Sequence record: SRR20825010_2783 | Length of the DNA: 43,418 bases | Reading direction: 5' to 3' (one strand) | Shown: positions 1-43,418 of the stretch, piece after piece | Layout: each line of letters starts with the position of its first letter | Numbering within the stretch: the first letter of the stretch is position 1 | Position numbers and translations under genes: made by a program | Notes under the pieces: model-generated | Seen by the model: the letters and a program-made list of their open reading frames with translations, nothing else | Databases searched by the model: none | What the model was told of the DNA's origin: nothing

Positions 1-2
1 TC

Positions 3-368
3 AAGGAAATCAGCTATATCCACGCCGAAGGGTATGCGGCGGGTGAGCTGAAGCACGGCCCCATTGCACTTATTGATGAAAACGTGCCGGTGATAGGCAT
101 CGCACCGAACGATGATTTGATCGACAAAACGGTTTCCAACCTACAGGAAATCATGGCGCGCCAAGGCAAGGTTATCTTGTTGTCTGACAATGCCGAGAGT
201 GAATCTGAAGGCATGTTCGCGCGTTTTCAGATGCCAACTGCGGGCGAACTTGTTGCCCCGATCATCTACGCCATTCCGGTTCAGCTTCTGGCGTACTATG
301 CCGCGGTTGAAAAAGGCACAGACGTTGACCAACCTCGCAATCTGGCCAAATCAGTTACGGTTGAATAA
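3..368 (+). CDS. glmS: Glutamine--fructose-6-phosphate aminotransferase, C-terminal part (5'-truncated by window)
   Basis: Frame from nt 3 reads [25 protein letters not shown]...[15 protein letters not shown], the invariant GlmS C-terminus. Confidence 0.98.
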
Positions 369-604
369 AAATAACGTCACCCAGTGGTCATGTCTGTGGC
401 CTTCCTCGATAGACCATCAATACTCCCGTTCGTATCTGGATATCCATCTTGTACCGTCACGTTCGCCGCTCCGGTAGTTTGCATGGCAAGCTTGACGACA
501 TTTTTATGCTCGTACTGAAGACGCACATTCAAAACTGACATCAATCTCAGCAAAGTTGTGTTGCTTCACAGCATTACGCAAACACATCCTCACAGGAGAA
601 AATC

Positions 605-808
605 ATGAACAAGGAAATCATTGAAGGAAAGTGGAACCAACTGAAAGGTAGCGTACAGACACAATGGGGCAAACTCACGGACGATGAAATAGACAAGATT
701 GAAGGCGACGCGACAAAGCTTTGCGGCCTACTGCAGGAGCGCTACGGCAAGAGCAAAGAAGCCGCTGAAGCAGAAATCGAAGCCTGGCAATTAAGGCACA
801 ATCGCTAG
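605..808 (+). CDS. CsbD/YjbJ family general stress protein
   Basis: 67 aa, GKWNQLKGSVQTQWGKLTDD...GLLQERYG signature; AGGAG RBS upstream. Confidence 0.93.
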   Translation: MNKEIIEGKWNQLKGSVQTQWGKLTDDEIDKIEGDATKLCGLLQERYGKSKEAAEAEIEAWQLRHNR

Positions 809-873
809 GAAAAACATCACGGCAAATGTTCGCCATCTATGCGGTGAGCACCTTTCTTGTCGATGAGCATCAG

Positions 874-910
874 AAAAAAAGACGCCACACCTTGGAAAAG
901 ATGTGGCGTC
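874..910 (-). terminator. Intrinsic terminator of the TBDR gene
   Basis: Stem GACGCCACA/TGTGGCGTC (881-910) with A7 at 874-880, giving a U-tract on the minus strand. A second hairpin GGCCTCGGCG/CGCCCGAGGCC lies at 949-976. Confidence 0.75.
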
Positions 911-989
911 AGGCCCCAAATACTGGGTGGGAAACCATTAGGGGAGTTGGCCTCGGCGAAACAACCGCCCGAGGCCCGATACTTAAAAC

Positions 990-3257
990 CTAGAAGTCAT
1001 AGCCGATGCTGAACTTGAAGGACCGACCCAGAATTGGGCGACCGTTCGGGGCAGCAGGGTTACGAGGGTCACCCTCGGTAATACCATGGCTGTCTGTCAG
1101 GTTATCAGCATGAACCTGGAAGAAGAGGTTTGAGCTGGTGCGGACAAGAATGCCTGCATCAATTTTCTCATAACCTTCAAGTTCCACGGTATTACCGTTG
1201 TCACCAAAGCGTTTGCCAACAAGCTGTACCGCGCCGTAAAGCGTGGCCGTTGTGTTACCAAGCTCAAAATCATAGCTTGGCGAGATACGAGCCTGCCATT
1301 TCGGCTGACGCAGAACCTGATTGCCGACATCGGTTGCTGTTGTTGACGATGTAATCTCGGCGTCCTGCAATGTGCCGAGGAAAGAGAGATTGAAGGCATC
1401 ATAAGTATAGTGGCCTTCAAACTCGACGCCCACGGAACGGGTCTTGAATGCAACTGCACCCAGCGTGCTGCCAACCACGCTCGAGAAGCTGTCATTCTTG
1501 TTGTAGAAGACGGTCGCGAACATACCAACATGGTCACTGGAGAACTTCACACCACCTTCAAGCTGTTTCACGCCGTTGACGTTGAGGTTGTTTTCCCGCA
1601 CGTCGTCAAAATGAGGCATCAGGTAACCGTCTGAATAGCGCGCAAACACGCCGAGGTCATCGCTAAAGTCATAGTTCACCGCAGCTGTATACGCCCACTC
1701 TTTATCGTTGAGCGTTGTAGCCAGATCGCGTGTGCCATCTGGGAACCCTGGGCCGCTATCGAGTGTGTAATCAATCTCAAACCACTCGTGGCGGATACCA
1801 AAGTCAAACCGCAGTTCAGGTGTGATCTGCCAGCTATCCGCGATATAGAGCGCATCTGCTGTCGCGTCACCCGCGCTATCAATCCCGTACGCCCAACAGC
1901 CGGAGCCTGAACCCGCATCAGCGAGGTCTGAGCACGCAGTGCCGCCGTCAAGGAAATCACCGTTCGCTACGTTATGGAGCGGGGTGAAATTCCCAATGGT
2001 CCAAAAATCATCAGACGACCAAGTTGCCTTGTAGTAACCAAAGGTTACATCATGATCACCAACCATTTTATTGAGGCTGAGATCGTTGGTAAAGCTCTCG
2101 AGATCCTTCTGCACAACCCAGTGACCGTAGTTCTGAACGTATTCGCCGCCCGCGAGGTCAACCCCGCCAAGTGTGGTTGCAGAACCGCTGGCAAGCGCAG
2201 AAACCTGAACCGGGCTGCCATCGGGCACCAGGCCGTATGTATCGGCAGCACCCTTGGTATAGGATGTGTTGTTACGAACGCGCCAGCCATCGCCCAGGTC
2301 AAAGTCGATCTTCAACCCTGAGATGGAACCGTCCCAACCTCGCCCGTCAGCGAAATCAAACTGCTCGGTTTCACCGTTGCCGTGCACCTGCAGCGTACGG
2401 AAACGGGTGTTATTGCCAAGCTGTGAAAATTCACCAAGATCATTACCGGTAAACAGCGCCATTGGCAGATACCATTGGCCGTGATCATCGGTCACACGGG
2501 TGAAGGCGCTGATCTCACCGTTATCAAACTCTTTGGTCAGATGGACGGTAAACTGATTCCCTTTTTCCGAGTTGAACTCAGCATCGCGAACACCGTGAGA
2601 GCTGCGGATATAACCGCCAACCATGTAATAAAGCCCGTCATCAAGCTGACCGGAAAGCACCGCATCAACGCGCTGCAGGTCATAATCAGACGTGGTGTAT
2701 TTCACCCGGCCCTCAGTTTCAGGCCCACCCTTCTTCAGGTTGAAGTTCAGCGTTACGCCCGGCTCACCGTTCGAGAACACAGAGTTTGGACCGCCGCGCA
2801 GTGCTTCAGCAGACCGGATGGTTTCATCCACCCGGAAGATGGAGCTTTGCTCAAAGAAAGACAACATCTCGGTGCCATAGATTGGCGCACCGTTGAGGGA
2901 CATGGTTACGAAAGGTGCGTCGCCGCCCCCTGGTAAACCACGCACATCAATGTTGGCGCCCGCAATACCGCCTGAGCTCTCCGCCCAAACGCCCGGCACC
3001 AGCGTGAACAGCTCTGCGGTGCTTTTAGCGCCCGCAAGGCCGATGGTATCAGCATTCATTGTTGTAATAGCGAAGCTTGCGTCCTGTTTGCGCACACCGG
3101 CACCGCCGGGCGTACCCAGAACAACAATTTCTTCAAATGCCATATTGTCTGCATCTGTATCAGCTTCTGCATCCTGTGCAGAAACCGCAGTCGCCGACAT
3201 GGCTATGACAGCCGCAATCGCGGTCGTGGATTTCAATACTCCGTATGAAAAACGCAT
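990..3257 (-). CDS. TonB-dependent receptor, sugar (probably trehalose/alpha-glucoside) uptake
   Basis: Signal peptide, TonB-box-like EEIVVLG, plug motif IDVRGL...LRGGPNS, C-terminal aromatic GYDF; lies in a GH65/beta-PGM locus. Confidence 0.9.
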   Translation of the reverse strand: MRFSYGVLKSTTAIAAVIAMSATAVSAQDAEADTDADNMAFEEIVVLGTPGGAGVRKQDASFAITTMNADTIGLAGAKSTAELFTLVPGVWAESSGGIAGANIDVRGLPGGGDAPFVTMSLNGAPIYGTEMLSFFEQSSIFRVDETIRSAEALRGGPNSVFSNGEPGVTLNFNLKKGGPETEGRVKYTTSDYDLQRVDAVLSGQLDDGLYYMVGGYIRSSHGVRDAEFNSEKGNQFTVHLTKEFDNGEISAFTRVTDDHGQWYLPMALFTGNDLGEFSQLGNNTRFRTLQVHGNGETEQFDFADGRGWDGSISGLKIDFDLGDGWRVRNNTSYTKGAADTYGLVPDGSPVQVSALASGSATTLGGVDLAGGEYVQNYGHWVVQKDLESFTNDLSLNKMVGDHDVTFGYYKATWSSDDFWTIGNFTPLHNVANGDFLDGGTACSDLADAGSGSGCWAYGIDSAGDATADALYIADSWQITPELRFDFGIRHEWFEIDYTLDSGPGFPDGTRDLATTLNDKEWAYTAAVNYDFSDDLGVFARYSDGYLMPHFDDVRENNLNVNGVKQLEGGVKFSSDHVGMFATVFYNKNDSFSSVVGSTLGAVAFKTRSVGVEFEGHYTYDAFNLSFLGTLQDAEITSSTTATDVGNQVLRQPKWQARISPSYDFELGNTTATLYGAVQLVGKRFGDNGNTVELEGYEKIDAGILVRTSSNLFFQVHADNLTDSHGITEGDPRNPAAPNGRPILGRSFKFSIGYDF

Positions 3258-3418
3258 TAGTTTGGCCCTCCCACGCCTTACTTTTCCTTGACCTCTTCAC
3301 GCCGCGACTTGTTGGGCTGATACCATGATGGGAGCCTGACCTATAAAGCTACCAACCGGCAAATACTATAATAGCCAACCGCGCACAGAGGCGTTGATAA
3401 CATTATAGCTACGCTTCT

Positions 3419-3457
3419 TTGCAATCGATTGCAATACAAAATTTCAATCGATTGCAT
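3419..3457. promoter_or_regulatory. Two LacI-family operators between divergent TBDR and lacI genes
   Basis: Perfect palindrome TTGCAATCGATTGCAA (3419-3434) and near-copy TTTCAATCGATTGCAT (3442-3457); central CG typical of LacI sites. Confidence 0.85.
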
Positions 3458-3509
3458 GATTTTGTAATAATCCTCGACAATCGGGCAAAACTGCATGTAG
3501 TAAAAACTG

Positions 3510-4532
3510 ATGAACAAAAGCAAAAATCTGACCATGGCGGATATCGCGCACCTGGCTGGCGTCTCTGAGGCGACGGTTTCGCGCGCGCTGAAAAACAGTG
3601 AACTGATCAACAAGGAAACACGTGCCCGCATCCAGAGCATCGCGCGTGAGCATAATTACAAAGTCAACACTGCGGCCCGCAACTTTCGCACCCAGAAAAC
3701 ACACACGCTGGCCGTTGTACTGCTTGTGGACAAAGAGTGGGGCCACGAGGTCTCGGACGCGTTTTTGATGGTACTGCTGGGCAGCATAGCCGACGAGGCT
3801 GCCCATCATGGGTATGATCTTCTGCTCTCAACCAACCCGCACGACATTGATGACCTCGCTGATTATTATATCGACAGCAAACGTGCAGATGGTTTGATCA
3901 TCATTGGTCAGGGCCGTAACGACCCGCGTCTTGACCGTTTGGCCGCTAGCGGCACCCCTTTTATTGTTTGGGGTGCCGAAATGCCGGAGCATGAATATCT
4001 GACCGTTGGCAGCGATAACCGCACCGGCGGTTATGAAGCAACGTCCCTGCTTATTCGCAACGGTCGCAAGCGAATCGCCTTTATGGGTGACGCCCGCCAC
4101 CCTGAGATGGAACACAGGCTAGATGGATACTGCGACGCGCTTCGGGCTGCGGGCATCCCGTTTGATGCAGACCTTGTCATTCCGACAGATTTTTCCCGCT
4201 CAGACGGTTATATGAAAACCGACCACATCATCCTCGACCCCACCTTCAAGTGTGACGCCATTTTTGCGGTCAGCGATAATATCGTGCTTGGTGTGGTGAA
4301 ACGTCTGAGCGAAGCCCGTGTTGCCGTGCCAGATGATATCGCCATTGTTGGTTTTGACGATAACCCGCTTGCCGTATTTGCGACACCGGGCATCACAACA
4401 GTGCGGCAGGATATCCGCCTTGGCGGCAAGCTTCTTGTGCGCAACCTGCTTGATATCATTGGTGGCAAGGCAGTTGAGCATACAGCTATGCCCATTGAAC
4501 TGGTTGTGCGGCAGTCTTGCGGTAACGCCTAA
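3510..4532 (+). CDS. LacI-family transcriptional regulator
   Basis: N-terminal TMADIAHLAGVSEATVSRAL HTH, hinge YKVNTAARNF, C-terminal VPDDIAIVGFDD...ITTVRQ. Confidence 0.96.
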   Translation: MNKSKNLTMADIAHLAGVSEATVSRALKNSELINKETRARIQSIAREHNYKVNTAARNFRTQKTHTLAVVLLVDKEWGHEVSDAFLMVLLGSIADEAAHHGYDLLLSTNPHDIDDLADYYIDSKRADGLIIIGQGRNDPRLDRLAASGTPFIVWGAEMPEHEYLTVGSDNRTGGYEATSLLIRNGRKRIAFMGDARHPEMEHRLDGYCDALRAAGIPFDADLVIPTDFSRSDGYMKTDHIILDPTFKCDAIFAVSDNIVLGVVKRLSEARVAVPDDIAIVGFDDNPLAVFATPGITTVRQDIRLGGKLLVRNLLDIIGGKAVEHTAMPIELVVRQSCGNA

Positions 4533-5185
4533 CCCGCCAACAACTTCAGCCCATTTTCCAGCAGAAAATCTGTTTGAGGCAGGATGATATCCGCCTCCTT
4601 AAGAACGCTTGCGTCCCCAATACCAATCGCCGTCATACCTGCAGCCTTGATAGCAGCAACACCCGCTGCAGCATCTTCCACCCCGATGCATTCGTCACCC
4701 TTAAGGCCGAAGGCACGCGCGACATCAAGGAAGATATCCGGGGCCGGTTTCCCGTTCGGGATCGCCCCTGCATCCGCTGTGTAATCAAAAACATCTGCGA
4801 TACCGAGGCTTCTGATCACCTGCGGCGCGTTTCGGCTGGCGGACGCCAGACCAATTTTCCAACGCTCAGCTTTCAGCCAATCAAACCCTTCCCTAATGCC
4901 CGGAAGGATATTGGCAGGTGAAATTTCACGGATAAGGTTTTTATAATCTTCGTTCTTGTGGTGCGCGAGTACAGCCTTCTCTGCAGGCGAGAAAACCCTG
5001 TCAGATTTCGCCAGAATATACTCGAGCGATTCCATACGCCCGACACCTTTAAGCTGGTCATTATCAGCCTGATCAAAAACAACACCTACTGACGAAGCGA
5101 GCCGCTGCCACGCGAGATAATGATAATGAGCGGTATCAGTAATCACCCCATCCAAGTCAAAAATACAGGCTTTAAACGAAGACAC
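4529..5185 (-). CDS. pgmB: Beta-phosphoglucomutase (HAD family)
   Basis: FDLDGVITDTAHYHYLAW, LASASRNA, GKPAPDIF, EDAAAG motifs. GTG start at 5185 chosen for the AGGAG 7 nt upstream (ORF track extends to 5206). Confidence 0.93.
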   Translation of the reverse strand: MSSFKACIFDLDGVITDTAHYHYLAWQRLASSVGVVFDQADNDQLKGVGRMESLEYILAKSDRVFSPAEKAVLAHHKNEDYKNLIREISPANILPGIREGFDWLKAERWKIGLASASRNAPQVIRSLGIADVFDYTADAGAIPNGKPAPDIFLDVARAFGLKGDECIGVEDAAAGVAAIKAAGMTAIGIGDASVLKEADIILPQTDFLLENGLKLLAG

Positions 5186-5226
5186 AAAAACACTCCTGCA
5201 ACACATAGATATTTAGAAGGCGATAT

Positions 5227-7575
5227 TTAGAGGGGCATCAGCCTCGGTCCATCGGCTATCAGCTTGATGGTTTCACCGTGATGGCTGATCAGAAGCGGGC
5301 CATCGCCAGAAAGCGTATATTCGGCTCCGCTGGTGGATACCGCTACTTCTACCGTCTGGCCGCGAAACTGGACCTTGAAGCCATAGCCATCCCACCCCTC
5401 CGGCAGATACGGTGCGAACGATAGCCTGCCAGATGCATACCGCATCCCGGCAAAACCATATGTCACCCCCATCCATGAGCCCGCCATACAGGCGATGTGC
5501 ACCCCGTAATGGGTATTACCATGCCGGTTATCGATGTCCATGCGGTAGGTTTCTTCAAAAAATTCAAGCGCTTTTGCCTTGTCGCCTACCTCGGCGTTCG
5601 CGATCGCATACATGCAGGCGGACAACGTGCTGTCATGCGTGGTGCGCGGCTCGTAATAAGCCAGATTGCGGCGTTTGTCGGCTGCCTCGAACTTGTCTGA
5701 CAAAAGCATCTGCGCCAACACAACGTCCGGCTGCTTCAACACCTGGTGCCGATAAATGACCAGCGGGTGATAGTGCAAGAGCAGCGGGTAGTGATCCTCG
5801 GGCGTGCCGTCAAAATCCCATTCCGGTTTATCGAGGAAGCCGTCACATTGCTCATGAATACCAAGCGCCGCATCATACGGCAGATACATGTTGGCCGCGG
5901 CTTCCGCCCAAGCCCCAACCTCCTCATCCTCAAGCCCGATTTTCGTCTGAAGAGACTTGTAAACATCAGGCATGTCTGCCTGCATGCGCTCGGCCAGTGC
6001 TGCGGCGTGCTCAAGATGATGCTGTGCCATCATGTTGGTATAGAGGTTGTTGTCCGCCATCGCGGTATATTCATCAGGGCCTGTCACCTCGCTCAGACAG
6101 AACTTCCCACCTTTGCGTGGGTTGAAATGCCCGAGGTCCATCCAGATCCGCGCGGTCTCAAACAACAGCTCGGCGCCACCTTCTTTGAGGAAACCATCGT
6201 CCCCCGTGGCGCCCACATATTGGAGGACCGCATAAGCAATCGCCGCGTTGATGTGATACTGCCCTGTGCCCGCGGGGAAATAGCTGGAGCATTCCTCCCC
6301 GCCAATTGTGCGCCACGGAAACAACGCACCTTTTTTGTGCGCCATGGTGCGGGCTCGTTCTCGCGCCTTATCAAGCGAACCTATTCGGTAGCTGAGCAGC
6401 GCACGCGCAATCTCCGGCTTTGTAAAAACAAAAAATGGCACCGCATATATTTCCGTATCCCAGAAATAATGCCCGTCGTACCCTGCCCCTGTGAGGCCCT
6501 TTGCGCTCAAGGCCCGCTTGCCGTCTTTGCCCGCACTTTGGAACAGATGAAAGAGGTTGAAGCGCATGCCCTGCTGCACGGCAACTGGCCCGGCAACGGT
6601 AATATCTGCGGCCGCCCAGAAAGCTGAGAATTTTTTCTTATGCTCGGTCAACAGCTTGTCAAACCCGGCTTTTTGTGCCGCTTCAAGATCAGCGCGCAAC
6701 AGGGCCATAAGTCGTGCCTGATCAGCTGACACCCCGTCACTGTAGGCCACGTATTTTGTCAGTTCCACTTCACTGCCTGGCGTCAATGTAACTGAGACCT
6801 CATGCCCCCAAAAGCCCGGCGCCAAAACCTCATTGTTGCCCATTCGCTCACCGAAGCTCAGGATATACCCTGCATTCACCACCGCGTCGCTTGCCGTCAC
6901 ACTGTGGCTGACAACACGCCCGCCCGTCACTAGTTCGGCCTTTGGCGTGGTCAGGCAATCCTTGATTGAAAGCGCACCGGCACGGGGGTCACCGCCCCGC
7001 CCTGTTGCACCGTAGGCAGCATCGAGGCCGGTCTTAAACGTGACTTCACCGCGGTAACCGTCAGAGCTAACCTTGTAGCGAAACGCTATCAATCCCGGCC
7101 GCGCGAGCGAGACAAAACGCTCACACCGAACATCAACAAACTTGCTCGCGCCCAGTTCCCACCGTGTCGTGCGCTCAAGCACGCCTGTACGCATATCCAG
7201 AGAGCGGCGCTGAGACGCGCATGCGTTTTTACCCTGTTTCAGCACATCGCCGCCCACAGCCAGCTCAAACCGCTTGCCGTCCGGCACAAGGATCATTTTG
7301 TTATTATGGGTCGCGAGGCCAAAAGCGCCCTCATCATAATGGATGGGCTCCCGCAGGTAGACGCCGTTGATAAACGTTCCCTCAACCGAAGCCACACCGG
7401 GAGCAATAGGGTCTTCGAACGTGCCACGGGTTCCGATATAGCCATTGGCCTGCGCAAACAGGGTTTCCCCCACCGCCAGCGTGTCACCTTCAAAGCCATC
7501 TTCTATGAGACACCAAGGGTTGGCTATAAATTGAGGTGCAGCATTGCCGCGCTTATCAGCAGAACTCACGGTCAC
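5227..7575 (-). CDS. GH65 glycoside phosphorylase (trehalose/maltose/kojibiose type)
   Basis: ANGYIGTRG, KGLTGAGYDGHYFWDTE, catalytic GPDEY, KQPDV, HDSTLS motifs; adjacent to pgmB. Start uncertain (7569-7605). Confidence 0.93.
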   Translation of the reverse strand: MTVSSADKRGNAAPQFIANPWCLIEDGFEGDTLAVGETLFAQANGYIGTRGTFEDPIAPGVASVEGTFINGVYLREPIHYDEGAFGLATHNNKMILVPDGKRFELAVGGDVLKQGKNACASQRRSLDMRTGVLERTTRWELGASKFVDVRCERFVSLARPGLIAFRYKVSSDGYRGEVTFKTGLDAAYGATGRGGDPRAGALSIKDCLTTPKAELVTGGRVVSHSVTASDAVVNAGYILSFGERMGNNEVLAPGFWGHEVSVTLTPGSEVELTKYVAYSDGVSADQARLMALLRADLEAAQKAGFDKLLTEHKKKFSAFWAAADITVAGPVAVQQGMRFNLFHLFQSAGKDGKRALSAKGLTGAGYDGHYFWDTEIYAVPFFVFTKPEIARALLSYRIGSLDKARERARTMAHKKGALFPWRTIGGEECSSYFPAGTGQYHINAAIAYAVLQYVGATGDDGFLKEGGAELLFETARIWMDLGHFNPRKGGKFCLSEVTGPDEYTAMADNNLYTNMMAQHHLEHAAALAERMQADMPDVYKSLQTKIGLEDEEVGAWAEAAANMYLPYDAALGIHEQCDGFLDKPEWDFDGTPEDHYPLLLHYHPLVIYRHQVLKQPDVVLAQMLLSDKFEAADKRRNLAYYEPRTTHDSTLSACMYAIANAEVGDKAKALEFFEETYRMDIDNRHGNTHYGVHIACMAGSWMGVTYGFAGMRYASGRLSFAPYLPEGWDGYGFKVQFRGQTVEVAVSTSGAEYTLSGDGPLLISHHGETIKLIADGPRLMPL

Positions 7576-7621
7576 GATCTTCCCTTCACTCGACCTTAGA
7601 ATCACCGCTATAATATCTTCT

Positions 7622-7637
7622 TTGCAATCGATTGCAA
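7622..7637. promoter_or_regulatory. LacI-family operator between divergent GH65 and MFS genes
   Basis: Perfect palindrome TTGCAATCGATTGCAA, identical to 3419-3434. Confidence 0.85.
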
Positions 7638-7718
7638 TACTGATATATTCGCTTTCGGCTTCAGTAGAGATTGGGAAGATCCTACGATCACGCCATAGGG
7701 AAAGAACGGGGAGGTGTT

Positions 7719-8954
7719 ATGAGCAACTGGCGGATCAAGTTCTCATTATTTTTGATTTATTTTGTTTTTGCCATTCTGCTCAACAGCGTTGGTACCGTCA
7801 TCTTGCAAGTTATCAAAAACTATGACCTGACACATGCGGACGCGAGCGTACTTGAAGGTTATAAAGACCTGCCCATCGCTATTGTCTCGTTTCTGGTGGC
7901 TTCGTTCCTGCCACGCTTTGGCTTCCGCAATGCAATGATGACCGGGCTTTTGCTGGTCACGTTTGCCTGTATCTCCATGCCGCTGGTGCCAGCGTTCCTC
8001 ACTACCAAACTGCTGTTTCTAACCGTCGGGGTCTCCTTCGCACTTGTGAAGGTTTCGGTCTATTCCACGGTGGGGCTTATTACCGACGGTCGTAAATCCC
8101 ACGCCAGTTTCATGAACACGCTTGAGGGCATTTTCATGACCGGCGTGCTCGCTGGCTACGGCATGTTCAGCTATTTTGTGGAAGACGGAAACCGATACTC
8201 CCAGACTTGGCTGGATGTATACTGGCCGCTTGCAGCCCTTGCTGCGCTGAGCATTGTAATCATCTATTTCACTCCCTTTGATGAAAGTGAAGCTCATCAC
8301 GAAGGCAGCAGCCTGCGCGATGATTTTATGGATATGATGCGCCTCGTCATTCGCCCTATCGGCTATATCTTTGTTATTTCTGCCTTCCTGTATGTGCTCA
8401 TTGAACAGGGAATCGGCACCTGGCTCCCCACCTTCAATAATGAAGTACTGATGCTGCCCGAGAGCATGAGCATCCAGGCCACCAGCATTTTCGCGGCCAC
8501 ACTTGCGATCGGGCGCCTGAGTGCCGGGCTTGTGATGGCGCGGTTCGACTGGTATCCGGTGCTGAATGTTTGCGTCCTGGCTGTTGGTGCGCTTGTGCTT
8601 ATAAGCCTGCCGATGGCGGAAGATGTGATCGCCAACCCTAGTGTGACCTGGACTGACGCCCCGGCGGCAGCCTACATTTTCCCGCTCATCGGTCTCTTCC
8701 TCGCACCCATATATCCAGCAATAAACTCCGCTGTATTGAGCGCGCTACCGAAATATCAGCATTCAGAGATGACCGGCTTGATCGTAATCTTCTCTGCGCT
8801 CGGTGGCACCACCGGCTCGGTTATTACAGGAAATGTGTTTGGCAGCCTTGGTGGCAGCACAGCATTTTACCTGTCGCTGGTGCCGCTCACCTGTATCCTG
8901 ATCGCGCTATTTTTCTTCAAACGGGAGACCGTTCGGAACCAAGCCGCCGGATAG
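7719..8954 (+). CDS. MFS sugar permease, FucP/GluP-like (predicted trehalose permease type)
   Basis: About 12 hydrophobic segments, FLYVLIEQG motif, GGAGG RBS before ATG 7719; sugar locus context. Confidence 0.88.
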   Translation: MSNWRIKFSLFLIYFVFAILLNSVGTVILQVIKNYDLTHADASVLEGYKDLPIAIVSFLVASFLPRFGFRNAMMTGLLLVTFACISMPLVPAFLTTKLLFLTVGVSFALVKVSVYSTVGLITDGRKSHASFMNTLEGIFMTGVLAGYGMFSYFVEDGNRYSQTWLDVYWPLAALAALSIVIIYFTPFDESEAHHEGSSLRDDFMDMMRLVIRPIGYIFVISAFLYVLIEQGIGTWLPTFNNEVLMLPESMSIQATSIFAATLAIGRLSAGLVMARFDWYPVLNVCVLAVGALVLISLPMAEDVIANPSVTWTDAPAAAYIFPLIGLFLAPIYPAINSAVLSALPKYQHSEMTGLIVIFSALGGTTGSVITGNVFGSLGGSTAFYLSLVPLTCILIALFFFKRETVRNQAAG

Positions 8955-8997
8955 CGCAAAGACTCAAAAGCAGCGCTCGAGCTCATACTTTTCAGCA

Positions 8998-9023
8998 AAA
9001 GCCGCCGAAAATTCGGCGGCTTT
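8998..9023. terminator. Intrinsic terminator (possibly bidirectional) after the MFS gene
   Basis: AAAGCCGCCGAA-AA-TTCGGCGGCTTT perfect stem flanked by A and T runs. Confidence 0.8.
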
Positions 9024-9130
9024 ATTGCATTCCGGCCTCAATTTATCCCGTAAAACCAATATTTTACGTCTAATAAGTGTATTCCTGTAACCAAGAGTTT
9101 CCTTACAGCCTAAAATGAACACGGGACACC

Positions 9131-9760
9131 ATGCCCGACAACCGCATTTTAGCTGAACAGGAGAAACTCATGTTAACTCATCAGATTGAGAAATCGCCGG
9201 AACAACAGATATACGAGCTCCGCTACACGGCTTATCTCGAAAAAGCTTCCATAAAGGAAAACAGCCAGCACGCTTTCATGGACCCCTATGATACGGCGCC
9301 AAACTGCCACTCCTTCATAGAATATATTGAAGGCTTCCCTGCTGGTTCCATCCGGGCCTGTATATATCAGCCCGAGCGCCCAGACCTGGGCATTCCGGCA
9401 CAGGAATTGTTTCCTGACGAGATGGAAGCCCACATCGGCTTTGAAAGCCGTGTGGTCGAATCAAACAAATTTGTTGTTCACCCAACATACCAGCACAAGG
9501 CCCTCCGGCTCAAATTCAAGCTTTTCAAGAATGTTTTCGACAAAGCTCTGGAAGTAGGTGCTGATTATATTGTGACCTCGCCCCGCGCGACACAGGTGGA
9601 TTTCTACAAGAGCATGCAGTTCGAGCCAATATCGGGGGTGAAGCGGTCGCTGGCCCTGGATTTCGATGTAGTTTTAATGGCTTGCAACCTTCGTGTTGCC
9701 CGGCAGCTCGTAAACGACGACCCGAAATATAAAACCTTACGACGCTTCGGCCTTTGCTAG
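9131..9760 (+). CDS. FeeM-like N-acyl amino acid synthase / LuxI-related GNAT acyltransferase
   Basis: IYELRYTAY..D.YD..GSIR..LGIPAQELF..VVESNKFVV..FYKSMQF pattern typical of FeeM/acyl-synthase folds. A strong AGGAG suggests the alternative start ATG 9170. Confidence 0.72.
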   Translation: MPDNRILAEQEKLMLTHQIEKSPEQQIYELRYTAYLEKASIKENSQHAFMDPYDTAPNCHSFIEYIEGFPAGSIRACIYQPERPDLGIPAQELFPDEMEAHIGFESRVVESNKFVVHPTYQHKALRLKFKLFKNVFDKALEVGADYIVTSPRATQVDFYKSMQFEPISGVKRSLALDFDVVLMACNLRVARQLVNDDPKYKTLRRFGLC

Positions 9761-9770
9761 GGACACGCGA

Positions 9771-9797
9771 AACCGGGGTCATTTTATGGCCCCGGTT
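9771..9797 (+). terminator. Stem-loop downstream of the synthase gene
   Basis: AACCGGGGTCAT-TTT-ATGGCCCCGGTT hairpin; weak U-tract. Confidence 0.5.
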
Positions 9798-9916
9798 AAC
9801 GCTTATTTCATCTAAAGATGCAAAATAACACGTGATACATGTAGCGCTTAAGAGTAAACCCTTATAGGATGTAATGTAGACAATTACTTAGCAATCACGC
9901 TGGAGGGAGACTACGA

Positions 9917-11983
9917 GTGACCGGTTATCTTGTTGTCGCGTTGATCGACTTTGCAGTTTCGATCTACGTCCTGCGCGCTTCGCGCAGCAAGACAGCTGTA
10001 TCCTTCGCCCTTTTGTGGTTCTGTTTTGGCATATGGTCGCTCGACCTGTTCCTGGCTTCTTCCGTTCAGGACGCTGCTGCTTTGGCACCCTGGTTTCATG
10101 CTCTTCGCTTTGGCATGTTCTTCATCGCGCCGTGCATGATCGTTTTCTTCACCCAGATCACCCGGACACGCGCGACGCCAGCCATCAAAAGTATCATCGC
10201 AGCATCGGGGCTTACCAGCCTCTGGCTTTATGTCAGCAACCTTCTTCAACCCAGCATACTTACATCCACGGCTGAGGGCTTTGTCACAGCCCCTGACCTG
10301 ATCTCAAGTGTGCATGAGGCCAATTTTGTTGGCGCCAGCCTTTTCTGCCTTGTGCTGACGGGCAGCGCGCTCAAAAACGCCATCTTCCGCGAAAAGCAAC
10401 GCATGCGCTGGCTTATCGCCGCCATTGTCATTGGCACCACGCTGGGCGTTATTAGTTTTGGCTCATCCAAACTGTTTGGCATGGCTGGCAATGTGCTTGG
10501 TCTTTCAATCCTCGCGTACGCCCTCTTGCGCCACCATATGATCAGCGTTGGCACAGCGGTACACGCCGGGCTTGTTAAAGCCGTATCCCTGCTCGTTCTT
10601 GGCGCAGGGTATGCGCTGCTTGAACTTGGCATGGCCCAAACCGCGTTGACGACATATGAACTTGGCTTCCTTCGTGTCACAGCACTCTTTGGCATGCTGG
10701 AGGCTTATCCGCGCCTTGTGCTCGCGATATCCGGCCTTCGTGATCGTTATTTCCAGCAACCCGGCTACAATTATGACTACACAACCACATGGATGCTGAA
10801 GGGCTTGAAGAATTGCTCGTCGCTGAGCGGACTCCGTGATCTCTGCGATGAGGCTATGCTCAAACTTATCAAGGTTGAAGATTATCACATCGATCTGAAC
10901 GCCACCCGGTTTGGCGGGCCCGAGCAGAGCGGCTGGCTGCGCATTGAAACGGGAGCGACTGGCGGGGTGACCTCACTTCTCCCGCCCCCCAAAAACAACC
11001 AGGCACTTCTCAGCAGCCTTTCTGACCATCAGGGCATTGCCTTCTATGATGAAGCGCCCGAGGAAAGCAAAGACGGCTTCACCAAGGCTCGCGCGAGTGC
11101 TTGTGTTCCTATCCTGCTGCACGGCGACATCGCTGGTTTCATAACGCTGGGTCGCCCCCTGAAAGCAGCGCAGTTCACCGTTGATGACATTCGGCTGCTG
11201 GAATGGATCTCATCTGAGATCGGCCCGGCGCTTGAGCGGCTGACCGCGCTTGATGCGCTGGAAAACAGCATGAATGAAGCCGAGAAAACGCTCACCGTTG
11301 TGTCTCGCCTCAACGAATATAATCACGATGTTAAAACACCGTTTTCAAACATTGAGGCACTTCTGCTGGCGGGCGATGCCTTCTCACCAGAAGAGCAACA
11401 GGCCAAAATCCTTGAGCAGGTGAAAAAGGGGCATGCGCTTGTGTCCACAATGGCGCGCATGCTCAAAGGTCAGCACAAAAAGACATTCAGCCGTTTCAAC
11501 CTCAATGAGACGATCACTGATGTTGTTTCCAGCTTCCCCACCCACGCCGGGCTCGTCACACTTGAATTGAATGAGGTACCACCGTTTGATGGTTACGAGG
11601 AAGAGGTCGGCATTCTGTTCTCCAACATCCTTTCCAACGCCTTTCGCGCTTTGAACAAAGCGAAGTCCAGCGTTGTGGTCTCTACATCCTTTGATCAAGA
11701 CCGTGACATGATTGTCTGCACTATCAAGGATAACGGCGCGGGCATGAGCGAGGAACGCCTCGCAACCCTTTGGGACCGGTCTGAAACGGGCTACCGCGCC
11801 CAAGGCGGCTCCGGTATCGGCATGGGTGTTATCAAACGCATTGTATCCGAGCATGGCGGCTCGATCACGGCCGCGAGCCAGTTGGGTTCAGGCACAGAGT
11901 TCCACCTTTCCCTGCCCGCAGCCAAACGCATGAAACCACGCGACGCAGGTGTTACTGGCCTTCGCGCCGTTGGCGGGAACTGA
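9917..11983 (+). CDS. Membrane sensor histidine kinase (N-terminal 7TM-type region, GAF-like domain, HisKA, HATPase; PrsK-like architecture)
   Basis: About 8 TM segments; GAF-like CVPILLHGDIAGFITLG..FTVDDIRLL; H-box HDVKTPF; N-box NILSNA; G1 DNGAGM; G2 GSGIGM. Confidence 0.9.
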   Translation: MTGYLVVALIDFAVSIYVLRASRSKTAVSFALLWFCFGIWSLDLFLASSVQDAAALAPWFHALRFGMFFIAPCMIVFFTQITRTRATPAIKSIIAASGLTSLWLYVSNLLQPSILTSTAEGFVTAPDLISSVHEANFVGASLFCLVLTGSALKNAIFREKQRMRWLIAAIVIGTTLGVISFGSSKLFGMAGNVLGLSILAYALLRHHMISVGTAVHAGLVKAVSLLVLGAGYALLELGMAQTALTTYELGFLRVTALFGMLEAYPRLVLAISGLRDRYFQQPGYNYDYTTTWMLKGLKNCSSLSGLRDLCDEAMLKLIKVEDYHIDLNATRFGGPEQSGWLRIETGATGGVTSLLPPPKNNQALLSSLSDHQGIAFYDEAPEESKDGFTKARASACVPILLHGDIAGFITLGRPLKAAQFTVDDIRLLEWISSEIGPALERLTALDALENSMNEAEKTLTVVSRLNEYNHDVKTPFSNIEALLLAGDAFSPEEQQAKILEQVKKGHALVSTMARMLKGQHKKTFSRFNLNETITDVVSSFPTHAGLVTLELNEVPPFDGYEEEVGILFSNILSNAFRALNKAKSSVVVSTSFDQDRDMIVCTIKDNGAGMSEERLATLWDRSETGYRAQGGSGIGMGVIKRIVSEHGGSITAASQLGSGTEFHLSLPAAKRMKPRDAGVTGLRAVGGN

Positions 11984-12599
11984 CCCCTTCAAACACAGCT
12001 GCAAGTTTTTCAACCGTCAGCGGCTTGGCGAAATAGTCCTGCATGCCAGATTCAAGGCACTCCACCCTGACCAAGCTTCCACGCGGGTCATTTGACATTC
12101 CGATCAGGTAGGGAATTTGGCCGGCCTTCTCGCTCAGTTGCCGCGCAGCCTCTAACCCGTTCAATATGGGTGTATTCCGATCGAGAAAAACGAGGTCGAA
12201 ACTCTCCTCGGCGCAGCGTTCAAGTGCCTCGGCCCCGTTGGCGCATACCACAACCGTGCAGCCACTTTGCACCAGCATACGGCGCCCTATGTCCTGATGC
12301 AGTTCATCATCATCCACATAAAGCACTCGATAGGCGGCCTGCGGTTCAGCCGCCACAGTGTCCACAGCCCCATCCGCTGAGGGCTCTATCTGTCGCCAGA
12401 AAGCATCCAGTCTTTCATTTAACCGGTCGACCTGTTTCTCAATCTCGCGCGCAGGTGACGCTTTGACATTAATATCATCAAGCAGAACCGCGAGTGTGCG
12501 AATAGTCAGGAGCGGTGTACGCAAATCATGCAACAGCGCCGCAGCCTCTTTCACAAGCGCTTCACCGTCAACCGTCCCAACTGCAACTTTCTTGCTCAT
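11952..12599 (-). CDS. Response regulator receiver fused to an N-terminal DHp (HisKA) helix pair, lacking an ATPase domain
   Basis: LLHDLRTPL H-box, then REC domain VLYVDDD..FDLVFLD..P..NG..GMS..FAKP. Confidence 0.85.
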   Translation of the reverse strand: MSKKVAVGTVDGEALVKEAAALLHDLRTPLLTIRTLAVLLDDINVKASPAREIEKQVDRLNERLDAFWRQIEPSADGAVDTVAAEPQAAYRVLYVDDDELHQDIGRRMLVQSGCTVVVCANGAEALERCAEESFDLVFLDRNTPILNGLEAARQLSEKAGQIPYLIGMSNDPRGSLVRVECLESGMQDYFAKPLTVEKLAAVFEGVSSRQRREGQ

Positions 12600-12676
12600 G
12601 TATATCCCCCGGCGCGATAGCCCTCATCCATAGGGCTCAGGGCACAAAGCGTCAACTTTCCCAAAATTCCCAAAAC

Positions 12677-12741
12677 TTAGGCAACTACCTAAATATATGT
12701 TGCCGGGTGCATCCCGCCATGATACTTAGGCGCATGACTAA
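12677..12741. promoter_or_regulatory. Two putative ArsR autoregulatory inverted repeats
   Basis: TTAGG-CAACTA-CCTAA (12677-12692) and TTAGG-CGCATG-ACTAA (12726-12741, spanning the ATG); both begin ACTTAGGC. Confidence 0.6.
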
Positions 12742-13099
12742 CAATAATGCAGCCCTTGATCTCGTTTTCCATGCCCTGTCAGACAAAACAAGGCGCGCGG
12801 TGATCAAACAATTATCAAACGGCCCGATCACGGTCAGCGAGCTGGCAGCGCCATTCGGCATGGCGTTGCCGTCTTTTATGCAACACCTCAAGGTACTGGA
12901 ACGCTGTGGCCTTATCAGGTCTACAAAAATCGGCAGGACCCGCACATGCGAACTTGAACCCAGCACACTCGCTCCAGCCGAAGATTGGCTCGTCGGCCAA
13001 CGCGCGCTGTGGACCGAGCGGCTTGATAGGTTAGACACCTATCTGGTCAAGCTTCAGGAGGAGGAAAACGGAAAGGGCTCGAGCCAAACTAAAGCTTAG
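12734..13099 (+). CDS. ArsR/SmtB-family transcriptional regulator
   Basis: LDLVFHALSDKTRR..TVSELA..MQHLKVLE..GRTRTC; start taken at ATG 12734 because the upstream extension looks non-coding. Confidence 0.92.
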   Translation: MTNNNAALDLVFHALSDKTRRAVIKQLSNGPITVSELAAPFGMALPSFMQHLKVLERCGLIRSTKIGRTRTCELEPSTLAPAEDWLVGQRALWTERLDRLDTYLVKLQEEENGKGSSQTKA

Positions 13100-13272
13100 A
13101 AGCTATTACCTATTCCTGCTCGAAATACGCAAAAGCGTGACATTTATCAGACAGTTTTGAGCAATGTAATATGAACGCCAAACGAGAGTGCCAAAACAAC
13201 TTGCCAGAGAAGAACGAATAGAGAACTTTTGGGCGCCCAAGGCATAAAAACAAGACACGACAGAGACAAACC

Positions 13273-16200
13273 ATGAAATTAACTCGCCAAAGCCTTAACA
13301 ATCCGGCGGCCGTTGCCATTGTATCTGCAGTTGTAATGCTGCTGGGTATCATGTCGGTCGTGAATATGCCTGCGCAACTGCTGCCGCAGATCCAGAAACC
13401 AATCATTTCTGTGGTAAACTCATGGCCTGGTGCATCGCCCGCTGAGATGGAATCGGAAATCGCGGTTCCAGTTGAGGAAGTGCTGCAAGGCACCCCCGGC
13501 ATGACTGAGATGGTTTCCTGGAATATGGCCAACTTTGGCTTCATGCAGCTTGAGTTCGCGCTTGATACAGATATGACGACGGCGCTCATCGAGGTTATCA
13601 GCCGCCTCAACCGCTTGCGCCCTCTGCCCGCCAGCGCGGAAAAACCGCAAATTTTCATGGGTGAATGGGGCGACGCCAACGATACGCTGATCGACTATTA
13701 TATCCAGATGGAAGACCTGAACCCTGAGCAGGTATCCAAGAACCGTCGTTATATCCGTGACGTGATCGTGCCCGAGATGCAGTCACTTTACGGTGTGTCG
13801 CGCATCGAGTTCGATGACGGCAGCGGCGGCACGGGTGAGCAGCTCCAGATCATCTTCGACCCCTACCGCGCTGCGGAGCTTGGCATCGACATTGCGAAGG
13901 TCCCGGCCCGTGTTGGCCGGTCGGTTGATATCTCAAGCGGCTTTGTAGATGTGGGCCGCAAACAATATACCGTGCGCCTTGAGGGCCGCTATGACGCTGA
14001 CGAACTTGCCGACCTTATCCTCGAGTGGCGCAACGGCCTGCCCGTGCGCCTTGGGGACCTCGCCACCGTCAAGATTGATATTGGCCGTGCCGACGGTTTC
14101 ATCTACCAGAACGGCAACCCATCCTTCCGCATGGGTATCTCGAAGAACAACGACGCTAACGTGCTTGAGGCCCTTGAAGGCGTGAAAGCGAAGATGGACC
14201 AGCTGAACGCTGGCCCGTTTGCCGAGCGTGGGCTGAAGGCGCAATTCTCATTTGACCCAAGCGTTTACATCAACCGGTCTATCAGCCTCCTGTCCGGCAA
14301 CCTTGTTATCGGCATGCTGCTTGCTGTTTTTGCGCTCTGGCTGTTCCTGCGCCAGTGGCGTGCGACCATGTTGATCGCCCTTGCGATCCCCGTGTCTCTT
14401 CTCACCACCTTCCTTGTGTTGCAGATGACAGGCCGCACGCTCAACGTTATCTCGCTTGCCGGTCTCGCGTTTGCGAGCGGCATGGTGCTTGATGCCGCCA
14501 TCGTGGTGCTCGAGAATATCGTTCGGTTACGCGAGAAGGGTGAACGTCCGCTTGACGCCAGTGACAAAGGTGCCACGCAGGTCTGGGGCGCGCTTCTCGC
14601 GTCCACCGCCACGACCGTTGCCATCTTTATCCCGATCATGTTTCTCCAGGGTGCAGTGGGGCAGATGTTCGCCGATCTTGCGCTTACCATCGCGATCGGT
14701 GTGAGCGTATCGCTCTTTGTCGCGGTCACGATCCTGCCAACAACTGCACGTTTCTGGATGCGACAGCTACCGGAGCCAGAGCAAGGCATTACAGTATGGG
14801 ACCGTCTCACCGATCGCTTGATGGCTCTGACCAATACGCACGTGAAACGGCTGCTTTGGGTTGGTTGTCTCATCAGCATTTCCCTGACCCTTATTTTTGT
14901 ACTGCGTCCGCCCTTCAACTTCATGCCTTCCATGAAGCGGGACACGGTGGACAGCTTCCTCTTCTTCCCGCCCGGCACCAATGTGGAAACGGCAGATAAA
15001 GAGATCGCGCAGGTGATCGACGCCCGCATCCAGCCATATTTGAAGGGTGAGAAGGAGCCGAAGATCAGCGACTATTTCTTCTGGTCTTTCCCCGGCGCAA
15101 CCGGCGGCTGGCTGGCGCTCAACGGTGAAGACGGGTCCCGGCTTGAAGAGCTGCAAAATGTGGTGCAAACCGAGATTATCTCCGGCATCCCGGATATGTT
15201 TGGCTTCACCATGCGCCGCAGCCTCTTTGGTGGCTTCGATGACAGCAACAGCGTGGAAATGCGCCTGATGTCCCCTGACCTTGACGCGGTGAAAAATGCC
15301 GCCATGGCGGGCATGGGCATCGTGATGGGCAGCATTCCCGGCGCAAATGCAAACCCGATGCCTGACCCGTTCGCAGAGGCAACCGAGTTGAGGTTCGAGC
15401 CAAACGACGAACGCCTCGCGGAAGTGGGCTGGACTCGTGATGACCTCACCATGGTGGTGCTGGAACTTGGGCAGGGAGCATGGCTTGGTGAATATTTTGA
15501 CGGCACCTCGCGGCTGGATATCTACCTGAAGTCAGAACGTTTCAAGACGCCGGAACAGATGGCGGACCTGCCAGTGATGACACCTAAAGGCGGGCTCGTG
15601 CCGCTGGGTGAACTGGCGACCCTCAAGACAACACTGGGGCCCAACACCATCGCACGTTTCGATCGGGGCCGGGCCTATAGCCTGTCGGTCAACCCGCCGG
15701 AGGGCATGTCGCTTGAGGAACTGATTGCCACACTGAAATCTGACATAGAGCCGCAACTGATGGCCATGTTGCCCCAGGGCAGCACCATCACCTATGCGGG
15801 CAGCGCGGCAGACCTCGACGAAGGCGTGGCCGAACTGATCAACAACTTCCTTCTTGCGGCTGCGCTGCTGATTCTGATCATGGCCGGGCTTTTCAAGTCG
15901 CTTACTGATGCACTGCTTGTCGCTATTTCAATCCCGCTTGCGTGGGTTGGTGGTGTGCTTGCGATCAACCTGATGAACCTGATCAACTTCCAGCCGCTCG
16001 ACCTGCTCGGCATGATCGGTTTCATCATCTTGCTCGGTCTTGTGGTCAACAATGCCATCCTGCTTGTCGAACAGACACGCCGGGCGGAAAGCCGGGGCTT
16101 CAGCCGGGTTGATGCCGTGCGTCAGGCCCTGCGTCTGCGGCTCAGGCCAATTTTCATGAGTACGCTGACCAGCCTGTTCGGCATGGCGCCACTCCTTCTG

Positions 16201-16395
16201 TTCCCAGGGTCCGGTAGCGAAATTTACCGTGGCATGGCGGCGGCGATTGTTGGCGGCATGAGCGTTTCCACGCTTTTCACTCTTGTGCTGCTGCCGAGCT
16301 TGTTGCAACTGACGCCCGGCAAAAATGTGACAAGCGAAGGTGCGGATATGGATAGTGACGACAAGTTTGATAATCAGGCGAAAACGGCAAAATAG
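13273..16395 (+). CDS. RND efflux permease (AcrB/AcrD/AcrF family)
   Basis: 1040 aa; WPGASPAEME, GMVLDAAIVVLENI, RLRPIFMSTLT motifs; two large periplasmic loops. Confidence 0.95.
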   Translation: MKLTRQSLNNPAAVAIVSAVVMLLGIMSVVNMPAQLLPQIQKPIISVVNSWPGASPAEMESEIAVPVEEVLQGTPGMTEMVSWNMANFGFMQLEFALDTDMTTALIEVISRLNRLRPLPASAEKPQIFMGEWGDANDTLIDYYIQMEDLNPEQVSKNRRYIRDVIVPEMQSLYGVSRIEFDDGSGGTGEQLQIIFDPYRAAELGIDIAKVPARVGRSVDISSGFVDVGRKQYTVRLEGRYDADELADLILEWRNGLPVRLGDLATVKIDIGRADGFIYQNGNPSFRMGISKNNDANVLEALEGVKAKMDQLNAGPFAERGLKAQFSFDPSVYINRSISLLSGNLVIGMLLAVFALWLFLRQWRATMLIALAIPVSLLTTFLVLQMTGRTLNVISLAGLAFASGMVLDAAIVVLENIVRLREKGERPLDASDKGATQVWGALLASTATTVAIFIPIMFLQGAVGQMFADLALTIAIGVSVSLFVAVTILPTTARFWMRQLPEPEQGITVWDRLTDRLMALTNTHVKRLLWVGCLISISLTLIFVLRPPFNFMPSMKRDTVDSFLFFPPGTNVETADKEIAQVIDARIQPYLKGEKEPKISDYFFWSFPGATGGWLALNGEDGSRLEELQNVVQTEIISGIPDMFGFTMRRSLFGGFDDSNSVEMRLMSPDLDAVKNAAMAGMGIVMGSIPGANANPMPDPFAEATELRFEPNDERLAEVGWTRDDLTMVVLELGQGAWLGEYFDGTSRLDIYLKSERFKTPEQMADLPVMTPKGGLVPLGELATLKTTLGPNTIARFDRGRAYSLSVNPPEGMSLEELIATLKSDIEPQLMAMLPQGSTITYAGSAADLDEGVAELINNFLLAAALLILIMAGLFKSLTDALLVAISIPLAWVGGVLAINLMNLINFQPLDLLGMIGFIILLGLVVNNAILLVEQTRRAESRGFSRVDAVRQALRLRLRPIFMSTLTSLFGMAPLLLFPGSGSEIYRGMAAAIVGGMSVSTLFTLVLLPSLLQLTPGKNVTSEGADMDSDDKFDNQAKTAK

Positions 16396-16439
16396 CCGAG
16401 CGCACAGCATTTAAAAGACAGGATAGAAACGAGTTTACG

Positions 16440-17531
16440 ATGGCATTGAACATTTCTTTTCATAAAACCAGAACAGCGGGCGTGGCTTTTCTCCTCGCCC
16501 TCACCGCCCTTGCCCCTGCGCCCGCCATGGCACAGGACATGCCGCAAATGCCACCAGCGCAGGTAGAAGTGGCCATCGCCGAAAAGCGCATGATGGCGCC
16601 AGAAATGCTGGTGTCCGGCACCGTGATCAGCGTCAACGACAGCCGCATTGCGAGCGAGGTGGAAGGCCCGCTGGCATGGATTGCCCAGGTTGGTACGGCG
16701 GTAAAGGAAGGCGACGTGATCGCGCGGATCGACAGCAGGTTACTTTCTGTGGCAGCACGGCGCGCGGAAGCCAACCTCAAGCGACTGCAGGCCAACCTTG
16801 TCTTTCGCGAGCAGGATGTGAAGCGCTATGAGGAACTGGCAAAAAGCGATAACACTTCGCAAGCCAAACTGCAGGAAGTCACCGCCCAGCGCGATATGCT
16901 GGCGCAGGAGATCGCCGACGCTGAAGCGACACTTGACCGTGCAAAAGGCGACCTCGCCCGTGCGGAAATCCGCGCGCCCTTCCCCGGCCACGTCGTGCAG
17001 CGGCTTGCGAACAAGGGCGAATATGTCAGTATCGCCGATCAGATTGCCCGCCTTGTCGACAATGAACATATCGAGGTTGTAATCCCTGCCCCGATCTCGA
17101 TCACGCCTTTCCTGAAAGCAGGCGATGAGGTTGCGGTTCATGACGGGCGCACAAGCCGCATGTTGCCCATCCGCGCCGTTGTGCCTGTGGGAGACATGGT
17201 CTCGCGCATGGTGGAAGTCCGCCTTACATCAAAACCGGAATACTGGATGGTAGGCACCCCTGTGAAGGTGAGCCTACCCAAGGAAGAAGCACAGGAAGCC
17301 GTAGCCGTGCCGCGCGATGCGCTTGTGCTCAAGGGGGACACCCAGTTCATCTATAAGGTAGGTGCCGACAACAAGGCCGAGCAGATAACTGCAGACATTC
17401 AGGCGGCGATCGGGCTTTGGGTTTCCCTCAAGCAGGGGCTTGAGGAAGGCGACAAAGTTGTGATCAGGGGTGGTGAACGGCTAATGCCGGGCCAGGATGT
17501 CATGATCAAAAGCGACCCCCAAAGCCGCTAG
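16440..17531 (+). CDS. RND periplasmic adaptor (membrane fusion protein)
   Basis: IASEVEG..VKEGDVIARID lipoyl half, coiled coil, IRAPFPG, VPRDAL, GLEEGDKVVIRG. Confidence 0.94.
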   Translation: MALNISFHKTRTAGVAFLLALTALAPAPAMAQDMPQMPPAQVEVAIAEKRMMAPEMLVSGTVISVNDSRIASEVEGPLAWIAQVGTAVKEGDVIARIDSRLLSVAARRAEANLKRLQANLVFREQDVKRYEELAKSDNTSQAKLQEVTAQRDMLAQEIADAEATLDRAKGDLARAEIRAPFPGHVVQRLANKGEYVSIADQIARLVDNEHIEVVIPAPISITPFLKAGDEVAVHDGRTSRMLPIRAVVPVGDMVSRMVEVRLTSKPEYWMVGTPVKVSLPKEEAQEAVAVPRDALVLKGDTQFIYKVGADNKAEQITADIQAAIGLWVSLKQGLEEGDKVVIRGGERLMPGQDVMIKSDPQSR

Positions 17532-17574
17532 AAAAAGCCGAAACCTGCAATCCATATGGGCTTGAAGTGATGGG

Positions 17575-18600
17575 CTACTTCAGGCCCATATTCTTTTTGA
17601 TCTTGGCAACGTCCTCGCGCAATTCCTTGAGAAGGGCGAAGTTCAGGTTCATCGCCTCTGTCACCCCTGCCACGGTAACCGGATCATTCTGAAGTGGTTC
17701 CGCTCCCTGACGTTTGGGCACCGAGTTCCAGCCTGGCATCGCAAAGTCCTTCAGGAAGGTGTGTTTGATCCAGTGGTTCTCGGCTTTGAAATGCTCCATG
17801 ATTTCACGGCGCGTTTCATCATCCAACGGGTGGTTTTGCGAGCTTCCCCGCGTGACGTGAAGGCTTGAGATGAAATCAGTCAGCTCATGGTCTTGCGCAT
17901 TTTTGAAAAGATAAGGGCTTTCCTTAAGCGCATTGCGCAGCTCATCTGTGACCGATGTATCTTCCTCCGGAAGCACGGCTGGCATGGTGTGCTGCGCCCC
18001 AATCGCGTGCCAGAAATCCGGCACGATATGCCCGCCTTCCAGCACTTTTGGCCAGGCGAGCCGCACCCGCATGCTTGAAGCACCAAACACATCCATGTAA
18101 GCGCTCAGTGTATCACGGTAAATGCCCTTGGCGGATGCTGCCAGAGACTGGCCTACAAAAACACGCAAGCCCATGCCGGTTTTGAACAGGCCACGGCGCC
18201 ACGTCTCCACCAACCAGTCGTCCTGCCGGGCAAAATAATAGATCACCTTGCAGTCAAAATAGGCCTTGGCGGCCTTCATCATGCCTGCCATCCCATCGGC
18301 ATTCAGGCTATCTGCCGCGAGTATCACCGCTTTCAATTTCTGGGCTTCTGCCTTGGCGCTCAGCGCCTGAAACTCAGTGCTAAGATCAACCGTCCTGCCA
18401 GCATTCAAATCTTCAAGTTTGCCTGCAAGAAACGCATCCGGGAAAGTGACCGCATCTTTCCGGCCCACCAAAGCGATTGACGCAGAGCAGAGGCCGATAC
18501 CTTCCGCTGCCAGCGCTGCGTGGTTTTCAGCCAGCGCTTGCCGGACCAGGCCGCTGCCGCAGGCCTCAAGCCCAATGTATAAATACAAAGTGGTGGTCAT
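17575..18600 (-). CDS. Hypothetical protein with degenerate sulfotransferase-like P-loop fold
   Basis: LYLYIGLEACGSG resembles L.LHIG..KTGST; KVIYYFARQD resembles the Y.RRQD motif; GGAG RBS before ATG 18600. Confidence 0.6.
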   Translation of the reverse strand: MTTTLYLYIGLEACGSGLVRQALAENHAALAAEGIGLCSASIALVGRKDAVTFPDAFLAGKLEDLNAGRTVDLSTEFQALSAKAEAQKLKAVILAADSLNADGMAGMMKAAKAYFDCKVIYYFARQDDWLVETWRRGLFKTGMGLRVFVGQSLAASAKGIYRDTLSAYMDVFGASSMRVRLAWPKVLEGGHIVPDFWHAIGAQHTMPAVLPEEDTSVTDELRNALKESPYLFKNAQDHELTDFISSLHVTRGSSQNHPLDDETRREIMEHFKAENHWIKHTFLKDFAMPGWNSVPKRQGAEPLQNDPVTVAGVTEAMNLNFALLKELREDVAKIKKNMGLK

Positions 18601-18834
18601 ATATCGCTCCGGTCCGGCACCAGCGTGTTCGGCAACCGGTGCGTATCCGGACCATATAGCCCCGCCCAAGCCGGCAAGGCAATGACCTATTCATCGTGGC
18701 TTCATGTGCATCAGGTGAAACTTCGTGCCAACAGCATCTGGCTGCGTGACAATTCGGTGAAGGAAATGCTACACCAAGATGCATTCAGCAACCGCTTTGG
18801 AAAATCGCGCCAACAGAAGCGCAAGGCCTGCCAC

Positions 18835-20874
18835 ATGTTCAACCCTCTCAGATCAATCAAGACCCTGCGCGACAAACAATTGATACGTCGTGCACGCGTG
18901 ATGTTTGAGCAAGGGGAAAGGGCGGCTGTAGTCAAGCTCATCGGCTCGCTCGCGGCAAAAGCGTCGCCCCGGCCAGATGCTGTGACCCTTGTGGTGCGCG
19001 CGCTTCGGCAGATGCAGGACCACACGGCAGCCAGCCGGTATCTCGCCCCTGCGCTCATCGCTTGGCCAAACCACACAGGCCTGTTGTTTCAGCAAGCATC
19101 TTTACTCCTTGAAATGGGCGACGCCCAAGCGGCCTTAGATTTATGCCACACCAAGGAAGCCGCACTTTCCAAACACGCTGGTTATAGCCGCCTGCTTGCA
19201 GCGTGCGAAAATGGTGCAAAACTGCAAGCTGTGCTTGGCACCACAAGCCTGATGGCTGAAATCAATGACCTTGAGAATTCAGGGAAATGGCCAAAGGTCG
19301 CTGATATCCTGTGGCCAATATGGCAGATGAAACATCCTTTCGATATCCCCACGCTCTATAGCAAGCTGGCCACCGGGCTCAGGCATGCCTTCCGCTTCAA
19401 AGACGCCCACGAGGTGATCAGGGGCGGGCTTGAAACGCTGGCTGACACCCATGAGCTTGAAGTTGCGCTTGGGGAACTGTTGATGGCGGAACGCAAGTGG
19501 GTGAGTGCAGCCAAACAGTGGCGCAAGGCTATTGAGCTGGCTCCAAACAACCCCGTGCCCGGTCTCTATATCCGGCTTGCCGACGCGTATTTGAACGGGG
19601 GTGAGAGTGCGCTGGCTAAAAGCGCTATTGAAGAAGGCTTGGGGCAGCATCCCGGTCAGGATTCCCTCCTCAAAAAACAGGTCCATGTGGCGTTCAACTC
19701 AAAAGCATGGGCGCAAGCGCTTGAGCGCGCCGAAGCACTCCCACCAGAGCTTAAAGGCGAACCTGCCATCCAGACTCTTATGGCTGAAGCCCGGTTTGAG
19801 CTTGCCTCCCCTATCGCAGAGCAAGCCTATGACCTGATTGGCACTGGCCAGCCTGATGAGGCCAAAGCGAAGTTCGCGGAGGCGCTTGATACCAGCGGCC
19901 TCAACGCCTCAAAAGCTGAATGGACGGAAGCTTTTTCTGCACTCTGTAATCTTTCCGCGCCACACACCGATGCTGAACCGTTAAGGCAATACCCGCCTGC
20001 GCTGCAGAAAATCATGGTCGCTGGCACGGGCTGGTCGGGTTCCGGGGCGCTTTATGATTTCTTCCGCGAATTTGAAGCGGTCGAGCCTGTGCATGGTGAG
20101 TTTCGTCATATTGAGCACAGCGAAGGCCTGCACGGCATCAAGCGCAAACGACCACTGGTGCCTCACGCGACCGCCTTTTTCGCAAAAATCGCATCAGGCC
20201 TTGCAACATACGATAACAAAAGCGGTTATATTCCGGTGCAGTCTGCGCGTTGGTGCGCGCTGAAAGACCAGCCCACCTATGCAGCCGCAACTGCGACCTT
20301 CCTCAAAACATACGGCGCGTTTGTGCATCACGGCAGGAAAGACCCGTCCAGCCTTCACGCCGCTACAAATGCGCTCATTGATGCCGTGATCGGCGCCATT
20401 ATGGGCCGCAAACCTGAGCATGAGAAAACCTTCCTGCTTGATAACGTTATCCACTGCCAGAATGTGGCCTTGAGCGAATATCTGGAAAACTTCCACTATT
20501 TCGCTGTGTTTCGTGACCCACGCGCGCAGTTCGCGGCCAATATGGCTGAAAACCCGAACTTCCACGGTGATGTGCAGCGTTTCATCAAAAGCTACCGTGA
20601 TTATCGCCTGAAATTCGAGAGACAACGAGGCACCACATCCCTCCGGGGCGGCGAAATTACTGTCGTCCAATTTGAGGAATTTGTGCTATCCGAAGACTAT
20701 CGCATGGCACTTGCGGATCTTTTGAACATTGGCCCGCACCTATTGAAACATAAGTATTTTGACCCCGACGTTTCCGGCCGCAACGTGCGACTTCATGACG
20801 CCTATGCCGACAAGGCTGCACTCAGGCAGATTGAGGAAGCCCTGCCGGAATTTCTGTGGGAAGAAAAACAGTAA
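18835..20874 (+). CDS. TPR-repeat protein with C-terminal sulfotransferase-like P-loop domain
   Basis: Helical TPR repeats (LGELLMAERKWVSAAKQWRKAIELAP), then VAGTGWSGSGALYDF, VFRDPRAQF, VQFEEF. Start uncertain (ORF open from 18625). Confidence 0.72.
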   Translation: MFNPLRSIKTLRDKQLIRRARVMFEQGERAAVVKLIGSLAAKASPRPDAVTLVVRALRQMQDHTAASRYLAPALIAWPNHTGLLFQQASLLLEMGDAQAALDLCHTKEAALSKHAGYSRLLAACENGAKLQAVLGTTSLMAEINDLENSGKWPKVADILWPIWQMKHPFDIPTLYSKLATGLRHAFRFKDAHEVIRGGLETLADTHELEVALGELLMAERKWVSAAKQWRKAIELAPNNPVPGLYIRLADAYLNGGESALAKSAIEEGLGQHPGQDSLLKKQVHVAFNSKAWAQALERAEALPPELKGEPAIQTLMAEARFELASPIAEQAYDLIGTGQPDEAKAKFAEALDTSGLNASKAEWTEAFSALCNLSAPHTDAEPLRQYPPALQKIMVAGTGWSGSGALYDFFREFEAVEPVHGEFRHIEHSEGLHGIKRKRPLVPHATAFFAKIASGLATYDNKSGYIPVQSARWCALKDQPTYAAATATFLKTYGAFVHHGRKDPSSLHAATNALIDAVIGAIMGRKPEHEKTFLLDNVIHCQNVALSEYLENFHYFAVFRDPRAQFAANMAENPNFHGDVQRFIKSYRDYRLKFERQRGTTSLRGGEITVVQFEEFVLSEDYRMALADLLNIGPHLLKHKYFDPDVSGRNVRLHDAYADKAALRQIEEALPEFLWEEKQ

Positions 20875-20911
20875 ATCCAGAACACAAAAAGACGATCAGG
20901 GACTATAGATA

Positions 20912-22210
20912 ATGCCGACAGTTTATATGGGGATGAGCGCAGACCTGCTGCACCCGGGCCACGTGAATATTATCAGGAAAGCGGCCGAGCTTGGTGATCT
21001 CACCATCGGCCTGCTGACCGACAGCGCCATCGCAAGTTACAAGCGCCTGCCCTTCCTCACCTATGAGCAGCGCAAAAGCGTGGTGGAAAACATCAAGGGC
21101 GTGGTGCGCGTTGTACCGCAGGAGACACTCAATTATGAGCCCAACCTGCGCACCTATAAACCCGAAATCGTTGTGCATGGGGACGACTGGAAAACAGGCG
21201 TGCAGCAAAGAACCCGCGCGCGGGTTATTGAAGTGCTGGCGGAATGGGGCGGCAAGCTGGTTGAGTTTCCCTATACCGAAGGCATTTCCTCAACCCAGCT
21301 TCACGGCAGCATCAAGGAAGTGGGCACCACCCCGGACATCCGCCGCCGCACGCTTAAACGCCTGATCGACGCCAAGCCTATCGTGCGCATCATGGAAGCC
21401 CACAACGGCATCTCCGGCCTTATTGTTGAGCATGCCAAGGCTTCCAGCGAGGGCCGCACGCTTGAGTTTGACGGCATGTGGGGCAGCAGCCTCACGGAAT
21501 CCACCGTGAAGGGCAAACCCGATATCGAAGTGGTGGATATCTCCACCCGGCTCTCAACCCTGAATGAGATTTTTGAGGTCACCACCAAGCCGCTGATTTT
21601 TGATGGCGACACTGGCGGCAAGCCCGAACATTTTGCCTTCACGGTGCGCTCGCTGGAACGTCTCGGCGTCTCCGCCGTTATTATCGAGGACAAGGTCGGC
21701 TTGAAGAAAAATTCCCTGTTCGGTAATGACGTGGCACAGCAGCAAGCCAGCATAGAAGATTTCTGCGACAAGATCCGCACCGGCAAGGCTTCTCAGGTTA
21801 CCCGTGACTTCATGATCATCGCGCGCATTGAGAGCCTGATCCTTGATCAAGGACTTGAGGATGCCATCACGCGGGCAAAAGCCTATCTGGAGGCCGGAGC
21901 AGACGGCATCATGATCCACAGCCGCCAGAAGTCTCCTGACGAGATTTTCGCTTTCTGCGAGATGTATGCAGCACTGGACACAGACAAACCGCTCGTGGTG
22001 GTGCCTTCAAGCTTCAATGCGGTTTATGAGCATGAACTGCAGGAACGCGGCGTGAGAATCGTTATATATGCCAACCAGCTTCTGCGCGCGGCGTACCCCA
22101 GCATGATGAAGGTGGCTGAAAGCATCCTCACCCATGGAAGGTCGGCGGAAAGCAGCGAGCTTTGCATGCCAATCAAGGAAATCCTCGACCTGATACCCGG
22201 GACACGCTGA
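20912..22210 (+). CDS. aepX: Phosphoenolpyruvate mutase with N-terminal cytidylyltransferase domain
   Basis: N-terminal DLLHPGH (HxGH) and GISST CyTase motifs; PepM-specific [10 protein letters not shown] (EDKx5NS); DGDTGG. Confidence 0.97.
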
Positions 22211-23337
22211 TGATTGAACCGCAGGAATTTTATACAGAGCTGCAACGGGCCGGGGTGTCGTTTTTCACCGGTGTACCAGATTCACTGCTCAAAAGTTTTT
22301 GCGCCTATGTCACCGACACCATGCCGTCGGAGCAGCATATCATTGCCGCGAATGAGGGTGGCGCTGTAGGCATCGCCCTTGGCTATCATATGGCCACAGG
22401 GCAGGTACCGCTCGTCTACATGCAGAACTCAGGCCTTGGCAATATCGTCAACCCTGTGCTCTCGCTGGCGGACAGGGAAGTATACGCGACCCCCATGCTG
22501 CTGCTTATCGGCTGGCGCGGCCAACCCGGTGTGAAAGACGAACCACAGCACGTGAAACAGGGTCGTGTGATGTGCGCCATGCTGGATGCCATGGAAATCC
22601 CCTTCGCCAACATCGGGCATGACGGTGCGAGCGCCAAGGCGGCGCTGGATGGTGCGCTCAAGTATATTTCCGAACATAACGCACCTTATGCGTTGCTGGT
22701 CGAAAAAGGCGTCTTCGCTGACTATAAACTCGCCAGCACCGTTGAAGACCTGCCCATGACACGGGAAGATGCCATCAAGGCTGTCATCAGCACCCTACCG
22801 ATTGATGCCGCCGTGGTTGGCACAACAGGCATGGCATCACGCGAGCTGTTTGAAGCGCGCGCGCACAAAGGCACCGGCCATCACCGGGATTTCCTTACCG
22901 TTGGTGGTATGGGGCACGCGTCGCAAATCGCCCTTGGCATCGCGCTTAACCAGCCTGACCGCACCGTTGTGTGCCTTGATGGTGACGGCGCAGCGCTCAT
23001 GCATATGGGGGCCATGGCCATTATCGCGAACCAGGCACCAGATAACTTCATTCATGTTGTGATCAACAACGGGGTACACGGCTCTGTGGGCGGCCAACCA
23101 ACCGTGGCGCGCGATATCACCATGCCCAGCATAGCCGAAGGCTGCGGCTATAAGGCTGTGCATAGTGTGGATACAGAGGCCGCGCTTGTTGCGCTGCTGG
23201 GTGGCGGCCTGCCTTGCCCCGCCTTCATTGAGGTCAATGTGAAACAGGGGCACCGTGCAGACCTCGGGCGGCCCACGTCCAGCCCACAGGAGAACAAGGC
23301 TGAGTTTATGCGCTTCCTGAAAGGCAGCCAAAACTGA
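22210..23337 (+). CDS. aepY: Phosphonopyruvate decarboxylase
   Basis: FTGVPDSLLK, ANEGGA, QNSGLGN, DEPQH, TTGMASREL, DGDGAALMHMG; TGATG coupling to pepM. Confidence 0.96.
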   Translation: MIEPQEFYTELQRAGVSFFTGVPDSLLKSFCAYVTDTMPSEQHIIAANEGGAVGIALGYHMATGQVPLVYMQNSGLGNIVNPVLSLADREVYATPMLLLIGWRGQPGVKDEPQHVKQGRVMCAMLDAMEIPFANIGHDGASAKAALDGALKYISEHNAPYALLVEKGVFADYKLASTVEDLPMTREDAIKAVISTLPIDAAVVGTTGMASRELFEARAHKGTGHHRDFLTVGGMGHASQIALGIALNQPDRTVVCLDGDGAALMHMGAMAIIANQAPDNFIHVVINNGVHGSVGGQPTVARDITMPSIAEGCGYKAVHSVDTEAALVALLGGGLPCPAFIEVNVKQGHRADLGRPTSSPQENKAEFMRFLKGSQN

Positions 23338-24437
23338 TGACAGACCAGAAGCAAATATCATGGGCAGAGCTGGGACGGGATTACCTGAGCCACGCCCGTG
23401 GTATATTTCTGGTTGCTGGCACCGGGTCTTTCTCTGCCTCCGGCGCTAAAGCCAAGTTCAGCGCCGTGAGTGGTGACATTCCAGCGGTGCGCTTCTCGGA
23501 CTTTACAGAAAACCCGCAGTTGAGCGAGATCAGCGCGGGTGTAAGGCTTTTTGAGAAAAGTGGTTGCGACGTTATTGTGGCCATTGGTGGCGGCAGCTCA
23601 ATTGATATTGCCAAATCTGTCCATATTCTCGCGGGCCACGCGACCAGCGAGCATGCAGCCATACTCAGGGGCGAAAAAGACCTCGAACCCGCAGTGGCAG
23701 GGCGCGCGTTTATCGCCGTACCCACGACCTTTGGCACGGGATCGGAAAGCACGCAGTTTGCAGCCGTATATATCGGGGATGCCAAATACTCGCTTTCGCA
23801 CCCATGCGGTCTGCCGGGCGCCTATGTGTTAGACCCGGCCCTTGCGCTATCCGCACCCGCCGTCATTCGCGCGAGCACCGCGATTGATGCACTTTGCCAG
23901 GCCATCGAATCTTACTGGGCGAAAGATGGCAGCAAGGAAAGCCGCGCTTACGCAGCCAAAGCCATCCCGCTGCTTCGGGATAATATTGAGGCTTATGTGA
24001 GCAGCGATGACTTGGATGTTGCCGCTAACATGGCAGAGGCCGCCAACCTGTCTGGCCGCGCCATCAACATCTCAAAAACCACAGCGCCGCACGCGCTCTC
24101 TTACGGTATCACCAAGCGATACGGCGTGGCCCATGGTCAGGCCGTGGCGCTTACCCTGCCTGCCTTTTTTACCCTGAACGCAGACCGCGGGGACGCTGAC
24201 ACCAAGGCCCGCATGCGAGAGATATTTGACCTTCTTGGCGTCAAGGACGGTGCAGCGGCAAAAGTCTGGTTTACCGGTCTTCTGACTGCAACCGGCCTGA
24301 AGACACGCCTGCTCGATATCACCTCCGTCAGCGCAGATGACGCGGAAGAGCTTGCCGCCCAAGTCAACCTTGAGCGGCTTGGCAATCACCCGGTGACCCT
24401 TACAAGCAACGACCTGATCGCAGCGCTGCTGGCCTAG
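23337..24437 (+). CDS. Phosphonoacetaldehyde reductase (iron-containing alcohol dehydrogenase, PhpC/FomC-like)
   Basis: AIGGGSSIDIAK, PTTFGTGSE, DALCQAIESYW, INISKTTAPHALSY, HGQAV; translationally coupled to ppd. Confidence 0.9.
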   Translation: MTDQKQISWAELGRDYLSHARGIFLVAGTGSFSASGAKAKFSAVSGDIPAVRFSDFTENPQLSEISAGVRLFEKSGCDVIVAIGGGSSIDIAKSVHILAGHATSEHAAILRGEKDLEPAVAGRAFIAVPTTFGTGSESTQFAAVYIGDAKYSLSHPCGLPGAYVLDPALALSAPAVIRASTAIDALCQAIESYWAKDGSKESRAYAAKAIPLLRDNIEAYVSSDDLDVAANMAEAANLSGRAINISKTTAPHALSYGITKRYGVAHGQAVALTLPAFFTLNADRGDADTKARMREIFDLLGVKDGAAAKVWFTGLLTATGLKTRLLDITSVSADDAEELAAQVNLERLGNHPVTLTSNDLIAALLA

Positions 24438-24521
24438 GCCAGCTTCAATTATACTGAGTTGTCATACAAGCTAAACATGGGCGCTGTAGCCAAAGGCCGA
24501 TTATCGTTTGCAGGAAAGCCG

Positions 24522-25703
24522 ATGCCGCAGCACCCAAGCACCACCAATATTCGCACAGCGCTTCGCACGCTATGGCCGCTTTTTGCGGCTGTTGCTGCAT
24601 TTGTCGCAGCGGGTAGCCTGCAAAACGCACTGGTAGCCTATGACCTCGCGCAGGCGGGTGCGTCTTCCCTGATGACGGGCGTTGTGATGTCTGCCTATTT
24701 TGCCGGTTTTTTGCTGGGCGCTTATACAGCACCACGGCTCGCGGCCCGGCTTGACCTTGCACGGCTCTTTCTCATCATCACCGCCCTTTATGCACCGTGT
24801 ACGGCGCTGTTTGCGCTCGCAGGCAATATGCTGCCGGGGCTGATAGTATTGCAGATGGCCACCGGGTTCGGTATCGCCTGCCAATATGTGGTGATTGAAA
24901 GTTGGCTCAACCTTGAAGCTAACAGCAGCTACCGCGCGCGGCTCTTTGGCACCTATATGTTTTTCTGGTTCTTTGGTGCTGGTGGCGGCCCGCTCCTTAT
25001 TGGGCTGCACCCTATAGGGCATGAACCCTTGTTCCTGCTCGCAGCCGGGCTTGTCGCCTTTTCTGGCCTTATGCTCCATCGGCTCAAAGATAAAGCCTGG
25101 CGGGGGGCTATTTCGCTCCCCATGCCGCTCAGGCCGGTGCTGGAGGCCAGCCCTTCCGGTTTTTGCGCAACGCTGCTGGTGGGGGTAAGTTTCGGTGCCG
25201 TGCTGGGCCTAACCGCCGCCTACGGGCAGCACAACGGCCTGAGCCCGACTGAAACGTCGTTTTTTGTTGCAGCGTTCATCTTTGGGGGTGGTCTGACCCA
25301 ATATATGGCGGGCGCGCTTTCTGACCGGCTGGACCGTCGCCTTGTGTTGACAGTCTTCACCTTCCTCGCCGCGCTCAGCGCGCTGCTTCTGCTTAACGCA
25401 AATACCAAGCTGGGCGTGATGGCATGCGCCACCGCGTTTGGCGCGTTCGCCCTGCCCATCTATGCACTTGCTGTTGCGCAAATTCAGGACAGCGTGGCAG
25501 AGGACAGGCGCATCGCCACCAGCGGCGGGCTTTTGATCCTGAACGGGTTCGGGTCCTTTATCGGGCCGCTTGTGGTTGGCGGCATGAGTGGCTGGTGGGG
25601 CGACGCAGCGCTTTTCATCACCCTTGCGCTTGTGCATTCAGCTATCGGCGGCATTTACCTCTGCCGTTTGCTTGTTCGTCGGTTGCGGCCTGTGGCCGTC
25701 TAG
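24522..25703 (+). CDS. MFS transporter (YcaD-like)
   Basis: MSAYFAGFLLG, YVVIESWLN, GALSDRLDRR motifs; about 12 TM. Start ATG 24522 follows AGGA (ORF open from 24459). Confidence 0.88.
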   Translation: MPQHPSTTNIRTALRTLWPLFAAVAAFVAAGSLQNALVAYDLAQAGASSLMTGVVMSAYFAGFLLGAYTAPRLAARLDLARLFLIITALYAPCTALFALAGNMLPGLIVLQMATGFGIACQYVVIESWLNLEANSSYRARLFGTYMFFWFFGAGGGPLLIGLHPIGHEPLFLLAAGLVAFSGLMLHRLKDKAWRGAISLPMPLRPVLEASPSGFCATLLVGVSFGAVLGLTAAYGQHNGLSPTETSFFVAAFIFGGGLTQYMAGALSDRLDRRLVLTVFTFLAALSALLLLNANTKLGVMACATAFGAFALPIYALAVAQIQDSVAEDRRIATSGGLLILNGFGSFIGPLVVGGMSGWWGDAALFITLALVHSAIGGIYLCRLLVRRLRPVAV

Positions 25704-25768
25704 CGATTGACCCTTTCATGAAAAATATGGCAGCACTACAGGACCCCTAATTTCGGAGTAGATGTTTT

Positions 25769-26353
25769 ATGCCCAAGCTCGGCATGCAGCCCATCAGGCG
25801 GCAGCAATTGATTGACGCGACGATCCGCACCATCGCTCGTGTGGGATACTCTGAAACAACCGTGAGCCGGATTGCAAAAGAAGCCGGGCTTTCCGCCGGT
25901 ATTATCTCGCATTATTTTGGGGGCAAGCAGGCGCTTCTTGAAGCCAGCATGGCGCGGGTATTGTTTGAGCTGCATGATGCTTTCCTCAAACACCTTGAGG
26001 AGGCCACGAGCCCCCGCGAGCGGCTATCTGCGATCATCGATACAAATTTTGAGGATGACCAGTACAAACCCGAAATTGTGCGGGCGTGGCTTTCCTTCTG
26101 GGCGCAAGTGCCCTTCTCACCGGAGCTGAAACGCCTGCAGGCCATTTATAACCGACGCCTGATTTCAAACCTCGCGCATGAGCTTCGCCAGATTGTGCCC
26201 GTGGACGCCGCGCGCGACGGCGCGGAGATATTCGCCTCCCTCATCGACGGCTTCTGGTTGCGCTCTACCATGGCCGAGGCAGCACCGAACTTGCCCGAAA
26301 TCAGACGGCAGATCGAACAGAGCATCGACCGTTATATCCGCGCCATGGCCTAG
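25769..26353 (+). CDS. betI: Choline-responsive TetR-family repressor BetI
   Basis: MPKLGMQPIRRQQLI..GIISHYFGGK..WLSFW..RLQAIYNRRLISNL..LIDGFWLR, characteristic of BetI. Confidence 0.95.
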   Translation: MPKLGMQPIRRQQLIDATIRTIARVGYSETTVSRIAKEAGLSAGIISHYFGGKQALLEASMARVLFELHDAFLKHLEEATSPRERLSAIIDTNFEDDQYKPEIVRAWLSFWAQVPFSPELKRLQAIYNRRLISNLAHELRQIVPVDAARDGAEIFASLIDGFWLRSTMAEAAPNLPEIRRQIEQSIDRYIRAMA

Positions 26354-26521
26354 CCACATACCGCGCCACACCTCCGCCGCAAAAACGCGCACACTCGCGC
26401 CGCACTTTCACGCACACTTTCGCCACACATGCCACACTTCCCTGAGTGCTAAAGCCCGCAAAAGCTACCGCGCCAAGCCTCACACGCCAAGGCTGGTAGC
26501 CCACGGCAAAGTTTTGCAGAT

Positions 26522-26550
26522 GTCTCATATTTCCGTCACCAAACCGTAAT
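26522..26550 (+). promoter_or_regulatory. Putative Pho box (PhoB site), three units with 11-bp period
   Basis: GTCTCAT-ATTT-CCGTCAC-CAAA-CCGTAAT compared with consensus CTGTCAT-N4-CTGTCAY; upstream of the TBDR-phoD operon. Confidence 0.6.
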
Positions 26551-26579
26551 GAATTCAGCGCATTAAGGCTGCGGCAGAC

Positions 26580-26607
26580 TTTTTATTGAATGATTGTTCA
26601 ATAAAAA
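26580..26607. promoter_or_regulatory. Putative BetI operator
   Basis: TTTTTATTGAA-TGATTG-TTCAATAAAAA with perfect 11-bp arms; ATTGA-N8-TCAAT fits BetI-type sites; betI lies just upstream. Confidence 0.8.
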
Positions 26608-26643
26608 GGGGCATCAATTTTATCATTTCAAGGGCGCAGAATT

Positions 26644-28980
26644 ATGACAGTTAACATGACAAAAAAAATGCTACTGGGGGCGTGCAGTCTTTTTGCCGTT
26701 TCCGCTGTAGCACACTCGGAGGAAACTGCTGCGGACGCCTATGCGGATGACGCTGGCGTTGAAGAAATCGTTGTTTCTGCAGAGAAAACCACCTTCGCGA
26801 ACAACGCAACAGACAGCATCATGCGAGACCAGGAGCCTGATGCAGCAAGCGTGCTTTCCGTGATCGATAACCTGCCGGGCATTTTTGTTTCTGAAGGCGG
26901 TACCTTCGGCTCTGATGACTGGTCCACCACCCTGTCCATCCGTGGTTTCACTGTAAGTCTTTCAGAACAACAGGTTGGCATGACAATCGACGGTCTGCCA
27001 AACGGTAACTCCAACTATGGCGGCGGCGCAAAAGCCAACCGCTATATCGATAGCGAAAACCTCGCGCGCGCTGTGGTATCGCAGGGCACTGCCGATATCG
27101 CCTCCCCTTCCCACGAGGCGCTTGGCGGCACCATCGATTTTGTTACCAGCAACCCATTTGAAGAACAGCGTTTCTGGGCCAGCCTGAGCGTGGGTGAAAA
27201 CAACGCACAGCGGTATTTCTTCCGCTATGACACCGGTGAAATTGCTTCCGGTACAAGGGCTTACCTCAGCTACTCCAACACCACAAACGATGCCTGGATT
27301 GGTGATGCTGGCGGCACAACACGGGACCACTTCGCTGCAAAAATTGTGTCTGAGCAGGACGAATGGACCTTCACCGGTCGCCTGTCATGGGACGATACCC
27401 ACGAGAATAACTACCAGCGTATCTCGCTCGCCCAGTTTGAAGAAGACCCGGATTGGGACCGCCTGACAGACACCATCACCGGCATTCCGTATGTTGATCA
27501 GGTTTATCGTCCGGGCTGGGGCACGCTGCGCGAGAACTGGTTTGCCTATGTAAAAGCGGAATATGAGGGCGATAATTTCGACTTCACCGTTGCGCCTTAC
27601 TATCACAAAAACGAAGGTCGCGGCGACTGGATCCCGCCTTACCTTGTTGCAGTAGCCGGTGGTGACACACAATCGAACGGCACCATTTTTGGCGGAAGCG
27701 CAGCGGCTTCATATACTTATACGGACTCGAACGGCACGCCACTTGCGCCAATCGACGGCTGCACAGCCACCCTCACCTTCCCTTATGGCGGGGGCGCACC
27801 AGCCAACAACCCGGCATGTTATCAGGCAGGTGCTATCCCTGTTGGTTCATACCGTCACACCCACTACGCCAAAACCCGTATCGGCGCGACGGCTGACGCC
27901 GCATACCGCATTGGCGAGATGAACACGCTTCGTGCTGGTATCTGGTGGGAAAATTCAGACCGTGACGAATCGCGCGACTGGCACAAAGTCATTGATTCTA
28001 CGGTAGGAATCGAATTTGACGAGACAGCCTACTGGCGTCAGTATGACCGAAACTTCGTAACCGACACCTTCATGGCTTATGCAGAAGACACGTTTGAGCT
28101 GGGTGATCTGACCCTGCGCGGCGGCGTGAAAAAGTTCTTCGTTGACCTTGAGCGGAACGACAATTTCGGCTCTGAAGCCACACAGTCGCTCGAGTCCAAT
28201 TCTGATCTTCTGTTCACCGCCGGTGCGATCTATAACCTGACAGACGACTTTGAAGTGTTCGCCGGTTTCTCGCAAAACTTCGCGGCGATCAAGGACGGTA
28301 TCATCGAAGGTCAGGCAAGTGCGACAAACCCGAACATCCCTGACCTTGAAGGCGAAACCGCCGACAACTACGACATGGGGTTCCGCTTCAATAATGACTG
28401 GCTGCGCGCGACGCTCACCGGTTATTACATCAAGTTCAACAACCGCATCACCTTTGTATCCGAAGGCGATCCGGTTGGCGGTGTTGACTACCTTGAAGAA
28501 GGTGAAGGCACATACCTGAACGTGGGCGGCATCAAGTCTAAAGGTATTGAGGCCAGCATCTCTGCTGACTTTGCCAGCTACTGGAACCTCTATAGCTCCC
28601 TCACCATCAACAGTTCTGAGTATACCGAAACCACAGCAGAGGTTGTTGAAGGCAACAAAGTGGCCCTCGCTCCCGAGTTCCAACTTGTTGGCACGCTCAG
28701 CTACTTCAAGGACGGTGTGCGGGCAGGTGTTTCCGCCAAGCATGTTGGCGAACGTTATGGCGATTTTGCCAATACGCAGGAGCTGCCATCTTTCACGCTG
28801 GTTGATGCATGGGTTGGTTACACCGTGGACGAGAATGTCATCCCCGGTATCCAGACCATTGATGTGAGCCTGAACATCACCAACCTCACCAACAAGAACT
28901 ACCTTGGTGGTGGTACGCCGGGCTCATATTTCATCGGCGCTGATCGCCAGGTCACCGCAAACCTGACGCTCAAGTTCTAA
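26644..28980 (+). CDS. TonB-dependent receptor
   Basis: Signal peptide, EEIVVSA TonB box, LSIRGF..TIDGLP plug, NITNLTNKNY, terminal LKF. Confidence 0.93.
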   Translation: MTVNMTKKMLLGACSLFAVSAVAHSEETAADAYADDAGVEEIVVSAEKTTFANNATDSIMRDQEPDAASVLSVIDNLPGIFVSEGGTFGSDDWSTTLSIRGFTVSLSEQQVGMTIDGLPNGNSNYGGGAKANRYIDSENLARAVVSQGTADIASPSHEALGGTIDFVTSNPFEEQRFWASLSVGENNAQRYFFRYDTGEIASGTRAYLSYSNTTNDAWIGDAGGTTRDHFAAKIVSEQDEWTFTGRLSWDDTHENNYQRISLAQFEEDPDWDRLTDTITGIPYVDQVYRPGWGTLRENWFAYVKAEYEGDNFDFTVAPYYHKNEGRGDWIPPYLVAVAGGDTQSNGTIFGGSAAASYTYTDSNGTPLAPIDGCTATLTFPYGGGAPANNPACYQAGAIPVGSYRHTHYAKTRIGATADAAYRIGEMNTLRAGIWWENSDRDESRDWHKVIDSTVGIEFDETAYWRQYDRNFVTDTFMAYAEDTFELGDLTLRGGVKKFFVDLERNDNFGSEATQSLESNSDLLFTAGAIYNLTDDFEVFAGFSQNFAAIKDGIIEGQASATNPNIPDLEGETADNYDMGFRFNNDWLRATLTGYYIKFNNRITFVSEGDPVGGVDYLEEGEGTYLNVGGIKSKGIEASISADFASYWNLYSSLTINSSEYTETTAEVVEGNKVALAPEFQLVGTLSYFKDGVRAGVSAKHVGERYGDFANTQELPSFTLVDAWVGYTVDENVIPGIQTIDVSLNITNLTNKNYLGGGTPGSYFIGADRQVTANLTLKF

Positions 28981-28994
28981 GTTTCGAAGCAACT

Positions 28995-29024
28995 GGTGGG
29001 TGGCTTAGGCCGCCCGCCCTTTTT
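28995..29024 (+). terminator. Intercistronic hairpin with U-tract between TBDR and phoD
   Basis: GGTGGGTGGC-TTAG-GCCGCCCGCC followed by CTTTTT. Confidence 0.55.
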
Positions 29025-29039
29025 CCCGGAGACCCCAAC

Positions 29040-30140
29040 ATGATCACGCGCCGCACCAGCATGAAACTCATGGCTGCCACTGCAGTTACGACGGCTATGG
29101 CCCCCAATCTTTTGGCGGCGAGCACCAAAAAATCCACAACAGAAACGGGCGCAAGTGTCTCACGCATTCTGTTTGGCTCCTGCGCCAATCAAGACAAGGC
29201 CCAGCCGATCTGGGCGCCTATCAACGCACTTGAGCCAGACCTGTTTGTCTTTCTGGGTGATAATATCTACGGCGACACGCGTGACATGAGCGTTTTGGCT
29301 GCTAAATATCAGAAATTCGCCGCAGTCGAAGGTTTCAAAACGCTTCGTGACAATACGCCTGTTATCGCCACATGGGATGACCATGATTATGGCGAGAATG
29401 ATGCGGGAGTTGAGTATCCTGAAAAGGAAAAATCCAAAGAGCTGTTTCTGAACTTCTGGAATGAGCCCAAGGGTAGCGCCCGGCGCCGCGATGACGACGG
29501 CATCTACACTTCATATACCTATGGCGAAGCGGGCCAGCGCACGCAGGTGATCCTGCTTGACTTAAGGTGGAACCGCACACCACTCACCCACGTGAGCCAA
29601 GCCGCAGCCAAACGCCGCGACCAAATGGGTTTTGGCCCTTATCTGCCTACTAGGGCAGAGGGCGCTACCATGTTGGGCGAAAAACAGTGGGCGTGGCTTG
29701 AAGGTGAACTCAGGAAACCCGCTGACCTACGCATTATCGGCTCCAGCCTGCAGTTTATTTCAACCTTTCCCGGCTGGGAAGCATGGAGCCTGTTCCCCAC
29801 TGAGCGCAAACGCATGATAGACCTGATCCGCAAGACGAATGCTCAGGGTGTACTGTTCATCAGCGGTGATACTCACTGGGCGGAGATATCGCGTCAGGAC
29901 GACCAACATACGCCCTACCCCGTGTATGACTTCACCTCAAGCGGCCTGACGGAAACCTGGCACAACATAAGCCCGAACGCCTACCGGCTGCCGGGCTGTA
30001 TGTTCACCAAGGCAAACTTTGGCATCATAGAGGTGGACTGGAATGTGCCTGACCCTCATATCGTGCTGCAGGCCAGAGAGGTGACAGGGAACCCCGTGTT
30101 TGAGAAGTCTCTGCTGCTGAGCCACCTTTCCTCCCGGTGA
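29040..30140 (+). CDS. phoD: Alkaline phosphatase D family phosphoesterase, Tat-exported
   Basis: TRRTSMK Tat signal; FGSC, LGDNIYGD, WDDHD, LDLR, SGDTH motifs. Confidence 0.93.
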   Translation: MITRRTSMKLMAATAVTTAMAPNLLAASTKKSTTETGASVSRILFGSCANQDKAQPIWAPINALEPDLFVFLGDNIYGDTRDMSVLAAKYQKFAAVEGFKTLRDNTPVIATWDDHDYGENDAGVEYPEKEKSKELFLNFWNEPKGSARRRDDDGIYTSYTYGEAGQRTQVILLDLRWNRTPLTHVSQAAAKRRDQMGFGPYLPTRAEGATMLGEKQWAWLEGELRKPADLRIIGSSLQFISTFPGWEAWSLFPTERKRMIDLIRKTNAQGVLFISGDTHWAEISRQDDQHTPYPVYDFTSSGLTETWHNISPNAYRLPGCMFTKANFGIIEVDWNVPDPHIVLQAREVTGNPVFEKSLLLSHLSSR

Positions 30141-30171
30141 CGCCGGTTCAGTTGATAAACAAGCAGAGCAG

Positions 30172-30198
30172 AAGGGATCAGGTCATGCCTGATCCCTT
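30172..30198. terminator. Terminator hairpin between convergent phosphoesterase genes
   Basis: AAGGGATCAGG-TCATG-CCTGATCCCTT perfect 11-bp stem. Confidence 0.75.
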
Positions 30199-30210
30199 TC
30201 AGCATTCTGA

Positions 30211-31356
30211 TTACTGGCCGATCATGCCATCAATCGGTTCACCGGCTTTCAGGCTTTCATGGCTTCCCTCATAGTCATAGCCAAGCAATTTCGCAGCCGT
30301 CGCTGCTACTTGAGTGAGCGCAACCGGTTCACCGCCTGAAATCTCACCAAGCACAGGAGTATCCGGGCCAACAGCTGCCATCCAGATAGCGTCATCACCC
30401 TTAAAGTTGCTCACCGCTTTGGTTCCGTCCTCGCGGGTATAAGGGAAACGGCCATGATGCTTCCATGCTTCAAGGCTATCGCTGCCCCGGCCATGGTCTG
30501 TGGTGATAAGCAGGGTGGTTTTCCCTCTATAACGAGCGTCACTTTCAAGCCACGCCCATAATTCAGCAATAGCCTGATCACTGCGGTGTGCTGCATGCGC
30601 ATATTGGTCATAGTGCCCGTCATGCGCAAAATCATCTGTTTCGCCGAGAGAGATATAAACGAACTTCATCTTCTCGCTTGCGAGTGCCGCGCGCGCGAAC
30701 CCCATCGTGAAAGCATCAAGCCGCACCGTGTCCCACGGGCTTGGGATTTTTTCCTGCAGGTTATTAAGCAAGCCAACACTCTGGCCACGGCCATCATAGG
30801 CTTCAAAACCTGCATTCACCGGCACGCCAGAGCGTTCTTCATTTATAATGTAGGGAAACACGTCCCACGACCCGAAAGCAGCAACCTTGCCCGCGTTCTC
30901 CGGCATCGCATTCAACCACTCAAGGACCGTGCGGTTGGGGTTGGGAAACTTGTCATTGCTGGTAATGCGTGCGTCATCCGCAAAGCCTGTGAGGATCTCG
31001 CTATAGCCGGGGTAGGAGAAATGATAGGCGTTAGTGAGTGTGCCAACGCTGCCTTTGTCCCTGTTACCGTATAGCTGCCCGTGGGCCGCAAGCGTGTTCC
31101 AGAAAAATGGCATCAAAGCTGAACGCGAAGCCTCCGGTGCTTCAAGCCCGAACTTGGTCTTGAAGGCATCATGTGTTTTTTTGTGAGCGATATAGGCTTC
31201 CTGATCAAAGAAGGCTTTATCCGCGCCCCTGAACACTTCCTGCCACCTAAGGCCATCAATGGTAATCAGAACCACTGTTTCTGTTTTGGTAGGTGCAGCA
31301 TGGGCTGATGTCACAGCCGCAAAAATAAACATGAATGACGCCAGAAAGGTGCGCAC
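30211..31356 (-). CDS. Secreted alkaline-phosphatase-superfamily phosphoesterase
   Basis: Signal peptide from GTG 31356 (GGGAG RBS); metal and nucleophile motifs ITIDGLR, FSYPGY, GETDDFAH, TTDHGR. Confidence 0.85.
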   Translation of the reverse strand: MRTFLASFMFIFAAVTSAHAAPTKTETVVLITIDGLRWQEVFRGADKAFFDQEAYIAHKKTHDAFKTKFGLEAPEASRSALMPFFWNTLAAHGQLYGNRDKGSVGTLTNAYHFSYPGYSEILTGFADDARITSNDKFPNPNRTVLEWLNAMPENAGKVAAFGSWDVFPYIINEERSGVPVNAGFEAYDGRGQSVGLLNNLQEKIPSPWDTVRLDAFTMGFARAALASEKMKFVYISLGETDDFAHDGHYDQYAHAAHRSDQAIAELWAWLESDARYRGKTTLLITTDHGRGSDSLEAWKHHGRFPYTREDGTKAVSNFKGDDAIWMAAVGPDTPVLGEISGGEPVALTQVAATAAKLLGYDYEGSHESLKAGEPIDGMIGQ

Positions 31357-31455
31357 AGGTTTCTCCCTTGATCCAATTTCGCTACCCACCGGATAGCATA
31401 TAGCTTTCAAGCGGGACTGTGCGCCTTTCTGATGAAAGTTTTTTGGCAAAACAAA

Positions 31456-31483
31456 TTTTTATTGAACCCTTGTTCAGCAAAAA
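31456..31483. promoter_or_regulatory. Second putative BetI operator
   Basis: TTTTTATTGAACCCTTGTTCAGCAAAAA, 23/28 identical to the site at 26580-26607; 100 bp upstream of the phosphoesterase start. Confidence 0.62.
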
Positions 31484-31486
31484 TCT

Positions 31487-32278
31487 TCAAACCGACAGCG
31501 CCTTGCGGGTGGCGTCATTGGCGGGAAAGAAGGACTCGATGGCTATCTCGGATAGCGTCACATCGACGGGTGTGCCAAAAACGGTCGTGGTAGAAAAGAA
31601 AGACAGCTTGCCATCTGGCACTAGAAATTCGAACGGCACAAATACGTCACCGTAACCTTCATCTGGCGCGTTCAGGTCGCTATCCGGGCATGGGTATGAC
31701 TTCAACTCATCCATAAGGTCTATCAGCACTTCGTCGGCTGTAACATTGATCTGGTGGCGAAGTCGCTCAAGCAGATGTTTCTTCCATTGGGGTAAATTTA
31801 CGATCTGTGGCGCGAGCCCACCGGGGTGCAGCGACAAGCGTAATACGTTAATGGATTGCGCCAGCAAACTCTGTTCTGTCACACCCGCCAGCATGGCCGG
31901 TACCGCGGCATTTGCCGCCAACATGTTCCAGTGCCGATCGATCGCGATTGCCGGGTAAGGCTCATGCCCCTTCAGCAAAAGATCGATCGCCGCGCGCGCC
32001 GCCGTGAGCGACGGGTCATCAAGATCGCGTGCCAGATATAAGGGAGCATATCCAGCAGCCAGAAGAAGGGTATTTCTCTCCCTCAGCGGCACGTCAAGGC
32101 ACTCTGTCAGGTGAATGACCATGTCACGGCTAGGCGTCGACCTGCCGGTTTCAATAAAACTCAAATGCTTTTGCGAAATTTCAGCCTCCAGGGAAAAATC
32201 CAGTTGGCTCATACGGCGCCTGTTGCGCCATTCTTTCAGTTGCCCGCCAAAGACCTGTGCACTTCTCTCAGTCGTCAT
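31487..32278 (-). CDS. XRE-HTH / MmyB-like transcriptional regulator
   Basis: LKEWRNRRRMSQLDF..HLSFIETGRS.PSR HTH; HEPYPA..DRHWN; LSFFSTTTVFGTPVDVTLSE.AIE.FFPA. Confidence 0.92.
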   Translation of the reverse strand: MTTERSAQVFGGQLKEWRNRRRMSQLDFSLEAEISQKHLSFIETGRSTPSRDMVIHLTECLDVPLRERNTLLLAAGYAPLYLARDLDDPSLTAARAAIDLLLKGHEPYPAIAIDRHWNMLAANAAVPAMLAGVTEQSLLAQSINVLRLSLHPGGLAPQIVNLPQWKKHLLERLRHQINVTADEVLIDLMDELKSYPCPDSDLNAPDEGYGDVFVPFEFLVPDGKLSFFSTTTVFGTPVDVTLSEIAIESFFPANDATRKALSV

Positions 32279-32349
32279 GTTGGTTATCCTCGCTTGTGTG
32301 ACCCGGTTGCTACCGTCATCCGGTTTTATCGCTGAAAAAAGTTGAGTTC

Positions 32350-32368
32350 AATTACCTCTGAGTTAATT
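32350..32368. promoter_or_regulatory. Inverted repeat, probable site for the MmyB-like regulator
   Basis: AATTACCT-CTG-AGTTAATT in the divergent intergenic region. Confidence 0.6.
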
Positions 32369-32450
32369 GGCAAGCCGCTCGTGATCGCTGATCCTGACAT
32401 TAGACAACAACTGGAACTCGATCACATTACCCCAACCAATGGAGGTTACC

Positions 32451-32867
32451 ATGAGCAAGACAGCACAAACATTTCCACTTCTGAAATATGCGTTGATTGG
32501 CGACGCAATCGCGAGCGGCGGCACCGGCCTTCTGATGGCAGCAGGCGCAGGGTTCCTAGGCGACCTGCTTGGCCTGTCAGTGTCCCTTCTTACCTATGCG
32601 GGGCTTTTCCTTCTGCCCTACGCGGCGGCGGTCGCCTTTGTCGGCACCCGCAAGGCAATTAACCGCCGCGCGGTATGGCCTATCGTTATCCTTAACCTGT
32701 TGTGGGTTGTCGATAGCTTCGTGCTGCTGGCGAGCCTGGAGCCTGCACCAACGATCTTTGGCGTGGTGTTTGTCGCCTTTCAGGCCGTCGTGGTGCTCGC
32801 TTTCGCGGTCGCTCAGGCAATAGGCCTGCGGCAGCAAAAAAACAGTGCGGAATTCATGACCGCATAA
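32451..32867 (+). CDS. Small integral membrane protein (about 4 TM)
   Basis: GGAGG RBS; LKYALIGDAIASG..NLLWVVDS; divergent from the MmyB-like regulator. Confidence 0.8.
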   Translation: MSKTAQTFPLLKYALIGDAIASGGTGLLMAAGAGFLGDLLGLSVSLLTYAGLFLLPYAAAVAFVGTRKAINRRAVWPIVILNLLWVVDSFVLLASLEPAPTIFGVVFVAFQAVVVLAFAVAQAIGLRQQKNSAEFMTA

Positions 32868-32895
32868 AAACTCTCCCCTTTCCCCAACCTCAACC

Positions 32896-32928
32896 TCCCT
32901 GCCGCCTTGCGTCGGCGGGGATTTTTTT
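32896..32928 (+). terminator. Intrinsic terminator
   Basis: TCCCTGCCG/CGGCGGGGA stem followed by T7. Confidence 0.75.
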
Positions 32929-32984
32929 GATTGTCATAGTCGGCGAAATAAACTCAGCAGTACCATAAAGTAATGTGTCACCTG

Positions 32985-33012
32985 TGTCGGTAAGCAGTGG
33001 GCGTGATCGTTC
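32985..33012 (+). promoter_or_regulatory. Putative ECF42 promoter 1
   Basis: TGTCGG-N17-CGTTC upstream of the YciI-sigma operon. Confidence 0.65.
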
Positions 33013-33038
33013 TTATAAACAGGAAGGAAGCAGAACAG

Positions 33039-33410
33039 ATGCAATATGCCATCCTTTGTTACAATGATGAGGCGGCGATCAGCGGCTGGAGCCAGGAAGA
33101 GGAGGATGCCTGTATGCACCGCCTTGAAGTGGTACAGGCTGGCTTGCGCGAGGCTGGTCGCCTTGGGCCAGTTGTGCGGCTCATGCCTACCTCGGCGGCA
33201 ACAACGCTGCGTAAAGATCAAGACCCTCCGCTCGTGATTGACGGCCCATTTGCGGAGACCAAAGAGCAGTTACTTGGCTTCTACATTGTTGATTGTGCAT
33301 CACCAGAGGAGGCCTTGGCAGTCGCAAAGGATCTTGGGCGCGCGAACCCCGGAGGAGCCTTTGAAATACGCCCCCTCCTAAGCTTGAAACCCGGAGACAT
33401 GAGAAAGTGA
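33039..33410 (+). CDS. YciI/DGPF-family protein
   Basis: IDGPFAETKEQLLGFY..EIRP signature. Confidence 0.93.
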   Translation: MQYAILCYNDEAAISGWSQEEEDACMHRLEVVQAGLREAGRLGPVVRLMPTSAATTLRKDQDPPLVIDGPFAETKEQLLGFYIVDCASPEEALAVAKDLGRANPGGAFEIRPLLSLKPGDMRK

Positions 33411-34645
33411 ACGAAATCGACTGGATCGAGAAATCCCTGAAAGCGGCGCGGCCAAAAGCGGTTGCAGCCCTTCTCAGGTATTTTCGCGATCTGGACACCG
33501 CAGAGGAAGCCTTTCAGGAAGCCTGCCTGCGTGCGCTCAGCAAATGGCCGATGAACGGACCACCAAAGGACCCAGCAGCCTGGTTGATATTCGTCGGTCG
33601 CAACGCAGCACTCGACAGTATTCGTAAAAGCAGCAAACTGCAGGCACTGCCGGACGAAGCCCTGATATCTGACCTGAGCGACATTGAAACACCGGTGGCA
33701 GACAGGCTGGACAATGCCCACTTCAGGGACGATATTCTTCGCCTTCTGTTTATCTGCTGCCACCCGGACCTACCCAATACGCAACAGATAGCGCTTGCAC
33801 TCCGGGTCGTTTCCGGACTTAGCGTGGCTCAGATCGCAAAAGCGTTTCTGGTTGGCGAACGAGCGATGGAGCAACGGATTACCCGCGCGAAACGTAAAAT
33901 CAAAGAGGCAGAAGTCGATTTTGAAACGCCAGACACCGCTGCCCGTGACACCCGACTGAATACCGTGTCTGCCATGATATATCTTGTATTCAACGAAGGA
34001 TATACAGCCGCTGGCGACACGCGCACGCCCAAGCTCCCGCTTTGCGAGGAAGCTATCCGCCTTGGCGCGCTGCTTTGCGATCTTTTCCCTAACGCGGCGG
34101 AAATTGCAGGCCTACAGGCGCTGATGTTATTACAATATTCAAGGACCGCGGCGCGTTTTTCTGCAGACGGCGAGATCATCCTGCTTGAAGACCAGGACCG
34201 GAAACTCTGGAACAAGGATATGATTGAGGCCGGTCTCACCCGCCTTGACGAGGCAATGGCCCGGCGGCAACCCGGTCCGCACCAAATCCAGGCAGCCATC
34301 GCGGCACTGCATACCCGCGCCCCTAAAGCCACGGACACAGATTGGGCAGGTGTCGTTCAGCTATATGAAGCGCTGGAACGCATGACCCCTTCGCCCGTGA
34401 TAACGCTCAATAAAGCCGTCGCCGTTTCAAAAGCTGAAAACGTGGCGGTCGCACTTGAGCTGATCGAACCGCTAGAGCGTCATCTGGCCGGTTATTTCTA
34501 TTTCCATGGCGTGCGGGGTCATTTCCTCGCCTCCCTCGGCAGAGAAGACGAAGCGCGCCTTGCGTACAATGAGGCCATATCGCTTGCACAAACCGCAACC
34601 GAGGCTGCTCACATTCGTCACCAACTTGATAATTTATCAAAATAA
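33407..34645 (+). CDS. ECF sigma factor with C-terminal TPR-like extension (ECF42 type)
   Basis: AEEAFQEA region 2, DDILRLLFICCHP, QRITRAK, YLVFNEGY, LEDQDR, QAAIAALH; adjacent to DGPF genes. Confidence 0.92.
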   Translation: MNEIDWIEKSLKAARPKAVAALLRYFRDLDTAEEAFQEACLRALSKWPMNGPPKDPAAWLIFVGRNAALDSIRKSSKLQALPDEALISDLSDIETPVADRLDNAHFRDDILRLLFICCHPDLPNTQQIALALRVVSGLSVAQIAKAFLVGERAMEQRITRAKRKIKEAEVDFETPDTAARDTRLNTVSAMIYLVFNEGYTAAGDTRTPKLPLCEEAIRLGALLCDLFPNAAEIAGLQALMLLQYSRTAARFSADGEIILLEDQDRKLWNKDMIEAGLTRLDEAMARRQPGPHQIQAAIAALHTRAPKATDTDWAGVVQLYEALERMTPSPVITLNKAVAVSKAENVAVALELIEPLERHLAGYFYFHGVRGHFLASLGREDEARLAYNEAISLAQTATEAAHIRHQLDNLSK

Positions 34646-34697
34646 ATCAATATCTTAGAAAAAAACCATTCTCCTTTTTCAAAATAATTTCTTCCTG

Positions 34698-34724
34698 TGT
34701 CGGGAAGCTCTGCGCCTACACGTC
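34698..34724 (+). promoter_or_regulatory. Putative ECF42 promoter 2
   Basis: TGTCGG-N17-CGTC upstream of the second YciI gene; shares CCTGTGTCGGnAAGC with promoter 1. Confidence 0.68.
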
Positions 34725-34779
34725 CTATGGGCAACACCGAGTAACACAACAGCGAACTTGAAACTTAAGGAGAAACAAA

Positions 34780-35205
34780 ATGCGTGTGATGATTCTTATC
34801 AAGGCCGACAAGAATACTGAGGCCGGTGTTCCGCCAACAGAGCAACTGCTTACCGATATGATGCATTTCAATGAAGAACTGGTGAACGCGGGCGTTATGC
34901 AAGCGGGTGATGGCCTTATGCCAACTTCGCAAGGGGCGCGGGTCCACTTCACCACGGAAGGGCGCACCGTCGAAACCGGGCCGTTCCCTGAACTCGGGCA
35001 GCTAATCTGCGGTTTCTGGCTCTGGAAAGTAGACTCGCTCGAAGACGCTATTTCATGGGTTAAAAAGTGCCCTATGCCCCTGGATGATCGGGCGGAGCTG
35101 GAAATTCGGCCGCTCTATGAGATAGAAGACCTTGGCGAAGCTGCCACACCTGAATTGGTTGAGAAGAACGATGAGCTGCGCCGGAGAACACAAAGCGCCG
35201 CATAA
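34780..35205 (+). CDS. YciI/DGPF-family protein
   Basis: FNEELVNAGV..GDGL.PTSQG..GPF.E..GFWLW..EIRP; AAGGAG RBS. Confidence 0.92.
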   Translation: MRVMILIKADKNTEAGVPPTEQLLTDMMHFNEELVNAGVMQAGDGLMPTSQGARVHFTTEGRTVETGPFPELGQLICGFWLWKVDSLEDAISWVKKCPMPLDDRAELEIRPLYEIEDLGEAATPELVEKNDELRRRTQSAA

Positions 35206-35231
35206 ACAAGCGTCACGGTAGCGAGAATTGA

Positions 35232-35265
35232 TAACACCGGGCCCGGAAATCCGAACCCGGTGTTA
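35232..35265. terminator. Hairpin between convergent genes
   Basis: TAACACCGGG...CCCGGTGTTA 10-bp arms plus an inner CGG/CCG stem. Confidence 0.65.
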
Positions 35266-35293
35266 ATATGCTGGTGTGGTATGTTCGTCCAAC

Positions 35294-36229
35294 CTAGCCT
35301 CTCGCAAATGCAAGCAGGTCGGTTTTGAACTGAGCTCTGTGTGTTATGGGAAGCCCGTGGGGTGCGCCTTCGTAAACCTTGACCTGAGTACCGGACACGA
35401 GTTTGCCAATTCGCGCTCCCGAAAGTGCAAAGGGCGTGGAAGCGTCTTTATCGCCGTGAACTATAAGTGTTGGTAAATCAAGCTTCTTCAATTCTTCCCT
35501 TAGATCAGCCCGGATCATTGTATCGTAACATGCCAGCAGCGCAGGCAGTGACGTTTGCAGCATCAGCTCACGCCCCCATTCCTGCATCTCCAAGCTCGCC
35601 GCGTTGAGCCAGAATGCGGCTTCTCCCTCCTTAAGCCACTTGGGGAAGTCTTGTGCCATCAAGGCTTTGGCCCCTTCAAGCATTGCGCCCGGCACCCCTA
35701 CTGTATTGTCGCCACCGAGCATCAGGCAGGGTGCCGTGCTTGAGAGGAATACGATACGGCTGATGCGCGCGTTCCCGTGTTTCGTCAGATACCGCACAGC
35801 CTCCCCGCCAGACATAGAATAGGCCACCAGAGTGACATCTGTTAAATCGAGCATCTCCAGAACAGCCGCAAGGTCCTCAGCCAAGGTATCATAGTCATAC
35901 CCTGTGCCAGGATCATCTGACCGGCCGTGACCGCGCCGATCATAGGCAACGCAGCGCATCCCCTCGTCCAACAGGTCAATAAAATTATAGTGCCAGAAGT
36001 CCAGCGGCAGCCCCCATCCTGTAAGAAACACAATCGGTTTCCCTACACCCCAGTCCCGTACCCGCAAGGTAACACCATCTGATGTTACAATCTGACTCTT
36101 ACGCCCTGTGTGTGCTGCTGTCGTCTCTGCCGTGCTGTGCGCCTGTGCGCCCACCCCGGTTGCAAGTGTTCCCAGCGCCACGGCGCCTGTTGCTGCTGCA
36201 CCTATCGAGAAGAAATCACGTCTACGCAT
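35294..36229 (-). CDS. Alpha/beta hydrolase (non-heme chloroperoxidase/arylesterase-like) with Tat signal
   Basis: MRRRDFF after GGAGG RBS; YDRRGHGRS, AYSMSGGE nucleophile, HGDKD, GAPHG. Confidence 0.88.
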   Translation of the reverse strand: MRRRDFFSIGAAATGAVALGTLATGVGAQAHSTAETTAAHTGRKSQIVTSDGVTLRVRDWGVGKPIVFLTGWGLPLDFWHYNFIDLLDEGMRCVAYDRRGHGRSDDPGTGYDYDTLAEDLAAVLEMLDLTDVTLVAYSMSGGEAVRYLTKHGNARISRIVFLSSTAPCLMLGGDNTVGVPGAMLEGAKALMAQDFPKWLKEGEAAFWLNAASLEMQEWGRELMLQTSLPALLACYDTMIRADLREELKKLDLPTLIVHGDKDASTPFALSGARIGKLVSGTQVKVYEGAPHGLPITHRAQFKTDLLAFARG

Positions 36230-36334
36230 TTGAACCTCCATCCTGACCGGGAAAGCCATCCCTCCCTTACCCTCATCAATCCCCCAAACCTGAGGGCACA
36301 GCAACTACCCGAAAGGTAATGAAGCTGACGTTAT

Positions 36335-36805
36335 TCAGGCCCGGTCTATGCGCGCCAGATAACAACCCCGGCCCGCCGTATGTGCATGAATATAAGAAAC
36401 GCCGATGTCAGATAGCAGCGCATCAAGCGCATCGGCAGTTTCTGCCCCCGCTACCACACATGCATCAACCATCATGTGAGTGTCGTCATATGCGCGGAGC
36501 GAGATGAGCTGGCGAATACTCAGTATCTCAGGCACCTGACCCGGTTCAAAGGTTTGGCTTTGCGCACCGTCTGCCACAAAAATGGCGTGCCGGGAGTTAT
36601 AGGGCGTCGGCACATCCAGATGTGCATAATTTAAAAGAATGACCCGTGTGCCCGGCTCAACATCCTTCAATAACACCCGACACGGAAAGCCCGGGTGGCT
36701 ATCAGCAACATAAGCTCGCGCATCAAGCGCCTGAAGCTCCTCATCGCTTTTACCAAACAAATAGCCAAACTGTGCCGCATCCAAACCGGAAACAATAAAA
36801 CTCAT
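36335..36805 (-). CDS. DUF1203 family protein
   Basis: GFPCR..L.D, PY.SRHAIF, SLRAYD, YIHAH...GCY signature. Confidence 0.88.
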   Translation of the reverse strand: MSFIVSGLDAAQFGYLFGKSDEELQALDARAYVADSHPGFPCRVLLKDVEPGTRVILLNYAHLDVPTPYNSRHAIFVADGAQSQTFEPGQVPEILSIRQLISLRAYDDTHMMVDACVVAGAETADALDALLSDIGVSYIHAHTAGRGCYLARIDRA

Positions 36806-36960
36806 AATACGCCCTCATGTGTGTTGATTATCCTGAGATGAGGTATGCCCGGCCGTTCTCATCGGCACACTCCGGTCCTTGCGCCTGAATTTTTCAAGCG
36901 CGGAATATTGCACAAGGCTTTCACGAAACCCCACGGTCTTGTCCTGCTGTTGGCCGGCGC

Positions 36961-37009
36961 TTGACATCGCTATAGGCCAGTGCCATGGTTTACATGTAAT
37001 CGGTTACAT
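36961..37009 (+). promoter_or_regulatory. Sigma70-like promoter with downstream LacI-type operator
   Basis: TTGACA (36961-66), N17, CATGGT, then near-palindrome ATGTAATCGGTTACAT (36994-37009). Confidence 0.65.
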
Positions 37010-37089
37010 TTAAGTGCGTTTTGAGTAATGGGAAGGAAGAGGCAACCTCCTATTCAGGGTGTGTTGCCGGGTATACTGGGGAGGACTAG

Positions 37090-38796
37090 ATGGTTGCATC
37101 CAACAGCGAACCATACGACGTGATCATTGTTGGCTCTGGCGCAGGGGGCGGCATGAGCGCTTATTCCCTCACCCATGCTGGCATGAAGGTATTGATGCTG
37201 GAAGCCGGGCGTGACTACGACCCTCTCACTGAAACTCCCATGTTCAATATTCCCGCCGATGCACCGCTCAGGGGCACAAGCACACCAGACAAACCTTTTG
37301 GCTTTTTTGATGCGACGATTGACGGTGGCTGGAAAGTTCCAAACGAGCCCTACACCATCGCGGAAGGTTCAGAAGAATTTAAGTGGTGGCGGCCACGTAT
37401 GCTGGGCGGACGCACCAACCACTGGGGCCGTATATCCCTGCGGTTTGGCCCATATGATTTCAAGCCCCATAGCCGGGACGGTCTCGGTTTCGACTGGCCT
37501 ATCACTTATGATGATCTGGCACCCTGGTATGACAAGGTGGAAAAGCTAATCGGTGTGACCGGACTTGCTCACGGCCTGGAGAATACACCAGATTCGCCAG
37601 CAGGCATTCTGCAACCTCCACCGCCCCCGCGGGCTTTTGAAATGTTCCTCGAGCGTGGCTTCAAGAGCATGGGCATACCCGTCGCCGCAATGCATGCGGC
37701 GGTTCTCACACAACCCATAAATGGTCGCCACGCCTGTTTTTACGCCACACCCTGCGGTCGTGGCTGCGCCATTCGTGCAAACTTCCAAAGCACAACGGTG
37801 CTTATCCCCCCAGCGCTTGAAACTGGTAACCTCACCATCATGGTCAACGCACTTGTCTATCAGGTAGACTTGGACAAAGAAGGCAAAGCAACAGGCGTGA
37901 GCTTTGTGGACCGTGTGACCGGCGAACACCACAGCGCGAAAGCGAAAACCGTGGTGCTTGCCGCCGGCGCCTGCGAAAGTGCACGTATTCTCCTCAATTC
38001 AAAGAGCGCCAAGTTCCCTGATGGCTTATGTAACGACGAGGGTTTTGTCGGGCGCTACCTGATGGATACGGTAGGCTCCAGCACCGGCGGTCAGTTCCCG
38101 GCGCTTGAAAACCTGCCACCCACCAATGATGACGGCATGGGCGTCGGGCATATCTATGTGCCGTGGTGGGAATACCAGAAACAATCCCGCAAGGAGATGG
38201 ATTTCCCTCGCGGTTACCATATTGAAATGGGTGGCGGCCGGAGAATGCCATCAGTACGCACCGGTGCGCTTGCCGACAATGAAACGTTATATGGCGGCGC
38301 GCTTCGGCAAAGTTTGCGAGAAAAATACGGCAGCCATATCGGTTTCGCTGGCCGTGGTGAGATGATCCCCAATGATGACTGCTATTGTGATCTGGACCCT
38401 GATGTCACCGATAAATGGGGCATTCCTGTGCTTCGTTTCCACTGGAAATGGAGCGAACATGAGATCAAGCAGGCTTCCCACATGCGGCAAACCTTCCTTG
38501 AACTGATCGACCGCTTGGGTGGCAAACCGCTTTGGGGCACAGATACTGACGGCCAAAAAGCGATCTCCAAGGGTGGAGAGATTATCCACGAGGTTGGTAC
38601 TGTTCGCATGGGTTCATCTGCCAAAGACTCTGTTGTGAACGAGTATGGGCAAAGCTGGGCGGTGAAAAACCTGTTTGTTGCAGATGGTGCCGTCATGGCC
38701 TCCAGCCCTGACAAAAACCCAACCCTCAGCATTCTTGCACTCAGTTGGCGAACCAGCGACTACCTGGCTGAGCAAGCTAGAAAGGGCGCGCTATGA
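37090..38796 (+). CDS. GMC oxidoreductase, glycoside 3-dehydrogenase catalytic subunit-like
   Basis: GSGAGG FAD motif, LGGRTNHWGR, Cys cluster C..ATPCGRGC, HEVGTVRMG, KNPTLSI. Confidence 0.9.
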   Translation: MVASNSEPYDVIIVGSGAGGGMSAYSLTHAGMKVLMLEAGRDYDPLTETPMFNIPADAPLRGTSTPDKPFGFFDATIDGGWKVPNEPYTIAEGSEEFKWWRPRMLGGRTNHWGRISLRFGPYDFKPHSRDGLGFDWPITYDDLAPWYDKVEKLIGVTGLAHGLENTPDSPAGILQPPPPPRAFEMFLERGFKSMGIPVAAMHAAVLTQPINGRHACFYATPCGRGCAIRANFQSTTVLIPPALETGNLTIMVNALVYQVDLDKEGKATGVSFVDRVTGEHHSAKAKTVVLAAGACESARILLNSKSAKFPDGLCNDEGFVGRYLMDTVGSSTGGQFPALENLPPTNDDGMGVGHIYVPWWEYQKQSRKEMDFPRGYHIEMGGGRRMPSVRTGALADNETLYGGALRQSLREKYGSHIGFAGRGEMIPNDDCYCDLDPDVTDKWGIPVLRFHWKWSEHEIKQASHMRQTFLELIDRLGGKPLWGTDTDGQKAISKGGEIIHEVGTVRMGSSAKDSVVNEYGQSWAVKNLFVADGAVMASSPDKNPTLSILALSWRTSDYLAEQARKGAL

Positions 38797-39434
38797 GACA
38801 CCCAAAACTTCCAACCATGACCCGGCGTACCGCCCTGGCCCTTTTGGGGGCAGCGGCGACCATCCCGCTTACTGGTGCCCGCGCGATTGAGCAGATACTG
38901 CAACCTTTCCCTGAAGGGTACGGCACTGATCCAAACCTCATAGACCCTATCGTTCCTTGGACTGGTATCATGAGCGAAGCGCAACTAAAAATGGCGGCCT
39001 ATTTCGCTGACTTTATCCTGCCCGCTGAAGGGCAAGCACCAGCCGCCAGCGCGCTCGGCATCCATGAATTCATCAACGAGTGGATCAGCGCACCCTACCC
39101 TGAGCAGACCAAAGACCGCACTACGATCCTTGAAGGGTTTGCGTGGCTCAATGAGGAAGCAAACGCTCGTTTCGGTAGTGATTTCATGAGTGTAACCGGT
39201 GAGAACCGAGACAACATTCTACAGTTCGCTGCACAGCACAAGAACGCAGAAAACCCTATGCCTCACGATTTTTTCGTTCGCTTCAGGGCTCTTGTGGCAG
39301 GCGGTTATTACACAACGCACGAAGGTTTTCGCGACATTGGCTATATCGGCAATATCCCGCTGGAGACCTACCCCGGACCTTCAGCATCGGTAAAACAGGC
39401 GCTCGAAGAGCAATTCAAAAAGTTAGGCATTTGA
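38793..39434 (+). CDS. Gluconate-2-dehydrogenase subunit 3 family protein (Tat-exported partner subunit)
   Basis: TRRTAL Tat motif; ILPA..PAAS..FI, GGYYT..G..DIGY.GN. Confidence 0.85.
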   Translation: MRHPKLPTMTRRTALALLGAAATIPLTGARAIEQILQPFPEGYGTDPNLIDPIVPWTGIMSEAQLKMAAYFADFILPAEGQAPAASALGIHEFINEWISAPYPEQTKDRTTILEGFAWLNEEANARFGSDFMSVTGENRDNILQFAAQHKNAENPMPHDFFVRFRALVAGGYYTTHEGFRDIGYIGNIPLETYPGPSASVKQALEEQFKKLGI

Positions 39435-39444
39435 GGGCATAACA

Positions 39445-40155
39445 ATGAAAAAGATACTTACCAGCATTCTCATGGCGTCAGCCCTGGCCACCTCAGCGCT
39501 AGCCGGTGACGAGAACACCCTGAGCACCGCTGAAGAAGCGGCAGGTTGGCAATTGCTGTTTGATGGAGAAACCACAGATGGCTGGCGCAACTATGGGCAT
39601 GAAGACCTGTCTGGGGATTGGCGCGCCGACGGGGGAACACTCACCTTCAACCCCGGCAAGGCCGGTGACATTATCACGGACGCGACCTTTACCAACTTTG
39701 AGCTTTCTATTGACTGGAAGATATCCAAAGGCGGCAACAGCGGTATTTTCTTTAACGTTGTAGAGGGACCGTCATACGCCTATATGACCGGGCCTGAGTA
39801 TCAATTGCTGGACAACGCCAACAGGGACGAGTCCCCTCTCGAGCAAGCCGGCGCGCTCTTCGCACTATATGCACCCACAACCGATGTAAGCCATCCAGCG
39901 GAAAGCTGGAACACCAGCAGACTTGTGGTAAACGGCGGGTATATTGAACATTGGCTCAACGACGTAAAGGTCGTGTCCTACGATATGGATTCCGATGACT
40001 TTAAAAACCGGGTTTCTGCATCAAAATTCTCACCTGATGGTCCCAACGCAGATGTGATGAAACATTTCGCTACCGCGCGCAGTGGTCATATTGCCCTGCA
40101 GGATCACGGCGACAAAATCGCGTTCCGCAACATCAAGATCAAACCACTGCCTTAG
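39445..40155 (+). CDS. DUF1080 / 3-keto-disaccharide hydrolase family periplasmic protein
   Basis: Signal peptide; GWQLLFDG..GW, GNSGIF, GPEYQLLD, WN, EHWLN, GHIALQDHG..FRNIKI. Confidence 0.92.
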   Translation: MKKILTSILMASALATSALAGDENTLSTAEEAAGWQLLFDGETTDGWRNYGHEDLSGDWRADGGTLTFNPGKAGDIITDATFTNFELSIDWKISKGGNSGIFFNVVEGPSYAYMTGPEYQLLDNANRDESPLEQAGALFALYAPTTDVSHPAESWNTSRLVVNGGYIEHWLNDVKVVSYDMDSDDFKNRVSASKFSPDGPNADVMKHFATARSGHIALQDHGDKIAFRNIKIKPLP

Positions 40156-42287
40156 GCCTTCTTCCCGCCGCGCGACGCGATATAGGGAAAGACAATCAAG
40201 GCCAGAAGAACCGCAATCCCGGCGCCAATAGCGATTTCAACACCAAAGCGCTGGGATGGTGGGAAATCAGACAGCGCAAACACGGAAAAACCGATCATAA
40301 TCGCGAGTGTTGATATAAGAGCCGGCCAGCTTTGGGTCTCCAGCGCCGCTTTCCACACTGCCCAATCCCTGAAGGATAAACCTTTTTCTTTGAGCGTGCG
40401 CTTGGCGGTGACTGTGATGTGAATCATATCGTCCACAATGAGCCCCAAACAGATATTGATGGCAGGAGACGAGATAATATCAACAGGCATACCAAGCGCG
40501 CCAAGCCCACCCAGAATGATCGCGGAAATTATGGCTGCACACAGCATGACAGCAAATGAGACCATCAGTGTGCCGGACACGATGTAAGCGATCACACCAA
40601 ACATCAGGATAAGTGTCACCACTCCTGTTGTCATGCTTCTCGCTACCGAGGCCGCCAGCTCGCCTTGCAGATAGTAGGTGCCCCCGGTCAGCGTGATCTC
40701 AAAACCATGGGAGCCCGGTATCTTCTCCACTTCATTGATGATCTCAAGCCGGTCTCGCTCGCGCCCGCTTTCTCGCATACGCAGCATGAACAACGCGTGA
40801 GTACGGTCTTCGGTCACAAAGCTTTTTGCAACGGCTCCATAGTCAGGGTTAGACAATATATCGAGCAGCAGGTTCCATGGCAGCAGTTGGCCAAGCCAGT
40901 GCTCGTCTCCTTCCGCCATAATCACGGGTAGTGAAATCACGGAACCTACAGCCTCATGTTCGCTCAAGGCTTGCTGCAGGTCCCACATCTTTTTGTAGGA
41001 TTCGCTGTTATCCAGCTTCTCCAGATTTTCCCGGCGCACCACCAGAAGAAGCGGATTGCTGCCCCCATTTTCATCTACATGATAGATGCCGTTATGAAGC
41101 TCTGACTCTTCCTTGAAATACGAAAGCAGGCTTGGGTCTGTATTCAGCTTTGGCAACCCAACCGCCGTCAAACCGATAGCGAGCACGAGCATACCTAGCG
41201 TAAAAACTCGCGCCCGTTTGTGAAGGGCGAGCGACAAACCACCGGCCGTGTTGGACATTGATGACGATGCGATCCTGGCTCGGGCTAAAAAATACGGGTA
41301 AACACCGTAGGCACACACCAGAGCGCATACTGTGCCCACTGTGCCACCAACACCAAGCTGGTTCAGCGGTTTTGCATCAACAAAGATCAGGCTGGCAAAA
41401 CCAAGAAACGTGGTAAGCGCCGCCCACGTCGAAGCAGGGAAGGTGTGTGCCACCGTTTTCATCAAAGGGGCGTTCCCATCATCACCCATGTCGTTTTGCC
41501 TGTTTGAGGTCAGGAAAATGACATGAGACAAGGTCAGCACAAAAACAATGGCGCCCAAGTTTGCCGTTAGGATACCGATGGGGATACCAAACAGACTTTG
41601 CACCGCCAGCGTAAGCATCGCCGCCGCGATGCATGTCGCTATGGCTCCAATCACAACACGAGGGGAGCGAAACACCACAAACAATACAAGCGCGCTGAGC
41701 AGCATGGCGCCCAGGGAGAATGTTTTCATATCCGATGTGAGATTGCGGCGAATTTGCTCAACGATATAGGGCAAACCCGAAATGCGAATGGCGAACCATT
41801 TGTTTTCTTCTTGCCCCACAATGGTCTCGATGCTTTCCACTAATTCGGTAAAAGAATCGGTATCAATAAACGCAATAATAAAGCTGGATTTGTCGTCATT
41901 ACCGATCAGCAATCGTCGCCATAGCGGGTTTTCCCGCGCAGCTTCAAGGTCGTCAGGACCGTTGGTGATGCTCTGAACATCTGTCACGCCCTCCACCTGC
42001 TGGATACGTTTGGTTAGCGTATCGATCTTCTCGATAAAGTTGGGGTCTTCAAAGCTACCCGCTGTCGTCACATTAAGAAGTATCTGCTGCTGGGAGGGAA
42101 ACTCATCCACGATTTTCTGGTTTTTCTGGAAAATCTCACTATCAGACGAGAAGAAAAAATCCGGCGTGATTTTAGGTTCCAGATCCACCTTGAAGAAAAA
42201 GAAGGCAGTAATAAGAGCCAGAAACAATGGTGCAATGATTTTATAAGCCGCGTTAGATTTACCGCCACCCTGCGCTGATAACGCCAT
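40152..42287 (-). CDS. MMPL/RND-superfamily exporter
   Basis: Two repeats of periplasmic domain plus TM bundle; GLIVDDMIH, TTFLGFASL, IGFSVF motifs. Confidence 0.85.
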   Translation of the reverse strand: MALSAQGGGKSNAAYKIIAPLFLALITAFFFFKVDLEPKITPDFFFSSDSEIFQKNQKIVDEFPSQQQILLNVTTAGSFEDPNFIEKIDTLTKRIQQVEGVTDVQSITNGPDDLEAARENPLWRRLLIGNDDKSSFIIAFIDTDSFTELVESIETIVGQEENKWFAIRISGLPYIVEQIRRNLTSDMKTFSLGAMLLSALVLFVVFRSPRVVIGAIATCIAAAMLTLAVQSLFGIPIGILTANLGAIVFVLTLSHVIFLTSNRQNDMGDDGNAPLMKTVAHTFPASTWAALTTFLGFASLIFVDAKPLNQLGVGGTVGTVCALVCAYGVYPYFLARARIASSSMSNTAGGLSLALHKRARVFTLGMLVLAIGLTAVGLPKLNTDPSLLSYFKEESELHNGIYHVDENGGSNPLLLVVRRENLEKLDNSESYKKMWDLQQALSEHEAVGSVISLPVIMAEGDEHWLGQLLPWNLLLDILSNPDYGAVAKSFVTEDRTHALFMLRMRESGRERDRLEIINEVEKIPGSHGFEITLTGGTYYLQGELAASVARSMTTGVVTLILMFGVIAYIVSGTLMVSFAVMLCAAIISAIILGGLGALGMPVDIISSPAINICLGLIVDDMIHITVTAKRTLKEKGLSFRDWAVWKAALETQSWPALISTLAIMIGFSVFALSDFPPSQRFGVEIAIGAGIAVLLALIVFPYIASRGGKKA

Positions 42288-42377
42288 ATGAGCCCCCTAT
42301 CGGTTATCTCCATCATCCACAATATGGCGTTGCTGTAAAATATTTCAGTGGCTCAACGGGCTTCTCTTCCTCAATAG

Positions 42378-42412
42378 AAATGCCGGAGAGCAGCTTTCAC
42401 CACTCTCCGGCA
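42378..42412 (-). terminator. Terminator hairpin downstream of the OB-fold gene
   Basis: TGCCGGAGAG/CTCTCCGGCA perfect 10-bp stem; short U-tract on the minus strand. Confidence 0.65.
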
Positions 42413-42442
42413 CCTCTGGTACAGCCTAATAGCTTCCTTGGA

Positions 42443-43111
42443 TTAGCTAACCATCACTACCTTGGCAGATACGATCTGCTCACCAAGGCCTGCAACTTCA
42501 CTGTCCATAACACCAGTTACCTTGACCTTCTGGCCCGCAGTAACGGTTACAGCTTCTTTGGTGTGCACGTCGATCGTCTCGCCGCTTTCACCTTTTAGCG
42601 TGAAGGACATCTTGTCATCAGCTACCGATTCAATGGTACCTGTGATTGTTACAGGGCCCTCATCTGGCAGAGCGTCGACTTTTTTCATCTCGTCGTCACC
42701 AGCGCCGCCTTTAACAGAAGGCTCGGTTGGAGCTGGGTCCTCAGCATCCTGTGGCTCTGGGCGGGCTGCCTCATCAGCCGCGTCAATCACGGTTACGCTT
42801 GTGGCGTCGATCTCTTTGCCAAGACCCAAGGCTTTGTCATCAAGAACACCAACCACTTTGACGCGGTCACCTTCATGAAGGGTAAGCTGGAACTTGGAAT
42901 CGATCTCGATCGTTTTGCCGCTCGCATCACGAAGGGTGAATTCCTTGTTGCTGGAAATACCCTCAACGGTACCTGTAAGGGTTACAGAACCCGCTTCAGG
43001 CAGTTGTGCGATGCTAGCATATTCTTTGCTCTGGTCGTCAGCCGACGCCACAGAAGAAACAGCCAACATGAAACCAGCGGTTACAAGCGCAGTTGTTGAT
43101 TTAATAAGCAT
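42443..43111 (-). CDS. Periplasmic protein with two tandem bacterial OB-fold (YgiW/YdeI-like) domains
   Basis: Signal peptide from ATG 43111; repeats VTLTGTV..FTLRDASG.TIEID..V.V.G and VTITGTI..FTLKGESG.TIDV..VKVTG. Confidence 0.75.
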   Translation of the reverse strand: MLIKSTTALVTAGFMLAVSSVASADDQSKEYASIAQLPEAGSVTLTGTVEGISSNKEFTLRDASGKTIEIDSKFQLTLHEGDRVKVVGVLDDKALGLGKEIDATSVTVIDAADEAARPEPQDAEDPAPTEPSVKGGAGDDEMKKVDALPDEGPVTITGTIESVADDKMSFTLKGESGETIDVHTKEAVTVTAGQKVKVTGVMDSEVAGLGEQIVSAKVVMVS

Positions 43112-43391
43112 TCTCTCTCTCCTTTGTTGAGTGTGGCCGACCCGCTTCTGTTTTGGGTCCGGACCAGCGCTACACCTTCTTGCTACCAACGCCTGCGTCA
43201 GGTTTCGATGCTAATGCAACCCATTGAATACAAAGGAATTATAAAGATTTAGAGAGAATCACAGACCACCGCTTCAATCATGGCGAGAAAAGGGAAATTT
43301 GACGGCAAAACCGCGGTATTTGGTTCATTTTCAGTGGCCACAGGACAGAACTGCGTGCACGATGCGGAGTATAGGCATTGACCGAATAAAA

Positions 43392-43418
43392 TGGCGGAGA
43401 GAGAGGGATTCGAACCCT
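43392..43418 (-). tRNA. 3' end of a tRNA, probably tRNA-Ser (partial; anticodon outside window)
   Basis: Minus strand reads AGGGTTCGAATCCCTCTCTCTCCGCCA: T-loop GTTCGAATC, acceptor strand CTCTCC, discriminator G, encoded CCA. Confidence 0.88.

Follow-up and report, generated by a model that had tools for sequence, protein, structure and literature searches.

The question raised by this locus is which enzyme attaches a phosphonate to its target when no standard transferase lies beside the genes that make it. The window, that is, the whole 43,418-nucleotide stretch of DNA that was analysed, comes from a marine-type alphaproteobacterium and carries on its plus strand five co-oriented genes (18835-25703) that form one cassette. 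These are a TPR/sulfotransferase-like gene (18835-20874), a Fom1-type cytidylyltransferase (CyTase)-PepM fusion (20912-22210), a phosphonopyruvate decarboxylase gene (Ppd; ORF 22162-23337, start ATG at 22210), an Fe-alcohol dehydrogenase gene (ADH; 23337-24437) whose product is presumed to be the phosphonoacetaldehyde reductase that yields 2-hydroxyethylphosphonate (2-HEP, here HEP), and an MFS transporter gene (24459-25703; PF07690, 98 bits). The first four were found where the sequence-only reading had placed them, as was the 37 bp gap (20875-20911) between the stop of the TPR gene and the start of the PepM gene. The PepM stop shares bases with the in-frame Ppd ATG in the TGATG at 22208-22212, the reading frames of Ppd and ADH have one base in common, and the PepM, Ppd and Fe-ADH genes (20912-24437) are translationally coupled. 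The MFS gene, which that reading did not include, follows 22 bp downstream of ADH. The TPR/sulfotransferase-like protein has 679 residues from the ATG picked earlier, and its reading frame extends back to a GTG at 18625.

Family membership supports the route to HEP that had been read from the sequence, in which PepM would convert PEP to phosphonopyruvate, Ppd would convert this to phosphonoacetaldehyde and the Fe-ADH would form HEP. In the fusion protein, PF01467 (CTP_transf_like) matched residues 9-129 and PF13714 (PEP_mutase) residues 148-406, which places the CyTase domain at about 20915-21322 and the PepM domain at about 21353-22204; its translation shows HPGH, YTEGISST and EDKxxxxxNS. The PEP mutase model TIGR02320 gave 411.9 bits against an NCBIfam cut-off of 319.55, and the PepM chain 5unc_A gave 148.8 bits. 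Ppd likewise scored above its curated cut-off (TIGR03297, 488.7 bits against 312.5) and covered profile positions 1-360 of 360. The Fe-ADH matched PF00465 (109.6 bits) and PF25137 (82 bits), and its best NCBIfam model is the phosphonate-linked TIGR03405, at 175.3 bits and under the cut-off of 423.7. The CyTase domain is closely similar (229.9 bits, E 5e-67, residues 2-137) to the solved chain 5x3d_A, a 160-residue chain deposited as 'phosphoenolpyruvate phosphomutase' that we take to be the CyTase domain of Fom1. The Fom1 domain converts CTP and HEP to CMP-HEP (Rice et al. 2019, PMC6697681), and from the close similarity we infer that the N-terminal domain of the fusion does the same, as the sequence-only reading had it. 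In its three enzymes and in the layout of the fusion, the window matches the early fosfomycin pathway of Streptomyces, in which Fom1 (CyTase-PepM), Fom2 (Ppd) and FomC (Fe-ADH) lead to CMP-HEP; the match to 5x3d_A extends over 136 CyTase residues and the window's PepM shares the EDKxxxxxNS motif. However, ORF scans of the window gave no equivalents of Fom3 (a radical SAM methyltransferase), FomD or Fom4, and therefore CMP-HEP is not en route to fosfomycin.

The scan covered 30 window ORFs, namely every ORF that has 150 aa or more and is not shadowed by a longer one. None of them matched LicD, Glyphos_transf/TagF, CDP-OH_P_transf, a glycosyltransferase or Aminotran_5 (AEP transaminase), in agreement with the earlier reading, and the scans of the 43-kb window found neither glycan genes nor antibiotic-type tailoring enzymes (radical SAM, HEPD/MpnS-like, ATP-grasp, NRPS). 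In the whole genome neither TagF nor PhnW was found above cut-off. A 699-aa F5/8-type-C protein (G000:C1:3041654-3043753) has a LicD match of 32-33 bits, which is above cut-off and covers profile positions 4-37 of 227 only. Its gene is 2 Mb from the window in a Kps-type capsule locus (3.03-3.08 Mb), amid Kdo, KpsC/S-like, KpsMT-like, glycosyltransferase and sulfotransferase genes. Given this protein, there may be a standard transferase elsewhere in the genome.

The gene upstream of the fusion, merely mentioned before as encoding a TPR/sulfotransferase-fold protein, has now become central as the likely transferase. Its N-terminal TPR region (residues 1-384, 18835-19986) has Pfam matches (PF07719, PF13428, PF14559 and PF13432) that fall between residues 125 and 351, and is presumed to be a module that binds the acceptor or a partner. 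The C-terminal 295-aa domain (residues 385-679, 19987-20874) had no match in Pfam, also when hits up to E <= 10 were counted. Its AF2 model (pLDDT 92.2, pTM 0.90) had TPST2 as the best Foldseek match (E 7e-5) and aligned in VIA-align with TPST1 over 230 residues (Z 14.9, rmsd 3.9), and all 50 of the 50 VIA-align matches listed were sulfotransferases. The modelled fold is thus that of a sulfotransferase, as had been claimed. The domain has a GTGWSGSGA loop, Glu38, Asn153, RDPR and FEEF, and the profile of its family, run against solved structures, retrieved no solved sulfotransferase by sequence.

This family has at least 308 clusters, and conservation was counted in 149 representatives with the neighbour P0029, a canonical sulfotransferase (loop GVGRSGTSL, PF13469 103.9 bits), as reference. 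In sulfotransferases the loop Lys/Arg is catalytic and a Ser binds the 3'-phosphate. Where the P0029 loop has Arg, 135 of the 149 have Trp, 8 have Tyr/Phe and 3 have Lys/Arg, and the position of the P0029 Ser after RDPR is occupied by Ala in 102, Ser in 29, Asp in 14, Thr in 3 and Glu in 1. S17, G18, E38, R176, D177, R179 and S263 are invariant (149/149), an acidic residue about 22 positions past the loop is retained, and hhalign pairs RDPRAQFAA with RDPRDVLLS of P0029. The RDPR Arg, which binds the 3'-phosphate in PAPS enzymes, is thus among the invariant residues, and therefore a 3'-phosphorylated or other donor is possible. Compared with TPST and Sulfotransfer_3 (PF13469), the family has the same fold, the P-loop at the same place, an aligned RDPR and a conserved Glu past the loop, but it has Trp for the loop Lys/Arg and mostly Ala for the Ser, and it is genomically tied to CyTase-PepM. 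The change of Lys to Trp marks divergence from the known sulfotransferases, and the identity of the donor is not read from it.

The tie to phosphonate genes was seen in 17 genome loci that span about ten phyla of bacteria and archaea, among them loci from Alpha-, Beta- and Gammaproteobacteria, Spirochaetia, Desulfobacterota, Actinomycetota, Izimaplasma, Thermoplasmatales and Methanoculleus. Of these loci, 13 have a CyTase-PepM fusion no more than 10 kb away, in most cases next to the family gene and in the same orientation; 11 have a Ppd gene and 12 an ADH gene, which comes after Ppd. Three of the four genomes without a PepM at the locus encode one above cut-off elsewhere, and PepM is found in 16 of the 17 carrier genomes as against 36 of 400 other sampled Alphaproteobacteria. 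The family occurs in none of these 400, and two of them have the same fusion: one has a LicD-PntC fusion and an aminotransferase, and the second no recognisable transferase. The family is therefore not general for Fom1-type cassettes. In 23 metagenome loci the fusion was found in 8, and 3 further loci have Ppd and/or ADH at the contig end. One member, P0139 (810 aa), is itself a Ppd fused to the sulfotransferase-fold domain (residues 509-806), its Ppd part covering positions 2-358 of 360 of TIGR03297 at 305 bits, just below cut-off. In loci L037 and L046, where PepM is missing, a free-standing PF01467 enzyme is encoded one gene away; the common denominator of the family loci is a cytidylyltransferase. 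No AEP transaminase was found among the 101 neighbour ORFs scanned, which associates the family with the hydroxyl (HEP) branch. In other members the fusion partner is GT2, GT4, rhamnosyltransferase, FkbM methyltransferase, alginate lyase, heparinase II/III, LamG or TPR, and the neighbours are glycosyltransferases, NeuB, flippases and ABC exporters; a glycan acceptor would agree with these fusions and neighbours. LicD and the family occur together in L021 (158 bits), L028 and L037, with a weak match in L024, and TagF accompanies the family in L029, so that in these loci another enzyme could be doing the transfer; most family loci are without either. Canonical sulfotransferases are present in L017 and L025.

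Comparative genomics and the residue pattern, and these alone, make this sulfotransferase look-alike the best candidate for linking the phosphonate to its target. We propose, at about an even chance, that it moves HEP from CMP-HEP to an acceptor hydroxyl, probably of a glycan such as a Kps-type capsule. The sulfotransferase-fold domain would pass the hydroxyethylphosphonyl group to the hydroxyl with release of CMP, a phosphonyl counterpart of the sulfuryl transfer in which PAPS is the donor and PAP is released. The CMP-HEP anhydride would be bound by the P-loop (GWSGSGA), with the invariant Glu38 serving as the base for the hydroxyl of the acceptor, and the TPR module would aid recognition of the acceptor or of a partner. 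For the family as a whole a glycan is the most likely acceptor. The acceptor in the window's organism may be the Kps-type capsule, which is assembled in the cytoplasm, and a small molecule exported by the adjacent MFS protein is possible; because the window has no glycan gene and the operon is followed by an MFS gene, any acceptor named for this organism is a guess.

If the upstream protein instead belonged to a divergent subfamily of true sulfotransferases that depend on PAPS, it would sulfate the HEP hydroxyl (free, CMP-bound or attached) or the HEP-receiving glycan, and another enzyme would transfer HEP. The fold (Z up to 14.9), the retained RDPR and acidic residue, and three members marginally above the PF13469 cut-off (27.9, 31.2 and 29.2 bits) favour this, as does the restriction of the family to ADH-type clusters, whose product keeps a free OH; the window's genome also has CysD and CysNC and thus makes PAPS. 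However, the rarity of the loop Lys/Arg and of the 3'-phosphate Ser, the lack of a Pfam match for the window's domain and the failure of the family profile to retrieve a solved sulfotransferase argue against it. In addition, a full APS kinase is present in 7 of 11 carrier genomes and was not found in the other 4, whose completeness is not reported and among which are one single 3.87-Mb chromosome record and two isolates, and therefore PAPS is not always available. We know of no sulfated phosphonate, and consider sulfation by this protein unlikely.

It could also be that CMP-HEP is used by the distant 699-aa protein as a conventional transferase and that the TPR protein is a scaffold, a regulator or a CMP-HEP carrier devoid of transferase activity. 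TPR domains frequently mediate protein-protein contacts. The LicD match is above cut-off and sits among capsule genes, and LicD-type enzymes are proposed by Rice et al. 2019 (PMC6697681) as phosphonyl-tailoring transferases. Yet that match is a seventh of the profile and 2 Mb distant, LicD and TagF are absent from most family loci, and the invariant polar residues are more in keeping with a catalytic site than with a scaffolding role, so that we give this little credence. The MFS gene raises the question whether the product is a soluble small phosphonate, either free HEP or an HEP ester of a small alcohol made by the sulfotransferase-like enzyme, that is exported by the MFS protein, with CMP-HEP being transient as in fosfomycin biosynthesis. 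The window has no glycan gene, L015, a close relative, keeps the MFS gene (75% identity), and cytidylylation is transient in the Fom1 pathway going by the title of Cho et al. 2017, cited in PMC6697681. This is nevertheless improbable, since antibiotic-type tailoring enzymes were not found in the window and the other 16 genome loci have no match to the MFS gene, the family being there in glycan loci. The MFS protein possibly exports a small HEP product or is unrelated.

Transfer of HEP by the sulfotransferase-like protein resembles what is described for Pnt clusters of phosphonoglycans and phosphonolipids, in which PepM-Ppd-AEPT-PntC occur with transferases that are LicD-like or of the CDP-alcohol type (Rice et al. 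2019, PMC6697681; Li and Horsman 2022, PMC8942020). In both, a phosphonate would be made, CMP-activated and given to an acceptor, and a nucleotidyltransferase-PepM fusion is found; the window differs in having the HEP and not the AEP branch, a PF01467 and not a PF12804 nucleotidyltransferase, and a candidate transferase of the sulfotransferase fold. The word 'sulfotransferase' does not occur in the main text of either paper, and we found nothing in the published literature on a sulfotransferase-fold candidate for HEP transfer. HEP-bearing polysaccharides have been described in actinomycetes (Yu et al. 2014) and in dissolved organic matter from the sea (Repeta et al. 2016), both cited in section 3.3 of PMC13576164, and by analogy the end product of the window's cassette is likely HEP esterified to a polysaccharide.

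A further feature that the sequence-only reading did not include is the gene at 17575-18600 on the minus strand, which is transcribed divergently from the TPR gene and is syntenic with it in three close relatives and in L015. Its 341-aa product, of the P0003 family, has no Pfam or NCBIfam match; in an atlas feature search it fell in with clusters whose automatic name is 'sulfotransferase family protein', at scores of 0.95-0.96. The AF2 model (pLDDT 68.9) is good for residues 1-180 only, and its best Foldseek matches are sulfotransferases mixed with P-loop kinases at low TM (0.35-0.46); a sulfotransferase-like/P-loop fold is probable from these matches. The phosphate-binding loop is degenerate (LEACGSG), and a paralogue, P0170 (40% identity, G000:C1:3069364-3070398), retains a PKCGSTT loop. 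This product may serve the cassette as a second modifying enzyme.

The window corresponds to G000:C1:1051246-1094663 of a complete 4.18-Mb genome; among the collected genomes, the nearest relative found was a Kordiimonas MAG (locus L015). Five genes on the + strand, spanning 18835-25703, follow one another with gaps of 37, -1, -1, and 22 bases: a 679-aa TPR protein (18835-20874), a 432-aa fusion of a cytidylyltransferase (CyTase) to PEP mutase (PepM) (20912-22210), phosphonopyruvate decarboxylase (Ppd, 22210-23337), an Fe-dependent alcohol dehydrogenase (Fe-ADH, 23337-24437), and an MFS transporter (24459-25703). The operon described in the sequence-only reading, with 37 bases between the upstream gene and PepM, was confirmed. 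A promoter and terminator scan of 17400-26800 gave counts near the shuffle expectation (5 against 4.2 and 17 against 10.4) and showed no convincing terminator between the cassette genes. The PepM part matches the equivalog TIGR02320 with 411.9 bits, above the cut-off of 319.55, over profile positions 1-283 of 284. Its translation contains, as [10 protein letters not shown], the catalytic motif EDKxxxxxNS that, in excerpts of Rice 2019 (PMC6697681), sets true PEP mutases apart from other isocitrate-lyase-family enzymes. The CyTase domain, at about 20915-21322 and N-terminal to PepM, matches PF01467 with 48.1 bits over residues 9-129. Nucleotidyltransferases of this type have HxGH and RTxGISTT-like motifs, and the translated domain reads HPGH and YTEGISST. 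Over residues 2-137 it also matched a solved structure, the 160-residue chain 5x3d_A, with 229.9 bits; we take this chain to be the CyTase domain of Fom1. The Fom1 CyTase domain forms CMP-HEP, the activated form of 2-hydroxyethylphosphonate (HEP), according to excerpts of Rice 2019 (PMC6697681).

Ppd scored 488.7 bits against TIGR03297 (cut-off 312.5), and the ADH matched PF00465 and PF25137, its best NCBIfam model being TIGR03405, the phosphonate-linked Fe-ADH, at 175.3 bits, below the cut-off of 423.7. The position of the ADH after Ppd is kept in 12 of 17 related loci among the matches listed. The pathway to 2-HEP through PepM, Ppd, and Fe-ADH that had been put forward is therefore supported, since PepM and Ppd both exceed their curated cut-offs. 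We infer, on good sequence grounds, that the CyTase domain would then join HEP and CTP to give CMP-HEP as the pathway product. HEP dehydrogenases do exist, as partial text of PMC13576164 states, and a catabolic role for the operon ADH was rejected because the gene is translationally coupled to those of PepM and Ppd.

In the upstream protein, Pfam places TPR repeats at residues 125-351, while residues 385-679 gave no Pfam match at a threshold as loose as E <= 10. Homologues of these residues, called here the family, occur with many different N-termini. An AlphaFold model of the domain, built with 24 homologues as the alignment, has a pLDDT of 92.2 and a pTM of 0.90. Tyrosylprotein sulfotransferases ranked first when this model was compared with the PDB by Foldseek (E 7e-5, TM 0.53-0.56), VIA-align superposed it on TPST1 with Z 14.9 and an rmsd of 3.9 over 230 residues, and all 50 VIA-align entries among the matches listed were sulfotransferases. 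Because sulfotransferases were the top entries in both comparisons, the sulfotransferase fold previously assigned to this gene is correct. Profile searches against solved structures returned only TPR proteins with profile A1, which still included the TPR columns, and no sulfotransferase with the domain-only profile A2, whose best match was a ribosomal protein at E 0.18. The link between the family and sulfotransferases rests on the modelled fold, on three family members that pass PF13469 marginally, and on the hhalign alignment of the domain with P0029, a canonical sulfotransferase, at 54% probability.

Conservation was read from the A2 domain-only alignment of 17 sequences and from a profile alignment of 149 representatives. 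Invariant or near-invariant residues, in domain numbering, are G13, S17, G18, and A21 in the loop GxGWSGSGA, and E38, N153, R176-D177-P178-R179, F229-E230-x-F232, R239, S263, and N266. The comparator P0029, a Sulfotransfer_3 protein from a related locus (PF13469, 103.9 bits), reads GVGRSGTSL and RDPRDVLLS at the equivalent places, and hhalign pairs the RDPR segments of the two. In sulfotransferases the Lys/Arg of the 5'-phosphosulfate-binding loop and the Ser are hallmark PAPS contacts, and the Arg of RDPR is a PAPS contact too; this Arg and the Ser (RxxxxxxxS) bind the 3'-phosphate. All 149 members keep the RDPR Arg. The loop Arg of P0029 is replaced by Trp in 135/149 and by Tyr or Phe in 8/149, with Lys or Arg in 3/149, and the window protein reads GTGWSGSGA. 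Likewise, the Ser of P0029 is Ala in 102 representatives, the window protein included, Ser in 29, Asp in 14, Thr in 3, and Glu in 1. The domain in the window has the fold of a PAPS sulfotransferase but neither the Pfam membership nor the loop Lys/Arg. The upstream gene belongs to a sizeable, undescribed, and phylogenetically scattered branch of the sulfotransferase fold in which two PAPS hallmarks are mostly lost. Run against 1.84 billion cluster representatives, the family profile found 2166 proteins at E <= 1e-3, of which 1466 remain at E <= 1e-10 and 308 at E <= 1e-30; by the last threshold the family comprises at least 308 clusters at 50% identity.

This branch is tied to CyTase-PepM/Ppd/ADH cassettes by fusion, synteny, and genome co-occurrence. 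A pattern scan of genome contigs gave at least 17 loci among the matches listed, from Kordiimonas, Spirochaetia, Accumulibacter, two Thermoplasmatales, Ilumatobacter, Methanoculleus, Rhodobacteraceae, Desulfovibrionales, Rhodobacter, Alkalispirochaeta, Orrella, Izimaplasma, Desulfurivibrio, Lysobacter, Eubacteriales, and a second Spirochaetia. By tblastn with the window proteins, the CyTase-PepM fusion is present in 13 of these 17 listed loci (62-96% identical; L027 is truncated by the contig end), Ppd in 11, and ADH in 12, and in most of them the sulfotransferase-like gene adjoins the fusion or the ADH and is co-oriented. PepM is lacking from L022, where an ADH lies at the contig end, and from L025, L028, and L030. 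Three of these four genomes (those of L022, L028, and L030) carry PepM elsewhere, above cut-off (385-403 bits), and that of L025 has no PepM above cut-off. By comparison, 36 of 400 other sampled Alphaproteobacteria have PepM, and of 14 control genomes 1 has it above cut-off. No class-V aminotransferase occurred among the 101 neighbour ORFs scanned, and therefore the family goes with the HEP branch and not with AEP. In the Spirochaetia chromosome, L016:10923-15329 has a CyTase-PepM fusion with neither Ppd nor ADH nearby, flanked by ORFs of 521 and 476 aa that have no Pfam match; this fusion possibly serves a different branch from phosphonopyruvate.

Among the matches listed, a metagenome search added at least 23 loci, two of them near-duplicates of other loci. 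The fusion is present in 8, Ppd and/or ADH at a contig end in 3, and only a stand-alone PF01467 CyTase, one gene away, in 2 (L037 and L046); the remaining 10 have none of these, four of them being on contigs shorter than 5 kb and three being very weak matches. At L037:4468-8934 and L046:836-4692 there is no PepM, and the CyTase of 141-142 aa is followed by an unassigned protein of ~265 aa, with LicD also present in L037. This suggests that some family members use another CDP-activated head group.

A survey of 30 long family members found fusions to TPR, GT2, GT4, a rhamnosyltransferase family, FkbM methyltransferase, alginate lyase, heparinase II/III, and DUF1796; LamG, seen in other members of the family, is a further partner. 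The glycan-related partners point to glycans as likely acceptors of the family. In P0139, a protein of 810 aa, a near-complete Ppd (TIGR03297, 305 bits against the cut-off of 312.5, profile positions 2-358 of 360) lies ahead of the sulfotransferase-like domain at residues 509-806. Because the domain is here fused to the enzyme of the second phosphonate-pathway step, P0139 provides strong sequence evidence that the family domain and the phosphonate enzymes would act in a shared pathway.

We propose that the upstream protein is a candidate CMP-HEP:acceptor hydroxyethylphosphonyl transferase, a proposal that we regard as evenly balanced between right and wrong. The broader proposal, to be taken as tentative though well within reach, is that the whole family (GxGWSGSGA, RDPR, FExF) has switched donor from PAPS to CMP-phosphonates and CDP-alcohols; it would then supply the missing enzyme for esterifying HEP to the polysaccharides of bacteria and archaea, and so one of the routes by which the HEP esters of marine dissolved organic matter arise. 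The TPR-fused members could even have a protein acceptor, with O-phosphonylation carried out by a relative of tyrosylprotein sulfotransferases. Counting against transfer by the family, LicD lies beside it in L021 (158 bits), L028, L037, and, weakly, L024, L029 has TagF with its own TagD-like CyTase, and L017 and L025 contain true sulfotransferases. At E <= 1e-10 the family was found in none of the 400 other sampled Alphaproteobacteria, although two of them share the CyTase-PepM architecture. One of these (L094) carries an NTP-transferase::LicD fusion together with Ppd and a class-V aminotransferase. In the other (L095:7146-11969, genome G389) a PhyH-type dioxygenase and an APS-kinase-like P-loop protein of 178 aa come after the CyTase-PepM fusion, Ppd, and ADH, and a recognisable transferase is absent within 10 kb. 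Since the family is rare and other Fom1-type cassettes do without it, it is one of several solutions and not the general one.

If the upstream protein were instead a true PAPS sulfotransferase, its reaction would be sulfation, for which the RDPR Arg kept in every member and the APS kinase of its own genome speak. Full-length APS kinase was found in that genome and in 6 of the 10 other carrier genomes tested, but not in 4 of the 11 (of unreported completeness), which counts, though not as proof, against PAPS dependence: the Spirochaetia chromosome record and Methanoculleus methanifontis match the profile only at its P-loop end (21 bits in the former), and the Orrella genome and the Desulfovibrionales MAG have no match. 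We consider sulfation unlikely. Transfer of HEP by a conventional transferase encoded elsewhere is more improbable still. As the sequence-only reading had it, the window holds no canonical transferase and no AEP transaminase: the Pfam scan of its 30 ORFs found no LicD, TagF, CDP-alcohol transferase, glycosyltransferase, or class-V aminotransferase. The whole genome, G000, has no TagF and no PhnW above cut-off; it has three CDP-OH transferases, far from the operon at 0.15, 0.67, and 1.75 Mb, and one partial LicD match (profile positions 4-37 of 227). The latter, in a 699-aa protein that also carries F5/8-type-C and is encoded at G000:C1:3041654-3043753 in a capsule-type locus (~3.04 Mb), speaks for a conventional transferase. 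A soluble product, which would overlap with the hydroxyethylphosphonyl transferase proposal if the acceptor were small, seems to us similarly improbable; the MFS gene downstream of the ADH, which among the 17 listed loci is kept only in the close relative, would fit a small-molecule product.

According to partial text of PMC13576164, HEP occurs as a constituent of polysaccharides from two actinomycetes and from marine dissolved organic matter. In excerpts of Rice 2019 (PMC6697681) and Li and Horsman 2022 (PMC8942020), LicD-like or CDP-alcohol transferases are named for AEP clusters; no transferase is named there for HEP clusters such as this one. The word sulfotransferase occurs 0 times in the main text of Rice 2019, Li and Horsman 2022, and Acker 2022. 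In the searched literature that is open without subscription we found neither a link of a sulfotransferase-like protein to PepM clusters nor a named HEP transferase. The terms phosphonotransferase and phosphonyl transferase are absent among the literature matches listed, none of whose titles or abstract openings describes an enzyme of this kind, and no connection between the sulfotransferase fold and phosphonate was found there, papers with both sulfotransferase and phosphoenolpyruvate mutase leaving them unconnected in the text available. Delivery of CMP-activated phosphonates to acceptors is the least understood step in phosphonate surface decoration, and a defined candidate brings it within reach of a test that needs a single protein, a single synthetic donor, and 31P-NMR. 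The candidate offers a confident model, a short list of invariant residues, and a compact operon in a complete genome, and a donor switch, if true, would be a clean case of a sulfuryl-transfer fold re-used for phosphonyl transfer.

The divergent gene (17575-18600, - strand) matched no Pfam or NCBIfam family, and BLASTP found no similarity between its product and the upstream TPR protein (E 1.2). In Atlas it falls among clusters to which the name sulfotransferase family protein was given automatically (0.95-0.96), and its model is moderate (pLDDT 68.9), matching sulfotransferases and P-loop kinases at low TM in Foldseek. Since phmmer against the ORFs of the 17 listed related loci matched it only in the close relative L015, it is no general partner of the cassette; the class sample gave 1 weak match in 400 genomes. 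A paralogue, 40% identical, lies between glycosyltransferases in a ~50-kb locus at 3.03-3.08 Mb and keeps the loop PKCGSTT, where the window copy reads LEACGSG. This locus (G000:C1:3030001-3082000; L034, L035, and L063) contains genes for Kdo synthesis, KpsC/S-, KpsF-, KpsMT-, and KpsD-like genes, glycosyltransferases, an ABC-2 transporter, Poly_export, canonical sulfotransferases, CysD, CysNC, the LicD-like protein, flagellin, and RTX proteins. It probably encodes a sulfated capsule and is a candidate for the acceptor pathway; an enzyme acting on CMP-HEP in the cytoplasm could plausibly use a capsule assembled there as its acceptor. Beyond the cassette, 25769-31449 encodes a BetI-type repressor (TIGR03384, 234 bits, above cut-off) without betA or betB, followed by a TonB-dependent receptor and a PhoD-like phosphatase, with an alkaline-phosphatase-superfamily protein on the opposite strand; the same order is found in L015, and the region looks like a phosphoester-scavenging set. 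Unrelated to the operon, a gene for a FeeM-type N-acyl amino acid synthase lies at 9131-9760 beside a sensor kinase.

Follow-up and report, generated by a model that had tools for sequence, protein, structure and literature searches.

A TonB-dependent receptor and phosphoesterase module of marine Kordiimonas with candidate BetI and Pho control elements

Among the described systems closest to the locus reported here is the betIBA/betT regulon, known from Escherichia coli and from BetI1 of Ruegeria pomeroyi; in the latter, the accessible part of the source describes a choline-released repressor acting on ATTGACG*CGTCAAT, as established by EMSA and footprinting (PMC12442346). In the 'liberate and grab' circuit of Pseudomonas aeruginosa (PlcH, PchP, GbdR, and BetI), choline-freeing enzymes are induced by products of choline metabolism, with host phospholipids as the choline source and BetI as part of the circuit, as far as the available text goes (PMC10418997). 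TonB-dependent/SusCD-type loci of the Bacteroidetes Pho regulon couple outer-membrane uptake to phosphatases under phosphate limitation, according to the accessible section of that report (PMC8115612). On the enzyme side, the PhoD superfamily includes phospholipases D (PLDs) that prefer phosphatidylcholine and release choline, as stated in the available excerpt (PMC13435022). In the literature, we found no paper describing a BetI-controlled TonB-dependent receptor (TBDR) or a module such as the one presented below.

The window analyzed here is a stretch of DNA of 43,418 nucleotides (record SRR20825010_2783), and its host is a marine Kordiimonas with a 4.18-Mb genome (G000). Genes were called from Pfam and NCBIfam profiles with curated cut-offs. 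The module consists of five genes, encoding an MFS transporter, BetI, a TBDR, a short PhoD-family enzyme, and a convergent esterase (Table 1); the transporter and the convergent esterase are additions to the earlier reading, and both belong to the module. The original prediction had noted a betI lacking betBA or betT beside it, and the profiles indeed place no betA, betB, or betT in the window. BetI scored 234 bits against TIGR03384 (cut-off 201) and 230 against NF001978 (cut-off 118), and the Pfam search found PF00440 and PF13977 in it. The MFS gene adjoins betI in loci L014, L016-L018, and L104, in both Emcibacter loci, and in Pseudoteredinibacter L210. The receptor has a signal peptide, a TonB-box-like EEIVVSA in the N-terminal region, and the plug and barrel domains expected of a TBDR, a family whose barrel has 22 strands; it resembles solved siderophore receptors only distantly and matched none of the NCBIfam equivalogs for known cargo.

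Regarding the proposed TBDR-phoD operon, the gene order stands, but because a terminator-like hairpin lies in the gap the operon is only likely, with read-through presumed. The inverted repeat between the convergent genes may serve as a bidirectional terminator. The esterase ORF is open to 31449; its conserved start is the GTG at 31356, and the Shine-Dalgarno sequence is kept as well. Beyond it, the MmyB-like gene is present in L014-L016 and L020 and was not seen beside the esterase gene in L018 or Emcibacter, the L017 contig being uninformative on this point as it stops ~450 nt beyond the esterase match; whether the regulator is a module member is uncertain. A phosphonate-biosynthesis cluster lies directly upstream of the module.

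Table 1 Features of the module and its surroundings (positions in the window).
Feature	Position	Strand	Remarks
MFS inner-membrane transporter	24459..25703	+	PF07690 98 bits; first module gene
Promoter-like element upstream of betI, TTGACC ... TGGCAGCAC, no palindrome	25707..25736	+	Conserved by eye
BetI-family TetR repressor, clade here named T1	25769..26353	+	TIGR03384, TetR_N, TetR_C_6
Phased [C/G]CACA motif array	26354..26437	+	6 copies
Pho-box-like triple direct repeat, 7 + 4 nt period	26522..26550	+	Three 11-bp-phased repeats
Conserved CAGCGCATTAAG block	26557..26568	+	Kept in aligned promoters
Operator O1 (putative), CTTTTTATTGAA-N6-TTCAATAAAAAG	26579..26608	+	Inverted repeat, conserved
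TonB-dependent outer-membrane receptor (TBDR)	26644..28980	+	Plug PF07715, barrel PF00593
Terminator-like hairpin, TBDR-PhoD gap	28995..29018	+	10 pairs, 8 G-C, then T-run
Short PhoD-family metallophosphoesterase, 366 aa, Tat-type signal	29040..30140	+	PF09423
Perfect 11-nt inverted repeat between convergent genes	30172..30198	.	Repeat search
Exported alkaline-phosphatase-superfamily esterase, 381 aa	30211..31356	-	PF01663, PF01676
Pho-box-like element, esterase promoter, ..CAAAAAACTTTCAT..	31425..31452	-	Weak alone
Operator O2 (putative), ATTTTTGCTGAA-N6-TTCAATAAAAAT	31455..31484	-	Weaker copy; sequence given for the minus strand
MmyB-like HTH regulator, neighbor	31487..32278	-	PF17765 86 bits

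Both enzymes carry export signals, in agreement with their earlier description as exported phosphoesterases: the N-terminus of the PhoD-like protein (MITRRTSMKL) is Tat-type (TRR), and the esterase has a Sec signal with the end AHA. The PhoD-like protein is a PhoD-family member by domain (PF09423, 73 bits against a cut-off of 27), fold, and twin-arginine signal. Its best fold match is Bacillus subtilis PhoD (2yeq; E 2.4e-15, TM 0.57), and the corresponding phmmer match was weak (E 1.3e-6) and covered chain residues 194-401 only. At 366 aa, compared with 522-527 residues in the solved 2yeq chain, the protein thus appears to lack the N-terminal part of PhoD, as the comparison suggests, and it scored 27 bits against the NCBIfam PhoD equivalog NF058638, whose cut-off is 1000. 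The esterase matched PF01663 at 32 bits (cut-off 23), and the nearest folds to its model (pLDDT 94) are LtaS, NPP, and PafA, at only TM 0.47-0.58. Seven residues (D34, S114, D241, H245, D287, H288, and H301) show no variation among 25 homologues, and their roles are assigned by analogy only. A PDB sequence search with the esterase gave no match at 0.01, and an Atlas search returned generic family names only. That neither enzyme has a characterized close relative (best fold matches TM 0.5-0.58) counts against a choline-ester reading of the module. Both enzyme genes accompany the TBDR gene, on the same strand, in 25 gammaproteobacterial loci.

Each enzyme promoter pairs Pho-box-type 11-bp direct repeats with a TTGAA-N6-TTCAA candidate operator. 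The Pho-box-like 11-bp-periodic repeat announced by the original prediction is present at 26522-26550, where it reads GTCTCAT-ATTT-CCGTCAC-CAAA-CCGTAAT, and repeats of the Pho type are enriched and strand-specific over 45 promoters. Taken singly, the site has 4 mismatches to CTGTCAT-N4-CTGTCAT, and E. coli-type Pho boxes occur at 300 genome sites at ≤3 mismatches; since one site alone is not significant, the weight of the repeat comes from its conservation. It is kept in all betI-linked Kordiimonas promoters, in the betI-less genome G020, and in Emcibacter. Across the 45 TBDR upstream regions, CTGTCAY occurred 17 times sense and 0 times antisense (shuffle mean 1.9, maximum 6), and tandem GTMAN-N6-GTMAN 26 times, in 22 loci, vs once antisense (shuffle mean 0.9, maximum 4). 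PhoB scored 342 bits in a genome profile search (cut-off 296), with PhoU also over its cut-off, and the genome's own pstS promoter reads GTGTCATTTTCCTGTAAC. At the position of the Pho-like element in the esterase promoter, relatives read TGCAAAATTCCTGTCAT.

Two attempts to extend this search were set aside: a weight matrix from 7 orthologous Pho-like sites, over-fitted to kin, recovered only itself in a genome scan (best score -7.5 in a pstS range that missed the by-eye site; phoR at rank 331), and a degenerate pattern built on the TBDR and pstS sites matched at 3 intergenic positions in what was a circular test. The CAGCGCATTAAG block is a candidate -10 region; no sigma-70 consensus promoter was found at 26557..26568. 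The [C/G]CACA array recurs in L014, L015, L016, and L020, where 4 to 9 copies are separated by gaps of 11 nt or a multiple of it; L017 and L018 have no copies. A run of Tandem Repeats Finder on the intergenic region gave no repeats.

The perfect ATTGA-N8-TCAAT palindrome reported earlier was recovered as two fully complementary 12-nt arms (26579-26590 and 26597-26608). TATTGAA-N6-TTCAATA occurs once in the 4.18-Mb genome, and the looser ATTGA-N8-TCAAT 13 times. The similar palindrome ascribed to the second phosphoesterase was also located; it has 13-nt arms that are 85% complementary, spaced as in O1, and lies ~100 nt upstream of the GTG start. A TTGAA-N6-TTCAA-like core is found in the esterase promoters of five of six relatives, L018 being cut at the site. 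In the TBDR promoters, TTGAA-N6-TTCAA is exact in all 11 that are betI-linked, with differing spacers, and in 11 of the 13 examined overall. The two promoters without it are that of G020, where the TBDR is 83% identical and BetI was not found at 1e-25, and that of a paralogue in G035 (48% identical); K. sediminis likewise lacks the palindrome, and no BetI there scores over the cut-off. Among these promoters, the arms are invariant when betI is present and are lost together with it. L017 and L018 have an additional perfect operator copy upstream of the MFS gene, and in Emcibacter both the TBDR gene and MFS-betI are preceded by CTGAA-N6-TTCAATAAAAA.

The palindrome does not hold up as a canonical betI box: it has the canonical half-sites at a distance 4 bp greater, and the window contains ATTGA-N8-TCAAT instead of ATTGA-N4-TCAAT. 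This wider, LuxR/HapR-like spacing of the Kordiimonas-type operator is a new finding of the present analysis. The sole perfect N4 box of the genome (G000:1773776) and the N8-like sites at ≤2 mismatches (G000:900560, 2409214, and 2630404) have no telling neighbors by ORF layout. No operator-like site was found in the betT upstream region. The promoter of betI itself in the window has no operator and no conserved N4 or N8 box, which counts against the best explanation given below; the promoter-like element listed in Table 1 is conserved there by eye in 7/7 aligned Kordiimonas loci.

It is conceivable that the palindromes are the sites of a HapR/LuxR-like TetR encoded elsewhere (G000:767938-768594) and that BetI is a mere neighbor. 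The layout TTATTGA-N8-TCAATAA equals the SmcR/LuxR consensus given in the available part of the source (PMC2859563), the HapR-like regulator is found in 29 of 32 genus genomes, its own promoter carries TTATTGAC-N6-ATCAATAA, and a site within two mismatches of that layout occurs in 26 of 29 Kordiimonas loci. However, site and regulator do not always co-occur: G020 has the regulator (49% identity) and the 83%-identical TBDR, yet neither palindrome nor BetI, and Emcibacter has the operator-like site with no match to the HapR-like TetR at 1e-6. Moreover, the HapR-like sites keep the center AATATT and read GAY/RTC, whereas the module sites read GAA/TTC around a free center. The HapR-like gene and a fatty-acid desaturase gene are divergently arranged, as would fit a regulator acting locally, and canonical betI boxes stand at the same place in the Alteromonadales orthologues. 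We consider control by this regulator very improbable.

In the tree, the Kordiimonas-type BetI forms its own clade, T1 (98/94 support), and 13/13 aligned module-linked BetIs match BetI models at 1e-20 or better. T1 and canonical-type BetIs do not differ in the recognition helix or in the aromatic residues W107, F110, W111, and W163, and this aromatic conservation is no more than suggestive of release by choline; a PDB sequence search with BetI returned no solved BetI-choline complex. Among 79 other BetI loci, 56 have a perfect N4 box in the 250 nt preceding betI, including that of the alphaproteobacterial Thalassospira (BetI 52% identical to the one here), and betA or betB is adjacent in 69, whereas the BetI here has no betB, betA, or betT neighbor. 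BetT is encoded elsewhere in the genome (715 bits, cut-off 695); the best whole-genome matches to betA (550 vs 732) and betB (529 vs 669) both fell under their cut-offs, which counts against the best explanation given below. A betA-like GMC gene (G000:728320) adjoins a P450 gene and was rejected as a bet locus.

These properties of the host and its repressor enter into an alternative in which the architecture is as described but the effector of T1 BetI has changed and the cargo is something other than choline esters, e.g. other phosphodiesters or phosphonate esters, polyol-phosphate polymers, or nucleic-acid fragments. The separate clade with altered operator geometry, the host without betA and betB over the cut-offs, the nearest solved fold being B. 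subtilis PhoD (which acts on general diesters and teichoic acid), the lack of BetI in most orthologous operons, and the phosphonate-biosynthesis cluster next to the module in this strain would all be in line with such a change. Nevertheless, BetI scores above the BetI equivalog cut-off, its recognition helix and the four aromatic residues are unchanged, Alteromonas and Fluctibacter have the orthologous operon fused to betIBA, and adjacency of the phosphonate genes is confined to G000 and its nearest relative. We regard a changed effector as rather unlikely.

The conservation asked for by the original prediction holds in two alphaproteobacterial and several gammaproteobacterial families, and the pairing of receptor, phosphoesterase, and BetI recurs in many other marine bacteria. 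MFS-betI-TBDR-PhoD plus esterase is kept in 10 of 32 Kordiimonas genomes and 2 Emcibacter genomes, related genomes being non-independent samples that inflate these and all other conservation counts. BetI is found in 10/32 Kordiimonas genomes, always adjoining the TBDR gene, and betI-TBDR-PhoD plus esterase in 6/8 Kordiimonas-type loci. In the two Emcibacter genomes all five genes are present at 54-60% identity (MFS 28%), and in the Cellvibrionaceae the MFS-betI-TBDR core was seen in Pseudoteredinibacter. In Alteromonadales, an orthologous TBDR-esterase-PhoD operon adjoins BetI, the only BetI over the cut-off in 5/5 genomes searched, and ATTGA-N4-TCAAT is found at 8/8 BetI-linked TBDR promoters (7 perfect, 1 with one mismatch). 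At least two records, those of Alteromonas sp. A079 and Fluctibacter halophilus, have the operon fused to betI-betB-betA, in the order TBDR-(esterase)-PhoD-betI-betB-betA with a BCCT-like gene next. The tie of betI to the TBDR and phosphoesterase genes, as first proposed, is thus borne out at the level of synteny, the loss of the operator with betI, and the canonical boxes of Alteromonadales.

BetI is absent within 7 kb at 31 of 46 orthologous loci, and these 31 together have one perfect N4 box and two one-mismatch N8 matches. Choline gating therefore appears to be an add-on to a wider Pho-type module, which would work without choline control in most lineages, and the substrate is possibly generic. 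Carried further, this would make the module a general Pho-regulon scavenger of organophosphates, with BetI providing a loose tie to choline (e.g., phosphatidylcholine-rich detritus as a signal of organic phosphorus) and choline esters not being the specific cargo. Pho-type repeats in promoters with and without BetI, the predominance of loci lacking BetI, and the broad-specificity superfamilies of both enzymes argue for such a scavenger; the apparent twofold recruitment of BetI with different operators and gene orders, the physical fusion to betIBA and a BCCT-like gene, and operators at up to three module promoters argue against it. We find this general role improbable.

The best explanation, in which we have moderate confidence, is a transferable nutrient-scavenging module gated by the Pho system and BetI, with choline phosphoesters as cargo; its binding events, effector, substrate, and feedback are inferred. 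Phosphate scarcity would lead PhoB~P to activate both promoters, while the local T1 BetI would sit on the operator, just downstream of the Pho box and over the likely transcription start in the TBDR promoter, and abutting the Pho-like element in the esterase promoter. The receptor would bring a choline-bearing phosphoester into the periplasm, candidates being glycerophosphocholine, phosphocholine, and a lysolipid or headgroup fragment of phosphatidylcholine. There the two esterases would free phosphate and choline; phosphate would enter via Pst, and the organic product via the MFS transporter or BetT. Choline or a close quaternary-amine product would bind BetI, which would leave the DNA, so that the imported organic product would keep the repressor off its operators in a form of product induction. 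A choline phosphoester is a plausible substrate. Against this working, porins should suffice for the passage of small choline esters, with no need of a TBDR.

A more specific version, which we put forward only tentatively, makes the receptor a TonB-dependent importer of choline phospho(di)esters that stem from eukaryotic phosphatidylcholine, a cargo class not known for TBDRs, and has BetI recruited on two occasions: in one case it would be the ordinary Alteromonadales BetI with an N4 box, and in the other a dedicated clade (Kordiimonas, Emcibacter, and Cellvibrionaceae) whose operator would have been widened by 4 bp to a LuxR/HapR-like geometry and which would have moved between Alpha- and Gammaproteobacteria with the module.

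Choline-bearing phospholipids of phytoplankton are a large marine pool of organic phosphorus, nitrogen, and carbon, and to our knowledge their capture by heterotrophs at low concentration is poorly known. If gated by phosphate hunger and choline, the module would name candidate capture genes in Alteromonadales, Kordiimonadales, Emcibacter, and Cellvibrionaceae, and would link the phosphorus cycle to the turnover of choline and glycine betaine. The two kinds of BetI are also a naturally occurring pair of close TetR relatives whose half-sites are identical but spaced N4 vs N8, useful for studying operator geometry in TetR dimers. Cultured strains would allow a direct test of the hypothesis.

In comparison with known systems, the module shares the 22-bp layout TTATTGA-N8-TCAATAA with operators of the LuxR/HapR/SmcR type, as far as these are described in the available text (PMC2859563), but its co-occurring regulator is BetI and not a LuxR/HapR homologue, and the site center is not conserved. 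The Bacteroidetes loci use other receptor and enzyme families, and nothing there corresponds to BetI as a second repressor of the substrate type. Streptomyces SchPLD and SaPLD and B. subtilis PhoD belong to the same superfamily as the PhoD-like protein and share its metallophosphoesterase fold, whereas the protein here is shorter, only weakly similar in sequence, and misses the PhoD equivalog cut-off. In P. aeruginosa, where plcH also answers to phosphate starvation, the enzymes are a secreted phospholipase C and the secreted phosphatase PchP, a HAD-family member; control runs via the AraC-type GbdR, and, unlike the module here, the circuit has no TBDR and no BetI operator on the enzyme genes. 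The module, finally, agrees with the betIBA/betT regulon in the recognition helix of its repressor and in the ATTGA/TCAAT half-sites, whereas its half-sites are set 4 bp further apart (N8), no betA or betB in its genome reaches the cut-offs, and its targets are, in place of betA, betB, and betT, a TBDR and two exported phosphoesterases.

The locus in which betI precedes genes for a TonB-dependent receptor (TBDR) and a PhoD-like protein, together with its motifs, was found to be real by family searches and motif analysis. The module comprises an MFS transporter, BetI, the TBDR, a short PhoD-like esterase and a convergent esterase. Between the stretch and the matching 4.18-Mb Kordiimonas genome (G000) there are 167 differences in 43,418 positions, including one in the spacer of the promoter palindrome. 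The TBDR carries a signal peptide together with a TonB-box-like EEIVVSA, and the PhoD-like protein begins with a Tat-type signal (MITRRTSMKL). The GTG at 31356 is most likely the start of the esterase: the Shine-Dalgarno sequence and start codon are kept in relatives, and, read from there, the protein has an N-terminal Sec signal with last residues AHA.

Features of the module and its surroundings in the window
Feature	Position	Strand	Basis
TPR protein	first in gene order	+	family searches
PEP mutase fused to an N-terminal cytidylyltransferase	20912-22210	+	family searches
Phosphonopyruvate decarboxylase, then Fe-alcohol dehydrogenase	between PEP mutase fusion and MFS gene	+	family searches (decarboxylase 489 bits, cut-off 312)
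MFS transporter	24459-25703	+	family searches
BetI	25769-26353	+	TIGR03384, 234 bits (cut-off 201)
[C/G]CACA array	26354-26437		six phased copies
Pho-like element	26522-26550		three 7-nt repeats, 4-nt spacers
Palindrome	26579-26590 / 26597-26608		perfect arms, 12 nt each
TBDR	26644-28980	+	family searches
Terminator-like hairpin	28995-29018		between TBDR and PhoD genes
PhoD-family protein, 366 aa	29040-30140	+	family searches
Alkaline-phosphatase-superfamily esterase	convergent to module genes; most likely start GTG 31356	-	family searches
Second palindrome	31455-31484		imperfect
MmyB-like regulator	31487-32278, upstream of esterase	-	family searches
142-aa ORF	32439-32867		divergent to MmyB-like gene

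Two neighbouring gene sets vary among relatives. The phosphonate-biosynthesis set (20912-24437), directly 5' of the MFS gene, is shared at the module edge with the closest relative (L014) alone, so it looks like an insertion into the upstream edge. The MmyB-like regulator and the 142-aa ORF (the pair spans 31487-32867) both lie beside the esterase in L014, L015, L016 and L020, but not in L018 or Emcibacter; the L017 contig is too short to show them.

The TBDR promoter contains both predicted elements, the 11-bp-periodic repeat and the perfect palindrome, and betI-linked Kordiimonas relatives keep them. TATTGAA-N6-TTCAATA occurs once in the 4.18-Mb genome, and the similar palindrome announced for the second phosphoesterase proved to be an imperfect copy of equal spacing, ~100 nt before the esterase start. 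No sigma-70 consensus promoter was found upstream of the TBDR, which fits an activator-dependent promoter and proves nothing. A perfect 11-nt inverted repeat separates the convergent PhoD-like and esterase genes. The [C/G]CACA array in the betI-TBDR spacer recurs at the same place in L014, L015, L016 and L020 (up to 9 copies, gaps of 11 nt or multiples; 11, 11, 11, 33, 11, 11 in L016), with ~1 copy in shuffled sequence, and is not present in L017 or L018; it may provide additional sites for an OmpR/PhoB-type protein.

Synteny and motif conservation, two of the proposed checks, both held in relatives. betI-TBDR-PhoD with the convergent esterase was found in 6 of the 8 Kordiimonas-type loci retrieved with the TBDR, and exact TTGAA-N6-TTCAA precedes the start codon by 58-70 nt in all 11 betI-linked TBDR promoters (from 10 genomes, of which one contributes two), with constant arms and variable spacers. 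A third perfect operator precedes the MFS gene in K. lipolytica (L018) and a Kordiimonas MAG (L017). Both Emcibacter genomes (98-99% complete) share all five genes (identity 54-60%; 28% for MFS) and have TBDR promoter repeats GTCAA-N6-GTCAC-N6-GTCAT and an operator-like CTGAA-N6-TTCAATAAAAA before the TBDR; before MFS-betI, one has CTGAA-N6-TTCAA and the other a weaker TTAAA-N6-TTCAA. K. sediminis showed no BetI over the cut-off, no HapR-like TetR match and no palindrome.

The original prediction took the palindrome for a BetI site, but its spacing is N8 and not the N4 of the canonical betI box, given as ATTGA-N4-TCAAT (PMC12442346): the half-sites are canonical, set 4 bp wider apart. Among BetI loci from other genomes (79 loci, 43-57% identity to this BetI), 56 have a perfect N4 box at most 250 nt upstream of betI, and betA or betB adjoins betI in 69. 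The wider layout is that of the SmcR/LuxR consensus TTATTGATWWRWTWNTNAATAA (PMC2859563), and the genome encodes a HapR/LuxR-like TetR outside the window (G000:767938-768594; NF040929, 98 bits, far below the cut-off of 350) whose own promoter carries TTATTGAC-N6-ATCAATAA. For these two reasons this protein had to be tested as a rival of BetI. Across 32 genomes of the genus, the HapR-like TetR is present in 29, the TBDR in 13 and BetI in 10. Another Kordiimonas genome (G020) has the HapR-like TetR and an 83%-identical TBDR, yet lacks both the palindrome and BetI (1e-25), with Pho-like repeats present in its TBDR promoter; conversely, the Emcibacter genomes have the operator-like site, yet no HapR-like TetR match at 1e-6. 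Moreover, the HapR-like sites have a conserved centre AATATT and GAY/RTC, against GAA/TTC in the module, and the HapR-like gene diverges from that for a fatty-acid desaturase. The comparison of Alphaproteobacteria thus indicates that the operator goes with betI and not with the HapR-like gene. The region of the latter and the desaturase gene (G000:767938-769885) has a 22-bp site, TTATTGAYAATATTRTCAATAA, an SmcR-type box in an alphaproteobacterium, found with at most 2 mismatches in 26 of 29 Kordiimonas HapR-like loci.

A maximum-likelihood tree of 40 BetIs, hand-picked from module and BetI loci (a further 59 BetI loci are not in it), placed module-linked BetIs in two clades. T1 (support 98/94) unites Kordiimonas, Emcibacter and two Cellvibrionaceae BetIs (L143 and L210), nested in an alphaproteobacterial-type group neighbouring Thalassospira, where betIBA operons carry N4 boxes. 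Its members carry N8-type sites: 11 of 11 in Kordiimonas, perfect ATTGA-N8-TCAAT in L143, exact TTGAA-N6-TTCAA between betI and the TBDR in L210, and a site with a degenerate left arm in Emcibacter. Since the gammaproteobacterial Cellvibrionaceae BetIs group with those of Emcibacter (L050 and L106; 94/80) inside T1, and L210 shares the MFS-betI-TBDR order, the tree suggests module transfer between Alpha- and Gammaproteobacteria. T2, the Alteromonadales module-linked BetIs, lies among ordinary betIBA-linked BetIs. Both clades have an identical recognition helix, GIISHYFGGK, so that T1 and T2 operators differ in spacing and not in half-site.

The Alteromonadales-type loci are, by sequence comparison, a second and independent case of BetI with the module. 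An alignment of the PhoD-like protein, used as the query, matched 80 loci, 47 with a TBDR (at least 39% identical) upstream on the same strand. The order TBDR-esterase-PhoD occurs in 25 gammaproteobacterial loci, from genera including Pseudoalteromonas, Colwellia, Thalassotalea, Psychrosphaera, Endozoicomonas, Aliiglaciecola and Fluctibacter, and BetI (40-52% identity) adjoins in nine gammaproteobacterial loci. All 8 Alteromonadales-type BetI loci have TTAATTGA-N4-TCAATTAA before the TBDR (7 perfect, 1 with one mismatch), often followed by CTGTCAY, and the linked BetI was the sole one over the cut-off in the 5 such genomes searched. Where the upstream sequence sufficed (46 loci), a box of N4 or N8 type (at most 1 mismatch) occurs in 14 of 15 BetI-linked versus 3 of 31 unlinked loci. 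TBDR-(esterase)-PhoD-betI-betB-betA followed by a BCCT-like gene is the order in Alteromonas sp. A079 and Fluctibacter halophilus (betB 806 bits; betA 794 and 767 bits; all over cut-offs); TBDR-PhoD-betI-betB-betA also occurs in L223 and L238. L223 is titled Flavobacterium sp. W21_SRS_FM6; its betB and betA are 79-82% identical to those of Alteromonas sp. A079 and its BetI falls within the Alteromonas group, so either the label looks doubtful or the stretch was recently transferred. L132, from an uncultured member of the Alteromonadaceae, has a perfect canonical box, TTAATTGAACGTTCAATTAT, 137 nt ahead of the TBDR match, yet no BetI within 7 kb; BetI may act there from a distance.

For phosphate control, the genome encodes PhoB (342 bits, cut-off 296) and PhoU (209 bits, cut-off 130) in one cluster with the gene order of phoR-pstSCAB-phoU-phoB, the other genes being named by position and size only; its pstS promoter has GTGTCATTTTCCTGTAAC. 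Over 45 TBDR upstream regions, CTGTCAY occurs 17 times in sense and never in antisense orientation (200 mononucleotide shuffles: mean 1.9, maximum 6), and GTMAN-N6-GTMAN 26 times in 22 loci versus once in antisense (shuffles: mean 0.9, maximum 4), counts that are inflated by kinship of the genomes, yet cover several families. Such repeats occur in promoters both with and without BetI, indicating that the Pho-type module is the wider entity and BetI an extra layer in some lineages. A Pho-box-like CTTTCACCCTACCGTCAC also precedes a 328-aa ORF at G000:1096750, ~2 kb past the window end.

Both enzyme families are large (>6,600 and >7,800 matches) and uncharacterised, with 'alkaline phosphatase (D) family protein' as their sole name. 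The esterase model (pLDDT 94) resembles LtaS, NPP and PafA at TM 0.47-0.58 only, and its invariant residues are, by analogy, compatible with a two-metal site and a Ser nucleophile. The fold nearest to the PhoD-like model (pLDDT 86) is B. subtilis PhoD (E 2.4e-15, TM 0.57), followed by purple acid phosphatases. The PhoD superfamily includes phospholipases D whose preferred substrate is phosphatidylcholine and which release choline (PMC13435022); a marine study of how phospholipid headgroups are turned over gives PhoX, PhoD, PhoA and PafA as likely ways to choline, and it describes PhoD kinetic data as limited (PMC10132767). The window genome has BetT, with no betA or betB over cut-offs. A choline ester would be the cargo judging from the BetI, betBA and BCCT-like genes that accompany the module, not from enzyme specificity. 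Genome comparison gives good support to the regulatory interpretation; the substrate and every binding event we infer.

Our literature search, which did not cover regulon databases, found no description of a BetI-controlled TBDR or of the present module. Bacteroidetes are already known to have TonB-dependent loci for phosphorus utilisation under phosphate limitation (PMC8115612). The circuit described for P. aeruginosa shares the logic by which choline is freed, sensed and induces more, but differs in using secreted PlcH and PchP and the activator GbdR, with no receptor (PMC10418997).
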